Shown one piece after another: positions 1 to 64,000 of a stretch of DNA of 64,000 bases. The notes beneath the pieces were generated by a model. That model saw only the letters and a list, made by a program, of their open reading frames with translations. It searched no databases and was not told where the DNA came from. The translations under genes and the position numbers were made by a program. Every line of letters starts with the position of its first letter. Position 1 is the first letter of the stretch. Source of the DNA: Octopus vulgaris (Eukaryota); contig OX597827.1 in the NCBI GenBank assembly GCA_951406725.2, positions 23,932,001 through 23,996,000 of the forward strand, written 5' to 3'.

Positions 1-725
1 TGCACCTGTAATGCATCATCAGTGCAGTGCTGTGTCTCCCACTGCCGCCTGTAAGAGTAGTGGTGCATCGGTGAGCAATGCACCATTGTTTGCACTGCTT
101 TGCTGCAGTGGTACTGCAAAGGAAGCCTGGGATCCAGCCCCAAGACACATGTGGTCAGTAAAAGGAAGATATACATGACAATTGGTCATTATGGTGGTGG
201 TGTTGGTGGTGATGGTGGTGGTGGCAGCAACATCTGCAGAGTTTGGATTAACTGTCAACTTTATTGTGCTTATGGGCCGACCCTACTGATGGGTAGTGGT
301 GATGGTGGTAGCTAGGGTGATGATAATTGTTACAGAGGACCAATAGTAGTTTTGGTGGTGGCCATGGTGATGCTTATGTGGTGGTAGTGTTGGTGGGTGG
401 TAGTGGTGGTGATGTGGAATTAGGACAACTATCTTTCGTAGTGATGCTGACTACATAGAAAAAGTTGTCTTGCCTCAAAATACACTGATATCATGCTATA
501 CTCTATCAGCTCTGTACCTACTCCTGCCATCATCATCACTGGAGACAGGTACCAATACCCCATGTGACAGGCTTGATAATGGTTGAGAATTCTCTGCAGG
601 AAACCAATGGTAACCTTGTTAACACACAAATAAAGAATATTTATCCACCAGTGCAGTGTTGAACACTCATTCGCACTGTTCAATATTAGCATGTCTGTGT
701 ACGTGTGTGTGCACATACATAAATA

Positions 726-759
<34 letters not shown>

Positions 760-1039
760 AATATCATATGACAAAAACAAGTGCTCAACACCACATTGGT
801 GGATAGAATTTATTTATTTGTGTCTTAAGGCTACCATTGGTTTCATGTTAAGAAAATATCTTAATATCTTAATTTTTCAAGCTGATGACATGGAGGAATA
901 GTGTTCATCTCCATTTGGGTGTTTTCATTCAAAATGGAGACGAACACCATCCCTCCATGTGATCGGCTTGAAAAATTGTTAAGGATATTAAGATATATTT
1001 CTTAACATGAAAACAATGGTAGCCTTAATACACAAATAA

Positions 1040-1106
<67 letters not shown>

Positions 1107-1167
1107 TAACAGTGAACATGTGATGAGAATGACACTGCCATGCCACAATCTCCTATTAACACACACA

Positions 1168-1420
1168 GTATAAACTCAATATTACAATGAACCAATATTT
1201 ACCCTATATCATTTCAGTATTAACACTGTAATAGTCCAATATCAGCTGCATAAGTTTAATCCAATATTAACTTAATATTAATCTAATATTAATACTGTTT
1301 AAGCCCAATATTAACAGAATAATAACTCAATATCAACATACATAGAGCCAATATCGGCACAGTATCAACCCAATATTAATGCCATATTAATTCAATATTA
1401 ACACAATAATAACCCAATAT
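1168..1420. repeat. Degenerate 22-bp (2 x 11) minisatellite
   Basis: About 11 units with approximate consensus CCCAATATTAACACAGTATTAA. Confidence 0.7.
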
Positions 1421-1628
1421 TGGTTTCAAATTTTGGCACAAGGCCAGCAATGTCAGAGGAGGGAATAAGTCAATTATATCAACCCCCAGTACTCAACTGG
1501 TATATATTTTATTGAACCCAAAAGGAAAAGTCAACCTTGGTAGAATTTGAACTCAAAACGTATAGATGGATGAAATGCTACTAAGCATTTTGCCCTGCAT
1601 GATAACGCGTCTGCCAGCTCACTGCCTT
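1419..1628 (-). mobile_element. tRNA-derived SINE, family with GGTTTCAAATTTTGGCACAAGG end
   Basis: Recurs at about 3297-3516, 44308-44498 and 52188-52378; B-box-like GAGTTCAAATTC on minus. Confidence 0.7.
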
Positions 1629-1640
1629 ATATTAACCCAG

Positions 1641-1945
1641 TGGCACTTTGTCAGTTACAACGACGAGGGTTCCAGTTGATCTGATCAATGGAACAGCCAG
1701 CTCGTGAAATTAACGTGCAAGTGGCTGAGCACTCCACAGATATGTGTACCCTTAACGTAGTTCTCGGGGGAAGATTCAGCGTGACACAGCGTGTGACAAA
1801 GCTGGCCCTTTGAAATACAGGTACAGCAGAAACAAAAAGAAAGAGAGAAAGTTTTGGTGAAAGAATACTGCAGTCTGGGAATCGAAACTGCCATCCTATG
1901 ACTGCAAATCTGCTGCCCTAACCACTGGGCCATTGCGCTTCCACA
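1641..1945 (-). mobile_element. tRNA-derived SINE, second family
   Basis: Head GCGCAATGGCCCAGTGGTTAGGGCAG...GTTTCGATTCC on minus; the body recurs on plus at about 57430-57750 and partially at 54060-54150. Confidence 0.7.
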
Positions 1946-3643
1946 TAAACCCAGCATTAATATGGTATTGACATAGCGGCAAATACAATGAATGTAACAA
2001 ATGCAGAATGAATTCGCTTTTAATACTCACTATGTCCTCTCCTTACCAAACACCCCACCACTACACACTCTACCAGACATCGCTGTACAATACTACAGTT
2101 AAGGCACCACCACACAGCACCATGTGAGGGTGCAAGGGGGAAGTATAAGAAGCTTTTATCCAATGACAATGATGATGATGAATACTGCAGGGGGGGGGTG
2201 AGGAGGTGGGCGTAATAAAAAATGATAATTTCTGAGCTATAACCACAATAACCAAGGTCCACAAATGATGTGGAGGAAGGATTGTGACAACAGCATCAAC
2301 AGCCCCCAATAAGATATTTTATTCTAAAGTCAGCACCCCCCTGCACCCCTCGCCCACCCCACCCCGGCAGAATTCAAACTCACAATGTAACAGGGATGTG
2401 ATAAAATACACCAAGACAACACAGGTCACCTGATGAAAGTTCGTCTCTGCCTGCTCCTCTTCCTTGGTAGAAAGATTCATGTGCATAAGTGTATATACAT
2501 ATGTGTGTGTGTGTATGTATGTATGTGTGTGTGTGTATGTGTATATATATATATATATATACATACATACACAGTCACACACACATAGATACATGTGTAT
2601 GTGCATATATATACATATATGAGTGAGTGTGTTGTTTATGTATGAATGTATAAAGAGGAAATGGTCAACCAACTACAGTTGTATAAAATACAAATTCCAA
2701 TATTGCTAATGGTGATGCCAACGTTATTTTTATGTCGGACTATAGCTTTTTTCAAGTAGTTGTTTTGTACCAGTATATACCTGGTACTTATTTCATCCAC
2801 CTTGAATTGAATTCAGGATATGAAAGGCTGTAACTAAATCCGGAAAGCTATTTAGTCTGGTGCTCCACCATAAGTGCCAACACTCCATTGTTTCCACTGT
2901 AAGACAAGCATAACAGCCACCAGATCATCAGTGTCACAATTCTGCCACTACTCACCCATTACTGCCATTTCTTCCACCATAACATAGGTGGTCACAAAAT
3001 TGGTGGGGCAGGGAAATAGTCAAATTACTCCCATCCCCAGAATATGACGTGCTTTCTTTATCGACCGATCCCACGGACGGAAAGATGAAAGGCAAAGTCG
3101 CCCTCAGTACGATTTACACTTTAAATGTAAAAGAATGCTATTAAATAATTCTCTATTCCCAAATCACTAAATTCTTCAGCATTAACCAACAATCCTCCAC
3201 ACAGGGTGCAATGCTAAACCAATTCTTTGTCATTATTGAATAATTTTTCATTTCTGCCAACCACCATCGTTTTAATAATAATAAAAATGATAATAATGGT
3301 TCCAAATTTTGGCCCAAAGCCAGCAAGTTCGGTGGTAGGGGTTAAATTGATTACATCAACCCCTGTGGTCAACTGGTACTTGTTTTATCAACTCTGGAAA
3401 GATGAAAGGCAAAGTTGACCTCGGCGGATTTTTGAACTCAAAATGTAAAGACGGACGAAATGCCGCTAAGCATTTTTTGCCCAGCATGCGCACAATCCTG
3501 CCAGCTCGCTACCTTAAAACGACAACAACAACAACAACAACAATGATGATAATAATAGTGATAATAATAGTAATCAGAAGCTTCCAGAAAGTGAAATGTA
3601 AAGAAACACCAAGACTTAAACTAGTCTTCAATTTCCATCTTAC

Positions 3644-4398
3644 CGTTTCCTCTCATTCATTTTCTTCACATTTCAGTGGACACCAGAGAGAGAAAGAAAA
3701 AAAAAAGGAAGAAGGAAATAACAAAAAAGCAAAAAAAAAAAACAACAAAAATGCACAGGAAATATCACCCTCCTTCTGCCCCCCCACCCTCCACCACCAT
3801 CGTCATCCTTCTCTCATCTTCATACCCCCCTACTGCTGCTGCTGGTGTAACACTGTTCTTTTTCTGTTTGTTTGGTTTAATGTTTATTTTTCTTTTCTTT
3901 TTTTTCTGCCTTTTTTCTTCACAAATTATTTTTTTTAAAAGAAAAATGTTTTTTTTAATTGTTGTTGTATTTTTTGCAATATTTTATATATTTTTTTTAC
4001 ATATCAAACAATTATTATTATTATTATTATTATCATCACTCATCATCGTCAAGTGTGGTGAATTTTATGTTTTTTTTACGTCTTGTGGTTTTTTTTTACA
4101 TTGAATTTTTGTTGCAAATTTTCTTTTTTTTTCTTTATATCACTATTTACAAATTTGTTGAATTTATTATTATTATAATTATTATTAGTATTAATTATTA
4201 ATTATTATCATTATTAATATTGCATACACACACCCAAACACTCAACTACACATACACATGCATACATGCTTACACACACATGTGTGTAGACGTGCACGTG
4301 TAAGTGTGCGTGCATGTGTGTGTATGAGTCTGCCTATGTGTGTAAGTCTGTACATGTGGGTGCATGTGTGTGGGTGTATATATGTACACTAAGCGTTG
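3644..4398 (-). other. Probable 3' UTR of the attractin-like gene (lower bound uncertain)
   Basis: Low-complexity, A-rich (on minus) sequence directly after the stop codon; AATAAA on the minus strand at about 4163-4168 and 3883-3888. Confidence 0.45.
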
Positions 4399-4493
4399 CT
4401 ATATACATGCATCGGGATGTGATTGGTGTATATGTCTTCGGTGTTTGTTTTTGTCACTTTTGTTGGGTTCACAGCTTTGTTTACGTGGATTAC
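4399..4493 (-). CDS. ATRN: Attractin-like protein, last coding exon
   Basis: Acceptor cttttccattttctgcag; phase 1 fits the previous exon; (G)NPRKQSCEPNKSDKNKHRRHIHQSHPDACI-stop; the terminal CI resembles the vertebrate attractin C-terminus (GTCI). Confidence 0.85.
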
Positions 4494-6977
4494 CTGCAGA
4501 AAATGGAAAAGAAACAACAGCTATTAGACACGGATAGAGAGACGGGCAACATTGGAAAACAACAACAAAAAAAAGCAAGGCAAAAAGGGAGCCTCTACAT
4601 CCAACCATCTTCTGCTCTGGGGAAGCATTGCTTTCATGAAAATCTTGCCATCATCATCATCATTTATCGTCTGCTTTCCATGCTGGCATGGGTTGGATGG
4701 TTTGACTGAAAGCTAGGGTGCTGCACCAGGTTCCAACCTATTTTGGTAAAGTTTCTACGGCTGGATGCCTTTCCTAATGCCAACTATTCCAAGAGAGTAG
4801 TGGGTGTTTCTTATGTGCCATTGACATGACACCGATATCAGCCACAACTACAATCTCACTTGGCTTGACAGGTCTACACAAGCTTGGTCTATCATCAAAA
4901 GTCTTGGCCCCTGTCACTGCCTCCATGAGGCCTAAAGCTCAAACTGTACTTTTCACGTGCCACCAACACGGGTGCCAGTCAGACGCGACTGCGATTTCAC
5001 TTGGCTCGACAGAGTAGCCACAAGCACAGCATTCTCTTGTTTCAGGGATTACACTTCAATGCTTATTATCTTTTTTATAAGCCTGGGTACTTAATCTGCC
5101 AGTCTCTTTTGCTGAGCTGCTAAGTTACAGAAACATAAACACACCAACATCAGTTGTCAAGATGGGGTGGGGGACAAACACAGACACAAAGTCACACACA
5201 CACAGACATGTCCCACTCATGCTAGCATGGAAGGTGGACGTTAAATGATGAGAATGATGGTGATGATATATATAGTAAATAATATAATAGCATATATAGG
5301 TATAAGACATCCCCAATGGTGCAAATAACACGAAATACGTAAACAAACGATATAAAAATGGAAAACAGGACAAGTAAACACAGAGAAAGGAACCTTCATC
5401 AGTTGTCGGCTGTTTATCTACTCTTCATTTCTATGGCTGGAGGCCTTTCCTAACACCATCCACTCCAAGAGTGCAGTGGGCATTTCTTACATGCACCCAT
5501 TTCCAAGTAATGATATATATACAGTGGGCTTCTTTCAGTTTCTGTCTACCTAATCCACTCACAAGTCTTTGGTTGGCCTGAATCTATAATAGGAGACACC
5601 CACATAGTGGGACTGAACCCAGAACCATGTGGTTGGGAAGCAAGCATCTTACCATGACAGCCATAACTGCGAAGTTTCATAGCAAAAGGTGTATTTAATC
5701 GTTAGCCTCTATGTAATGTGGAAGTTGAAGGGAAATTAGTACAATGCAAGATTTTCAAGCCGGCAGCACTTTCATAGCCTGGGTGATGCCAGTTGTAATT
5801 CAGTGTGCTAGAAATAGCAATGAAATCCCACTTACACCATATTCTGTTGACCTAATGTGATCCTACACAGTGTGGGGAAAAAAAGAAAAATAAACGATGG
5901 GATGTTTACAGTTGGAATGCCTTTTGATCCTCACAGCCAACCTTGGGCTAAATAACAGCAACATGATCATCATCATCATCATCATCATCACTATTCGATG
6001 TCCATTTTTCATGCTGGCATGGGTGGGATGGTTTGACAGGAGCTGGCAAGCCAGAGAACTGCAACAAGCTCTGATGTCTGCTTTGGGATGGTTTCTATGG
6101 CTGAATGGCCTTCCTGTTTCGTTCCACTTTGCAGAGGGTACAGGGTGAATTTTTTTTTTTCATGTGGTACCATCACCATCAAGGTCACCAAGTAACTTAT
6201 AAAGACAAAACCAAAATTGATTAATTAATTGCTATGATTTTATTTTGATTTAATTAGAAGTTCAATGGTGAGGAGTCCATCTTCAGGAACTTCAACGTTG
6301 TTGGGAAGAATAGAGAACATTTAACCTCATGTTAGAGGTTTGGCCTCTACTTCCAACAGAGTGGATTCCACTCAGGGGCCAGGTGGTAGTGGTGGTGGTG
6401 GTGTAAACCAAGTAAAGAAGTCTGCTATCCAACAACAGGAATGGTCTCTGATAGATTCCACCAAAAAATTTTCAACCATTGAATTTCACTGTCGTAAAAG
6501 GGGATTGAAATGGGAGCAGCATGATTTATAAAGGGTACTTCTCCATTATACAACTCTACCTGCATCCTTTTGGTTCCATGAAATGGGTCAGTAGACATGC
6601 AAAGGAGGAATTGGTAACCCAGAGGAGCTTGGAACTGTGGGGTTAGCATTGCTAGAATTGGGGTCATACAGTCCCAAATACAAACCTACTCAATCACAAT
6701 GGTGCACTGATATAGCACATAACAGCAGTCAGGCACACTGTTGCACTAAGAACAATATAGTAACTATCAGTGCAGCAGTTATGCACATTGGTGCACTAAA
6801 TGCAAGATATGAATAGTTAATTAATGCAGCAGCACAGTGATGCAGTGACACACATACAGAGCAGTGTTTTATTTGTGCAACAAAAAGTGCACACCATTTG
6901 TCTTTGCACTTGTTTCCCTCCTTCTGTCTAAAATTAAGCTTTATAACCATCCAACCCATGCCAGCACGGGAAACAGA

Positions 6978-7012
<35 letters not shown>

Positions 7013-7403
7013 AATCACTATTGTTAATGAAGAACAATTAATGACTGCAACTTATACACCATCAGTCTGTGTGGCTGCTATGAGGTTCCACACCACTACT
7101 TCACAGTTAAGTAACAACTGATTTAAGGGCTGAAAGCCAACCCCACCACTACAAAATTAAAAAAAACAGAAAAAATATGCCCTGTGTGTGTTGGACAGTT
7201 TGACAAGAATTAGCAAAGCAGGATCCACACCAGGGTCCACTGTCTGTTTTGACTTGGTTTCTACAACTGGATGCCCTTCCTAATGCTAACAACTTTATAG
7301 GGTGTACTGGGTGGTTTTCACATGACACTAGCACCAATACTTTTAATGTGACACCATCACCAGAGATATTTATATATATTATATATATATAATATATATA
7401 TAT

Positions 7404-7446
<43 letters not shown>

Positions 7447-7448
7447 TA

Positions 7449-8045
7449 TCATCATCATCGTTTAACGTCCGCTTTCCATGCTGGCATGGGTTGGACGAAT
7501 GACTGAAGGCTGGCGAACCAAATGGCTGCACCAGGCTTCAATCTTGATCTGGCAGAGTTTCTACAGCTGGATACCCTTCCTAATGCCAACCACTCTGAGA
7601 GTGTAGTGGGTGCTTTTTACATGTCACCGGCACGAGGGCCAGTCAGGCAGTACTGGCAACGACATCGCTCGAATCTTTTTACACATTCCACCGGCACAGG
7701 TGCCAGTAAGGCGACGTTGGTAACGATCACGCTCAATTGGTACCCTTTTACGTGCCACCGGCATGGAATCCAGTTGGCTGCTCTGGCAACGATCACGCTC
7801 GGATGGTGCTCGAGTGCCAGTAATGCGATGCTGGTAACGATCACGCTGGAATGGTGCCTGGAAGCCAGTTAGCCGCTCTTTCGATGATCACACTCGTATG
7901 GTGCTCTTTGCACTCCGCTAGCACAGACGCCAGTCATCAAATTTGATTTTGATTATTGATTTCACTTGCCTCAACAGGTCTTCACAAGCAGAGAAGGAAA
8001 AGGTATGCATAAGTGGGCTGGTAACACCCCTGGCATAGGCCACGA
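7449..8045 (-). mobile_element. Abundant SINE-like repeat with (GAT)n tail and internal ~50-bp tandem units
   Basis: CATCATCATCGTTTAACGTCCGCTTTCCATGCTGGCATGGGTTGG...GGATGCCCTTCCTAA motif occurs many times (e.g. 4650, 12636, 14290, 24060, 36670, 40880; inverted at 10680, 13070, 20825, 63855). Confidence 0.8.
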
Positions 8046-8126
8046 GATAGATATACATAAACAACAACATCAACAACCTAAAGAGAATTATATAAAAGGC
8101 TGTCCATTTGTCCTTTTGATACTCAC

Positions 8127-8280
8127 CTAAAGATACGAGGGCACTGGCAATAGCCAGCCCTGATTGATTACTCGGAGTATAGTCCTCATCACCACAGGGG
8201 AGCTGGACAAGGAGCGACAGTACTGCTGCCTTTTGACCATTTAATGGCTCTAATGCAATTGGGCTTGGTTTATTGCTCAC
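8127..8280 (-). CDS. ATRN: Attractin-like protein, penultimate coding exon
   Basis: Acceptor tctctattttccag, donor tag|gtgagt; 154 nt, phase 0 to 1; VSNKPSPIALEPLNGQKAAVLSLLVQLPCGDEDYTPSNQSGLAIASALVSL, matching the attractin PIALEP..KAAVLS..LP..QSGLAxASALV blocks. Confidence 0.95.
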
Positions 8281-8722
8281 CTGGAAAATAGAGAAATACA
8301 TATTAGAGACAGACCCTGAACTAGGACATGAGGGTGGATAACGATGTGTATGAGGGTGGATGCTAGTAGATAACAAGGTGGACAGTTGCAAGTATGAAGG
8401 TGGATACTAGGGAATGATAATTCAGAGATGAATTTAGCAAGTAGGCAATCATCGGACGTTCATTGTCAGTCCCCTCCTGTTTACTCTATAGTTCCAAGAG
8501 AGAAGAGTTCAAGAAGGACTGATGTAATTCTTATAAATGAATCAGTCAAAGAATCAGAGTAAAAATTCCAGCATGGAAGCAACGTTTAGAATAAAAGATA
8601 GCTGAAAGTAAAGACAGCAACAACAAAAGATTTAACAAAATTTTGCTGCCATTTGAGAAGGCAGATAAGGTGTAGAGAGGGAACCTAAATACTTTAACCA
8701 ATGTAAACCATAGATATATATA

Positions 8723-8921
8723 CAAGGGGGTGCTGAAAAGTTCCTGGCTATCATGAAAGGCCTGGTTGGAGACCCAACTTTCCAAGTTCTTTTACAGGGC
8801 TTAGAAAAACTGAAGGACTGCTGCAATAAGTGTGTGAATCTGAGAGGGGAATATGTTGAATAAAATCCTAATTAACAGATCCTCCTTTACCCAAAGTCAG
8901 GAACTTTTCAGCAGTCCCTTG
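8723..8921 (+). mobile_element. Mariner-derived MITE
   Basis: TIRs CAAGGGGGTGCTGAAAAGTTCCTG / CAGGAACTTTTCAGCAGTCCCTTG, TA on both sides; remnant transposase C-terminus FFLQGLEKLKDCCNKCVNLRGEYVE-stop. Confidence 0.85.
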
Positions 8922-8939
8922 TATGAGAGGTGACAGGGA

Positions 8940-9950
8940 CACAAGGCAGGTTAATATAGGAGAACATCATGTAGCAGATATACAGGAAGTTAGTAATAAG
9001 TGCTGGTGCTTCATTTGGCAGGCTACAGGAGAGGCTGAGGAAAAATAAGCATGTTTCTATATGGGACAAATGTAAGGTATACCAGGCTATAGTGCTTCCT
9101 TCCATCCCTGCCGTATGGAGCTGAAAGCTGGACAGTCTATAAAGCTCAAGTAGACAAGTTACATGTGTGTATGATGGGACAGCTATGATGAATTATGAAT
9201 GTATAACACACTGACAGGATCAGGAATCAAGAGATCCGATAGTGTGTTGGTCTCCTCTTCAATCACCTCTGTCTACGCCACATCCTTCGTGTCCGATGGT
9301 ATCACTTTGCCTCCAACAATTCGGTGCGACACCGGTACAGAATCACCTCCCTCCGACAAGTCATCCCAATGAGACGCCTGCGTTGGCTGGGTCATTCCCT
9401 CCGTCGTCAACCAGGAGAATTCATCTACAAAGCAATTGCCCCAGCTCCCCTTCAGGGTTGGCGAAAGCAATATGGTGGACAACGAAAAACCTGGCTGATG
9501 ACGGTCAAGGCTGATCTGGAACCCAACCTAGGCCCCCATATCTACGGCATTCACCACTGGAATAAGGAGTGGTTGGAGATCATGCGGTCGTTAGCCTCAA
9601 ATTGCCAGGTCTGGTCGGCATTTGTGAGAGATGCAGCATTGAGGATGAATGAAGTCAACTCAACCCACCCCGGGTGAATGCTGTCTCAAGTCAAGTGTTG
9701 GTCTCTGCTTTCTATGATGGAAATCTTCATTGATAGAAATTTACACAGGATGGACAACAGCAGACTCTGCAGACAACTGCTTTACTCCCAATAACGCAAA
9801 ATGAAAGAGAAACCATGGAAGACCTGGACGGAGATTCAAGGAAACTGCAAAAAGGAAGATGAAGTGGAAAGGAATTGATAGTAATAAACAGAAACAAAAG
9901 TAAAAACTGACCAGTGTGGAAAAAGCTTCTCAAGTCATGCCTAAGTCATG
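8940..9950 (+). mobile_element. Older decayed RTE-clade LINE 3' fragment, interrupted by the younger RTE
   Basis: Degenerate RT C-terminal motifs before the insertion (YQAIVLPS, PYGAESWTVYK, DRIRNQEI) and after it (HRMDNSRLCRQLLYSQ, RNHGRPGRRFKET), with stops and frameshifts. Confidence 0.8.
9255..9694 (+). mobile_element. 5'-truncated RTE-clade LINE, relatively young, with an 11-bp TSD
   Basis: Open frame 9255-9677 LFNHLCLRHILRVRW...RRLRWLGHSLRR...GGQRKTW...STHPG-stop; short CAAGT-type tail; flanked by GTGTTGGTCTC at 9244-9254 and 9695-9705. Confidence 0.9.
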
Positions 9951-11152
9951 AACAGACGTAGTCACGACGACTGACTGCAGATAGATCTGATTGAAGAGTA
10001 GCTGTGAAATGGATTCTTCCAAAGAGCCTGGAAGTTCACTAGAGGCAGTTAACAGCTTCTGTTAACTGGGTGACATGATCAGCAAAAGAAGTGGATCTTG
10101 GAAAGTACAGTAACAAAGGAAACAGGGGTGGACAAAGTTCAGGGATCTGTTGTCTCTGTTAGCAGTAAAAGGCTTCTCGCCCTGGGTGAGGGGTGCATTG
10201 TATAATATTTGTATATGAAGTGCAAAGTTGCAGGGTAGAGAGATATGGGAGTTGAATATGGAGGACTTGAAAAGAAAGATGTGAGAGATTTTAGAGTGAA
10301 TAAATGATGGAGCACAAATGAGTTGAGAGAGAAACAGGGCAAAAAGGAATGAGATAAAGTGAGAGAGAAGACTGCATCAGTATGGGTGTTTGATGCATAT
10401 GGAGGATGGCAATTACAGAAAGAAGTACAGAGCTTTTAAATCAGGCAGGGGCAAGCTTTTTGAGAAGAAAGCCACATGGAATATGATTCATCATCGGAGT
10501 GAAACACACTATTGGAAATATTCCAGGTAATTTTTCATTAGGTGTGCCATTCAGGAAGTCCTATAGGATGCAGTTTGTCCATGATGAATTTAAACACCTG
10601 CATTGGTCCCACATAAATGCATCTGTTCCAGTGTTGTGTAAATGAACCTAGTCCTCTCTGTAAAGCGATTGGCATTAGGATGGGCATCCAGCCATAGAAA
10701 CCATGCCAAAGCAGACAACTGGAGCCTGGCCAGCTCCTGTCAAACTGTCCAACACATACCAGCATAGAAAAAGGACATTAAATGATGATGATGAAATGTA
10801 TGGAAGAGGAAGACTGAGGAAGAAAGGGGACAGAGTAAACAGGGCTAATCTCAGGTTGGTATACCATAAAAAAAGAAGAGAAAAGGCAGCAATAAATGTT
10901 GAGAGACTGGACAGGAGATTATCCATTTAATCCAGGCTAGAATAGGAGAATGGAGAGAAATGAGGATGGCTTAATAACCATTGTCCCTGCCACAAGTCTT
11001 CTGTTCAAGTATGGCATGGCTTGGGGAAGTCGTCACAGACCAGAGTCAGCTCTTATTTGGAGTCACCGAGCTCCAAGACAAATTGGAGCAATATATTGCA
11101 CTTAGGCAGAGGCAGTATTATGCATGTATACATGAGTGGGTATACATTTATC

Positions 11153-11196
<44 letters not shown>

Positions 11197-11258
11197 CACA
11201 CACGCAAGTTTATGTATATATATATGTATATATATATATATATATGTATGTCTGTGAG

Positions 11259-11294
<36 letters not shown>

Positions 11295-13835
11295 ATTGTT
11301 ATTCTGCAAAAGTGTTGTATGTCCAAAATGTTGCTTTTTCAGAAAATGAAAAAATATCGAAAAACTGTATCTTGGCATCTGAAGCAGCTGGACGTACGAT
11401 AGTTTGACCAAAAGAATCAGCTATTGCAAACAAAATCAAATATTGATAAAAAAAAATGCATATACACACACACACACTATTTATGTTGTTGATAAGTTGT
11501 AGTTGCTGCCAGATCCAAACTAATTGAAGTTCAGATTTCTAACTAGACATTATCTGTATAAGTGTATGTGTATATATATATACACACGTATGTATACAGT
11601 GTTGACCTATAGCATTTATAAGGTAATTATTAAAAATGTTCAGCATCCTGCATCAATAATAACAATACGTGTGTGTGTGTGTGCAGGTGTGGGTGGAGGG
11701 AGATAGTGGAGGAGGAATTGGCACCGACCATGACCACCGCAGCCAAAAGTTCAGATGAACACAATGTAAATAAATCAATAATGATATTGTAATGGAAAAC
11801 ACTAATCAACATTATCATTTCATAAGTAAGAGGCTGAGGAAAAGGTTGACACACACACAGACACACACACACACACACACACACACAAATATATATATTT
11901 ATACACATGCATATGAAGAAATATGTATACACATGTATGTATATGTGTATATGAGCGTAAGCATGTATGTATGTATGTATGGTATGTGTGTGTGTATGTA
12001 TATATATATATTGTGTGTATGCATGCATATATGGTTGTGTGTGTGTATGGTATGTATGTGAGGGTGTGGATTTAGTAGACAGAAACTGAAAGGAGACCAT
12101 CATGTGTGTGTGTGTGTGTCTTTGTGCCTGTCCACCCACTGACCCTGCTCCGCCACTACTTGACAATTGGGGGTCAGTTCATTTATACCGGACACAGTAG
12201 TTTGGGAAAGAAGACCAAGAGAAAAGTAATCGAGTTAAGAAAAAAAAAGCCTGTGCTGGGGTTGATTCGTTCAACTAAACCCTGCAAGGCAGTGCCCCAG
12301 CATGGCCAGAGTCCAATGCCTGAAACAAGTCAAAGATAAAGATATATACATACAAGCCCACCCACCCAGACACACATACATAAATACATACATACATACA
12401 TATATATATATATATCATCATGATCATCATCATCGTTTAACGTCTGTTTTCCATGCTAACATGGGTTGGACGGTATACACACACACGTTTTCTTCTTTAA
12501 CAATCAGCAGAAGTCAGAGAGTGACTCAAGAGGACTGAAAGTGTCAAGTGTTAGCACTAATCATACATGCCAAAACACGAAACTCTCAGCCCCTGAGTTA
12601 CTCGGCTGCTTCTGCTAAATATTTATATCATCATCATCATTGTCGTCGTCGTTTAACGTCCGCTTTCCATGCTGGCATGGGTTGGACGGTTTGACTGGGG
12701 ACTGGTGAGCCAAGTAGCTGCACAAGGCTCCAATCTGATCTGGCAGTGTTTCTACAGCTGGATGCCCTTCCTAATGCCAACCACTCCATAAAGTGTAGTA
12801 GGTGCCTTTTATATGTCACCGGCACACGCCACGACTACAATTTTATTTATATATATATATCTTTTATCTTTTACTTGTTTCAGTCATCTGACTCTGACCA
12901 TGCTGAAGCACCACCTTTTTAGTTGAGGCCAGTACCCACTGATTGGCTCAGATGCCAGGACCGCCTGACTGGCTCCTGTGCCAGGGGCACGTAAAAGGCA
13001 CCATCCGAACATGGCCGATGCCAGTACTCTGTGCCGGTGGCACATAAAAGCACCCACTACACTCTCGGAGTGGTTGGCGTTAGGAAGGGCATCCAGCTGT
13101 AGAAACTTGTCTGATCAGACTGGAGCCTTCTGCAACTGCTAGCTCTCCAGACCTCAGTCAAACTGTCCAACCCATGCCAGCATAGAAAGCAGACGTTAAA
13201 CAATGATGACGATGAATCAACCCTAGTAATTTTTTTTTTAAATCCTGGTCCTTATTCTCTCAGACCAAACTGCTCAGTTACAGGGACGTAAACAAACCAA
13301 CAATGGTTGTCAAGTGGTCGAGTAGAGGACACACACAGACACAAAGACACACACATATAGATATACATATATACAATGGGCTTCTTTCAGTTTCCATCTA
13401 CCAAATCCACTCACAAGGCTTTTGGTCAGCTTGGCTATAATAGAAGACACTTGCCCAAGATGCCATGCAGTAGGACTGAACCCAGAACCATGTGGTTGGG
13501 AAGAAAACTTCTTACCACACAGCTACATCTGTGCTTGTATATACACAAGCACAGCTTGATGTGAGAATTTCTACTCAAGAGTATTAACGACCATGTTATA
13601 TGATTAATAGATCCTCATAAAACTAATTAACAAAATAATCTTAGCACCAGAAATAATTATGCTCTACGCTTCTGTATTGAGTACCCTTTCCGCTTATATG
13701 TAAACTCAAACATACACGTGTGAGTGTGTGTGTGCATGCATGTGTTAGACATAAATATAATTATATAGATGAAGAAACCTGCAGAAATGCTTATATACAT
13801 ATCAACACAGAACTACGTACAAATGTATGTGTGAG

Positions 13836-13875
<40 letters not shown>

Positions 13876-15549
13876 CACACACACACACACACATATGTAT
13901 ATACACACACATATATATATGCATGTGTATACACATATATATACATATGCATGTGTATACACATATATATACATATGCATGTGTATATGCATGTCTATAC
14001 ATACAGTATATATATATATATATAATGTATGTATATAGAATACATCCAGATGTCTATGTATATGTAGAGATGTGTTGCAGTGTGTGTGTGTGTGTGTTGG
14101 CCAACAGCCAATCCATTGTAAGTCAATTACCACAATAAAACGGCATTAGAACATTGATTATAATCATGTGGGGTTGGGGTGAGGTGGAGGTGCATGTGAG
14201 GGGGGTGAAAATGGCGGCAACAGAGACAGTATCTGGGACTGATGTCTGTGTGTGTATAGATAAGAGTGGTGTGTATGTGTGTATATATCATCATCATTAT
14301 CATTTAGCATCCATCTTCCATGCTGGCATGGGTTGGACAGTTCGACTGGAATTGAGAACCTGGAGAGCTGCACAAGGTTCCGGTCTGATTTGGCAGGGTT
14401 TTTTATGGCCAGATGCCCTTCTTAACACCAACCATTCCAAGAGTGTAATGGGTGTTCTTAATGTGCCACTGGCATGGGTGCTTTTACATTCCACCAGCAA
14501 GGGTTCTGTGCCTAGAGAAATATATATTGCAAGGATCTTTATATTCGTGTGTGTGGGTGTGTATGTCTGATCCTCCTCCTCATCATCATCATCTAACATA
14601 CATTTTCCATGCTGGTATGTGTTGGACAGTTGAACAAAATCCAAAAAGTCACAGGGCCATATTGAGCTCCAGGGTCAGCTTTAGGCATGTGTGTGCTTTT
14701 GTGGTATTCATTTGAGAAAATATGTCTGTAGACTGGTCCACAGGTGAGGCATTTAAAAGTTATGGTGATGAGATCAAATCCTTGCTTTGCACAATGTGTT
14801 CCTATCACTACAATATTACATTGAAAGTGGTTACTACTACTACTACTACAGCCCCCATTACATAGGACTGACTATCACCTCAACTTCTACAATTACTACC
14901 ACCAGCACATGGAGGTGACCACTGGTCCCCTATAAATAACATCAACACCCTTAAAAATACCACTACCCCCACCACTACTACTACTACAACTAATACTACT
15001 GCTTCTACTACCATCACCACTACTACTACTACTACTACTAGATTATGGTGACCATCACAACTGGAAGATAAATAAAATCAACAAAAATGTAATCCAAGTT
15101 GAAAATCCTTTATCTAAAACTCCAAAATCTTTTTGAATGCTGATTTGACACCACAAACGGAGAATTCCACACAAAGTCCTGGCAAGGTTTCCCATGAACA
15201 GCCGTTGTATGCCATTATGACATGTGTCCTTACCTGCTTCGATAGGGGCTTCTCCTCCACCCTACCCCAGCTCAGGTGAGCTGACTGCTTGGCAGCTATC
15301 ACAATAAAACCTTTGCTCTCTTCGTTACTCATTGTGATTCCTGCCCATTTTGTGCTTGGTGGTGTGAAGATGTTGGAAATGTTGAAAGGGCTTGGAGATA
15401 ACCCCACAGGTAACACTGGTTGTTTGTGGGGTTTTCTTTTGGTTTTGGGGGTTTTTTCCTTCCTTCTAATTTTTGTACAGTAAAGCACAAAACATTATTT
15501 TTATGTGAAATCTGAATATCAGTGTAACGTGATTTGCTATCTTTTATCT

Positions 15550-15949
15550 CAACATTTTGGCTGATATACCTTCCAGCCTTCATCAGGTATCTTGGGGAAA
15601 TTTTGAACCTGGGTTCTCATTCCTAAAGTATTTTTTGATGTTATTATTATTAAGGTCACTGCCTGGAATCAAATTTGGAACCTTGGGGTTAGTAGCCTGC
15701 GCTCTTAACCACTACACCACAGGCATATGGCGTGGTGGGTAAGAGCGCAGACTATGAACCCCAAGATTCCAAGTTTGATTCCAGGCAGTGACCTGAATAA
15801 TAATAACATCAAAAAATACTTTAGGAATGAGAACCCAGGTTCGAAATTTCCCCAAGACACCTGATGAAGGCTGGAGGGTTTATCAGCCGAAATGTTGTGT
15901 TAACAATAAACAAGATGAGGACAAATATCCAGCAAGTGTAAATAATGTA
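15550..15949. mobile_element. Head-to-head palindromic tRNA-SINE / Penelope-tail element, copy A
   Basis: Arms of about 170 bp are reverse complements around 15719-15728. Each arm has an A-box-like GGCGTRGTGGTTAAGAGCG, a B-box-like GTTYGATTCC, a (TAA)n spacer and a CTGATGA...GAAA tail. Confidence 0.85.
15856..15901 (+). ncRNA. Minimal type I hammerhead ribozyme motif (Penelope-type), slightly decayed
   Basis: GACAC-CTGATGA-A-GGCTG(gagggtttat)CAGCC-GAAA-TGTT-GTGTT: core boxes, stem II GGCTG/CAGCC, stem I GACAC/GTGTT; stem III consensus across arms is the palindrome AACGTT. Confidence 0.7.
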
Positions 15950-16171
15950 TAAAAAATACTCCAAAATAATAAAAAAAAACCCATCAAATATCTGCATTGC
16001 ATCAGTCCCAGGAATTTCAAATAAAGCATTCCCAACCTGTGGTTTTGCAAATTGCTACTGAGAATTTGTTGATATGAAAGGAATTCATTCCCTTTGACCC
16101 ATCCCCTAAATCCTGAGTCAATGGTCAAAGGTCAGTAGTGAGGATGAGAAAGAAAAAAAAAACAAACTTAC

Positions 16172-16300
16172 CTTTTTCTTCTTTCGATAATCCTGTTTTT
16201 CCTTTTTCTCGGCAATACAGCCATCCACTCGTCTTTCAATATCAATGGAGACCACAGCAAATGGGCGACTGGCCATCTGCTCCAGCTCAGCAAACATACG
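16172..16300 (-). CDS. ATRN: Attractin-like protein, cytoplasmic exon with MASRPF motif
   Basis: Acceptor gtttccttttcccag, donor aag|gtaagt; 129 nt, phase 0 to 0; RMFAELEQMASRPFAVVSIDIERRVDGCIAEKKEKQDYRKKKK; QMASRPF is the attractin/MEGF8 signature. Confidence 0.95.
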
Positions 16301-16723
16301 CTGGGAAAAGGAAACACAGCGATTAGGGCAACTGGAAAAGGTTCCGTTTGTGACAGCTGGTGGGGTGTGGCAGATGATGGGGTGGAGGAGCTGTTACAAG
16401 TGCAGGACAGTGGTGGTGAGGAAGGAGGTAGTTGAAATGTGTAGGAGAGCTGGTAGTGTAGGGCATGTTGTGGAGTGGGGGAGCATTATTACATTGTATG
16501 TGACAGCCAGTAGAATGGGGGCAGATGGTGGTGGTGGAAGGGCTGTCACAGGTGGTGGTGATCTGACATGACATTGTTGAGTTACACTGTGTGGGACAAG
16601 TGGTGGAGGGCAGAGAGTGAAATGTGTGTGTGTGTGTGTGTGAGACTGCTGGTTCAGACGAGGGTGTCACGAGTGTGACAGTTGATAGAGTGAAGTAGAG
16701 CTGTTACATGTGGGAAAGCTGAT

Positions 16724-16935
16724 GGAGCAAGAGATTACATGTGGCAGCTGGTAGAGGATTACACTTATCACAGTTAGGGAAAGGCAGATGATTATAAGAG
16801 GTGGAAGTTAGGAAGGGAAATGACTGCACATGTAGCATTCTGGAAATGAGCTGGTCACACATGTAGCATTCAGAGATGGGAGTTGCCTCACATGTAGCAT
16901 TCAGGAGAGGTGGTGGCTGCACATGTAACATTTAG
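16724..16935. repeat. Degenerate ~30-bp minisatellite
   Basis: Recurring CACATGTAGCATTC at about 16827, 16858 and 16888, with a variant at about 16920. Confidence 0.7.
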
Positions 16936-17058
16936 ATGACTACATTTGTGGCAGTTAAAGGTTTGCTTCAGCTCAGCTCTACTGCTTTACACCTCAATAT
17001 TGAACATGGATATGACAATGATGATGATGATGGCAAAGATGCAAACAGCCTGGCTTAC

Positions 17059-17137
17059 CTGTCGTCTCCTGTAGACATCATACTTTTGTTTGATTTTCCA
17101 GAATATTGCTGCAATCAGTAGCAATGATAGGAAACAA
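17059..17137 (-). CDS. ATRN: Attractin-like protein, exon with transmembrane C-terminal half and stop-transfer segment
   Basis: Acceptor tctctctacatttcag, donor cag|gtaagc; 79 nt, phase 2 to 0; translates CFLSLLLIAAIFWKIKQKYDVYRRRQ, matching the attractin family CFLSLLLxAAxxWKIKQ segment. The symbol denotes the family; ATRN vs ATRNL1 cannot be resolved in an invertebrate. Confidence 0.93.
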
Positions 17138-18035
17138 CTGAAATGTAGAGAGAAGACAGATATATTACTGACAGCAGAGAAGTACTGAGACACACAGACA
17201 CATCGTTGAATCACTGGTAGCATAGAGAGGACAGACACATCACTGAGCTAATTAGATTACTCCAGAACAGTCATGGACAAACTATAGCCGACAGGGCTTC
17301 CCAAATACCATGTCTAATGAAAAATTATTTTGAATTTTTCTAATCGTACAGCCTGTTTCTTGTAAAAGATTTCCCATGTCTGCTCTGGAAAGTAACATTT
17401 CAAAATAAACTTATTATTTTGTCTGTTGTTTTTGCTGAATAAATTCTAAACCTGTCATTACAGCATTTGATAGTGGAGCTGTGAGTTCAATACTTGTTTA
17501 TTAGCCTACTTCAACCTTAGTTGGGGGCCATACAGTACAATGCATCCCAGTGATAGCATAAACCCCTCTGGGATTTGAACATAGAACAAGGAGTAGAGTG
17601 AAGAACAGTGGGGCATTCGATATAATACACAACCATTTCTGGCACTCTATCTTGGCAGAATCGATAGAGCAATGGACAAAATACCTTGCACAATCTACTT
17701 GGACCACTCTACATTGTGAGTTCAAATCCTACCAAAATCAGTTTCAACATTCATCATTCCAGGATGTGTGGCTCTGTGGTAATTTCAAATAACAACAACA
17801 ACGATAATAATAATAATCATTCTCTCTTTTTCACATGGCCTCAACTTTGGCAACAAACATTGAATACCATTGTGTCTGTGATAAACATTCAAACTAAGAA
17901 ACATGATATTTTGAAAGTTAATTACCAAATGTAATTAGAGCTGTGGCAATTATGTTTAGTAATAACAACACTTGGAAAAAAAACGTGTGTTGAGTGAGGA
18001 ACACAATAGACTTATCTTCACAAGTATTAGTAAAC

Positions 18036-18390
18036 ATAGTGGTCGTATACTGTCAACTCAATGTGACAGTCCCGTAAGGGAATTACACCACCGCCATTTA
18101 GCCCTAGGAAACATCGATGTCTCCTGTTGGCTTTGACACATTTTCTGTGAAGGTGTTGCAGTCATCTCAGCAAGCGAGGCAGGCTACCCTGAACTAATGA
18201 CAAGCAATAGACTCAGAAACATATGTCTTCAGGTGCTTAGTCCCAGCTGGTGGGGGTGATTGCCTCCCCTTTGCAAATATAAGGACACAGAAAATGTGTC
18301 AAAGCCGACAGATGTTTCCTAGGGCTAAATGGCAGTGGTGTAATTCCTTTACGGGACTGTCACATTGAGTTGACAGTATACGACCACTAT
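18036..18390. mobile_element. MITE with about 110-bp TIRs
   Basis: ATAGTGGTCGTATACTGTCAACTCAATGTGACAGTCCCGTAAGGGAATTACACCAC... has a near-perfect reverse complement ending at 18390. Confidence 0.85.
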
Positions 18391-19393
18391 ATCGCCCCAC
18401 CACTGCTTATGTCTCTCTAAGACATTTAGAAATTCAATATTTCTAATTATTAGTAAACAATTCAAAAGTTTGGTCGGGATTCTTTGACGAAAAAAGTCAA
18501 CCAAAAACAGGATTCCTTCCTTTCCATCATAATAAACTAATTTGTTCCACTTTTCAACTATTTGTTCTCCACCCTTTACCCAAACTGACCATCACTCCTT
18601 ACCTCGGATTTTACATTTTATTATATTAAGCAACCATTGATTTTAAACTGAGGTCCACATGACCCTTGGGGGTCCAAGTAAGATTTTTTTTTTGTTAAAA
18701 TTACTCAGCCATAAAATTGTTTATATTTATTTCTACAAAAGACAAAATATTTTAACAATTTCTTTTTTTTTTTACATACAGTTCCTAATAATATTTAATT
18801 ATAAAAATGTAATAGGATTTTTAAACATTGAATGGTTTTGAGGGTCCACTTGAGTAAAACAGAAATGAAAGGGGTCCGTTGGCAAAAAAAAAAAAAAAGG
18901 GTTGAGAAACACTGTATTATATTAAACAACCATTGAACTCATTAGGTTTGCTCTCTCAACAATTTGAGCAATGCTTAGTTCTGCATGCAGACATTCCGTG
19001 TGTGTGTGTATGTGTGTTCAGTCATGCACGTGTATGTGCAACAAATATGTGTATCGTAAATGGCGAACTCGCAAGGAGTTGTGCAATTAAAGCAATGGTG
19101 CAGTTGTGCTGGTGGTGAAAGGTGCAGTGGTGACGACGATGGCGGCAGCGGCTATGAAGCAGGTAGCAGCGGTTGGGTGAGGTGGAGCGTGTAAGGTGTA
19201 AGGTTTCTGGTTGGAAATAGCTACATAACTGAAAACAGCAGTGGTGGTGGTGGTGGTGGTGGAGATGTGTGTGGAGAGAGAGAGAGAGAAAGAGAGAAGG
19301 GAGTGTTACTGTAATCAGTAAAACTCTCAACACCATCCTCTTCCCCCCCCCCACACACACACACGCCACACATCGTTAACAATACATATTTGC

Positions 19394-19424
<31 letters not shown>

Positions 19425-19892
19425 TGTACATGTGCACAGGTATGCATGTACACACATTCTTCTCATGACTACTTCCAAATTCTCATTTACGGAGTTTTGG
19501 TTGGTTACAGTTATCAGTTCGCTGAAACAGATGGTTTACAGCCTTCACTTCCACCCTAACTACCTCACACACGTGTGTGTGTGTGCGTGTATTATGAGGT
19601 ATTAAGAAGAAAGAGAACTCAATACATGAGTTGAGTTTTCACATTCATTGAGGCAACTTCAGGTCCCGAACTTCAAAGATTCTTTCCTGAAATGGAACTG
19701 GTCTCAGTCAGAAACCATTCCATCATCCCTCTCCCAACCTCCCTCTCTGCCCCTCTTTCTCTCTCTCTCCTTGCAGATATTTGTCCATAGATAAGTTATA
19801 TTTCAGAAGGACATGATTTTAGTTTTATTATACATTTGCAAAATGGATTGCTCTTTATGCACCTTGGATACATACAAACATAAGTGTAGCTG

Positions 19893-20183
19893 TGTGCACG
19901 GCCTAGTGGTTAGGGTTTTGTGCTCGCGACCACTAGACCATGGGTTCGATTCCTAGAACCAGTGGGGTAGTGTCCTTGAGCAAAACACTTCATTTCAGTG
20001 TTGCTCCAGTCCACTCAGCCGTAAATGGGTCACCCCCGCAATGGAATAGCCTTCCGATCAGGGGCAATGTTGGTCCAATCTCCTAACCAGTGACGTGGCT
20101 TCATTCAGAACCTAAAACAGTGCAAAGTGCATTGTGACCAGTGATGTATAACAACATCCGATAGTCCAGTCAGTCATGTGATA
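19893..20183 (+). mobile_element. tRNA-derived SINE
   Basis: A box GGCCTAGTGGTTAGG, B box GGGTTCGATTCC, then a CTTGAGCAAAACACTT...CAGTCCACTCAGC core. Confidence 0.7.
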
Positions 20184-21436
20184 TATACATAATACATTGT
20201 TTGATGGTGGATTTTAGGTACCAGGTCCTGTCTGAGCACTAATTGTCAGCATCTACTGTGGTCATGCTGCAGCACTGCCTTTAGCTGAATAAACTGACCC
20301 CAGGACTTATTCTTTGTAAACCTAGTACTTATTCTATTGCTCTCTTTTGCTGAACTGCTAAGTTACGGGTGTGTAAACACACCAACACTGGCTGTCAAGC
20401 AACAGTAGGGGGACAAACAGACACACACACACACACACACACACACATATGATGGGCTTCTTTCAATTTACGCCTACCAAATCCATTCATAAGGCTTTGG
20501 TTTGCCCAAGGCTATAATAGAAGACACTTGCCCAAGGTGCCATGCAGTGGGACTGAATCTGGAACCATGTGGTTGGTAAGCAAGCTTCTTACCACACAGC
20601 CATACCTGCACCTATCAGCCCACTCAAAAGTACCTTGGATTGTAGGGTGACATGCTGTGCTTGAGGAGACCTATTGAATCAAGTACATCAATATCAAATC
20701 AAATGGAAATTGTAGTTATGAACCCTGTGCCGGTAGCATGCAAAAAGCACCATCCAAACGCGGCCGATGCCAATACCACTTTGACTGGCTTCAATGCTAG
20801 TGGCATGTAAAAAGCACACTCTAGGAGTGGTTGGCATTAGGAAGGGCATCCAGCTGTAGAAACACTGCCAGATAAGACTGGAGCCTGGTACAGTCTCCTG
20901 GTTTCCCAGACCTCAGTTGAACTGTCCAACCCATGCCAGCATGGAAAACGAACGTTAAACGATGATGATGATACATATACACACACACACATATGTATGT
21001 GTGCGTATATATATATATAGGTGACAAATTGCTAATGCCATTAGAGTGGCATTTGTTTCAACTGTCTGTACTCTGAGTGAAATTCCTGTCAAGAATTTAA
21101 TCTTTCCCTCCTTTTGGTGGTGAGGGGCAATAAAATAATGTATTGGCCCAGAGCAGTGGATTTTAAGGTATAGGACAAGGTACCATGTGGAATCTGTTCC
21201 AGTTGTATGTGTACCAGGTTTCTGAAAGGTAGATGTAATCCAAAACCCAGTGCAACCACCTGGGCCTTCACTACATTTAGCAAAGACTATTCTATTGCAA
21301 GCCATTCAGAAAGGTCACTAGTTTAAGGTTAATTTGGTTCCTTCATCCTACAAGTTATGGGGACACTGAAAAAATAACCTGTCAACTACACACACACACA
21401 CACACACATATATATAAATATATATAAGGAAGGTAA

Positions 21437-21541
21437 GACAAGGTAGAAAATGCTAAAATAATTCTATCATGAAGAACATTTTAGTACCGCTGCTAAAATG
21501 TTCTTCATGATAAAATTATTTTAGCGTTTTCTACCTTGTCA
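21437..21541. repeat. Inverted repeat with about 50-bp arms, probably Penelope-derived
   Basis: GACAAGGTAGAAAATGCTAAAATAATTCTATCATGAAGAACATTTTAG / CTAAAATGTTCTTCATGATAAAATTATTTTAGCGTTTTCTACCTTGTC; the inversion is seen directly, the origin is inferred. Confidence 0.7.
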
Positions 21542-22261
21542 TATTTTACTTATACATATCAAATCGTGTGTCCATTTTCAACCTTCTACATATATATATA
21601 TAGCCATTGTCATGATTTTAATGTCCTCTTTTCCAAGCTTATATGGATCAGATGAATCTCCCAGAAGTAGATTTTCTACAGCCAGATGTTCTTTCTCTTA
21701 ACATCCATTGGTTTCCAAGTGATGTAACATTTTCCCATGCTCTTCAGCATGGACAGTACAATAACTATACTATGTCAACAAGACAAGACATAAATCCACT
21801 CATCTCTCTCAATATATATATATATATGTGTGTGTTATAAGAAGAATGGAGTAAATGCATTTTATTTCTTTAATTTACAATTTTAATACCATCAATCTTA
21901 CAATATTATATAATAATAGATACATATTTTAATACATGTCATTTTATACACATTTCTGAAGAATCTTATTCAACATGTGTTATTAATGTTTGCCTGAATG
22001 GCACAAAGGGAGTAGTCAATAACTGCAGGTATTACAACATAATGTTGCAAAACTGATGGTACTGAATTAAGATAAAACTATTTTAAATTGAAGTAGCAAA
22101 ATGATTTGCTCAATCCATCCTTCTTGATAAAAATGAAATGGGTATTTGTGGCTTTTCAGACATTTGTTTAGTAGAACAAACGCTCTCTGGCTTTTACCTT
22201 TGTCTGATAGCCAATATGGATTATACAGTAAGCACCTGGATTAAATACCCCAATGAAATTA

Positions 22262-22298
<37 letters not shown>

Positions 22299-22499
22299 AA
22301 ACCCTTGTGTTGGTGCCCCATAAAAAACACTGGTGCTATGGAAAATGCTACCAGTACACTCAGTAAAATGGTTGGCATTAGGAAACCATACCAAAACAGA
22401 CAATTGAAGCCTGGTGCTACTCTCTGGCTTGCCAGCTCTTGTCAAACCATCCAACCCATGCCAGCATGGAAAAGAGGCATTGAATAATGATGATCATAA

Positions 22500-22536
<37 letters not shown>

Positions 22537-22991
22537 TACACACACACACACACAGATATAACACTTTACTGAAACTGAAAAACTTGCAAAAATTGTTGTT
22601 CCATGTATTGTGTAAACCGTTCATTGGACAGACTCAAGTTTTTGGAACAATTATGATGTTTCGTAAATGTTTACAAATGATACAGTGGTACTTATTTGTT
22701 AAAACCCTAAATAATCATTTATAGGTGATTGGAGAGGATGGTGGGGATATGACTTTTCAAAATTCATGGAATCAATCAACTGTTGGAACATGATATAAAC
22801 ATTAAAACAAGTGAAAGTTGAACAACAGGGAATGACATGAATCACATTGGTACGGTTATAAAAATCCCCCAAAACATCGTTTTAGAAATGAAGAATTCAA
22901 GGAAAACAGAGCAGAAATAAAAGTCATTAAAAACACAAAAAGGGAAAAATGAGAATTACAGAACAAATAAATAAATGGAACATATAATATG

Positions 22992-23023
<32 letters not shown>

Positions 23024-23536
23024 TATTTATGTAATAGCATTATATGGAAAACTCAGCAATCTACAGCTGTTACCATTGCACAGAAACAATTGTTGTGATT
23101 TGTGATTAAAGCCTGTTCATTCCATCTCCTTGTCTTAAATATATTTATCTTTTTTTTTTTTGTGAGTAACACCCAAGCATTTCAAATTGTGGAAGTTGTT
23201 CCCCTTTAGATTATTTATTTTCTAAATTATTCAATGCAGTCTCTAATTATTGCCTGGAATAACTTTTTTTTTCAAAAGTTCATTTTCCTATCTCATACAG
23301 CTCAACTAATGTTTTTATGTTCATAAAGTCTCATGACCAAATTAATTCTCTCCTTTTTCTCATTAGTAAATCTAATCAATTTATAACACACCATGTGATG
23401 TCACATTACGTATTTCTATATACATTATCCCACTGTTAATCATTCTATTTCCTATATTCCACTTTAGAGAGCTTATTTACTTATTACACTGTGCTCATAT
23501 GCAACACACTATGTATCTGTATAGCATCTTTCTTAT

Positions 23537-24045
23537 CATTATTTACATTTGATGGATATTTGTCCTCATCTTGTTTGTTGTTAACACGTTTCAGCTGATA
23601 AACCCTCTAGCCTTCATCTGGTGTCTTGGGGAAATTTCGAACCTGGATTCTCAATCCTAGGGTATTTTTCGATGTTATTATTATTCTTATTATTACTCAG
23701 GTCACTGCCTGGAATCAAACTCAGAATCTTGGGGTTAGTAGCCTGCACTCTTAACCACTCTTAACCACTATGCCATATGCCCGTGGCGTAGTGGTTAAGA
23801 GCACAAGCTAATAACCCCAAGATTCAGAGTTCGATTCCAGGCAGTGACCTGAATATTAATAATAATAATAATATTGGATAATACCTTAGGAATGAGAACC
23901 CAGGTTTGAAATTTCCCCAAGACACCTGATGAAGGCTGGAGGGTATATCAGCTGAAACATTGCGTTAACAACAAACAAGGTGAGGACAAATATTCATCAA
24001 ATGTAAATAATGTACATAATTCCTCATCTCTTAAATATAGAACTG
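23537..24045. mobile_element. Head-to-head palindromic tRNA-SINE / Penelope-tail element, copy B (opposite orientation)
   Basis: Arms of about 235 bp around 23775-23784; same sequence family and same central junction as copy A. Confidence 0.85.
23921..23966 (+). ncRNA. Minimal type I hammerhead ribozyme motif, decayed copy
   Basis: GACAC-CTGATGA-A-GGCTG(gagggtatat)CAGCT-GAAA-CATT-GCGTT. Confidence 0.6.
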
Positions 24046-24439
24046 TATCTTTCTTTTCATCATCATTGTTCAATGTCTGTTTTCCATGCTGGCATGGGTT
24101 GGACGGCTTGACTGAGGTCTGGAAAGTCAAGAGGCTGCCCCACACTCCAATCTATTTGGCAAAGTATCTACAGCTGGATGCCCTTCCTAACACCAACCAC
24201 TCTTTGCCACAGCATCCATAAAACTTGTTATAATGCTCCAAAACAACTTATTTTTCATTTTTTGCTGTGCATCACAACAATTTACAAGAGATTTCTTCTT
24301 CATCATTGTAGCCTAATCAATTCTTTTGAGGTAAGTTCCTACCTTCTTACAGACTGATAAGGCTTAAGTTTGACTTGATTCTTCTCACTAAGGTCACTAA
24401 AAACCTTACTTCTTAACATCTTTTTTCTGTCTCCCCAGC

Positions 24440-24995
24440 AATGAAACAATGGCAAAGCATTAGAAGCAGAGAGCTGGAAAGAGTAGCAAGACAGCGTGAA
24501 GACAGTGCAGCTTATATGAGAGAAGAGAGAGAGCTTGAGTGTGTTGACTGAGCAGCAGAGAGATGAAAAGAGCAGGTAGAGAGACTATGAGGCTGTGGCA
24601 CTGACAGAGAAGCCAGAATGAAAGTGAGAAAAGAAGCTGACAGGAAAGACCGAGATACAGGACAAGACTGAATAATGATGCTGAAGAGGAAAGAAGAGAG
24701 AATAAGGAAAGAAGATAAAGAGAGGGGACTTTAATTAGGTTACGGAATGAGAGTGAGGAACAAAGGTCAAGAAGACTAGAACAAATGAGAGCTAGACATA
24801 GCACCATGGTACAAACTGAGGAAGAAAGAGAAGGAAGAGACGGGGAGCAGCTGAAAGAATAAAAAATGAAACAAAGAAATAGAAAGGAAATTAGAGGAGT
24901 TAAGACATAGGACCAAAGTAAGATAACGCAAAGGGAACAAGAGAAGGAAACCTTAGAAGAGAGAGAATGGGAGAAAACATGCTCAAGAAAGACTG
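24440..24995 (+). pseudogene. Decayed Glu/Arg-rich repeat coding remnant, resembling a Helitron Rep N-terminal region
   Basis: Purine-rich periodic sequence translating RLRNESEEQRSRRLEQMRARHSTMVQTEEEREGR and QRSQNESEKR, with many stops. Confidence 0.45.
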
Positions 24996-24997
24996 GA

Positions 24998-25049
<52 letters not shown>

Positions 25050-25492
25050 CATAATATAAGGCCTTGCCATCATTATTGATGGAACAGGTGCTTTAGTAAA
25101 TAAATGATTGAGTGATTGGTTGGTTAGAGATCGAACTAATTGATTAACAATAAAGAAGTGGTATTGAACCAATGTATGTGTTTATCATTCTTGGTGTAAT
25201 TACCCTCCCAAGACAACAAAATTTGTTTCAACTCATGATGAATTCAACTCAAGAATCTTGCAGATCAAATACATAAAGTAAAATAAGTTACAATGAAAGA
25301 AGGAATGAAAGGGAACTTGCATAAGATTTTTGTCTTAGGAAAGGAAAATTTAATGACGGAAAGAAAGATGGAAGTTAAGCCTTGATATATGGCTCTAGCT
25401 ACATTGACAGTGTGTGTGTGTGTATGTGAGAAAGAGAGAGTGTGTGTGTGTGTGAGAAAGAGAGAGAGAGTGTGTGTGTGAGAAAGAGAGAG

Positions 25493-25524
<32 letters not shown>

Positions 25525-25934
25525 AAAGAGAAAGTGTATGTGTGTACGTACACACATACACAGAGGAGGTGAAAAGGAGGTAGAAAAGATAAGAAAACCT
25601 ATCTCTGATCCAGAAATTAAATGAAGAGGGAAAGAGAGAGAGACAGATTAATAGTTGCACTTTCCTTGTAGAGTGCAATGAAAACAAACACAAAAACTTC
25701 ATCAAATAAAATGGATGGAACAAGATTTCAAAAGTGTGAGAAGGCATCAAGTAATAATAAAAGAAAAACGGTCAAATAGAGAGTTCGATCGATTCAAAAG
25801 TAGGAGAAATAATTTCAAGTGGGAGCAAAAAGATAAAACGTGAGAGTAAAATCCATAAATCCATAAGATATAAGAGGATCAATGGAGAACCATGCACAGA
25901 GTTATATCTTGGTGTGTGTGCATGGGAGATATAC

Positions 25935-25978
<44 letters not shown>

Positions 25979-26018
25979 ATATATGTATACATATAGATAT
26001 ATACACATACATATATGT

Positions 26019-26061
<43 letters not shown>

Positions 26062-26139
26062 CATATATGTATACATATAGATATATACAAATATATATAT
26101 ATATACACATACATATATGTATACATATAAATATATACA

Positions 26140-26186
<47 letters not shown>

Positions 26187-26213
26187 GCATAAATGTATAC
26201 ATATATACACATA

Positions 26214-29080
26214 CTAACAGAGATACCTGGCGTTGCCCAGGTACATTCAGGTGGTGCTATTAAGTTAGACATGGCCTGGGCCAATAATGGCCGAAACCTA
26301 TCAAAGTATATATATGGATACACACACACATGTGTATATTAATATAAATACATGACATTTGTTAAAGAAAAGGGGATCATGTATATACCTCCTGGCTGTT
26401 GAGATTATAACACCTCGTTGTAAACAATGTTCCTTGTTTTTCCTTGTGGAGCATATACAAAAAGGTTTCTTTTGGTTCCTACTCTTGAGCAGCCAACATA
26501 CAGTTGCCCATGCGAGAAGCAGGGCTCTTCCAAGAGAAGACCAGCTACAGAGAGGGTTTGACCCTGAGATTTGTTAATGGACATGGCAAAGCTGACACGA
26601 AGGGGGAATTGCAGTCTTCTGAATGTAAATGGAATTTCTGCTCCTGATGGAGTAAGAGGAAATCTTGAAATAAAGACGTCATCACCTTTTCCACATCTAG
26701 AAAGAATGATCGCCTCGATAACGTGTGACATCATTTTCTTTATCACCAGTCGTGTTCAACTGCAAAGTCTTGGTGGTTCCAGATTGCGGAGTAGCATTAC
26801 AGGAGTTCCAACTTTAAGTGCTAATATGTGTGGAGGTAGTCCAGGAGGCTCCAGTGAATTGAGAAATTCAGGAGGATAGTTCACAACTTCATTTATATCT
26901 GGAATTGTATCAACAGACTTGTAAGTGTGTATAGTGCCAGGAAGAGAATGCATTAGCTGTTGATTAATTTTGTTAACAGCGACGTTTTTTGGAGCTAATA
27001 TTGCTCTTTCACACAACCAATTGTGATTTTGGTAGTTTTGTGTGAAGTTGGGAAAGACTTTGTTTTTGAGGTCATCTACAGAATTAACAACAGAGGAAAA
27101 TGACCACACTTCCATTTGTCCTGCAGCATCGAGGCATCTTGCCTTCACCAAGTGTCAAAATGTCCTGTGCAAACTTTGCGGACATTTTGTCGCCGTGTAG
27201 CTGAGCTCTCATGTTAGTGGTGAGACTGAGGATTGTAACATGATGCCACAGGGTAGAGGACTTCATCTGCTCTAGTGCCTCTCGGAATGACAGAAAGAGT
27301 TTGCCTGAAATCACCTGACAACAGAAGCGTTACACCTCCCATTGGAGTCTGACAGTCTCGGATGTCTTTCAGGGCTCTATCTAATACTTCCAAAGCTCCC
27401 TTGTGAGCCATAGTGCACTCATCCCAGACAATTAGATGACACATTTTAAGTATTTGTCCCTGATCTGAGCTTTTGTTGATGTTGCATGAAGGCATTTCGG
27501 ATGCTGCTAAATTGAGAGGGAGTTTAAAAGTTGAGTGTGCTGTCCTGCCACCAGGTAACAAAGTAGCTGCAATGCCAGAGGAGGCTACAGCTACTGCAAT
27601 GTCCTGATGCTGCCTAACTTCTGCAAAGAGAAGCTTTGTAATAAATGTTTTTCCTGTCCCTCCGGGAGCATCGAGGAAGAAGATTCGTCCCTCGCGTTGG
27701 CGTACACTGTTAAGAATAGTTCTGTAGTAAATATCTGTTACCGTCATCCATTGTACCGTAGTGAGAAGTAAGTTTTATTTCCCTGTGTTGGGAATGAAAT
27801 GAGAATGAGATGTAAGGGGACAATGTTTTTGAGATTCCGGTTCGAATGTAAGGCAGATTTGAAAGTGTTCTCAACAGTTATTAGTTGTAGTGGTAGAGTG
27901 TTTATGCAGAATATGTACGTATGCATGTATATATATGTATGTATGCCTGTATATGTACAAAATCCACTGAGAAGGCTTTTGTTGGTCTGAGGCTACAGCA
28001 GAAGACACATGCTAAGTCACCACACAGTGGGACTGAATCCAGGACCATGTGTTTGGAACGTAGTTTGTTACCACACAGCCACATCTGCCCCTATGTATGT
28101 GTCTGTGTGTGTGTATGGGTAGATATATTATGCATGTATATATATGTATATATATATGTGTACATATTACATGTACATCTATATATATACATCTACACAT
28201 AAAATACAAAGTTATATCTTGATATATAGTGATAACAATACTCAAAATATATAACAGACTGGAATTGTAGGCCCTTCTCTTGCAATTTGGATCAATTGGA
28301 TCTTGTCCTCCCTCTTGTATAGAAGTGTACGGCTGCAGCGAAATTCACTTTTGGACTTTCTTCTATCGAAGGCATTTTAACAAAAATGCTTCCGTAAAGA
28401 CAGTGAAAATATTGTCAATTTTCCCAAACAGGGACACAATTCAATTTTTAAACAATAACCAAAGCCCGAAAGGGGGAGGGTTACGGTTTACAATTATTTA
28501 ACAAATGCAACACAACAACGTTTCCCTGACGAGGAACCAACAAACGTGATTACAATAGTCAAACAGTAATAATAATAACAACAAACCTTTTTAATTTATC
28601 CCCATTTATGTGAAACCACTTATTCAAGTTCAAGTCATTGATGCAATTTTATACGAATTGCTAATACACACACACACACATAATAAGGGTGAAAAATTGA
28701 ATATTAATTTGATTAATATGAATTGAAAACCAGTGGTGTAGCATATAAGACCATAGCGGGTCTTCTTCTAGCAAAATGGATGACCACTTGTTAATGGTTC
28801 ATCCCTGTTATATAATACTTTCACTTTAATAGTTTCAGTATTAAAATGAAACTGTCTGCATTACAATAAAGAGATGTTTTTGTTTCACTTTTAACACGTA
28901 ATACTGAAATAGTGGAGAAGATATGATATTGCTGTGGGGTCGCCCTAGGCAAAAGAACTCCCTGGACCTTAAGTAAGGCATGTGTAAAATTTGAATGAAA
29001 TTGGTTGTGTAGTTCTCAAGTTTTAGGGAAACACACAGATAGACAGACAGACAGACATTCTCAGTTTTATATATATATAA
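26214..29080 (-). mobile_element. Decayed, internally deleted Helitron with nested SINE and microsatellites
   Basis: 3' end on minus: hairpin TACCTGGGCAACGCCAGGTA (26224-26243) then TTAG (decayed CTAG) followed by T. 5' end near 29080: T(T)TATATATATATAAAACTGAGAATG(TCTG)n, the usual Helitron 5' style. PIF1 helicase remnants lie inside. Confidence 0.82.
26405..27747 (-). pseudogene. Helitron PIF1-family helicase, frameshifted
   Basis: Overlapping frames carry FLDAPGGTGKT (Walker A), GGRTAHSTFKLP, IVWDEC (Walker B), GDFRQTL, RAILAPKN, PVMLLRNL, QFPLRVSFAMSINKSQGQTL and FSHGQLYVGCSRV; several frameshifts. Confidence 0.93.
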
Positions 29081-29410
29081 ATATACATATATGTGTGTGT
29101 ATATATATATATATACATACACATACATATATGTATATATATATATAGATATACATATATGCATACATATATATTTATTAGGGCATCCAGCTGTAGAAAC
29201 ACTGCTAGATCAGACTGGGCCTAGTGCAGCCTCCTGGCTTCCCAGACCCCGGTCGAACTGTCCAATCCATGCTAGCATGGAAAGTGGACGTTAAATGATG
29301 ATGATATATACATATATACATATACACATATATGTATACATATACATACACACATATATATATACATATACACACACATATACATATATATATACACATA
29401 TGTATATACA

Positions 29411-29464
<54 letters not shown>

Positions 29465-29486
29465 CACATATATATATATTATATAT

Positions 29487-29830
29487 ACTCTTTTACTCTT
29501 TTACTTGTTTCAGTCATTTGACTGCGGCCATGCTGGAGCACCACCTTTTAGTACTTATTCTATCGGTCTCTTTTTGCCGAACCGCTAAGTGACGGGGACC
29601 TAAACACACCAGCAATGCTAGGGGGACAAACACAGACACACAAATACATATATATATACATATATACGACAGGCTTCTTTCAGTTTCCGTCTACCAAATC
29701 CACTCACAAGGCATTGGTCGGCCCGGGGCTATAGCAGAAGACACTTGCCCAAGATGCCACGCAGTGGGACTGAACCCGCAACCGTGTGGTTGGTTAGCAA
29801 GCTACTTACCACACAGCCACTCCTGCGCCT
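29487..29830 (-). mobile_element. Well-preserved copy of the dominant tRNA-derived SINE
   Basis: Head GGCTGTGTGGTAAGTAGCTTGC...GGGTTCAGTCCCACTGCGTGGCATCTTGGGCAAGTGTCTT on minus; other copies near 5520, 13380, 20450, 37355, 40120, 54820, 61410 and 62981. Confidence 0.8.
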
Positions 29831-29900
29831 ATATATATATATATACACATATATATTTATTATATATATATATACACATACATGTACACACACATATATG

Positions 29901-30722
29901 CAGGGGTTGGACAAAATAATGGAAACACCAGCATCATAGTATTGAAATATCTATAAAACCATTAAAAGCTTGTTTATTTTTATGTTTTTTGATTTATTAT
30001 TAGTGTTGCTTAATATGTTTTGCGAAAATTGCGGTTTCTTTTCAGATATCATCAAAAAAAGGTAATTAAAATTCATTAAAATGACAGATTGGACTTTTAA
30101 AGAGATCAAACTGTTAGTGCTTGTATGGCAGGCGCTAGCGTAACAAAAACAGCCGAAAAATTTGGTGTATCAAGTACTGTCTTGAGAAAGAGGGAAAAAA
30201 TCTCGTCATCGAAACAAAATTCCAGATGAAAACCAAAACTTTCAGATAGGGACCATCAGACTCTTACGCAAATTGTTAGAAAGGATCACAAAACTGCAGC
30301 TCCCAAAATTACTGCAGAGCTTAATGACCACCTCAAGAACCCAGTTTCCAGAAAAACTGTTCACCAGGAGCTGCACAAAGCCAGATTTCATGGGAGGGCT
30401 ACAATCAGAAAACCACTACTTTCAAACACAAATGTTGTGAAGTGTTTAGAGTGGAGTAAAAACCTACATAATTGGTCCCTAGTGCAGTGAAAGAATGTTA
30501 TTTTCTCAGTTGAGTCATCCTTTACCTTATTTCTGACCACCGGCCGAGAATACATGTGGAGACAGCCAAAAGAAGCATTTGACCCACACTGCATTCTTCC
30601 AACTGTTAAACATGGAGGAGGATCTGTGATGAGCTGGGGGACTATATCTTGGAAATCCACTGGCCCAATGGTTTCCCTTCAATGGCAGAATTAATACTCA
30701 AGACTAAGCATTTTATCTGATC
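29901..30722 (+). mobile_element. Truncated Tc1-like transposon with decayed transposase
   Basis: Left TIR CAGGGGTTGGACAAAATAATGGAAACACC; from about 30081 remnants MAGASVTKTAE, KPKLSDRDHQTL, ITAELNDHL, KNVIFSVESSF, PTVKHGGGSVMSWGTISW; no right TIR. Confidence 0.85.
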
Positions 30723-31428
30723 ATGGGACTTGAACCTTCATCTCCTGTAGACATGATAGATCTTCTACTATTTGACCAAAGCAATCTTTTGAATTTCCTT
30801 TTCCATTTTAGAAACTTTATTCTTCTCAGTGGGAATTTATGTTATTGATGTCTGAAGAACTTAGAAACTGCCAGAGAACATGAGACTGATACCTTTTCAC
30901 ATTGTTGAGTCGGACAAGAGCATGTTGGGCCAAAGTCTTTTGCAGTTTCCAAGCGCATGAGTTTCCAAGTGTAAACAGAACACCCCAGGCTAGTAACAAA
31001 CAGCCCAGACACCTTCTATATGGAAAACTGGAAATAAACAACACTGAATGAGCCCTTTTCTTTATTAAGGACACAGCACCACATATCAAGTCCGTATCAA
31101 GAAGTGTGGGTATGCTTTTGTGGTGGACTGCAAGGAAACACCTCTGTCAGGAAGCATTCGTTTACGAACCAGCGAATTTGACTGAAAATATGAACACTCA
31201 CAAATACACATATACAAACACACATATCATTTAATACACACACAGGTAAGTTATAAATATTTGCTTAGAAACATGTCTTCACAGCTAGAAACTACTAGCA
31301 GCTGTTGCCTTTATACTGTGTACATTAAATGAAATTTATCTCTCACTGGATGGAGTAGATTTTTTTGTTGATCTTTGCTTAACAGAACAGTAAATTGTGT
31401 GTGTGTGTGTATGTGTTGTTTACATATA

Positions 31429-32341
31429 CCGTATATACTTGAGTAATAGTTGATCACATGTAAAAGTCGACCCCACCATTTTTGGCCAAAAAATTGGGTA
31501 TTTTCCGTAGAGCCCATGTACATTACTGCATATACTTTATACGCACTTTTTGACAAGTTGTGGTGCACCTGAGTACTGTATACAATAATTTCGTTATTAT
31601 TATTATTATTTTTTAAAATTAACCCTAGTATTTCACAAACAACAGGACAACATTTGTGGGTGAGGGTACCGTATTATCTTGTACGTAGAAATAACAGTGT
31701 CACAAAGTTCTGTGGCTGCCTTACAGCCATGAAAAAGAAAACGTTTTTGGTGGAGGCTGTTGGTGGTGGGAAGTGATGCTGTGCTTCCACTTCTATCAAT
31801 TTTGGTATTTAAAACATTAAGTTGCATTTAATTAATTAGAAATTAAAATGCACCACTTTTGATGAGTGTGACTTTCACCATGAATATGAAAATAGTGTAA
31901 TGTTACTGAAGAGTTATAACGTGAAACATGCCGACTACATATCAGCTGTATGCACCGTATTATGGTAGGTAGTGGCATGCCAGTACCGGGTAGATATGCT
32001 ACCAGTGGTAATATAACATAATTATGAGATATAAATTGATTCCACTCAGCTAGTCTGTTACATTTGATAGGTGCACGGAAAAGAGAAACTGTAAATTATT
32101 ATAAGAGCTACGCGATCTGGTTTATGGGTTTTGTTATTAACTATGACGGGTGTTTTGTTGCATAGAATTGGTAATATTACTGTAATTCATTTAGTGATCA
32201 GTTGGGCTTCTGTTGCTGATATGGTACTTTGGATTCTAGCTTGAATTTCAGCCCCTCAGAAGTATCCATATAATAGACAACCCCATAAATTTGACCTTAA
32301 AAATGGTCTAAAAAGTTTGACTTTTACACAAGTACATATGG
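31429..32341. mobile_element. Pogo/Tigger-like non-autonomous DNA transposon
   Basis: Ends CCGTATATACTTGAGTAATAGTTGA and TGACTTTTACACAAGTACATATGG are imperfect inverted repeats flanked by TA. Confidence 0.65.
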
Positions 32342-32848
32342 TATGTACAATGAGATTATTTCAGTTTCCAAGTAACAAATGACCCAAGTCAGTTGTAGAA
32401 GACACTTGCCTAGATACCGCACAGTGGGACTGAACCTGAAACCATGCCATTTGCCAGCAAACTTCTTACCACACATCCACACCTTTGTTAGAAATCAGCA
32501 CCCTCAGGTTGTAATAAATATATAACAAAAGAAAGTGATGGCGCACACACACACAAATCTCTCTTTAAGTGAAAATACTGAGCTAATAATACACACATCA
32601 CACACAGACACACACACAAGGTAGATGGATCCTTTTCTATTTATTCAGTGAATGGAACATTAAATCAACATGTAATTAGCGGACACTTGTACCCTTAATG
32701 TAAACGCTCAGGTATATTCAGCCCAACAGTGTGGGTGACAAAGCCCTTTCAATTACAGTGGTAATCCATTTGGTTGGCGTCGGTACAGTTTCCATCTACC
32801 CAATTTTACTTAAAAGGCTTCAGCTGATATGAAGCTATTGTAAAAGAC

Positions 32849-33576
32849 GGATATTTTCCTTTTGAACAGCAGTTTTCAACACAATTTCTAGTTAACTTAG
32901 CACTTTTAAACTTCGTATACTGGTAGAATGTGTCAAAATAAAACATTTTTTCTCTTGGCTTTCTTGAGAAAATTGTAAGTTTAACGTAGTTTAATTTTTC
33001 GAATTTTAACCAATCGATGGCCTCTATTTAGCTAAAATCATGTGACAACATCCTGTCACTGACCCTAACCCTAACCCTAAACCTATATTTTAGCCTTTTA
33101 TTTTTTTTTTCTTAATTGTTAAATTAATTTAATTGTTACACATGTCTCTAGAATTATTTGTTTTTTTTTTGTTTTGAAATTTTGTTTTGAGATACACGTG
33201 TACTGTTTAAACTATTTTCCATTGCTTAAGAAAAAAATATGAAAGGCTAAAACGAAAGCAATGGAAAATAATTTAAACAATTAACAAACAAAATAATTCT
33301 ATAATTTTATACACACACTTTCCGAACGTAAACATAACAGTGACAGGATGTTGTCTCAGTTTTAGATGCAGCAAATGATTTTAGCTAAATAGAGGCCATC
33401 GATTGGTTAAAATTCGAAAAATTAAACTATGTTAAACTTACAAATTACAATTTTCTCAAGAAAGCCAAGAGAAAAAAAATGTTTTATTTTGACACATTCT
33501 ACCAGTATACGAAGTTTAAAAGTGTTTAGTTAACTAGAAATTGTGTTGAAAACTGCCGTTCAAAAGGAAAAGATCC
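32849..33576. mobile_element. Long-TIR MITE (about 200-bp TIRs) with internal (CCCTAA)n
   Basis: GGATATTTTCCTTTTGAACAGCAGTTTTCAACAC... is the reverse complement of ...GTGTTGAAAACTGCCGTTCAAAAGGAAAAGATCC; imperfect 8-9 bp TSD (taaaagac / taaaaagac); interrupts a SINE. Confidence 0.85.
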
Positions 33577-33890
33577 TAAAAAGACTTGCCCCAAGATGCC
33601 ACAGAGTGGAACTGAACCTGAGACCTCATGACTACAAAGCAAACTTCAAAAACTCTTTTGGCATACCTCCCCCACCCCAATTTTGTTTACTACTTTCCTA
33701 TTCAAATTTCCCACTAAAGAGGCCACTTTCAGATGGTATATCAATGAAGAAATGCTTTTATATCATCATTGGTTAATGTCTGTTTTCCATGCTGGCATGG
33801 GTTGGATGGTTTGACTGAGGTCTGGATAGCCAGCAGCTGCACCCGGCTTCAATCTGATCTGGCAGTGTTTCTACAGCTGGATGCCCTTCA

Positions 33891-34135
33891 CAGCATGCAA
33901 GGTGTTTATAAGCCATTTAACAATACACAAAAACCATTAGATTCACTTCAACATTTAATTTATCAAAATATTTTCGTCGCTTTGAAACTGGGACTTTTTT
34001 ATTGACAAAACCTTGTGACAGGTCGTGGTTTCAAAGCGATGAAAATATTTAAACACAACTTAAATTTAAATGTTGATGTGAATCTAATGGGTTTTTTGTA
34101 TGTTTTTAAATGGCTTATAAACACCTTCCACGTTG
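33891..34135. repeat. Inverted repeat with about 100-bp arms, probably Penelope-derived
   Basis: AAGGTGTTTATAAGCCATTTAA...TTTTCGTCGCTTTGAAAC mirrored by GTTTCAAAGCGATGAAAA...TTAAATGGCTTATAAACACCTT. Confidence 0.75.
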
Positions 34136-34963
34136 CAATTGTTTTTGTTTCAGCACACGATCTCAGATCAAGTCACTTGCTATGCAACTACATCTCTGTA
34201 ATATCTATATTATATTAGAGGAAAAATCAAAACCAAGGCAGAACAAGTATCTCAAGTCATTCAGAATGATATAATTAGGGTAAGGTGAATTTGAAGTCTT
34301 ACAACTGTTTCTGCTATAACCCAAGTGGTAGGTTAGCATGTCCATGCTTTGGGTATTCCATCATCAGAGACAAGGTATGAATATTTTAGACAGGGAAAAT
34401 TCACAGTTTACAAGGAATAAGATAGAAGAATAAAGAGCAAAAGTAGCCAGATGTATGAGCTGGGCTCTGCCTTGAAGAATTTTAGCTGCACAGACCAACT
34501 CCAGTCCATATTTTTAAGCCTGGTACTCATTCTATCAGTGTCTTTTGCTGAACTGTTAAGTTACAGGGATGTAAAACACCAACATTGGTTGTCAGTTGGT
34601 GGTAGGGGACAGACACTTGCCCAAGAAGCAATATAATGAGACTGAACCTGGAACCATCTGACTTGGAAGCATGCTTCTTACCACATAGCCATGTCTGCAC
34701 CTATATCTATATATATATATATATACATAACTGAAAGAATTGGAGTCAACAACAGGGGGTATAGTGGGACAAAAAAAAAATAATAAATTTCCAATCACAC
34801 CCCTTCTTGTTGACTCCAATTTTTGCAGTGATATATTCACACATGACAGATGCCAAAATGCAAACCTGGAAGTACATATAATACTACTACTGGATAACAG
34901 GATAAATCTGAAGGTCGACAAGCTTTGTACTATACTCTACTATGCTCTTAACAGAATATAACA

Positions 34964-35019
<56 letters not shown>

Positions 35020-35229
35020 ATCCAAACCTGAACAAAGAGAAAACACAACTACGCGAGGATGTGGAACAAGTATAGTGTTATTGGATGCTCAGGAAAGGAA
35101 AGAAAGAGGATTTAATGTTCCGAGCAGAGCTCTTTGTCAGAAACATAGAAAAAGGAAAGGTCCAAGGAAGGGAAGACAGAGGAAAAAAATCACCAACGAT
35201 ACACACGCGGTCACATATTGTGATATATA

Positions 35230-35275
<46 letters not shown>

Positions 35276-35987
35276 ATAATGAAAATGATTGATAATAGGT
35301 GATTGTAATAGACAGGGTTTTCCATATAATTGTGCTTTCTCAAAGAATGAAATGAAATGCACACACAGGTGTGTGTGAGTACGTTTGTGTGTGCGCACGC
35401 AATACCATGCAATATAGTTGCAAATAACTAGACCATACCAAAAGAATATAAGAAATTTGTACAACATACACACATATTTAGAAAGTTGTGGCCCACGACT
35501 GAAGCGAAATGCTAAAATATAGATGTGGTATGTAACTTTAATAGTTGAAAACTGTCTATAATAGAGGAAACAAGAGGTAAGGTGTGTGTTTTTGTGTATA
35601 TTTTACACAGAAAACTATGCCCACGTACACCTGGACACACAAATTCATCTGTCATTTTGTCACCTGAAAGAATGTGTTGGGGAACTGAAGAAGAATGGGG
35701 AGGGAGATCATAAACTTTAGATTGAACAAACAAATTCTACTCCATGTTTTAGTACTTTTCCATGGTTTGTACACACACACACACACTTTAGTCTAACATA
35801 TGCCAGCATGGAAAACAGATGTATGGTGATGATGATTAAGAAGATTGCTTCACAACCTCATAGCTTTGGGTTCAATCCTACAGCACAGCATTTGAAGCAA
35901 TTGTGTTCTCCTATAACTACAGGTTAACTCCTGCCTCATGAGTGAAATTTGGTAAACAGAAATTGTACAGAAACCCATCATCTACAT

Positions 35988-36327
35988 CAGTGGTTCTTAA
36001 CTATTTTTTTTTTTTTTACCTATGGACCCCTTTGATTATTATTCTGTTCTGGTGGACCCCCATTGTCATTCAATGTTTAAAAACGAGTTTTAAAGACCCT
36101 TCTTCCAAAAAAATTTTACTTTGCTTTTCACTCATTCTCGTGTGCAGGTTGGATTATGAGGAAGAACTTTAGAGAAAGAAACTTGGCTGTTTTTTTGCAA
36201 TAAATATATGGGGTCGATTCATTTGACTAAAATCCCTTTCCTGGATGCTCAATATACTACTACTGAGTCCCCAAAAACTTTATATAGACCCCCAGGGATC
36301 ATAAAAAACGCCAGTTGAGAACCACTG
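35988..36327. mobile_element. hAT-like MITE
   Basis: TIRs CAGTGGTTCTTAAC / GTTGAGAACCACTG; degenerate 8-bp TSD ATCTACAT / ATCCACAA. Related ends near 18913 and at 54174-54370. Confidence 0.7.
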
Positions 36328-37930
36328 ATCCACAAACACTCAGCTGTAACCCACATCCCAAGGATGACTTGGTACTAGCATGTACCATGCTTTCCTTAAT
36401 TGTTTTAGGTACCTGAATAGTTGCAGCAAACTTAAAATCTTCCCTACTTTCTGCTCCATAACCCAGCAGAGCAGTCAGGAAGGAGGTTATAGTGGAGAAA
36501 GAGGAGGGTTGCACTGGCCCCGAGCCAATACTTAAATTAATGAACCCTGAATGGAAGAAAAGTAACAACAGGAACTGAGGTCAGGTTGCAGAGAACCAGA
36601 ACAAATATTGTTACAGTCGGTTGCTTTGGCATTGAGGCATGTGTGTGTCTTCATAAATACATACAGGTATCATCATTTAACGTCCGTTTTCCGTGCTGGC
36701 ATGGGTTGGACGGTTCGACCAGGGTCTGGGAAGCCAGGAAGCTGCACCAGGCTCCAGTCTGATCTGGCAGTATTTCTACAGCTGGATGCCCTTCCTAACG
36801 CCAACCACTCCATGAGTGTAGTGGGTGCTTTTTACGTGCCACCGGCACAGGTGCCAAGGAAGGCTGGCAGCGGCCACGATCGGTTGGTGCTTTTTACATG
36901 CCACTGGCACAGAAGCCAGTCAAGGTGGCGCTGGCATCGGCCACGTTCAGATGGTGCTTTTTATGTGCCACCAGCACAGGTATCACAACTACAATTTCCA
37001 TTTGATATTTATTTTGATGTTGATGTACTTGACTCAATAGGTCTCTGCACACACCTACACATAATACCTTTGGCAATATGCTGTGCTTGAATAGACGACC
37101 CATCAAGCCAAGTGAAATCATAGTCATGGCAGCTACTGGTGTCACGCAACTGGCACCTGTGCCGGTGGCACTTAAAAGCACCCATTATACTCTTGGAGTG
37201 GCCGGCTTTAGGAAGGGCATCCAACCATAGAAGCCATGCCAAATCAGACTGCAGTCTGGTGCAATCCCTCAGTTTACTAGCTCTTGTCAAATTATCCAAC
37301 CCATACCAGCATGGACATTACATGATGATGATGTTATATATATACATATACACAGGCATGACAGTATGGTAAGAATTTTGCTTCCCAACAACATGGTTCA
37401 AGGTTCAGTCCCACTTTGTAGTACTATGGGAAAGTGTCTTCTATAGCATGAGGCCAATCAAAGCCTTGTGAGTGGATTTTGTAGACTGAGACTAAAAGAA
37501 GCCTGTCCCCTTCTACACTGCTTGCCAACTGCTGTTGGTTTGTTTACATCTCTATAACTTAGCAGTTCAGCAAAAGAACCAACAGAGTAAGAACCAGGCT
37601 TTAAAAAAAAAGTCCGGGGGGGGGGCATTCATTTAACTAAAAATTCTTCAAGGTGGTGCCCCAGCATGGCCACAAACTAATGACTGAAACAAAAAAAAGA
37701 AAAATACAGACACACGATAACACTGATTAGTGAGAATGAGTGCTCAACACTGCATTTGGTGGATAAACAAGGCTACCAATAGTTTCTTATCCAAAGTGGA
37801 GGAGATATTGAAGCATTTTTTAAATGGAGCACTTGAAAATTGTGTATGTTCATTCCACATGAAACCATTGGTAGCATTGCTAATCCACAAATAAAGTACA
37901 TATCATCATCATCATATATATATATATATA

Positions 37931-38315
37931 TAGTAGAACCTTGCAGTATGAGTGCCCCATTGTACAAGTAATTTGCTATACGAGCTGAGATTCATGTGAA
38001 TTTTTGTCTTGAAGTACGAGCAGAAATCCAGAGTACGAGCACACAAATCATCCCATCTTTAAGGTAATTCAGTTAATAAAACCCGTTGACATATTTCTTT
38101 TGCATTCTCTTTTTTATAATTGCCATTTTACTTGTAACTACACCTTTCCTGTTTTAAAAACCATGAAAAATTATTTTTGATTGGTTTTTGGGGGCTGGAA
38201 CGGATTAATTATATTTTAGTTAATTTCAATGGGAAAAACTGATTTGTAAAACAAGTGAATAAGAAGACGAGCTCGGTCATGGAACGAATTAAACTTGTAC
38301 TATGAGGTATCACTC
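37931..38315. mobile_element. Tigger-like remnant (copy at about 45780-46163; similar element at about 56040-56348)
   Basis: Decayed ends AGTAGAACCTTGCAGTA / TACTATGAGGTATCACT and an internal GGAACGAATTAAACTTGTA motif typical of this group. Confidence 0.5.
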
Positions 38316-38670
38316 TGTGTGTGTGTGTATAAATATATATACATACACATACATATACATACAAATATGTCCTTTATGGCCATGCTCTCACTCTCTCTCT
38401 CTCTCTCTCTCTTTTCCCAGCTGAAAGGTCTCTGTTTTGCAGGTGCTGGAGCTGTGTAAAAGACACTTGTGCTGGTACCACATTTTATGCACTCATGCCA
38501 GTGCTGCAGAGATGCATCCAGCACACTAAGTAAAGTGGTTGGCATTAGGAAGGGCGTCCAGCCATAAAGGACAATTGGAACCTGGACAGCTCCTGTCAAA
38601 CCATCCAACCCATGCCAGCATTGAAAACAAACGGTGAATGATGATAACAATGATCCCACACACACACATC

Positions 38671-38725
<55 letters not shown>

Positions 38726-41700
38726 GAGAGAGAGATACACACATATCTCTCTACCCTGCTGTCCATCAATACATTTGCCAGTTTACAAAAATCTAAAAAT
38801 AAAATATAAAACAACAACAAACAAGAAAAACAAGAGAAATCTCAACAGATCTGTGGAAATGTCAGAAGCAAAGTATTAATGAGAATTATAAGAACGGACA
38901 ACAACAACAACAGGTTCTACAGTCAAAACTGTGTCCCTCTTCCCCTCCGCTTCCACCACCTGATCAGATTGAAGACAACAACACAGAAATATGGAAATGT
39001 TAGCCTCATATAGAATATGGCAGCGGCGGGGGTGGGGAGCATTTGTGTGTGTGTGGGTGTGTGTTGGTTGTGCGTGCTGGTGTGTGTGTGAGTGTGTGTG
39101 TTGGTATAGTGTATGTATTGTGTGATTGTGTGGTGTCATTGTGTGTGTGTGGTTGTGTGTGTGCATGTTTGTTTTATGTGTGGTGTGTGTGTGTTGGTAT
39201 GGTGTGTGTGTAGTATGTGTGTGTGTGTGTGTTTCTGAGTTGGCTTACTATGTGTGAAAGAAACAAACACTTCAACAAAGCAATGATGCTGCTGCTGCTG
39301 ATGAGGATGACAAAACTGGTTATAACGATAGTTATGATGATGGAGACAAGGATTACTACTATGGTCTTATAATGATGGTGGTGGAGAGGTGGTTGGTGGT
39401 GGTGACGAGGTTGACTATAGTGAGGATGACATTGTTGGGTGCATTTAGCACTAATGACTTAATTAGCTTTATAGTATTGCTGTTGATAATGTTGTAGTGG
39501 ACATGGTAGGGTGGGTGACTGAATGGAGGTGGGGGAGGCCTGCCAAGGCAAAATACAGAGTTGCCATGGTAACCAGTTGTTGTAAAGGTGGGAAGATTGA
39601 CAATATGAAACTTCAAATAACAACTTATGTACACACACACACACACACACACATGGACTCAGTAATTATTTGGGAGCAGAGAGGAAACCTTTCAATCTTC
39701 ACTTGTCCCCAGGTTCTATCCTTTCATAATCCCCTTCCACAGTCTCACAAAGATGATCCAAAAGCCCCCATCACACTTTCTGTCTCCACCAAATGCCTAC
39801 CTGCTGGCTACAAATGCAAAAGGTTTTGCTCCTTGAAGAACTTTAGTTGAACGAATTGGCCCCAGTACTTATATTTTTTGTGCCTGGCACTTATTCTATC
39901 AGTCACTATTGCCAAACTGCTAGGTTACAGGGATATAAACAAACCTATACCAGTTGTCAAGCAGTGGCTGAGACAAACACATATAAACACACAACAGGCT
40001 TCTTTCAGTTTTCCTCTACCAAATCTGTTGGTCAACCTGAAGCTTTTGTTGGAGGCCTGGCTGTGTGGTAAAAACCCTGATACACACACACCATACACAC
40101 ACACACACTATAAGTGCAAGTGTGGCTGTATGGTATGAAGTTTGCTTCCCAACCACATGGTTCCAGGTTCAGTCGTACTATGCTGTACCTTGGGCAAGTA
40201 TCTTCTACTATAGACTTGAGCCGATTAAAGCCATGTGAGTGGATTTGGTAGATGGAAACTGAAAGAAGCCTGTCATCATCATCATTTAATGTCCATACCA
40301 TTTTTATGAGCATGTACATATATATATATGTGTGTGTGTGTGTATATATATATATTAACAGGATGAATACTGATGGCCCATTCCCATCAAAACTTCCATC
40401 AAATGCAACCATAACCAAGACTCAACTGGTTGTGTGGAACAGAAAATGAAAACCAAGTATAAAAGTCAGCATCCTAACAGATGTGAAAAGTTCTCTATTC
40501 TGATTACAAATTCTCGTTTATACCAATAATTGTCGATGCACTTAGGCTGTCTTAGTAAATCCATTATTAACCACAATTTTGAAAAGCTAGGATTTTCAGC
40601 TAAAGCTAACAAACACTTCACAAACATAATCCATAAACAGAACAGAAAATAAGAGATGCAAGACTTTTCTAGAGTTCAGCATGGAAACTTATTGTTTTTC
40701 GTTACCCAAATTCAACAATGGGGCTTTGTTTCACTGAGAAGAGAGACTGGCTCCTTCTACATTGAAAAAATTGAAATAATTAAACAAGAACACACACACG
40801 CTGATTAATTTTAGCTGCCAGATCATCCCGAACATTGCAAACCTACAAGGAATTCATATTATATCATATCATCCAGTGTATCATCATCATCGTTTAACGT
40901 CCGTTTTCCATGCTAGCATGGGTTGGATGGTTCGACTGGGGTCTGGGAAGCCAGGAGGCTGCACCAGGCTCCAGTCTGATCTGACAGTGTTTCTACAGAT
41001 GGATGCCCTTCCTAACGCCATCCACAACCTGAGTGTAGTGGGTGCTTTTTACGTGCCACCGGCTGGGAGACCAGAGGAGGCTGACAAACGGCCACATTCG
41101 GACGGTGCTTTTTACGTGTCACCAGCAAGGGTGCCCCTTCCATGCATGTGTATACTACAAATATGTGTGTGTGTGTGTGTGTGTGGTGCAAGCTTGGTCG
41201 TGTGATAGACGTTTGCTTTCAAACCAAATTCCGGGTTTGGTCTCACTGTGTGGTACCTTGTATCTTCTACCATGTCTTCTTGTGAGTGGAGTTGGTAGAC
41301 GGAAACAGAAAGAAGCACAGCATGTGTGTGTGTCTTTGAGTCCATGTTTGCCCACCACCACCACCACTTGCCAACAGGTGCTGGTGCATTTACATCTCTG
41401 TGACTTAGTAGCTCAGCAAAAGAGACTGATAGAATGAATACCAGGCTTAAGAAAAGTCCTGGGATTGATTCATTCAACTAAAAAATTCTTTGAAGCAGTG
41501 CTCCAGCATGGCTGCAGTTTAATGACTGAAACAATTAAAAGATGGAAGCTACATGTACACACACACGGTTGTAGGCAATTCCTCAGAATAGAAAATAACT
41601 CCAGGGACCCACATGTAATTATGTAGGTCAATGTAGGGTCCACAAGTTCAATTCTAAGCTGAGCACTTCTCATCTCAAACAATAAGAAACATTTGTGTTG

Positions 41701-42009
41701 GTTGCTTTGTACTGCTTTCTCTATTCCCATTTATCATTGAGATGTTTGGTTCATGCAGTGTGTGTGTGTGCACATATACTTTGGAAACAATGAGGTCCAA
41801 CACAAGACATTATTTCATCTGAAGACACTTATCTGTACATGAATATATATATATATATAAATATTATATACACATGTATATATGCATTATATGCACACAC
41901 AAACACATATATATACACACACACACATATATATATATGATGGAACATAAAGTCTTGAGATATGGTACAACTAAATATTCGCAGGAAGCAGCAATGACTA
42001 ACAGATAGA

Positions 42010-42076
<67 letters not shown>

Positions 42077-42770
42077 AGGCATGAAAGGAGTGGAGCGGAT
42101 AAGCAATTAAGGAAATGTCCAAACCCAAGCGCTTCCTCAGATCTGCAAAAAGGAGAGGACAACGTGATTATTTTCGATACCTTGCATGATACCTTCTTTT
42201 CTCTATAGATGCATATAACACATACACACACACACACACAGAAATACACAACACACATACATACATGGTCAGTATATAAACACATACACTACATGTAAAC
42301 ATAAGCAAGAAGGATGTACACCCCATATTATATGCAAAAATAGACATATGTCACACAACACAGGTAAACAGAGTAGTGACCAAAAAAGAAAAAAAAAATA
42401 CAGGCAAAACATGCTTGATACATTTTGGTCAAGTATGCAGACCACTACATCACATGCTGATGCTAACATACCAGGCTTCCTTTTGTCTAAGTACTTCATG
42501 GCTGTTAGTGTCACAAAAAGAAATCAGGGAGCAAGGAAAGGAAACATTCCTATTCTCGTCCTCACCCCCACCCACCCATGACATTTTGTGAAGGTGGGCA
42601 GAACTTTTGTATGTATTATGTTGTGTTATTATGCAGAGGAGGAACCAAACTCAAGTGCCACCTCGGGTGATACATCTCATGCCTAAATTATAGTGTTGAT
42701 GAATTTTGGATAACTCTCGACTTTATTACTAAAAAATATATAATTATCAAAAAAAAAAAAAAAGGGAAAT

Positions 42771-42841
42771 TAAATTGGCTGGGAATTGAACCCAGTGCAA
42801 CTTCATAGTAGGCAAGCATTCTACCACTAAAACTAATACTT
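42771..42841 (-). pseudogene. tRNA-Gly-like pseudogene (copy at about 50635-50705)
   Basis: Minus strand reads TAGTGGTAGAATGCTTGCCTACTATGAAGTTGCACTGGGTTCAATTCCCAGCCAAT, resembling eukaryotic tRNA-Gly D and T arms; anticodon arm broken; followed by a T-run. Confidence 0.55.
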
Positions 42842-42905
42842 TCTATAGAAAATTATTATTTTTAAATCTCACAACTTGAGATATTCAGCAACAGCACTTT
42901 GGAGA

Positions 42906-43158
42906 AAAGATTGTTAGCCAACATAACATGGCAGTCCTGGTTTAGGACGAATGTTGCTGTAATTTGGCCCCAGGAGACATCGTCTCCAGCTGGCTATACA
43001 ACATGATCTGTCTCCTCATATTTTCGAACAAGGAAGTGGGGATGCTAGATTCCCTTGTTCGAAAATATAAGGACACAGATCGTGTCGTATAGCCAGCTGG
43101 ATTACAGCAACATTAGTCCTAAACCAGAACTGCCATGTTATGTTGGCAAACAATCTTT
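42906..43158. mobile_element. Palindromic MITE (second copy at 50770-51022 within the duplication)
   Basis: AAAGATTGTTAGCCAACATAACATGGCAG...CTGCCATGTTATGTTGGCAAACAATCTTT; folds over nearly its whole length. Confidence 0.8.
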
Positions 43159-43176
43159 ACTAATATTTTCTTGCCT

Positions 43177-43210
<34 letters not shown>

Positions 43211-43215
43211 GTATG

Positions 43216-43266
<51 letters not shown>

Positions 43267-45330
43267 CATAAGCACGCAAACCAGAATGGGCTAAAATTGT
43301 GTTCACACTACTAAATAATGATTTTTATAAATAAAATATGAGGCAACATTTTTGTCTTTGCTCTAAAATAATTTCCTGTTAATGGCATAATTTGCCAAAA
43401 CTATCACATCGTTTTTAGAATGTATATTTTCAATATTTATATCAATATTATGTTCCTGATAGGTGCCTTAGCCTTGGATATATGCATCATTAAGGTAAGT
43501 ATTTACAATATCTGCAGCTACACTATGTTCTAATTAGTCTTATTACTGGATATATATATACATCATTAGCATAATCTATAGAATGGTGTGTTCCAATTAG
43601 TGCCTTATTACTGGAAGTGCACAATGAACATGCATGCAGTACAGAGGTGTTCAACAGCAAGGACTTTACAACCCATAGTTCTGAGACATAACTAGCCTAG
43701 TCTCAGACTATGTGTATATATACACACACACATATATGTGTATGTATGAATATATATATATATATGTGTATATAAATATATATGTATATATATATATATA
43801 TTCATACATACACAAATACATACATATATATATTTATATATATATATATATTTATATACATTTATATTTATTTATATATATATATATATTTATATACATT
43901 TATATTTATTTATATATATATATATTTATATACATTTATATTTATTTATATATATATATTATTATATATATATAAAGAGAGAGAGAGAGAGAGAGAAGGA
44001 GGGATGAAGACAGATAATGATTATTGAACCAATTACCAGTGTTGTTGTTGTTTAGCCACAGGTCAGTCCTCATCGAGTAGCTCTCTACCCTCAGTGACAT
44101 TCTGGTCACAATCTATCCAGTCTTTCTTTTTCAAGCATAATATACCCAGGGGTTACACTAACCAACATGGTCTTTTTCTTTTTAGAACATAAGTTGTAAT
44201 TTCAGGGTAACTTGTCTGCTATTTCTAGCATAGCTTGACTAAGATGCAATATGTAAATATACAGGTAAGATGAGTAATGTGCCAAATTCTCATATTTGTA
44301 CAAATAATTTCAAATTTTGGTACAAGGCAAGTAATTCTGGAGGAGGGGCGTAAATGAATTACATCGACTCCAGTGTACAACTGGTACTCGTTTTATCGAC
44401 CCCGAAAGGAAGAAAGGCAAAGCTGACCTTGGTAGAATTTGAGCTCAGAACGTGAAGATGGACAAAATGCCGTGAAGCATTTTGCCAACTCGTTACCTTT
44501 GTCATGTTTATAATAATAACGGTTGGTCAAGGTCTTTGAATTACAGATGGAATCCAGCTTTTATTATAATGTCACAGGTTGAGTGTTCCGGGGATACTTT
44601 GGGGTAGCATATCAGGGAATAATAGCTTCAAAAAATCATTTGATAAATATAGACAAGGGGAAAATGATGAAACAGCCATCATCTTTCCACTCTGGCCAGT
44701 TTAAACGCTAAATGGTCAAACTGATGTTTGAAACATAAGAAAAAAAAATTTTTTAATTTATGTCCCAAACTTAACGAAACTTACAATATTTTGTTGTTCT
44801 TTTTAGATGTTAACTAAAGCAAAATTCTTTTAAAACATGGCTAGAAATACTCTCTTCTATACAAATAAGCCATTCTTATAAGATTGAATGTGTTAAGTAA
44901 TTTAATAAAGTATTTATAGCTAATTTATCAGCAGATTTAAATAGTCAAAAATAGCAGATACATAGAAGTGGAGCAAACGGTTACCTTGTCATTGTACCAA
45001 TATCGTCTCCCAGTATCCACATCAAGTGGAAGGACTAAACAATAACCAGGATGTGGTGAGTGACAAGGCCCAGTGAGCAAGTTAACCGTTTTTTGTTACC
45101 TTATTTCTATCAACATGTTCTGCCTGTGTTTTAATTAATTTTGTAAGTAATGAAGAATTTAGTGAAATAACTTGTTATAGTTAAACTGTGTTTAAAACAG
45201 TCAAGGGCAATCAGCTGTCTGCAGGACGTTCTGTAAAGCATGCCTAACTAAAAACTATTTTTTAATTATTTTAGTAGAGCGGCCTGCCTACTAATGAGAG
45301 CCATGTCTCATGCGACCCACTTCTAGTAAG

Positions 45331-45430
45331 NNNNNNNNNNNNNNNNNNNNNNNNNNNNNNNNNNNNNNNNNNNNNNNNNNNNNNNNNNNNNNNNNNNNNN
45401 NNNNNNNNNNNNNNNNNNNNNNNNNNNNNN
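45331..45430. other. Assembly gap (100 N)
   Basis: Run of exactly 100 n. Confidence 1.
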
Positions 45431-46238
45431 AGAGTAAGAACCAGGCTTTAAAAAAAAAAGTCCGGGGGGGGGGGCATTCATTTAACTAAAAATTCTTCAA
45501 GGTGGTGCCCCAGCATGGCCACAAACTAATGACTGAAACAAAAAAAAGAAAAATACAGACACACGATAACACTGATTAGTGAGAATGAGTGCTCAACACT
45601 GCATTTGGTGGATAAACAAGGCTACCAATAGTTTCTTATCCAAAGTGGAGGAGATATTGAAGCATTTTTTAAATGGAGCACTTGAAAATTGTGTATGTTC
45701 ATTCCACATGAAACCATTGGTAGCATTGCTAATCCACAAATAAAGTACATATCATCATCATCATATATATATATATATATAGTAGAACCTTGCAGTATGA
45801 GTGCCCCATTGTACAAGTAATTTGCTATACGAGCTGAGATTCATGTGAATTTTTGTCTTGAAGTACGAGCAGAAATCCAGAGTACGAGCACACAAATCAT
45901 CCCATCTTTAAGGTAATTCAGTTAATAAAACCCGTTGACATATTTCTTTTGCATTCTCTTTTTTATAATTGCCATTTTACTTGTAACTACACCTTTCCTG
46001 TTTTAAAAACCATGAAAAATTATTTTTGATTGGTTTTGGGGGCTGGAACGGATTAATTATATTTTAGTTAATTTCAATGGGAAAAACTGATTTGTAAAAC
46101 AAGTGAATAAGAAGACGAGCTCGGTCATGGAACGAATTAAACTTGTACTATGAGGTATCACTCTGTGTGTGTGTGTATAAATATATATACATACACATAC
46201 ATATACATACAAATATGTCCTTTATGGCCATGCTCTCA

Positions 46239-46269
<31 letters not shown>

Positions 46270-46519
46270 CTGAAAGGTCTCTGTTTTGCAGGTGCTGGAG
46301 CTGTGTAAAAGACACTTGTGCTGGTACCACATTTTATGCACTCATGCCAGTGCTGCAGAGATGCATCCAGCACACTAAGTAAAGTGGTTGGCATTAGGAA
46401 GGGCGTCCAGCCATAAAGGACAATTGGAACCTGGACAGCTCCTGTCAAACCATCCAACCCATGCCAGCATTGAAAACAAACGGTGAATGATGATAACAAT
46501 GATCCCACACACACACATC

Positions 46520-46574
<55 letters not shown>

Positions 46575-49500
46575 GAGAGAGAGATACACACATATCTCTC
46601 TACCCTGCTGTCCATCAATACATTTGCCAGTTTACAAAAATCTAAAAATAAAATATAAAACAACAACAAACAAGAAAAACAAGAGAAATCTCAACAGATC
46701 TGTGGAAATGTCAGAAGCAAAGTATTAATGAGAATTATAAGAACGGACAACAACAACAACAACAGGTTCTACAGTCAAAACTGTGTCCCTCTTCCCCTCC
46801 GCTTCCACCACCTGATCAGATTGAAGACAACAACACAGAAATATGGAAATGTTAGCCTCATATAGAATATGGCAGCGGCGGGGGTGGGGAGCATTTGTGT
46901 GTGTGTGGGTGTGTGTGTGTGTGTTGGTTGTGCGTGCTGGTGTGTGTGTGAGTGTGTGTGTTGGTATAGTGTATGTATTGTGTGATTGTGTGGTGTCATT
47001 GTGTGTGTGTGGTTGTGTGTGTGCATGTTTGTTTTATGTGTGGTGTGTGTGTGTTGGTATGGTGTGTGTGTAGTATGTGTGTGTGTGTGTGTTTCTGAGT
47101 TGGCTTACTATGTGTGAAAGAAACAAACACTTCAACAAAGCAATGATGCTGCTGCTGCTGATGAGGATGACAAAACTGGTTATAACAATAGTTATGATGA
47201 TGGAGACAAGGATTACTACTATGGTCTTATAATGATGGTGGTGGAGAGGTGGTTGGTGGTGGTGACGAGGTTGACTATAGTGAGGATGACATTGTTGGGT
47301 GCATTTAGCACTAATGACTTAATTAGCTTTATAGTATTGCTGTTGATAATGTTGTAGTGGACATGGTAGGGTGGGTGACTGAATGGAGGTGGGGGAGGCC
47401 TGCCAAGGCAAAATACAGAGTTGCCATGGTAACCAGTTGTTGTAAAGGTGGGAAGATTGACAATATGAAACTTCAAATAACAACTTATGTACACACACAC
47501 ACACACACACACATGGACTCAGTAATTATTTGGGAGCAGAGAGGAAACCTTTCAATCTTCACTTGTCCCCAGGTTCTATCCTTTCATAATCCCCTTCCAC
47601 AGTCTCACAAAGATGATCCAAAAGCCCCCATCACACTTTCTGTCTCCACCAAATGCCTACCTGCTGGCTACAAATGCAAAAGGTTTTGCTCCTTGAAGAA
47701 CTTTAGTTGAACGAATTGGCCCCAGTACTTATATTTTTTGTGCCTGGCACTTATTCTATCAGTCACTATTGCCAAACTGCTAGGTTACAGGGATATAAAC
47801 AAACCTATACCAGTTGTCAAGCAGTGGCTGAGACAAACACATATAAACACACAACAGGCTTCTTTCAGTTTTCCTCTACCAAATCTGTTGGTCAACCTGA
47901 AGCTTTTGTTGGAGGCCTGGCTGTGTGGTAAAAACCCTGATACACACACACCATACACACACACACACTATAAGTGCAAGTGTGGCTGTATGGTATGAAG
48001 TTTGCTTCCCAACCACATGGTTCCAGGTTCAGTCGTACTATGCTGTACCTTGGGCAAGTATCTTCTACTATAGACTTGAGCCGATTAAAGCCATGTGAGT
48101 GGATTTGGTAGATGGAAACTGAAAGAAGCCTGTCATCATCATCATTTAATGTCCATACCATTTTTATGAGCATGTACATATATATATATATGTGTGTGTG
48201 TGTGTATATATATATATTAACAGGATGAATACTGATGGCCCATTCCCATCAAAACTTCCATCAAATGCAACCATAACCAAGACTCAACTGGTTGTGTGGA
48301 ACAGAAAATGAAAACCAAGGTATAAAAGTCAGCATCCTAACAGATGTGAAAAGTTCTCTATTCTGATTACAAATTCTCGTTTATACCAATAATTGTCGAT
48401 GCACTTAGGCTGTCTTAGTAAATCCATTATTAACCACAATTTTGAAAAGCTAGGATTTTCAGCTAAAGCTAACAAACACTTCACAAACATAATCCATAAA
48501 CAGAACAGAAAATAAGAGATGCAAGACTTTTCTAGAGTTCAGCATGGAAACTTATTGTTTTTCGTTACCCAAATTCAACAATGGGGCTTTGTTTCACTGA
48601 GAAGAGAGACTGGCTCCTTCTACATTGAAAAAATTGAAATAATTAAACAAGAACACACACACGCTGATTAATTTTAGCTGCCAGATCATCCCGAACATTG
48701 CAAACCTACAAGGAATTCATATTATATCATATCATCCAGTGTATCATCATCATCGTTTAACGTCCGTTTTCCATGCTAGCATGGGTTGGATGGTTCGACT
48801 GGGGTCTGGGAAGCCAGGAGGCTGCACCAGGCTCCAGTCTGATCTGACAGTGTTTCTACAGATGGATGCCCTTCCTAACGCCATCCACAACCTGAGTGTA
48901 GTGGGTGCTTTTTACGTGCCACCGGCACAGGGGCCAGAGGAGGCTGACAAACGGCCACATTCGGACGGTGCTTTTTACGTGTCACCAGCAAGGGTGCCCC
49001 TTCCATGCATGTGTATACTACAAATATGTGTGTGTGTGTGTGTGTGTGTGGTGCAAGCTTGGTCGTGTGATAGACGTTTGCTTTCAAACCAAATTCCGGG
49101 TTTGGTCTCACTGTGTGGTACCTTGTATCTTCTACCATGTCTTCTTGTGAGTGGAGTTGGTAGACGGAAACAGAAAGAAGCACAGCATGTGTGTGTGTCT
49201 TTGAGTCCATGTTTGCCCACCACCACCACCACTTGCCAACAGGTGCTGGTGCATTTACATCTCTGTGACTTAGTAGCTCAGCAAAAGAGACTGATAGAAT
49301 GAATACCAGGCTTAAGAAAAGTCCTGGGATTGATTCATTCAACTAAAAAATTCTTTGAAGCAGTGCTCCAGCATGGCTGCAGTTTAATGACTGAAACAAT
49401 TAAAAGATGGAAGCTACATGTACACACACACGGTTGTAGGCAATTCCTCAGAATAGAAAATAACTCCAGGGACCCACATGTAATTATGTAGGTCAATGTA

Positions 49501-49874
49501 GGGTCCACAAGTTCAATTCTAAGCTGAGCACTTCTCATCTCAAACAATAAGAAACATTTGTGTTGGTTGCTTTGTACTGCTTTCTCTATTCCCATTTATC
49601 ATTGAGATGTTTGGTTCATGCAGTGTGTGTGTGTGCACATATACTTTGGAAACAATGAGGTCCAACACAAGACATTATTTCATCTGAAGACACTTATCTG
49701 TACATGAATATATATATATATATAAATATTATATACACATGTATATATGCATTATATGCACACACAAACACATATATATACACACACACACATATATATA
49801 TATGATGGAACATAAAGTCTTGAGATATGGTACAACTAAATATTCGCAGGAAGCAGCAATGACTAACAGATAGA

Positions 49875-49938
<64 letters not shown>

Positions 49939-51042
49939 CAGGCATGAAAGGAGTGGAGCGGATAAGCAATTAAGGAAATGTCCAAACCCAAGCGCTTCCT
50001 CAGATCTGCAAAAAGGAGAGGACAACGTGATTATTTTCGATACCTTGCATGATACCTTCTTTTCTCTATAGATGCATATAACACATACACACACACACAC
50101 ACAGAAATACACAACACACATACATACATGGTCAGTATATAAACACATACACTACATGTAAACATAAGCAAGAAGGATGTACACCCCATATTATATGCAA
50201 AAATAGACATATGTCACACAACACAGGTAAACAGAGTAGTGACCAAAAAAGAAAAAAAAAATACAGGCAAAACATGCTTGATACATTTTGGTCAAGTATG
50301 CAGACCACTACATCACATGCTGATGCTAACATACCAGGCTTCCTTTTGTCTAAGTACTTCATGGCTGTTAGTGTCACAAAAAGAAATCAGGGAGCAAGGA
50401 AAGGAAACATTCCTATTCTCGTCCTCACCCCCACCCACCCATGACATTTTGTGAAGGTGGGCAGAACTTTTGTATGTATTATGTTGTGTTATTATGCAGA
50501 GGAGGAACCAAACTCAAGTGCCACCTCGGGTGATACATCTCATGCCTAAATTATAGTGTTGATGAATTTTGGATAACTCTCGACTTTATTACTAAAAAAT
50601 ATATAATTATCAAAAAAAAAAAAAAAAGGGAAATTAAATTGGCTGGGAATTGAACCCAGTGCAACTTCATAGTAGGCAAGCATTCTACCACTAAAACTAA
50701 TACTTTCTATAGAAAATTATTATTTTTAAATCTCACAACTTGAGATATTCAGCAACAGCACTTTGGAGAAAAGATTGTTAGCCAACATAACATGGCAGTC
50801 CTGGTTTAGGACGAATGTTGCTGTAATTTGGCCCCAGGAGACATCGTCTCCAGCTGGCTATACAACATGATCTGTCTCCTCATATTTTCGAACAAGGAAG
50901 TGGGGATGCTAGATTCCCTTGTTCGAAAATATAAGGACACAGATCGTGTCGTATAGCCAGCTGGATTACAGCAACATTAGTCCTAAACCAGAACTGCCAT
51001 GTTATGTTGGCAAACAATCTTTACTAATATTTTCTTGCCTGC

Positions 51043-51074
<32 letters not shown>

Positions 51075-51099
51075 GTATGTATGTATGTATGTATGTATG

Positions 51100-51148
<49 letters not shown>

Positions 51149-53207
51149 CATAAGCACGCAAACCAGAATGGGCTAAAATTGTGTTCACACTACTAAATAA
51201 TGATTTTTATAAATAAAATATGAGGCAACATTTTTGTCTTTGCTCTAAAATAATTTTCCTGTTAATGGCATAATTTGCCAAAACTATCACATCGTTTTTA
51301 GAATGTATATTTTCAATATTTATATCAATATTATGTTCCTGATAGGTGCCTTAGCCTTGGATATATGCATCATTAAGGTAAGTATTTACAATATCTGCAG
51401 CTACACTATGTTCTAATTAGTCTTATTACTGGATATATATATACATCATTAGCATAATCTATAGAATGGTGTGTTCCAATTAGTGCCTTATTACTGGAAG
51501 TGCACAATGAACATGCATGCAGTACAGAGGTGTTCAACAGCAAGGACTTTACAACCCATAGTTCTGAGACATAACTAGCCTAGTCTCAGACTATGTGTAT
51601 ATATACACACACACATATATGTGTATGTATGATATATATATATATGTGTATATAAATATATATGTATATATATATATATATTCATACATACACAAATACA
51701 TACATATATATATTTATATATATATATATATTTATATACATTTATATTTATTTATATATATATATATATTTATATACATTTATATTTATTTATATATATA
51801 TATATTTATATACATTTATATTTATTTATATATATATATTATTATATATATATAAAGAGAGAGAGAGAGAGAGAGAAGGAGGGATGAAGACAGATAATGA
51901 TTATTGAACCAATTACCAGTGTTGTTGTTGTTTAGCCACAGGTCAGTCCTCATCGAGTAGCTCTCTACCCTCAGTGACATTCTGGTCACAATCTATCCAG
52001 TCTTTCTTTTTCAAGCATAATATACCCAGGGGTTACACTAACCAACATGGTCTTTTTCTTTTTAGAACATAAGTTGTAATTTCAGGGTAACTTGTCTGCT
52101 ATTTCTAGCATAGCTTGACTAAGATGCAATATGTAAATATACAGGTAAGATGAGTAATGTGCCAAATTCTCATATTTGTACAAATAATTTCAAATTTTGG
52201 TACAAGGCAAGTAATTCTGGAGGAGGGGCGTAAATGAATTACATCGACTCCAGTGTACAACTGGTACTCGTTTTATCGACCCCGAAAGGAAGAAAGGCAA
52301 AGCTGACCTTGGTAGAATTTGAGCTCAGAACGTGAAGATGGACAAAATGCCGTGAAGCATTTTGCCAACTCGTTACCTTTGTCATGTTTATAATAATAAC
52401 GGTTGGTCAAGGTCTTTGAATTACAGATGGAATCCAGCTTTTATTATAATGTCACAGGTTGAGTGTTCCGGGGATACTTTGGGGTAGCATATCAGGGAAT
52501 AATAGCTTCAAAAAATCATTTGATAAATATAGACAAGGGGAAAATGATGAAACAGCCATCATCTTTCCACTCTGGCCAGTTTAAACGCTAAATGGTCAAA
52601 CTGATGTTTGAAACATAAGAAAAAATTTTTTAATTTATGTCCCAAACTTAACGAAACTTACAATATTTTGTTGTTCTTTTTAGATGTTAACTAAAGCAAA
52701 ATTCTTTTAAAACATGGCTAGAAATACTCTCTTCTATACAAATAAGCCATTCTTATAAGATTGAATGTGTTAAGTAATTTAATAAAGTATTTATAGCTAA
52801 TTTATCAGCAGATTTAAATAGTCAAAAATAGCAGATACATAGAAGTGGAGCAAACGGTTACCTTGTCATTGTACCAATATCGTCTCCCAGTATCCACATC
52901 AAGTGGAAGGACTAAACAATAACCAGGATGTGGTGAGTGACAAGGCCCAGTGAGCAAGTTAACCGTTTTTTGTTACCTTATTTCTATCAACATGTTCTGC
53001 CTGTGTTTTAATTAATTTTGTAAGTAATGAAGAATTTAGTGAAATAACTTGTTATAGTTAAACTGTGTTTAAAACAGTCAAGGGCAATCAGCTGTCTGCA
53101 GGACGTTCTGTAAAGCATGCCTAACTAAAAACTATTTTTTAATTATTTTAGTAGAGCGGCCTGCCTACTAATGAGAGCCATGTCTCATGCGACCCACTTC
53201 TAGTAAG
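45431..53207 (+). repeat. Copy 2 of the ~7.75 kb direct duplication
   Basis: Near-identical to 37584-45330; differences are mostly homopolymer and microsatellite lengths plus a few substitutions. Confidence 0.97.
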
Positions 53208-55873
53208 AGCTTATCCTTGCCTAGTTTAGGACATAAATCAACACGGAATTTTGATGGGAATTTTAAGTTTAGATCACTTTTAAATAGAATTCGTATCATA
53301 GAAACAAGATTGGTTTCAGGCAGGTTGGTATTAAAAGGGTTAAGACAAGAGCCAAGCTTACATGAAGCTCAATTATTAAGCAGTGCCACTTAACCAACCG
53401 AGAGCTGGCGATTTTCCTGTAATTATTTTAGTCTTTCAGTAACATCTACCTGGAACTTGTCTCTATCTTCTCCATTTTCTGCACACTGTTAATAAAGACA
53501 TTATCCACGGCTGTTGAAACGTGTGATATTTTATAAAATCACGTTCAGTCTCACCTTATAATGTCCAACACAACCTCTTTTATTATTAATGCTATGGCAC
53601 TGATATTTCTAGAAGTTTATTATGGAGATGTGTGTATGTGCGTGATATATTTATACACCTATTTGTACATATATTTACATGCAAACATACATATAAACAC
53701 ACTAACATGCACCATTGCATGCATGTACATATACCACCGCCATCGTTTAATAGCTGCTATACATATAGACACACACACACACACAAAGACAAATGTGTTT
53801 ATAGATTACAAGCAATGTTCAGTAGATATGCATACGTATACAAATACCGTATATACATAAATGCTTACGTACAACACTAATGTGCATGCATGCACACACA
53901 CACGCAAGTGTATACATATAAATATGCTTACAGATAAAAAAAAAACAACAGAATTACTTACATCCAACCACAAAATAAAAGGAAAAACAAACAAGAAAAT
54001 GGCTCAATCAGTTTCACCAATTAGCATTCTGGTTTAATTGACTGAACAACTCATTAATTATAATCTAAGTGGCTGAGTATTCCACAGACTTGTGCCCTTC
54101 GCTTAAACATCTGGCAGACTTCCCATGACACAGTGTGACAAGGTTGGCCACAAGTTACAAGAACAGTCAAAATCAGTGGGTCTCGGACATTTTTAATATC
54201 CAGGGTCACATTCACAACCTGGATTTTTTTAGGGGTCTACACTAAATAAAGATAAAAACAAGTCAAAGAAAAATTTATTACATTTATAAAAGAAGACCAT
54301 CAAGGGCTGCTGGAAGGATGCTGGGGGGGGGGGCACATGAGGCTCTGGGAGCTATAGTTGGTAGCCACTGGTCTATGTTGTATTTTATGTGAGGGGAAGC
54401 TGAGTAGAGAAACAAAGGGTCAAGAGGTCCCTTTAGGGTAGTTGAGGACATGGCAACTTCTCAGTGTCCCAATAAAATGTACCTGATACATTCTTTAAAG
54501 GGCATTTAGTCACAGAAACCCTGAGAAAAACAAAGGGTACGAATGAGATGTGATGCTTCAACCCATCGAAGAAAGAAAAGAACTTTGAATAAGAACTTCA
54601 TGAACTGTAATGACCAAGCCGTGCCAACATGGAATCTTTTTCTTGATTCAATTCTTAGAGAATTTTTAGTTGAATGAATCAACCCCAGGACTTTTTTTTT
54701 AAGCCTGGTACTTATTTTGTCTCTTCTGCTGAACCACTAAGTTACAGGGACATAAACACACCAACACCGGTTGTCAAGTGGTGGTGGTAGACAAACACAC
54801 ACACACAAGTATATATGGACAGGCTTCTTTCAATTTCCATCTACCAAATCCACTCTCAAGGTTTTGGTCAGCCCGAGGCTATGGTAGAAGACACTTGATT
54901 AATGTGCCATGCAGTGGGACTGAACCCAGAACCATGTGGTTGGGAAGCAAACTTCTTACCACACAGCCATGCTTGCGAACACAAAATTATAATGATGGTG
55001 ATGCTGATGGCTGTGTATTCTGCTGCCATGTGTACCCTTAATGTATTTCTCAGTCTGAATCAGTGATGAGGCCAGGTTCTTTGAATCACACTTTCAATCC
55101 AACCTGGTTTATAAAAAACTGGACAATCCAAAGAATTATGTACCCTTGATGTGCTTGTTAGGGAGACTCCTTCATCCAATGTGCTTTCACACTGTTTCTG
55201 TCTTCCCAGTTTTATCCAGAAAGACTGAGTCAACCTGAGGGCCATGGCAAAAGACACATGTTTATGGAGCCATGTGGGACCTTATGATTGTCAAGTGAAG
55301 ATCTTGGCCTGAACTTGCAGCCACTTATACACAAAACTGCATACATGCATAAAAAAAAACACCAATATACATACACAAGCACATACACATACATATGTAG
55401 AGATATGAAACAAAACTGTTAAATAGAACAATGACTGGTGAATGGGTTGAGGGAAGGGAAAGAGGTTGTAGGGTTTGGGTAGTGGGTGGACTTCTTTGTC
55501 TGTGAACACAGTCAGTAGTGTAGGGTTTCTGTATGGTTGCATATATGCTGTGGGGGTTCTGTATGGGGGTTACATACATAAGGACTGAATGAATTTCTTT
55601 GCCTGTGACTATAAATGTATGGATTGTTGATGTTTAGGCCCAGGTTAACTGTGACAGATTAGATTTGTGACCAAAGGAATTCTAATCAGGACCATCCTTT
55701 CTTTAATTCAGACAGTATACCTGAGATTTAGCTGTTGTTTCTAGCAAGTTAAGTGCAGAAAGGCCCCGTCATTGGCTCATATCAGTGTGTATCTATGTAA
55801 GGAATGTACATTTGGCTGTTGTTTCTAGCAAGTTAAGTGACTGCAGAGAGGCTCCAGCATTGGCTTGTATCAA

Positions 55874-55904
<31 letters not shown>

Positions 55905-56388
55905 GGATGGAATGTACGTTAAATAACCTAAATATTACACCAACAAATTCTCAGAATTAAAAATTTTTGATTGCCATACCATATATGGTGACAACTATCC
56001 CAATAATGTTTTATAATAATACCAAACATCTATCCTACACAGTGGAACCTCAATTCATTACTGGAGGCCATTCATCACCCAAAATGTTCATAAACCAAAA
56101 CTATTTTCCCAGTAGGAAATTCAAAGAAAGCATTGCAAATCCAAGCAGGGATGTGAATTGCACAAAAGCGAGACCACAACTGATGCTCTTCCTCCTCCCA
56201 TACACCCAGCTTTGGTCGCCAATCATTGATGCCAGCTTGCATGTTTCTTACTCAAGACACTGTTCATTAACCAAGATATTTTATGTTCAAAAAATTGTTC
56301 ATAAACCAATCGGTACATGATAAGAGGCATTTGTAAACCAAAGTTCCAACATATTGCATAATCTGTGATGCATATTATATGCTCTCTG

Positions 56389-56444
<56 letters not shown>

Positions 56445-56607
56445 TTACATGACACAAGTGTGTATACATTTTTTCTCTCTCCCCATTTTTTCTTCTCATC
56501 CCTTTCTGTCGGACATAGGCTTGAAACATCAAAGACTTTAGTGTTCTTCCCAAATGTCAAACTAATACACCCCCTTCTTTGTTGTTTGTTTTTTGTACAT
56601 CTGAACC

Positions 56608-56640
<33 letters not shown>

Positions 56641-56944
56641 TACATACACACACATATATATATATATCAATCTGTAAGAGATGTGATATAATCTATGAAA
56701 TTCCCAAGTCACAAATCTTAATCTGTGACACTCATATACCATAACATGCCATGCTTCTATCACCACATCATATTATAATGTATGACCCCTCTCCCTATGT
56801 ATGTATGTATGTATGTATGTATGTATGTATGTATGTATGTATGTATGTATGTATGCATGCATGCATGCATGTAGTGTAACCTATGATACCCAGCCCACAA
56901 TCTGTGCCTCACCCCTTTCATACACAGTCCAGTTCTAATTATAT

Positions 56945-57130
56945 CTGAAGTACTCCCTGTAGCACCCCAATGTACTGACAGTTGTATACTGAGGTACAGC
57001 TAAAGGCATCCTGAGGTGTACAGTTTGCGGTACCCTGAGGCACAACTAATGGTATCTTGAAATACCTATCAGGATTATCTTGAGGTGGACCTTATGGTAC
57101 CCTGACATATTGCTTATGGTATCACTGACG
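56945..57130. repeat. Degenerate ~22-bp minisatellite
   Basis: Units of the form CTGAGGYAC-N6-7-GGTAYC repeated about eight times. Confidence 0.6.
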
Positions 57131-58630
57131 TCTTTTTAAGAAGTCAGTGAGGCAACAAGAAGCAATAGCCATCCGGAATTTGCATACATCCTGCCGCCTC
57201 CTCCTCCTCTCAACTGGTGAGATTGCTGATGATGATGGAATATCTAAAGAGTGGGAAATTCCAGGGGGAAGCTACATTGGGGAAGGATAGGGATTTTAGT
57301 GTTTAAGATGCGGGAGGTGAGAGGTGGGTAGGTCAGGTTGGCTAAGGTGAAAGAAGTATGCAATTAACATCAAATGTAATCAACTATTTCTCTAACGACA
57401 ACGAGGGTGGAAATGGTGATGATGAGTCCACGGTGCAGGCACTTGGGTTAGTGTTAGGGTATTCAGCTCATAGCCTTAAGGTCGTGGGTTCAATACCTGG
57501 CAGCGTATCATGTCTTTGAGCAAGACTCTTTATTCTACGTTGCTCCTGTCCACTCAGCTGGGATAAACGAGTAGTTCCTGTAATTCAAAAGGAGCCAGCC
57601 TTGTCACATTCTGAATCTCTTTGAGAACTATGTTAAGCCTATGCACATCTGTGGAGTACCCAGCCACTTGAGGATTAATTTCACAAGAAGGTTGTTCCAC
57701 TGATCGAACCAACAATAACTCCTGTCATCGTAACTGATAGAGCGCCTGTTTAATGTGTTCACATATCTTGGTTGTGGGAGTAGGGGATATAACCAATGCC
57801 CCCAGTATACAACTGGTACAGGTAATAGTAATAACGATTTGTTAACTTTAGCACAAGACAGGTGAAGTAGTGGACTGGATCAAACCTCAATACGTAACTT
57901 GGATTTATGTTAGAGACCCAGGAGGAACAAAAGGTCAGGTTGACCTGCCTGAGAGGGAAATATCAATTATGTAAATCCCAGGATATGACTGGTACACACT
58001 GAACCTGGATATTATTTTGATTAGGTCTACAGGAAGACGGATGGTCCCTGGCTTCCACAGAACCTCCAATACTTGAATACACTGGTATATTCATATAGAT
58101 ACAAACATTCACAGATATCCACCCCCACATTGTATGTGTGCGTATGTGTACATACCTTCACTGTTTATACAAGCTGTACTGATACATAAACACACAGAGA
58201 CATCTATAGTACCCTACAACACAGGGTACTATACATGGTAAATATATTTTATTGATGCAAATAGAGGTAATGGTGTATGTAGTGGTAGATGGTGGTGTTC
58301 TACTGGTAATATAGTAACTATAGTAGTAGTAGTGGTCATGGTAAATATGTAGTGGTGGTGGTGGTGGTAGCAAGTGATACGCAGAAGTGGCAGTAGTGGT
58401 AGCAGATAAGCAGAGGTGGTAGCAGTGGATGGAAAGAAAAGAAAAGAATTTATAAATAAAAGCTCCTGCAAAAACGTAGGAAGATACCAACTGGATTTAC
58501 ATACAGACATTATATTCATATACACACATTTGCGTGTGTGTGCGTGTGTGTGTGTATGTATATATATATAAACACACATATTTGTAGCTGTCTGTCTGTC
58601 TATTTATCTCTGTATGTGTATGTTTGTGCT

Positions 58631-58663
<33 letters not shown>

Positions 58664-59770
58664 TTGTTTTGTTTATTTCTTCAGTTTAAAGTTATAGCCC
58701 CAACTAATTTTCTAATTATTTAAAATCATTCATTGAGCACTTTTGGGGCAAGTTGAGACGTCTTGTAGGATTTCATGTTAGCCTAATTGCCACACACACA
58801 CAGTTCCTTACTGACAGCATGTTTATAGTTAGAATGTATGCATTTGTGTGTAGTACTACAGCAGTAGATATTCCATGTGGTTGAAAAATGACCAGCACAA
58901 CACCACCACTGTACCCCTAAAACCCTACCCCCATTACTGCAACAGCACCACCACCCCTCCAAATAGGGGTCGCATGTTAGGACAACTTGACCTGATGTAA
59001 AGATGTTCAAAATTCTATAAGGATATCAATGGAGGGGTCAGTACTTAACACCACCACCACCATACTGTGAAGGGCTGAACTGACCAGCACACAGGACATC
59101 TGTGAGTAGAGTGTCTGAACTGACCAGCAACATTATGATATGACCAACACTCTAGACATATTAGTGAGAGAGAGATGGGTGACGATGGTAGGTAGCAGAC
59201 ACTTAAGAAATGACTGGTAGACCATCATCATCATCAACATCATCATCAGACAAGCCAAAATAGAAACCTCTACACGATTGCTCAACATGCTAGAAATAGC
59301 AGTCAAATCTCCCCACTGCTGAATCATATCATTCTATTAAACATCTTAAAGGAAAGGAAGAACACATTAGACGATGCAGTCCCAACTATACAAACAGAAA
59401 GGATGGCCATGGTGGGAATGTCTTGGCTCATAACAGTCTGCTCAATCACAGTAACAACAACAACTATGGATTTTCGAGGGAGCCAGTTCTTTACACTAGA
59501 AGCATGATGGGGTGGTGATGGTCATGGCTAGAACATTTCTGATATTTGGTCTACACGGTCACTTCTGACCAGGAGCTAAACAACACCACCCCCACCAACA
59601 ACAGCAGCAGCACTACGAACAACAACAAACATCGCCAATAACAATAACATCAGCAACAACAAATATTACATCAGCAACAACCAAAATACACACAGACAGA
59701 CAGACAGACAGACACACCCATACACACACAACTAGAGAAAAGCATGCAAAGCAATGTGGTGAAAAACACC

Positions 59771-59815
<45 letters not shown>

Positions 59816-62800
59816 GTAATAATAATAATGATAATGTTGACAGTAGTAATAGTAAAAATAGTAGTAGTAGTAACAACAATAGCAATAATGGTAATAGTAG
59901 TAGTGGTAGTAGTACCGTAGAACAACGTAAACTCCTCCGTCAGTTTCAACGGTGTTGTGGCTGGCTGTGTTGACTGAAGGGTTCAATTCCAGCTGACTAC
60001 GGTTCTTCTCCATCAGACTATCAAACAACAACAACAACAACAACAACCACCATCGCCACCACCATCACCACCTCGCTGCTGCTGCTGCTGCTGCTGTTGT
60101 TGTTGACTGAGTGCGAGTGCGAGTGTGAGTGTAGGGTAAAGAGAGGAGGTGTTTGGCTTCTGGCCAGAAACTGACTGCCATACAGACAAACAGCCATACA
60201 GACACTGGCGGCTGCAGTGGTGGTGGTGGCGGTAGGGGTGGTGGTGGCGGTGGTAATGTTTGTGAGTGATGAGTGATTATCTATCTGTGGCTTGTCAGTA
60301 GTTGGCAGATGTAGATTTAGATGTAGCAGTGGTGGTGGTAGTCGCCACAATCCACCCACCACCACTATCCCAATGAAACAAAAATCACCAAATTGTATTT
60401 ACATTGCTGCCGCTGCTGCTGCTGCTGCTGTTGTTGTTGTTGTTGTTTAGCCCAAGGTTGGTCCTGACGAGTAAACTAATGATCAAAAATGTTCTGTTTG
60501 TAACCATCCTTTTTTTTTTTTGCTTATTTACTAGGAACCCAGAACCAACATATCCATTTACTATAGGACGGCTGGGTCTGGTTTAAGGGAGATCTGGCTG
60601 CTATTTCCTGCAGGTTGAGCAAGAATATATAGATAGATGTTCTCTCATTGGCTTGCTGATGATAACAATGATGGCAATAACAGCAGACACACAGACAGTA
60701 CAAGAGATACGATGATGATGATGATAGCTGGCATCTAAATAATATTTATATTGAGGAGAAAGATTTGCACTAACTGCAGCAAAAAAAATATACTACCACC
60801 ACTACTACTACTACTGATGTTGGTATTAGTACAACTTTTACTGCTGCTACTGCTGCTGCTAATCCACCCGCCACCCTTTTCGCCCCGCCCCACTCACTGC
60901 CAACAGTGTTAATGTGGAAGTGTTAATATCACCTCTCAAAGATAATACCATCGCTACACCACGGAGCAACATTAACACCTCCACACACCACTCCTCCCAT
61001 TAACGCCACAATCATCGCTAACACCACAACCATGATTACAAGCTGAAGAAGCCTCCATCTAGCTGCTCAGCCTGCTAGAAACAGCAACTAAAATCTCCCT
61101 CAAATAATAAAGTACTACATTGGATGATGTGGTCAAGGATCCGCTATGTCTGAAAATGCAAGAAAGGATGGTCATGAGTGGAATGCCTTTGACCATAGGT
61201 CTGCTCAGTCAGTGATGACCTTGGGCTAATCACCACTACCACCGGTATGGGACCACTGGTTGTCCAACAATGCTTGCCAACCATGAAGGTGGCCCAGCTA
61301 AGTTTCATAGCCAATGCAGAAACGTGTTTTCTGAGTTTGCTCACCCTGGGCCAAGCTGAGATTAGACATCATCATCATAAGCATGAGGAAGTCACCAACG
61401 CAACACAGGCATGGCTGTGTGCTAAGAGGATGGCTACCCTACCACATGGTTCCAGGTTCAGTCCTACTGCATGTTACCTTGGGCAAGTGTCTTCTACAAT
61501 AGCCCCTGGCTGATCAAAGCCTTGTGAGTGGATTTGGTAGATGGAAACTGCAAGAAGCCAGTTTTATGTGTCTGTGTGTACATATATATGTGTGTGTGTA
61601 TGCATGTATATATATTTATATATATATATATATATATATAAGTGTGTGTATCTATGTTTGCTCCCCACCACCATTTGACAACTGGTTTTGGTGTGCTTAT
61701 ATCCCAATAACTTAGCGGTTTGGCAAATAAGATCGACAGAATGAGTACCAGGTTTTTAAAAAATAAGTACTTGGTGAGGGGGTTCGATTTGTTCACCTAA
61801 AAACTCTTCAATGTGGTGCCCCAGCATGGGCGTAGCCAGATGACTGAAGCAAGTAAGAGATAAAAGACCATTAACACCACCACCACCCTAATAACAAAAA
61901 CAACAGCAGCAAGGGTGCACTGCTGTCCTGCAAAAGAGTTTGGTGCAGGAAAGTGAAACCATGTGACACAGGTGTAAGATTAGCTGTAGGAGTGCTGCAG
62001 TCTACGTGTATCGTTTGCTGCATTCCTTAATGAGGCACTCCACATCATATCAGATACATATGAATATATCCATAGATACACACACACACACACACACACA
62101 CGCATGCATGCCTGCATGAAAGTATGCACTCACAAACAGACACACACTCAAATTAGACACTAACCGAATACATTTGAAAGGGTGTATAAATAAATGTGTG
62201 TGAGTGTGTAGAAACAGGAAAACTAAATGTTTATATATTTATTTGAAATTTAATATCTGACTTAAAAATAAACAATATCTTGCTATCTACACACACACAC
62301 ACACACGTGCCTCTGTGTGTGTGTGTGTAAAAACATGTAACATTTGATTAAATGTATATAAAATACAAAACTATTTAAGAATTGGAGCGGGGGAGAGAGA
62401 GGGGGGTAGAAAAACAGTTCACATCAAGACACAAACGAGCACTTTCTCTGACACACACACACACACAAGGTCACACTGCTACTTAAAATAGCGACACATA
62501 CCAAGACATGAAGTCATTTCAAAGACTAATTACCAAAACTTCCACTTTCCTGATTCCACCAATAACAACTTACTACCCATGTGTGTGTGTGTCTGTTTGT
62601 GCGTGCGCACACACATGTTCTTAGCCACAGGGCCCATTATTTGTGTTTTCTTGTGCCACATTTCATATGGCACTGTGCCAATGCTGAGTGGCATATTAAA
62701 CCCGTTAGCAGTGCAGCTGAATACTACTGCACCGTCAACCGATAAACATCATTCATTCTCTATTCCTCGTATACACAATTTAACCAATCGTAAACACTGC

Positions 62801-62948
62801 ACTGGGTTTGCTGCTAACTCCACAAATGCAGGGTTTCACCTCTGGTCATCTTTCATAGTGGCCTTACATATGTATAATCACAGTATTGACCAGGCTATTG
62901 GATGTTGTTATCATCATCATCATCGTTTAACGTCCGTTTTCCATGCTA

Positions 62949-62983
<35 letters not shown>

Positions 62984-63156
62984 CACAGGCGCAGCTGTGT
63001 GGTAAGAATCTTGCTTTCCAACTACATGGTTCTGGGTTCAGTCCCACTGTGTGACACCTTGGGCAAGTGTCTTCTACTATAGCCTGGGGCCAACTACAGC
63101 CTTGTGAGTGGATTCAGTAGATGGAAACTGAAAGAAGCCCATCTTATATATATATG

Positions 63157-63269
<113 letters not shown>

Positions 63270-64000
63270 TTGTGTGTCTGTGTTTGTCCCCCCACCACCA
63301 TCATTTGACAACCGATGTCAGATGTTGGTGTATTTACGTCCCTGTAACTTAGCGTTTCGCATTGTTTTAGCTTTTGAATGATGCTACTCAACTGGTTAGG
63401 TGAGGAGGCCAACATTACCCCCTGGTCAGAAGACTAGCCCATTACGGGAGTGACGCATTTACAGCTGAGTGGACTGGAGCAACATGAAATGAAGTGTTTT
63501 ACTCAAGAGAACAACACACCTCCCAGTCCAGGAATTGAACTCCTGATCTAGTAATCATGAGTGCAACACCCTAACCAGAAGGCCACATGCACATGTATAA
63601 TAGCATCACCAAGACTACATCACAAAATTTCAGATTCTGCATTAAGCCCAGAAATTACTTCAACTGTGACCAATTGTTAATTGAATACTTCCTTTCGAGT
63701 GTTGGGCCTCACGGAGGCAATGGGCAAGACCTTTGGTATTATGTCATGCTTGAGCAGAAGACCCATCAAGCCGAACAAAATGGCAGTCGTGGAAAATACC
63801 AGTGTCATGGAAATGCCAGTGGCACATAAAAACACCCATTACACTCTTGGACATTAGATTGGCATTAGGAAGGGCATGCAGCCATAGAAAACCATGCCAA
63901 GTCAGACTGGAGTCTGGTGCAGCCTTCCAGCTTACCAACCCTGGTCAATATGTCCATTGTCCATACTAGCATGGCATTTTGTCCGATTCTAATTAAGAAT

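Follow-up and report, generated by a model that had tools for sequence, protein, structure and literature searches.

Several described systems share features with the octopus element analysed here. Schistosoma carries SINE-like elements in which an apparent Pol III promoter is followed by a type I hammerhead (PMC6765202, in its available sections), so that the combination which an earlier note on this DNA did not recognise as a named class was already known. According to the accessible part of PMC4209133, S. mansoni also carries canonical hammerheads, and the Penelope-like elements (PLEs) possess a minimal hammerhead, with a consensus given in its Fig S3, that cleaves weakly and only as a dimer. 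PLE insertions, as described in a portion of PMC8557442, carry at their 5' end a further copy that is inverted and 5'-truncated, and show partial tandems and a 30–40 bp tail, often at one end; the tail on one side only, the tail-out inversions and the partial tandems are presented there as PLE-specific and absent from LINE insertion. In excerpts of PMC11167929, the PLE protein nicks and extends both strands, starting inside the RNA, and two internal start sites define the tail; hammerhead cleavage was dispensable and no reads ended at the cut. Animal non-LTR retrozymes are tandem and promoterless, and it has been proposed that they derive from PLEs and are mobilised by them (passages of PMC7761336 and bioRxiv 10.64898/2026.07.22.740005), and Chlamydomonas MRC1-type non-autonomous PLEs are non-coding and share the 3' end of autonomous PLEs (PMC8557442, same portion). 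For octopus, a genome size of 2.8 Gb and, in O. vulgaris, 6.83% Penelope-like DNA have been reported (PMC13282606, in its available text).

The octopus element resembles and differs from each of these systems. As in the Schistosoma elements, presumably those named Sm alpha, and Sj alpha, a Pol III-type promoter and a type I hammerhead occur together in a non-coding repeat. However, the Schistosoma elements, which were compared by description and from partial sources, form head-to-tail tandems whose cleaved unit loses the promoter, whereas the octopus copies are dispersed and keep it on the copied strand, their hammerhead is of the minimal PLE type, they have a PLE-type end and tail, and they are arranged in inverted pairs; no tandem layout with an upstream promoter serving the next unit was seen. 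With endonuclease-bearing PLE insertions the element shares the minimal hammerhead with its extra base, the inverted 5'-truncated partner, partial tandems, a one-end tail of 30–40 nt and ends inside the region of an ORF start, but it has no RT or GIY-YIG ORF, a tRNA-like head takes the place of the element body, and one centre recurs. Like non-LTR retrozymes it is non-coding, carries a type I hammerhead and is proposed to be PLE-derived; unlike these tandem, promoterless arrays, it occurs as dispersed inverted pairs with Pol III boxes, head-to-tail units being a minority. It also differs from the MRC1-type PLEs, for which the available text mentions no tRNA head and which belong to the Chlamys-type PLEs without a canonical hammerhead.

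The DNA analysed, referred to as the window, is a stretch of 64 kb from Octopus vulgaris. It contains two tail-out palindromes, copy 1 at 15550-15949 (defined by repeat and arm alignment) and copy 2 at 23537-24046 (about 23529-24014 without the tail), and no solo arm was found within it. The inverted arms of copy 1, 15544-15719 and 15728-15903, are 176 nt each, 91% complementary and spaced by 8 nt. The earlier note had read an outward-pointing palindrome of two ~170-bp arms, each with the order A box, B box, (TAA)n and hammerhead motif; the inverted layout was confirmed and the order was found in all four arms of the window, which align from head to hammerhead, but the length was not upheld, the arms being ~230 nt. 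In the right arm of copy 1 (c1R, plus strand), a tRNA-like head at 15721-15795, comprising a leader (15721-15727), an A box (15728-15738) and a B box (15773-15781) with one mismatch each, is followed by a (TAA)n linker at 15796-15808, whose limits come from arm alignment and loose ends at 15796 and 15806 and whose length differs between family copies. Within the body (15809-15855) lie an 11-mer common to a sister family (15824-15834) and, near 15838-15845, another motif resembling a B box; the minimal type I hammerhead occupies 15856-15901, and the 3' segment, 15902-15949, terminates at the main family end, 15949, as placed by contig depth and end tables. The left arm (c1L, 15550-15719, minus strand) begins with the A box, has no leader of its own and carries an altered hammerhead G12. 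Its family similarity ends one base beyond the predicted cut, and it is the only arm in the window that stops near this site (15550-15551); the 51–53 nt beyond the cut are present in the other three. The 60 nt beyond c1L showed a marginal resemblance to the optional tail (17–87 of 1000 shuffles), and no target-site duplication was found at the flanks of copy 1.

Copy 2 was delimited by arm alignment and by its duplication. Its leader-bearing left arm (c2L, 23537-23782, minus strand) has a 10-nt duplication in the A-box region, a damaged core and cut region and no tail, and its right arm (c2R, 23784-24014, plus strand) has perfect A and B boxes, a hammerhead core at 23926 and a broken stem III pair. 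The optional tail of 31–32 nt (24015-24046, plus strand) is present at the right end of this copy only and is common to other copies. Flanking the whole are target-site duplications at 23526-23536 and 24047-24057 (both plus strand; 10 of 11 positions identical, at most 14 nt with overlap); a duplication of 11–14 nt with one mismatch arose by chance in 6 of 2000 random trials, in which the search was narrower. Copy 2 is thus one insertion event, in which both arms are flanked by a single duplication. Another SINE-like family starts immediately after the right duplication, and other abundant SINE-like families have heads at 1932, 13525, 19899, 29819 and 54969.

The two copies share one asymmetric centre of 8 nt (15720-15727, identical to 23776-23783 in opposite orientation), at which one arm bears the 7-nt tRNA-like leader while its partner starts directly at the A box. 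In addition, the two arms of copy 1 have 5 of 11 minority letters in common, as compared with 2.1 expected (P 0.03), and equal linker lengths. The common letters fit a common template, but they fit conversion or a subfamily as well.

The hammerhead of c1R is formed by stem I (15856-60/15897-901), the core (15861-67), an extra A (15868), stem II (15869-74/15883-88) and GAAA (15889-92), with a predicted cut after 15896. The full minimal-hammerhead descriptor was matched by one of the four window arms (at 15861) and by none of 200 shuffles, and each of the three remaining arms has an altered core or stem III. The c1R motif fits the PLE minimal consensus, extra base included: CUGANGA followed by one base, G10.1-C11.1, GAAA-N-N-U-H, a short helix I and a loopless helix III are all present. 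A proposed check against Rfam did not bear the hammerhead out, since no match was obtained at E≤10 in window stretches; a whole-window run contained no hammerhead among the 150 of 292 matches listed, and five comparator hammerhead loci likewise gave no match at the gathering score. Pair 15.2-16.2 is C-G in c2L and in sister arms, while each arm of copy 1 has a U-G wobble there, as does 70–80% of DNA depth. GAAA is followed by T in the two copy 1 arms, and C accounts for only 20–30% of DNA depth, as counted from reads biased towards the reference, so that the previously given CGTT is not clearly the majority form. Folded locally, the motif pairs into stems I and II, the whole-arm fold gives stem I a probability of 0.01, and cofolding of two copies produced an alternative duplex and not stem III. 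Among the core variants listed, changes occur at the free position 7 (15865, 16–17% in three DNA runs) and at CpG sites. Stem II pair 4 is U-A in the octopus element and C-G in three of four sister arms, but the stem covariation that had been anticipated did not reach significance on small alignments (60 of 500 and 19 of 500 shuffles). The exact 24-nt motif was absent from the metagenome contigs searched.

With regard to the head, A and B boxes 45 nt apart were found with no mismatch in c2R and two in c1R, and c1L and c2L failed the scan at two mismatches. In 100 shuffled windows a pair without mismatch never occurred, and a pair with two mismatches occurred about once per window. Neither Rfam (no tRNA at E≤10 in window stretches) nor ARAGORN (no tRNA in the element) returned a match, and comparison of the head with phage records gave five matches, which is chance level. 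However, the octopus head is 75% identical over 49 nt to a stretch of contig L098, described below, that does match the Rfam tRNA model. As in tRNA-derived SINEs, the boxes lie at the 5' end at tRNA spacing and the element is short (~230 nt), non-coding, dispersed and multi-copy. The element is likely to be transcribed by Pol III as a monomer of ~230 nt. The earlier view of a non-autonomous retroelement in which a Pol III head of tRNA type is combined with a minimal hammerhead of Penelope type is supported. We consider it probable that the element is a tRNA-headed SINE mobilised by a PLE and that its palindrome arises at insertion.

The family was then followed in contigs from four sequencing runs of three organisms (4 of the 24 runs listed), placed on 15680-16040 at 80% likeness; this reference segment reached just 40 nt into the left arm, a limit that favours joints near 15719, and contig depth dips wherever the reference departs from the family sequence. 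The runs contributed 27,101, 26,091, 12,117 and 1,346 contigs. Peak depth relative to the single-copy flank was 1.4–1.6 x 10^5 in three DNA or unlabelled runs, a ratio that is not a copy number, and scaling of four arms per 64 kb to 2.8 Gb gave the same order, ~10^5 arms. Copies diverge by a few percent from the majority letters, as in a fairly young element. Summed depth fell from 687,349 to 632 just after 15949, which places the main end of the family 53 nt beyond the predicted cut. Among the 32 pieces listed, 13 had at least 20 letters past the outer end; nine of these stop at 15949-15950 and four at 15928-15930, a possible minor family end. The terminal 9-nt unit (15941-15949) is present in variable repeat number in other copies. 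Joints were also informative: 13 of the 15 listed (from 201) connect a head ending at 15710-15719 to points between 15772 and 15908, and the other two return from 15929 to 15856 or 15828 and represent partial tandems. The joints near 15719 could also stem from central deletions after insertion.

These data bear directly on the alternative that the dimer is the real unit, either transcribed outward with its ends processed by the hammerheads or copied as RNA of the whole palindrome. In the window both copies are complete dimers that share a centre, the loose-end consensus at 15719 follows this centre in three DNA runs (X1, X5 and X8), and c1L and one antisense arm of L098 (177) stop at the predicted cut, all of which this alternative would explain. 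On the other hand, none of the 13 informative pieces listed ends at 15896, the main end being 53 nt farther on, and no pile-up at the cut was seen among the pieces and loose ends listed, which speaks against the proposed hammerhead capping and end processing. The centres are variable, complete heads also joining partners that start at 15772-15908, and a full sister copy occurs solo, so that a dimer as the fixed unit is not supported. Moreover, RNA of the whole element folds into a single hairpin (-284 kcal/mol), and a transcript through the palindrome would have only one sense hammerhead, buried in this hairpin. We therefore regard this alternative as improbable. The hammerhead is probably an inherited part of the PLE module that is dispensable for setting the ends; it would cut only upon pairing of two RNAs, and the two arms ending at the predicted cut hint at occasional cleavage.

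Translated pieces of the element also occur in database proteins. A profile-free search with the translated tail returned 24 proteins, and database proteins with element pieces were labelled Octopus sinensis and O. bimaculoides. The tail of copy 2 is common to P0003, P0004, P0007, P0016, P0021 and P0024, and the element thus has ends at 53 and ~85 nt past the predicted cut. In P0004, an antisense arm precedes a sense arm, neither with a head. The Octopus gene models P0001 and P0002 open with the sense strand of the element (15827-15949) and exit near one point, a pattern that suggests a cryptic exon or an alternative start. Since protein searches select open frames, the open 41-codon frame across the module was not counted as evidence of coding.

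Numerous unnamed records whose module is akin to this one came up in the same searches and define a sister family 68–80% identical to the octopus module at the DNA level (L098). Among 119 sister proteins examined, antisense precedes sense in 15 and the reverse order occurs in none, and eight have tandem modules. In six, the frame continues beyond the end of the module into one ORF, and this end coincides in the octopus and sister families, inside a continuing ORF. The longest, P0148, has motifs that we recognised as presumably PLE N-terminal and aligns to the N-terminal part of the PLE protein P0154 (29% over 65 residues, BLASTP E 4e-4); hhalign gave a probability of 3.9% and an E of 0.011, and sister proteins had no match in Pfam, Atlas, PDB or phage records. 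The resemblance of the element 3' end to the PLE module is thus suggested by a sister-family comparison of weak statistics. At the DNA level, the sister family is carried by L098 (1-4419), an AT-rich, animal-like contig in a bacterial MAG record, which contains a cluster of tandem and inverted units; the antisense arm of this cluster (177) ends at the predicted cut. Stem II in L098 has one two-sided change, with overall covariation not significant. The contig also includes a solo full copy. Its leader is of the octopus type, its A and B boxes are spaced at 63 nt, and it has both the common 11-mer and a linker rich in AT. The sister head was matched by 11 of 141 proteins, as compared with 0–2 for three control stretches, and it had no match in Rfam. 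Since the solo sister copy has the leader type, boxes and module, the leader-bearing arm appears to be the monomer and the union of head and PLE module a conserved design. Elsewhere in L098 there is a 119-bp tandem array, and a tRNA-like stretch stands apart at 3622-3694.

Three published traits of PLE insertion were found here: an inverted 5'-truncated partner at the 5' end (contig joints, P0004 and the sister family), an optional one-end tail within 30–40 nt (31–32 nt, copy 2 right end only) and partial tandems (returns from 15929; 8 of 119 sister proteins). Since the inverted layout is itself a published trait of PLE insertion, the palindrome is largely a known PLE pattern. To place this geometry, DNA of other animals was scanned with the hammerhead pattern, which yielded 97 loci in which stem II matches by construction; 20 of them match the PLE protein P0029, and in seven that were translated, the end of a GIY-YIG ORF (supported by Pfam) lies upstream of the hammerhead on the same strand. 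PLE 3' ends with minimal hammerheads are present in the metagenome contigs L003, L012, L043, L068, L072, L076 and L092, and their optional extension is ~90 nt as compared with the usual 30–40 nt. In two large comparator families most copies end 50–61 nt past the cut and others at 136–150 nt, and antisense copies were upstream in 4 of 62 cases, as compared with 0 of 85 downstream. Outside the searched pattern the comparator loci neither resemble the octopus arm nor carry a tRNA head, and we read those linked to GIY-YIG as analogues, and not partners, with only the geometry in common. A search for an autonomous Penelope with the same 3' end, which the earlier note had called for, found none for Octopus by protein searches and recovered no full PLE ORF, and the link through the sister family is weak. 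Similarly, the 64-kb window contained no remnant of a PLE RT or GIY-YIG domain, viral contigs contained no PLE with the octopus module, and four short motifs of the element were absent from the supplement of PMC8557442.

An ordinary SINE mobilised by a LINE, in which a PLE end was captured once and the hammerhead is a passenger, has to be weighed against this reading. LINE-type tails often carry variable repeats, and the terminal 9-nt unit varies in repeat number. SINEs are normally LINE-dependent (PMC10886601, whose available part does not mention Penelope), and Octopus has active LINEs of the RTE and CR1 types (accessible text of PMC13282606). However, the tail confined to one side, the tail-out inversions and the partial tandems are features that the consulted portion of PMC8557442 describes as PLE-specific, and a module end that coincides in two families within a continuing ORF argues against it too; we hold this origin to be very unlikely. 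Least credible of all is a DNA foldback or MITE-like element having terminal inverted repeats with an old SINE and central deletions that gave variable junctions, which would suit the near-complete palindrome, the fixed centre and the 11-nt duplication of copy 2, but the termini are unequal (a tail on one end only in copy 2, differing ends in copy 1), head-to-tail tandems and a solo sister copy occur, and the listed core variants touch nothing but the free position and CpG sites.

For the favoured reading, a tRNA-headed SINE mobilised by a PLE, the following course may be envisaged. The ~230-nt RNA would offer its pLTR/ORF-start segment for recognition by the PLE protein, which would nick an AT-rich target and begin reverse transcription within the RNA, either at the main end or at that of the tail. 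Opposite to it, an inverted second copy would be added, which the shortness of the element would allow to be complete and which would otherwise be 5'-truncated. Against this reading stand the centre common to both copies, which chance joining would not give, the lack of a duplication at copy 1, the improbable stem I in the whole-arm fold and the absence of an Rfam tRNA match for the head. The centre may be regenerated if transcription at a palindromic locus began a few bases upstream of the leader and the RNA thus had a 5' hairpin, on which the cDNA end would fold back and copy itself to restore the 8 nt. We give this fold-back route slightly less than an even chance. Annealing of two complementary cDNA ends seems unlikely, and copying of a whole-dimer RNA a little more so; the RNAs of the two arms have six complementary 5' bases and could also anneal, as an alternative route to the centre.

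One run, X12, from another individual and only guessed to be RNA, showed elevated T-to-C changes at 15817 and 15847 (15–17% of depth, as compared with 0.1–0.4% in other runs) and an elevated G at 15880 (12% as compared with 1–3%), each over 27–47 contigs. Other raised changes in X12 reached 14–47% at three places, over 3–12 contigs. These changes fit, as a hint, A-to-I editing of both strands of a hairpin.

Other features of the window include two stretches (37584-45330 and 45431-53207) that form a 7.8-kb duplication, 99.3% identical, flanking a gap of 100 N, which is probably an assembly overlap, and broken PIF1 helicase pieces at 26405-27774 (minus strand), likely a Helitron remnant. An exon-like stretch of 42 codons with splice-like ends is located at 16173-16301 (minus strand), and copy 1 would sit in the following intron; we took it to resemble a C-terminal motif of attractin, a reading for which the searches run gave no support. 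The open frame at 9243-9677 (plus strand) looks to us like the C-terminal part of an RTE-type LINE and had no match in Pfam.

The octopus SINEs OK, OR1 and OR2, reportedly described by Ohshima and Okada in 1994, are said to have a tRNA-type head, a simple-repeat linker and a high copy number, and the present family may be identical with one of these or already entered in a current repeat library; a family this abundant is probably already in such libraries under some label. The literature searched, mostly non-subscription, contained no report of a dispersed tRNA SINE that combines a 3' end of PLE type with a recurrent inverted centre, and the available parts of two papers on octopus repeats (PMC13282606 and PMC8967140) do not describe the structure of the element. 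What is new here is the recurrent centre and the probable PLE partnership, the promoter-hammerhead combination and the inverted PLE layout being already known. As a whole, the proposal of an undescribed class of PLE-partnered SINEs with at least two families, in which the octopus palindrome is rebuilt by fold-back, amounts to ~10^5 arms and is a dsRNA source for A-to-I editing, is tentative.

If true, a tRNA-headed PLE passenger would fill a third slot beside the LINE-dependent SINEs and the recently described small-RNA-headed LTR passengers, and if the element is already catalogued, its PLE partnership may still be an unrecognised reclassification. A short, fairly young and abundant element offers thousands of complete insertions in which to test how the inverted and tailed ends of PLEs are formed, by one RNA that folds back or by two RNAs on a dimeric protein, and the same insertions could show whether the minimal hammerhead ever cuts in vivo. 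Exceptional RNA editing and dsRNA potential have been described in octopus (PMC5625713, in part), and each inverted pair would be a self-contained hairpin of 170–230 bp, relevant to the very high RNA editing of this animal.
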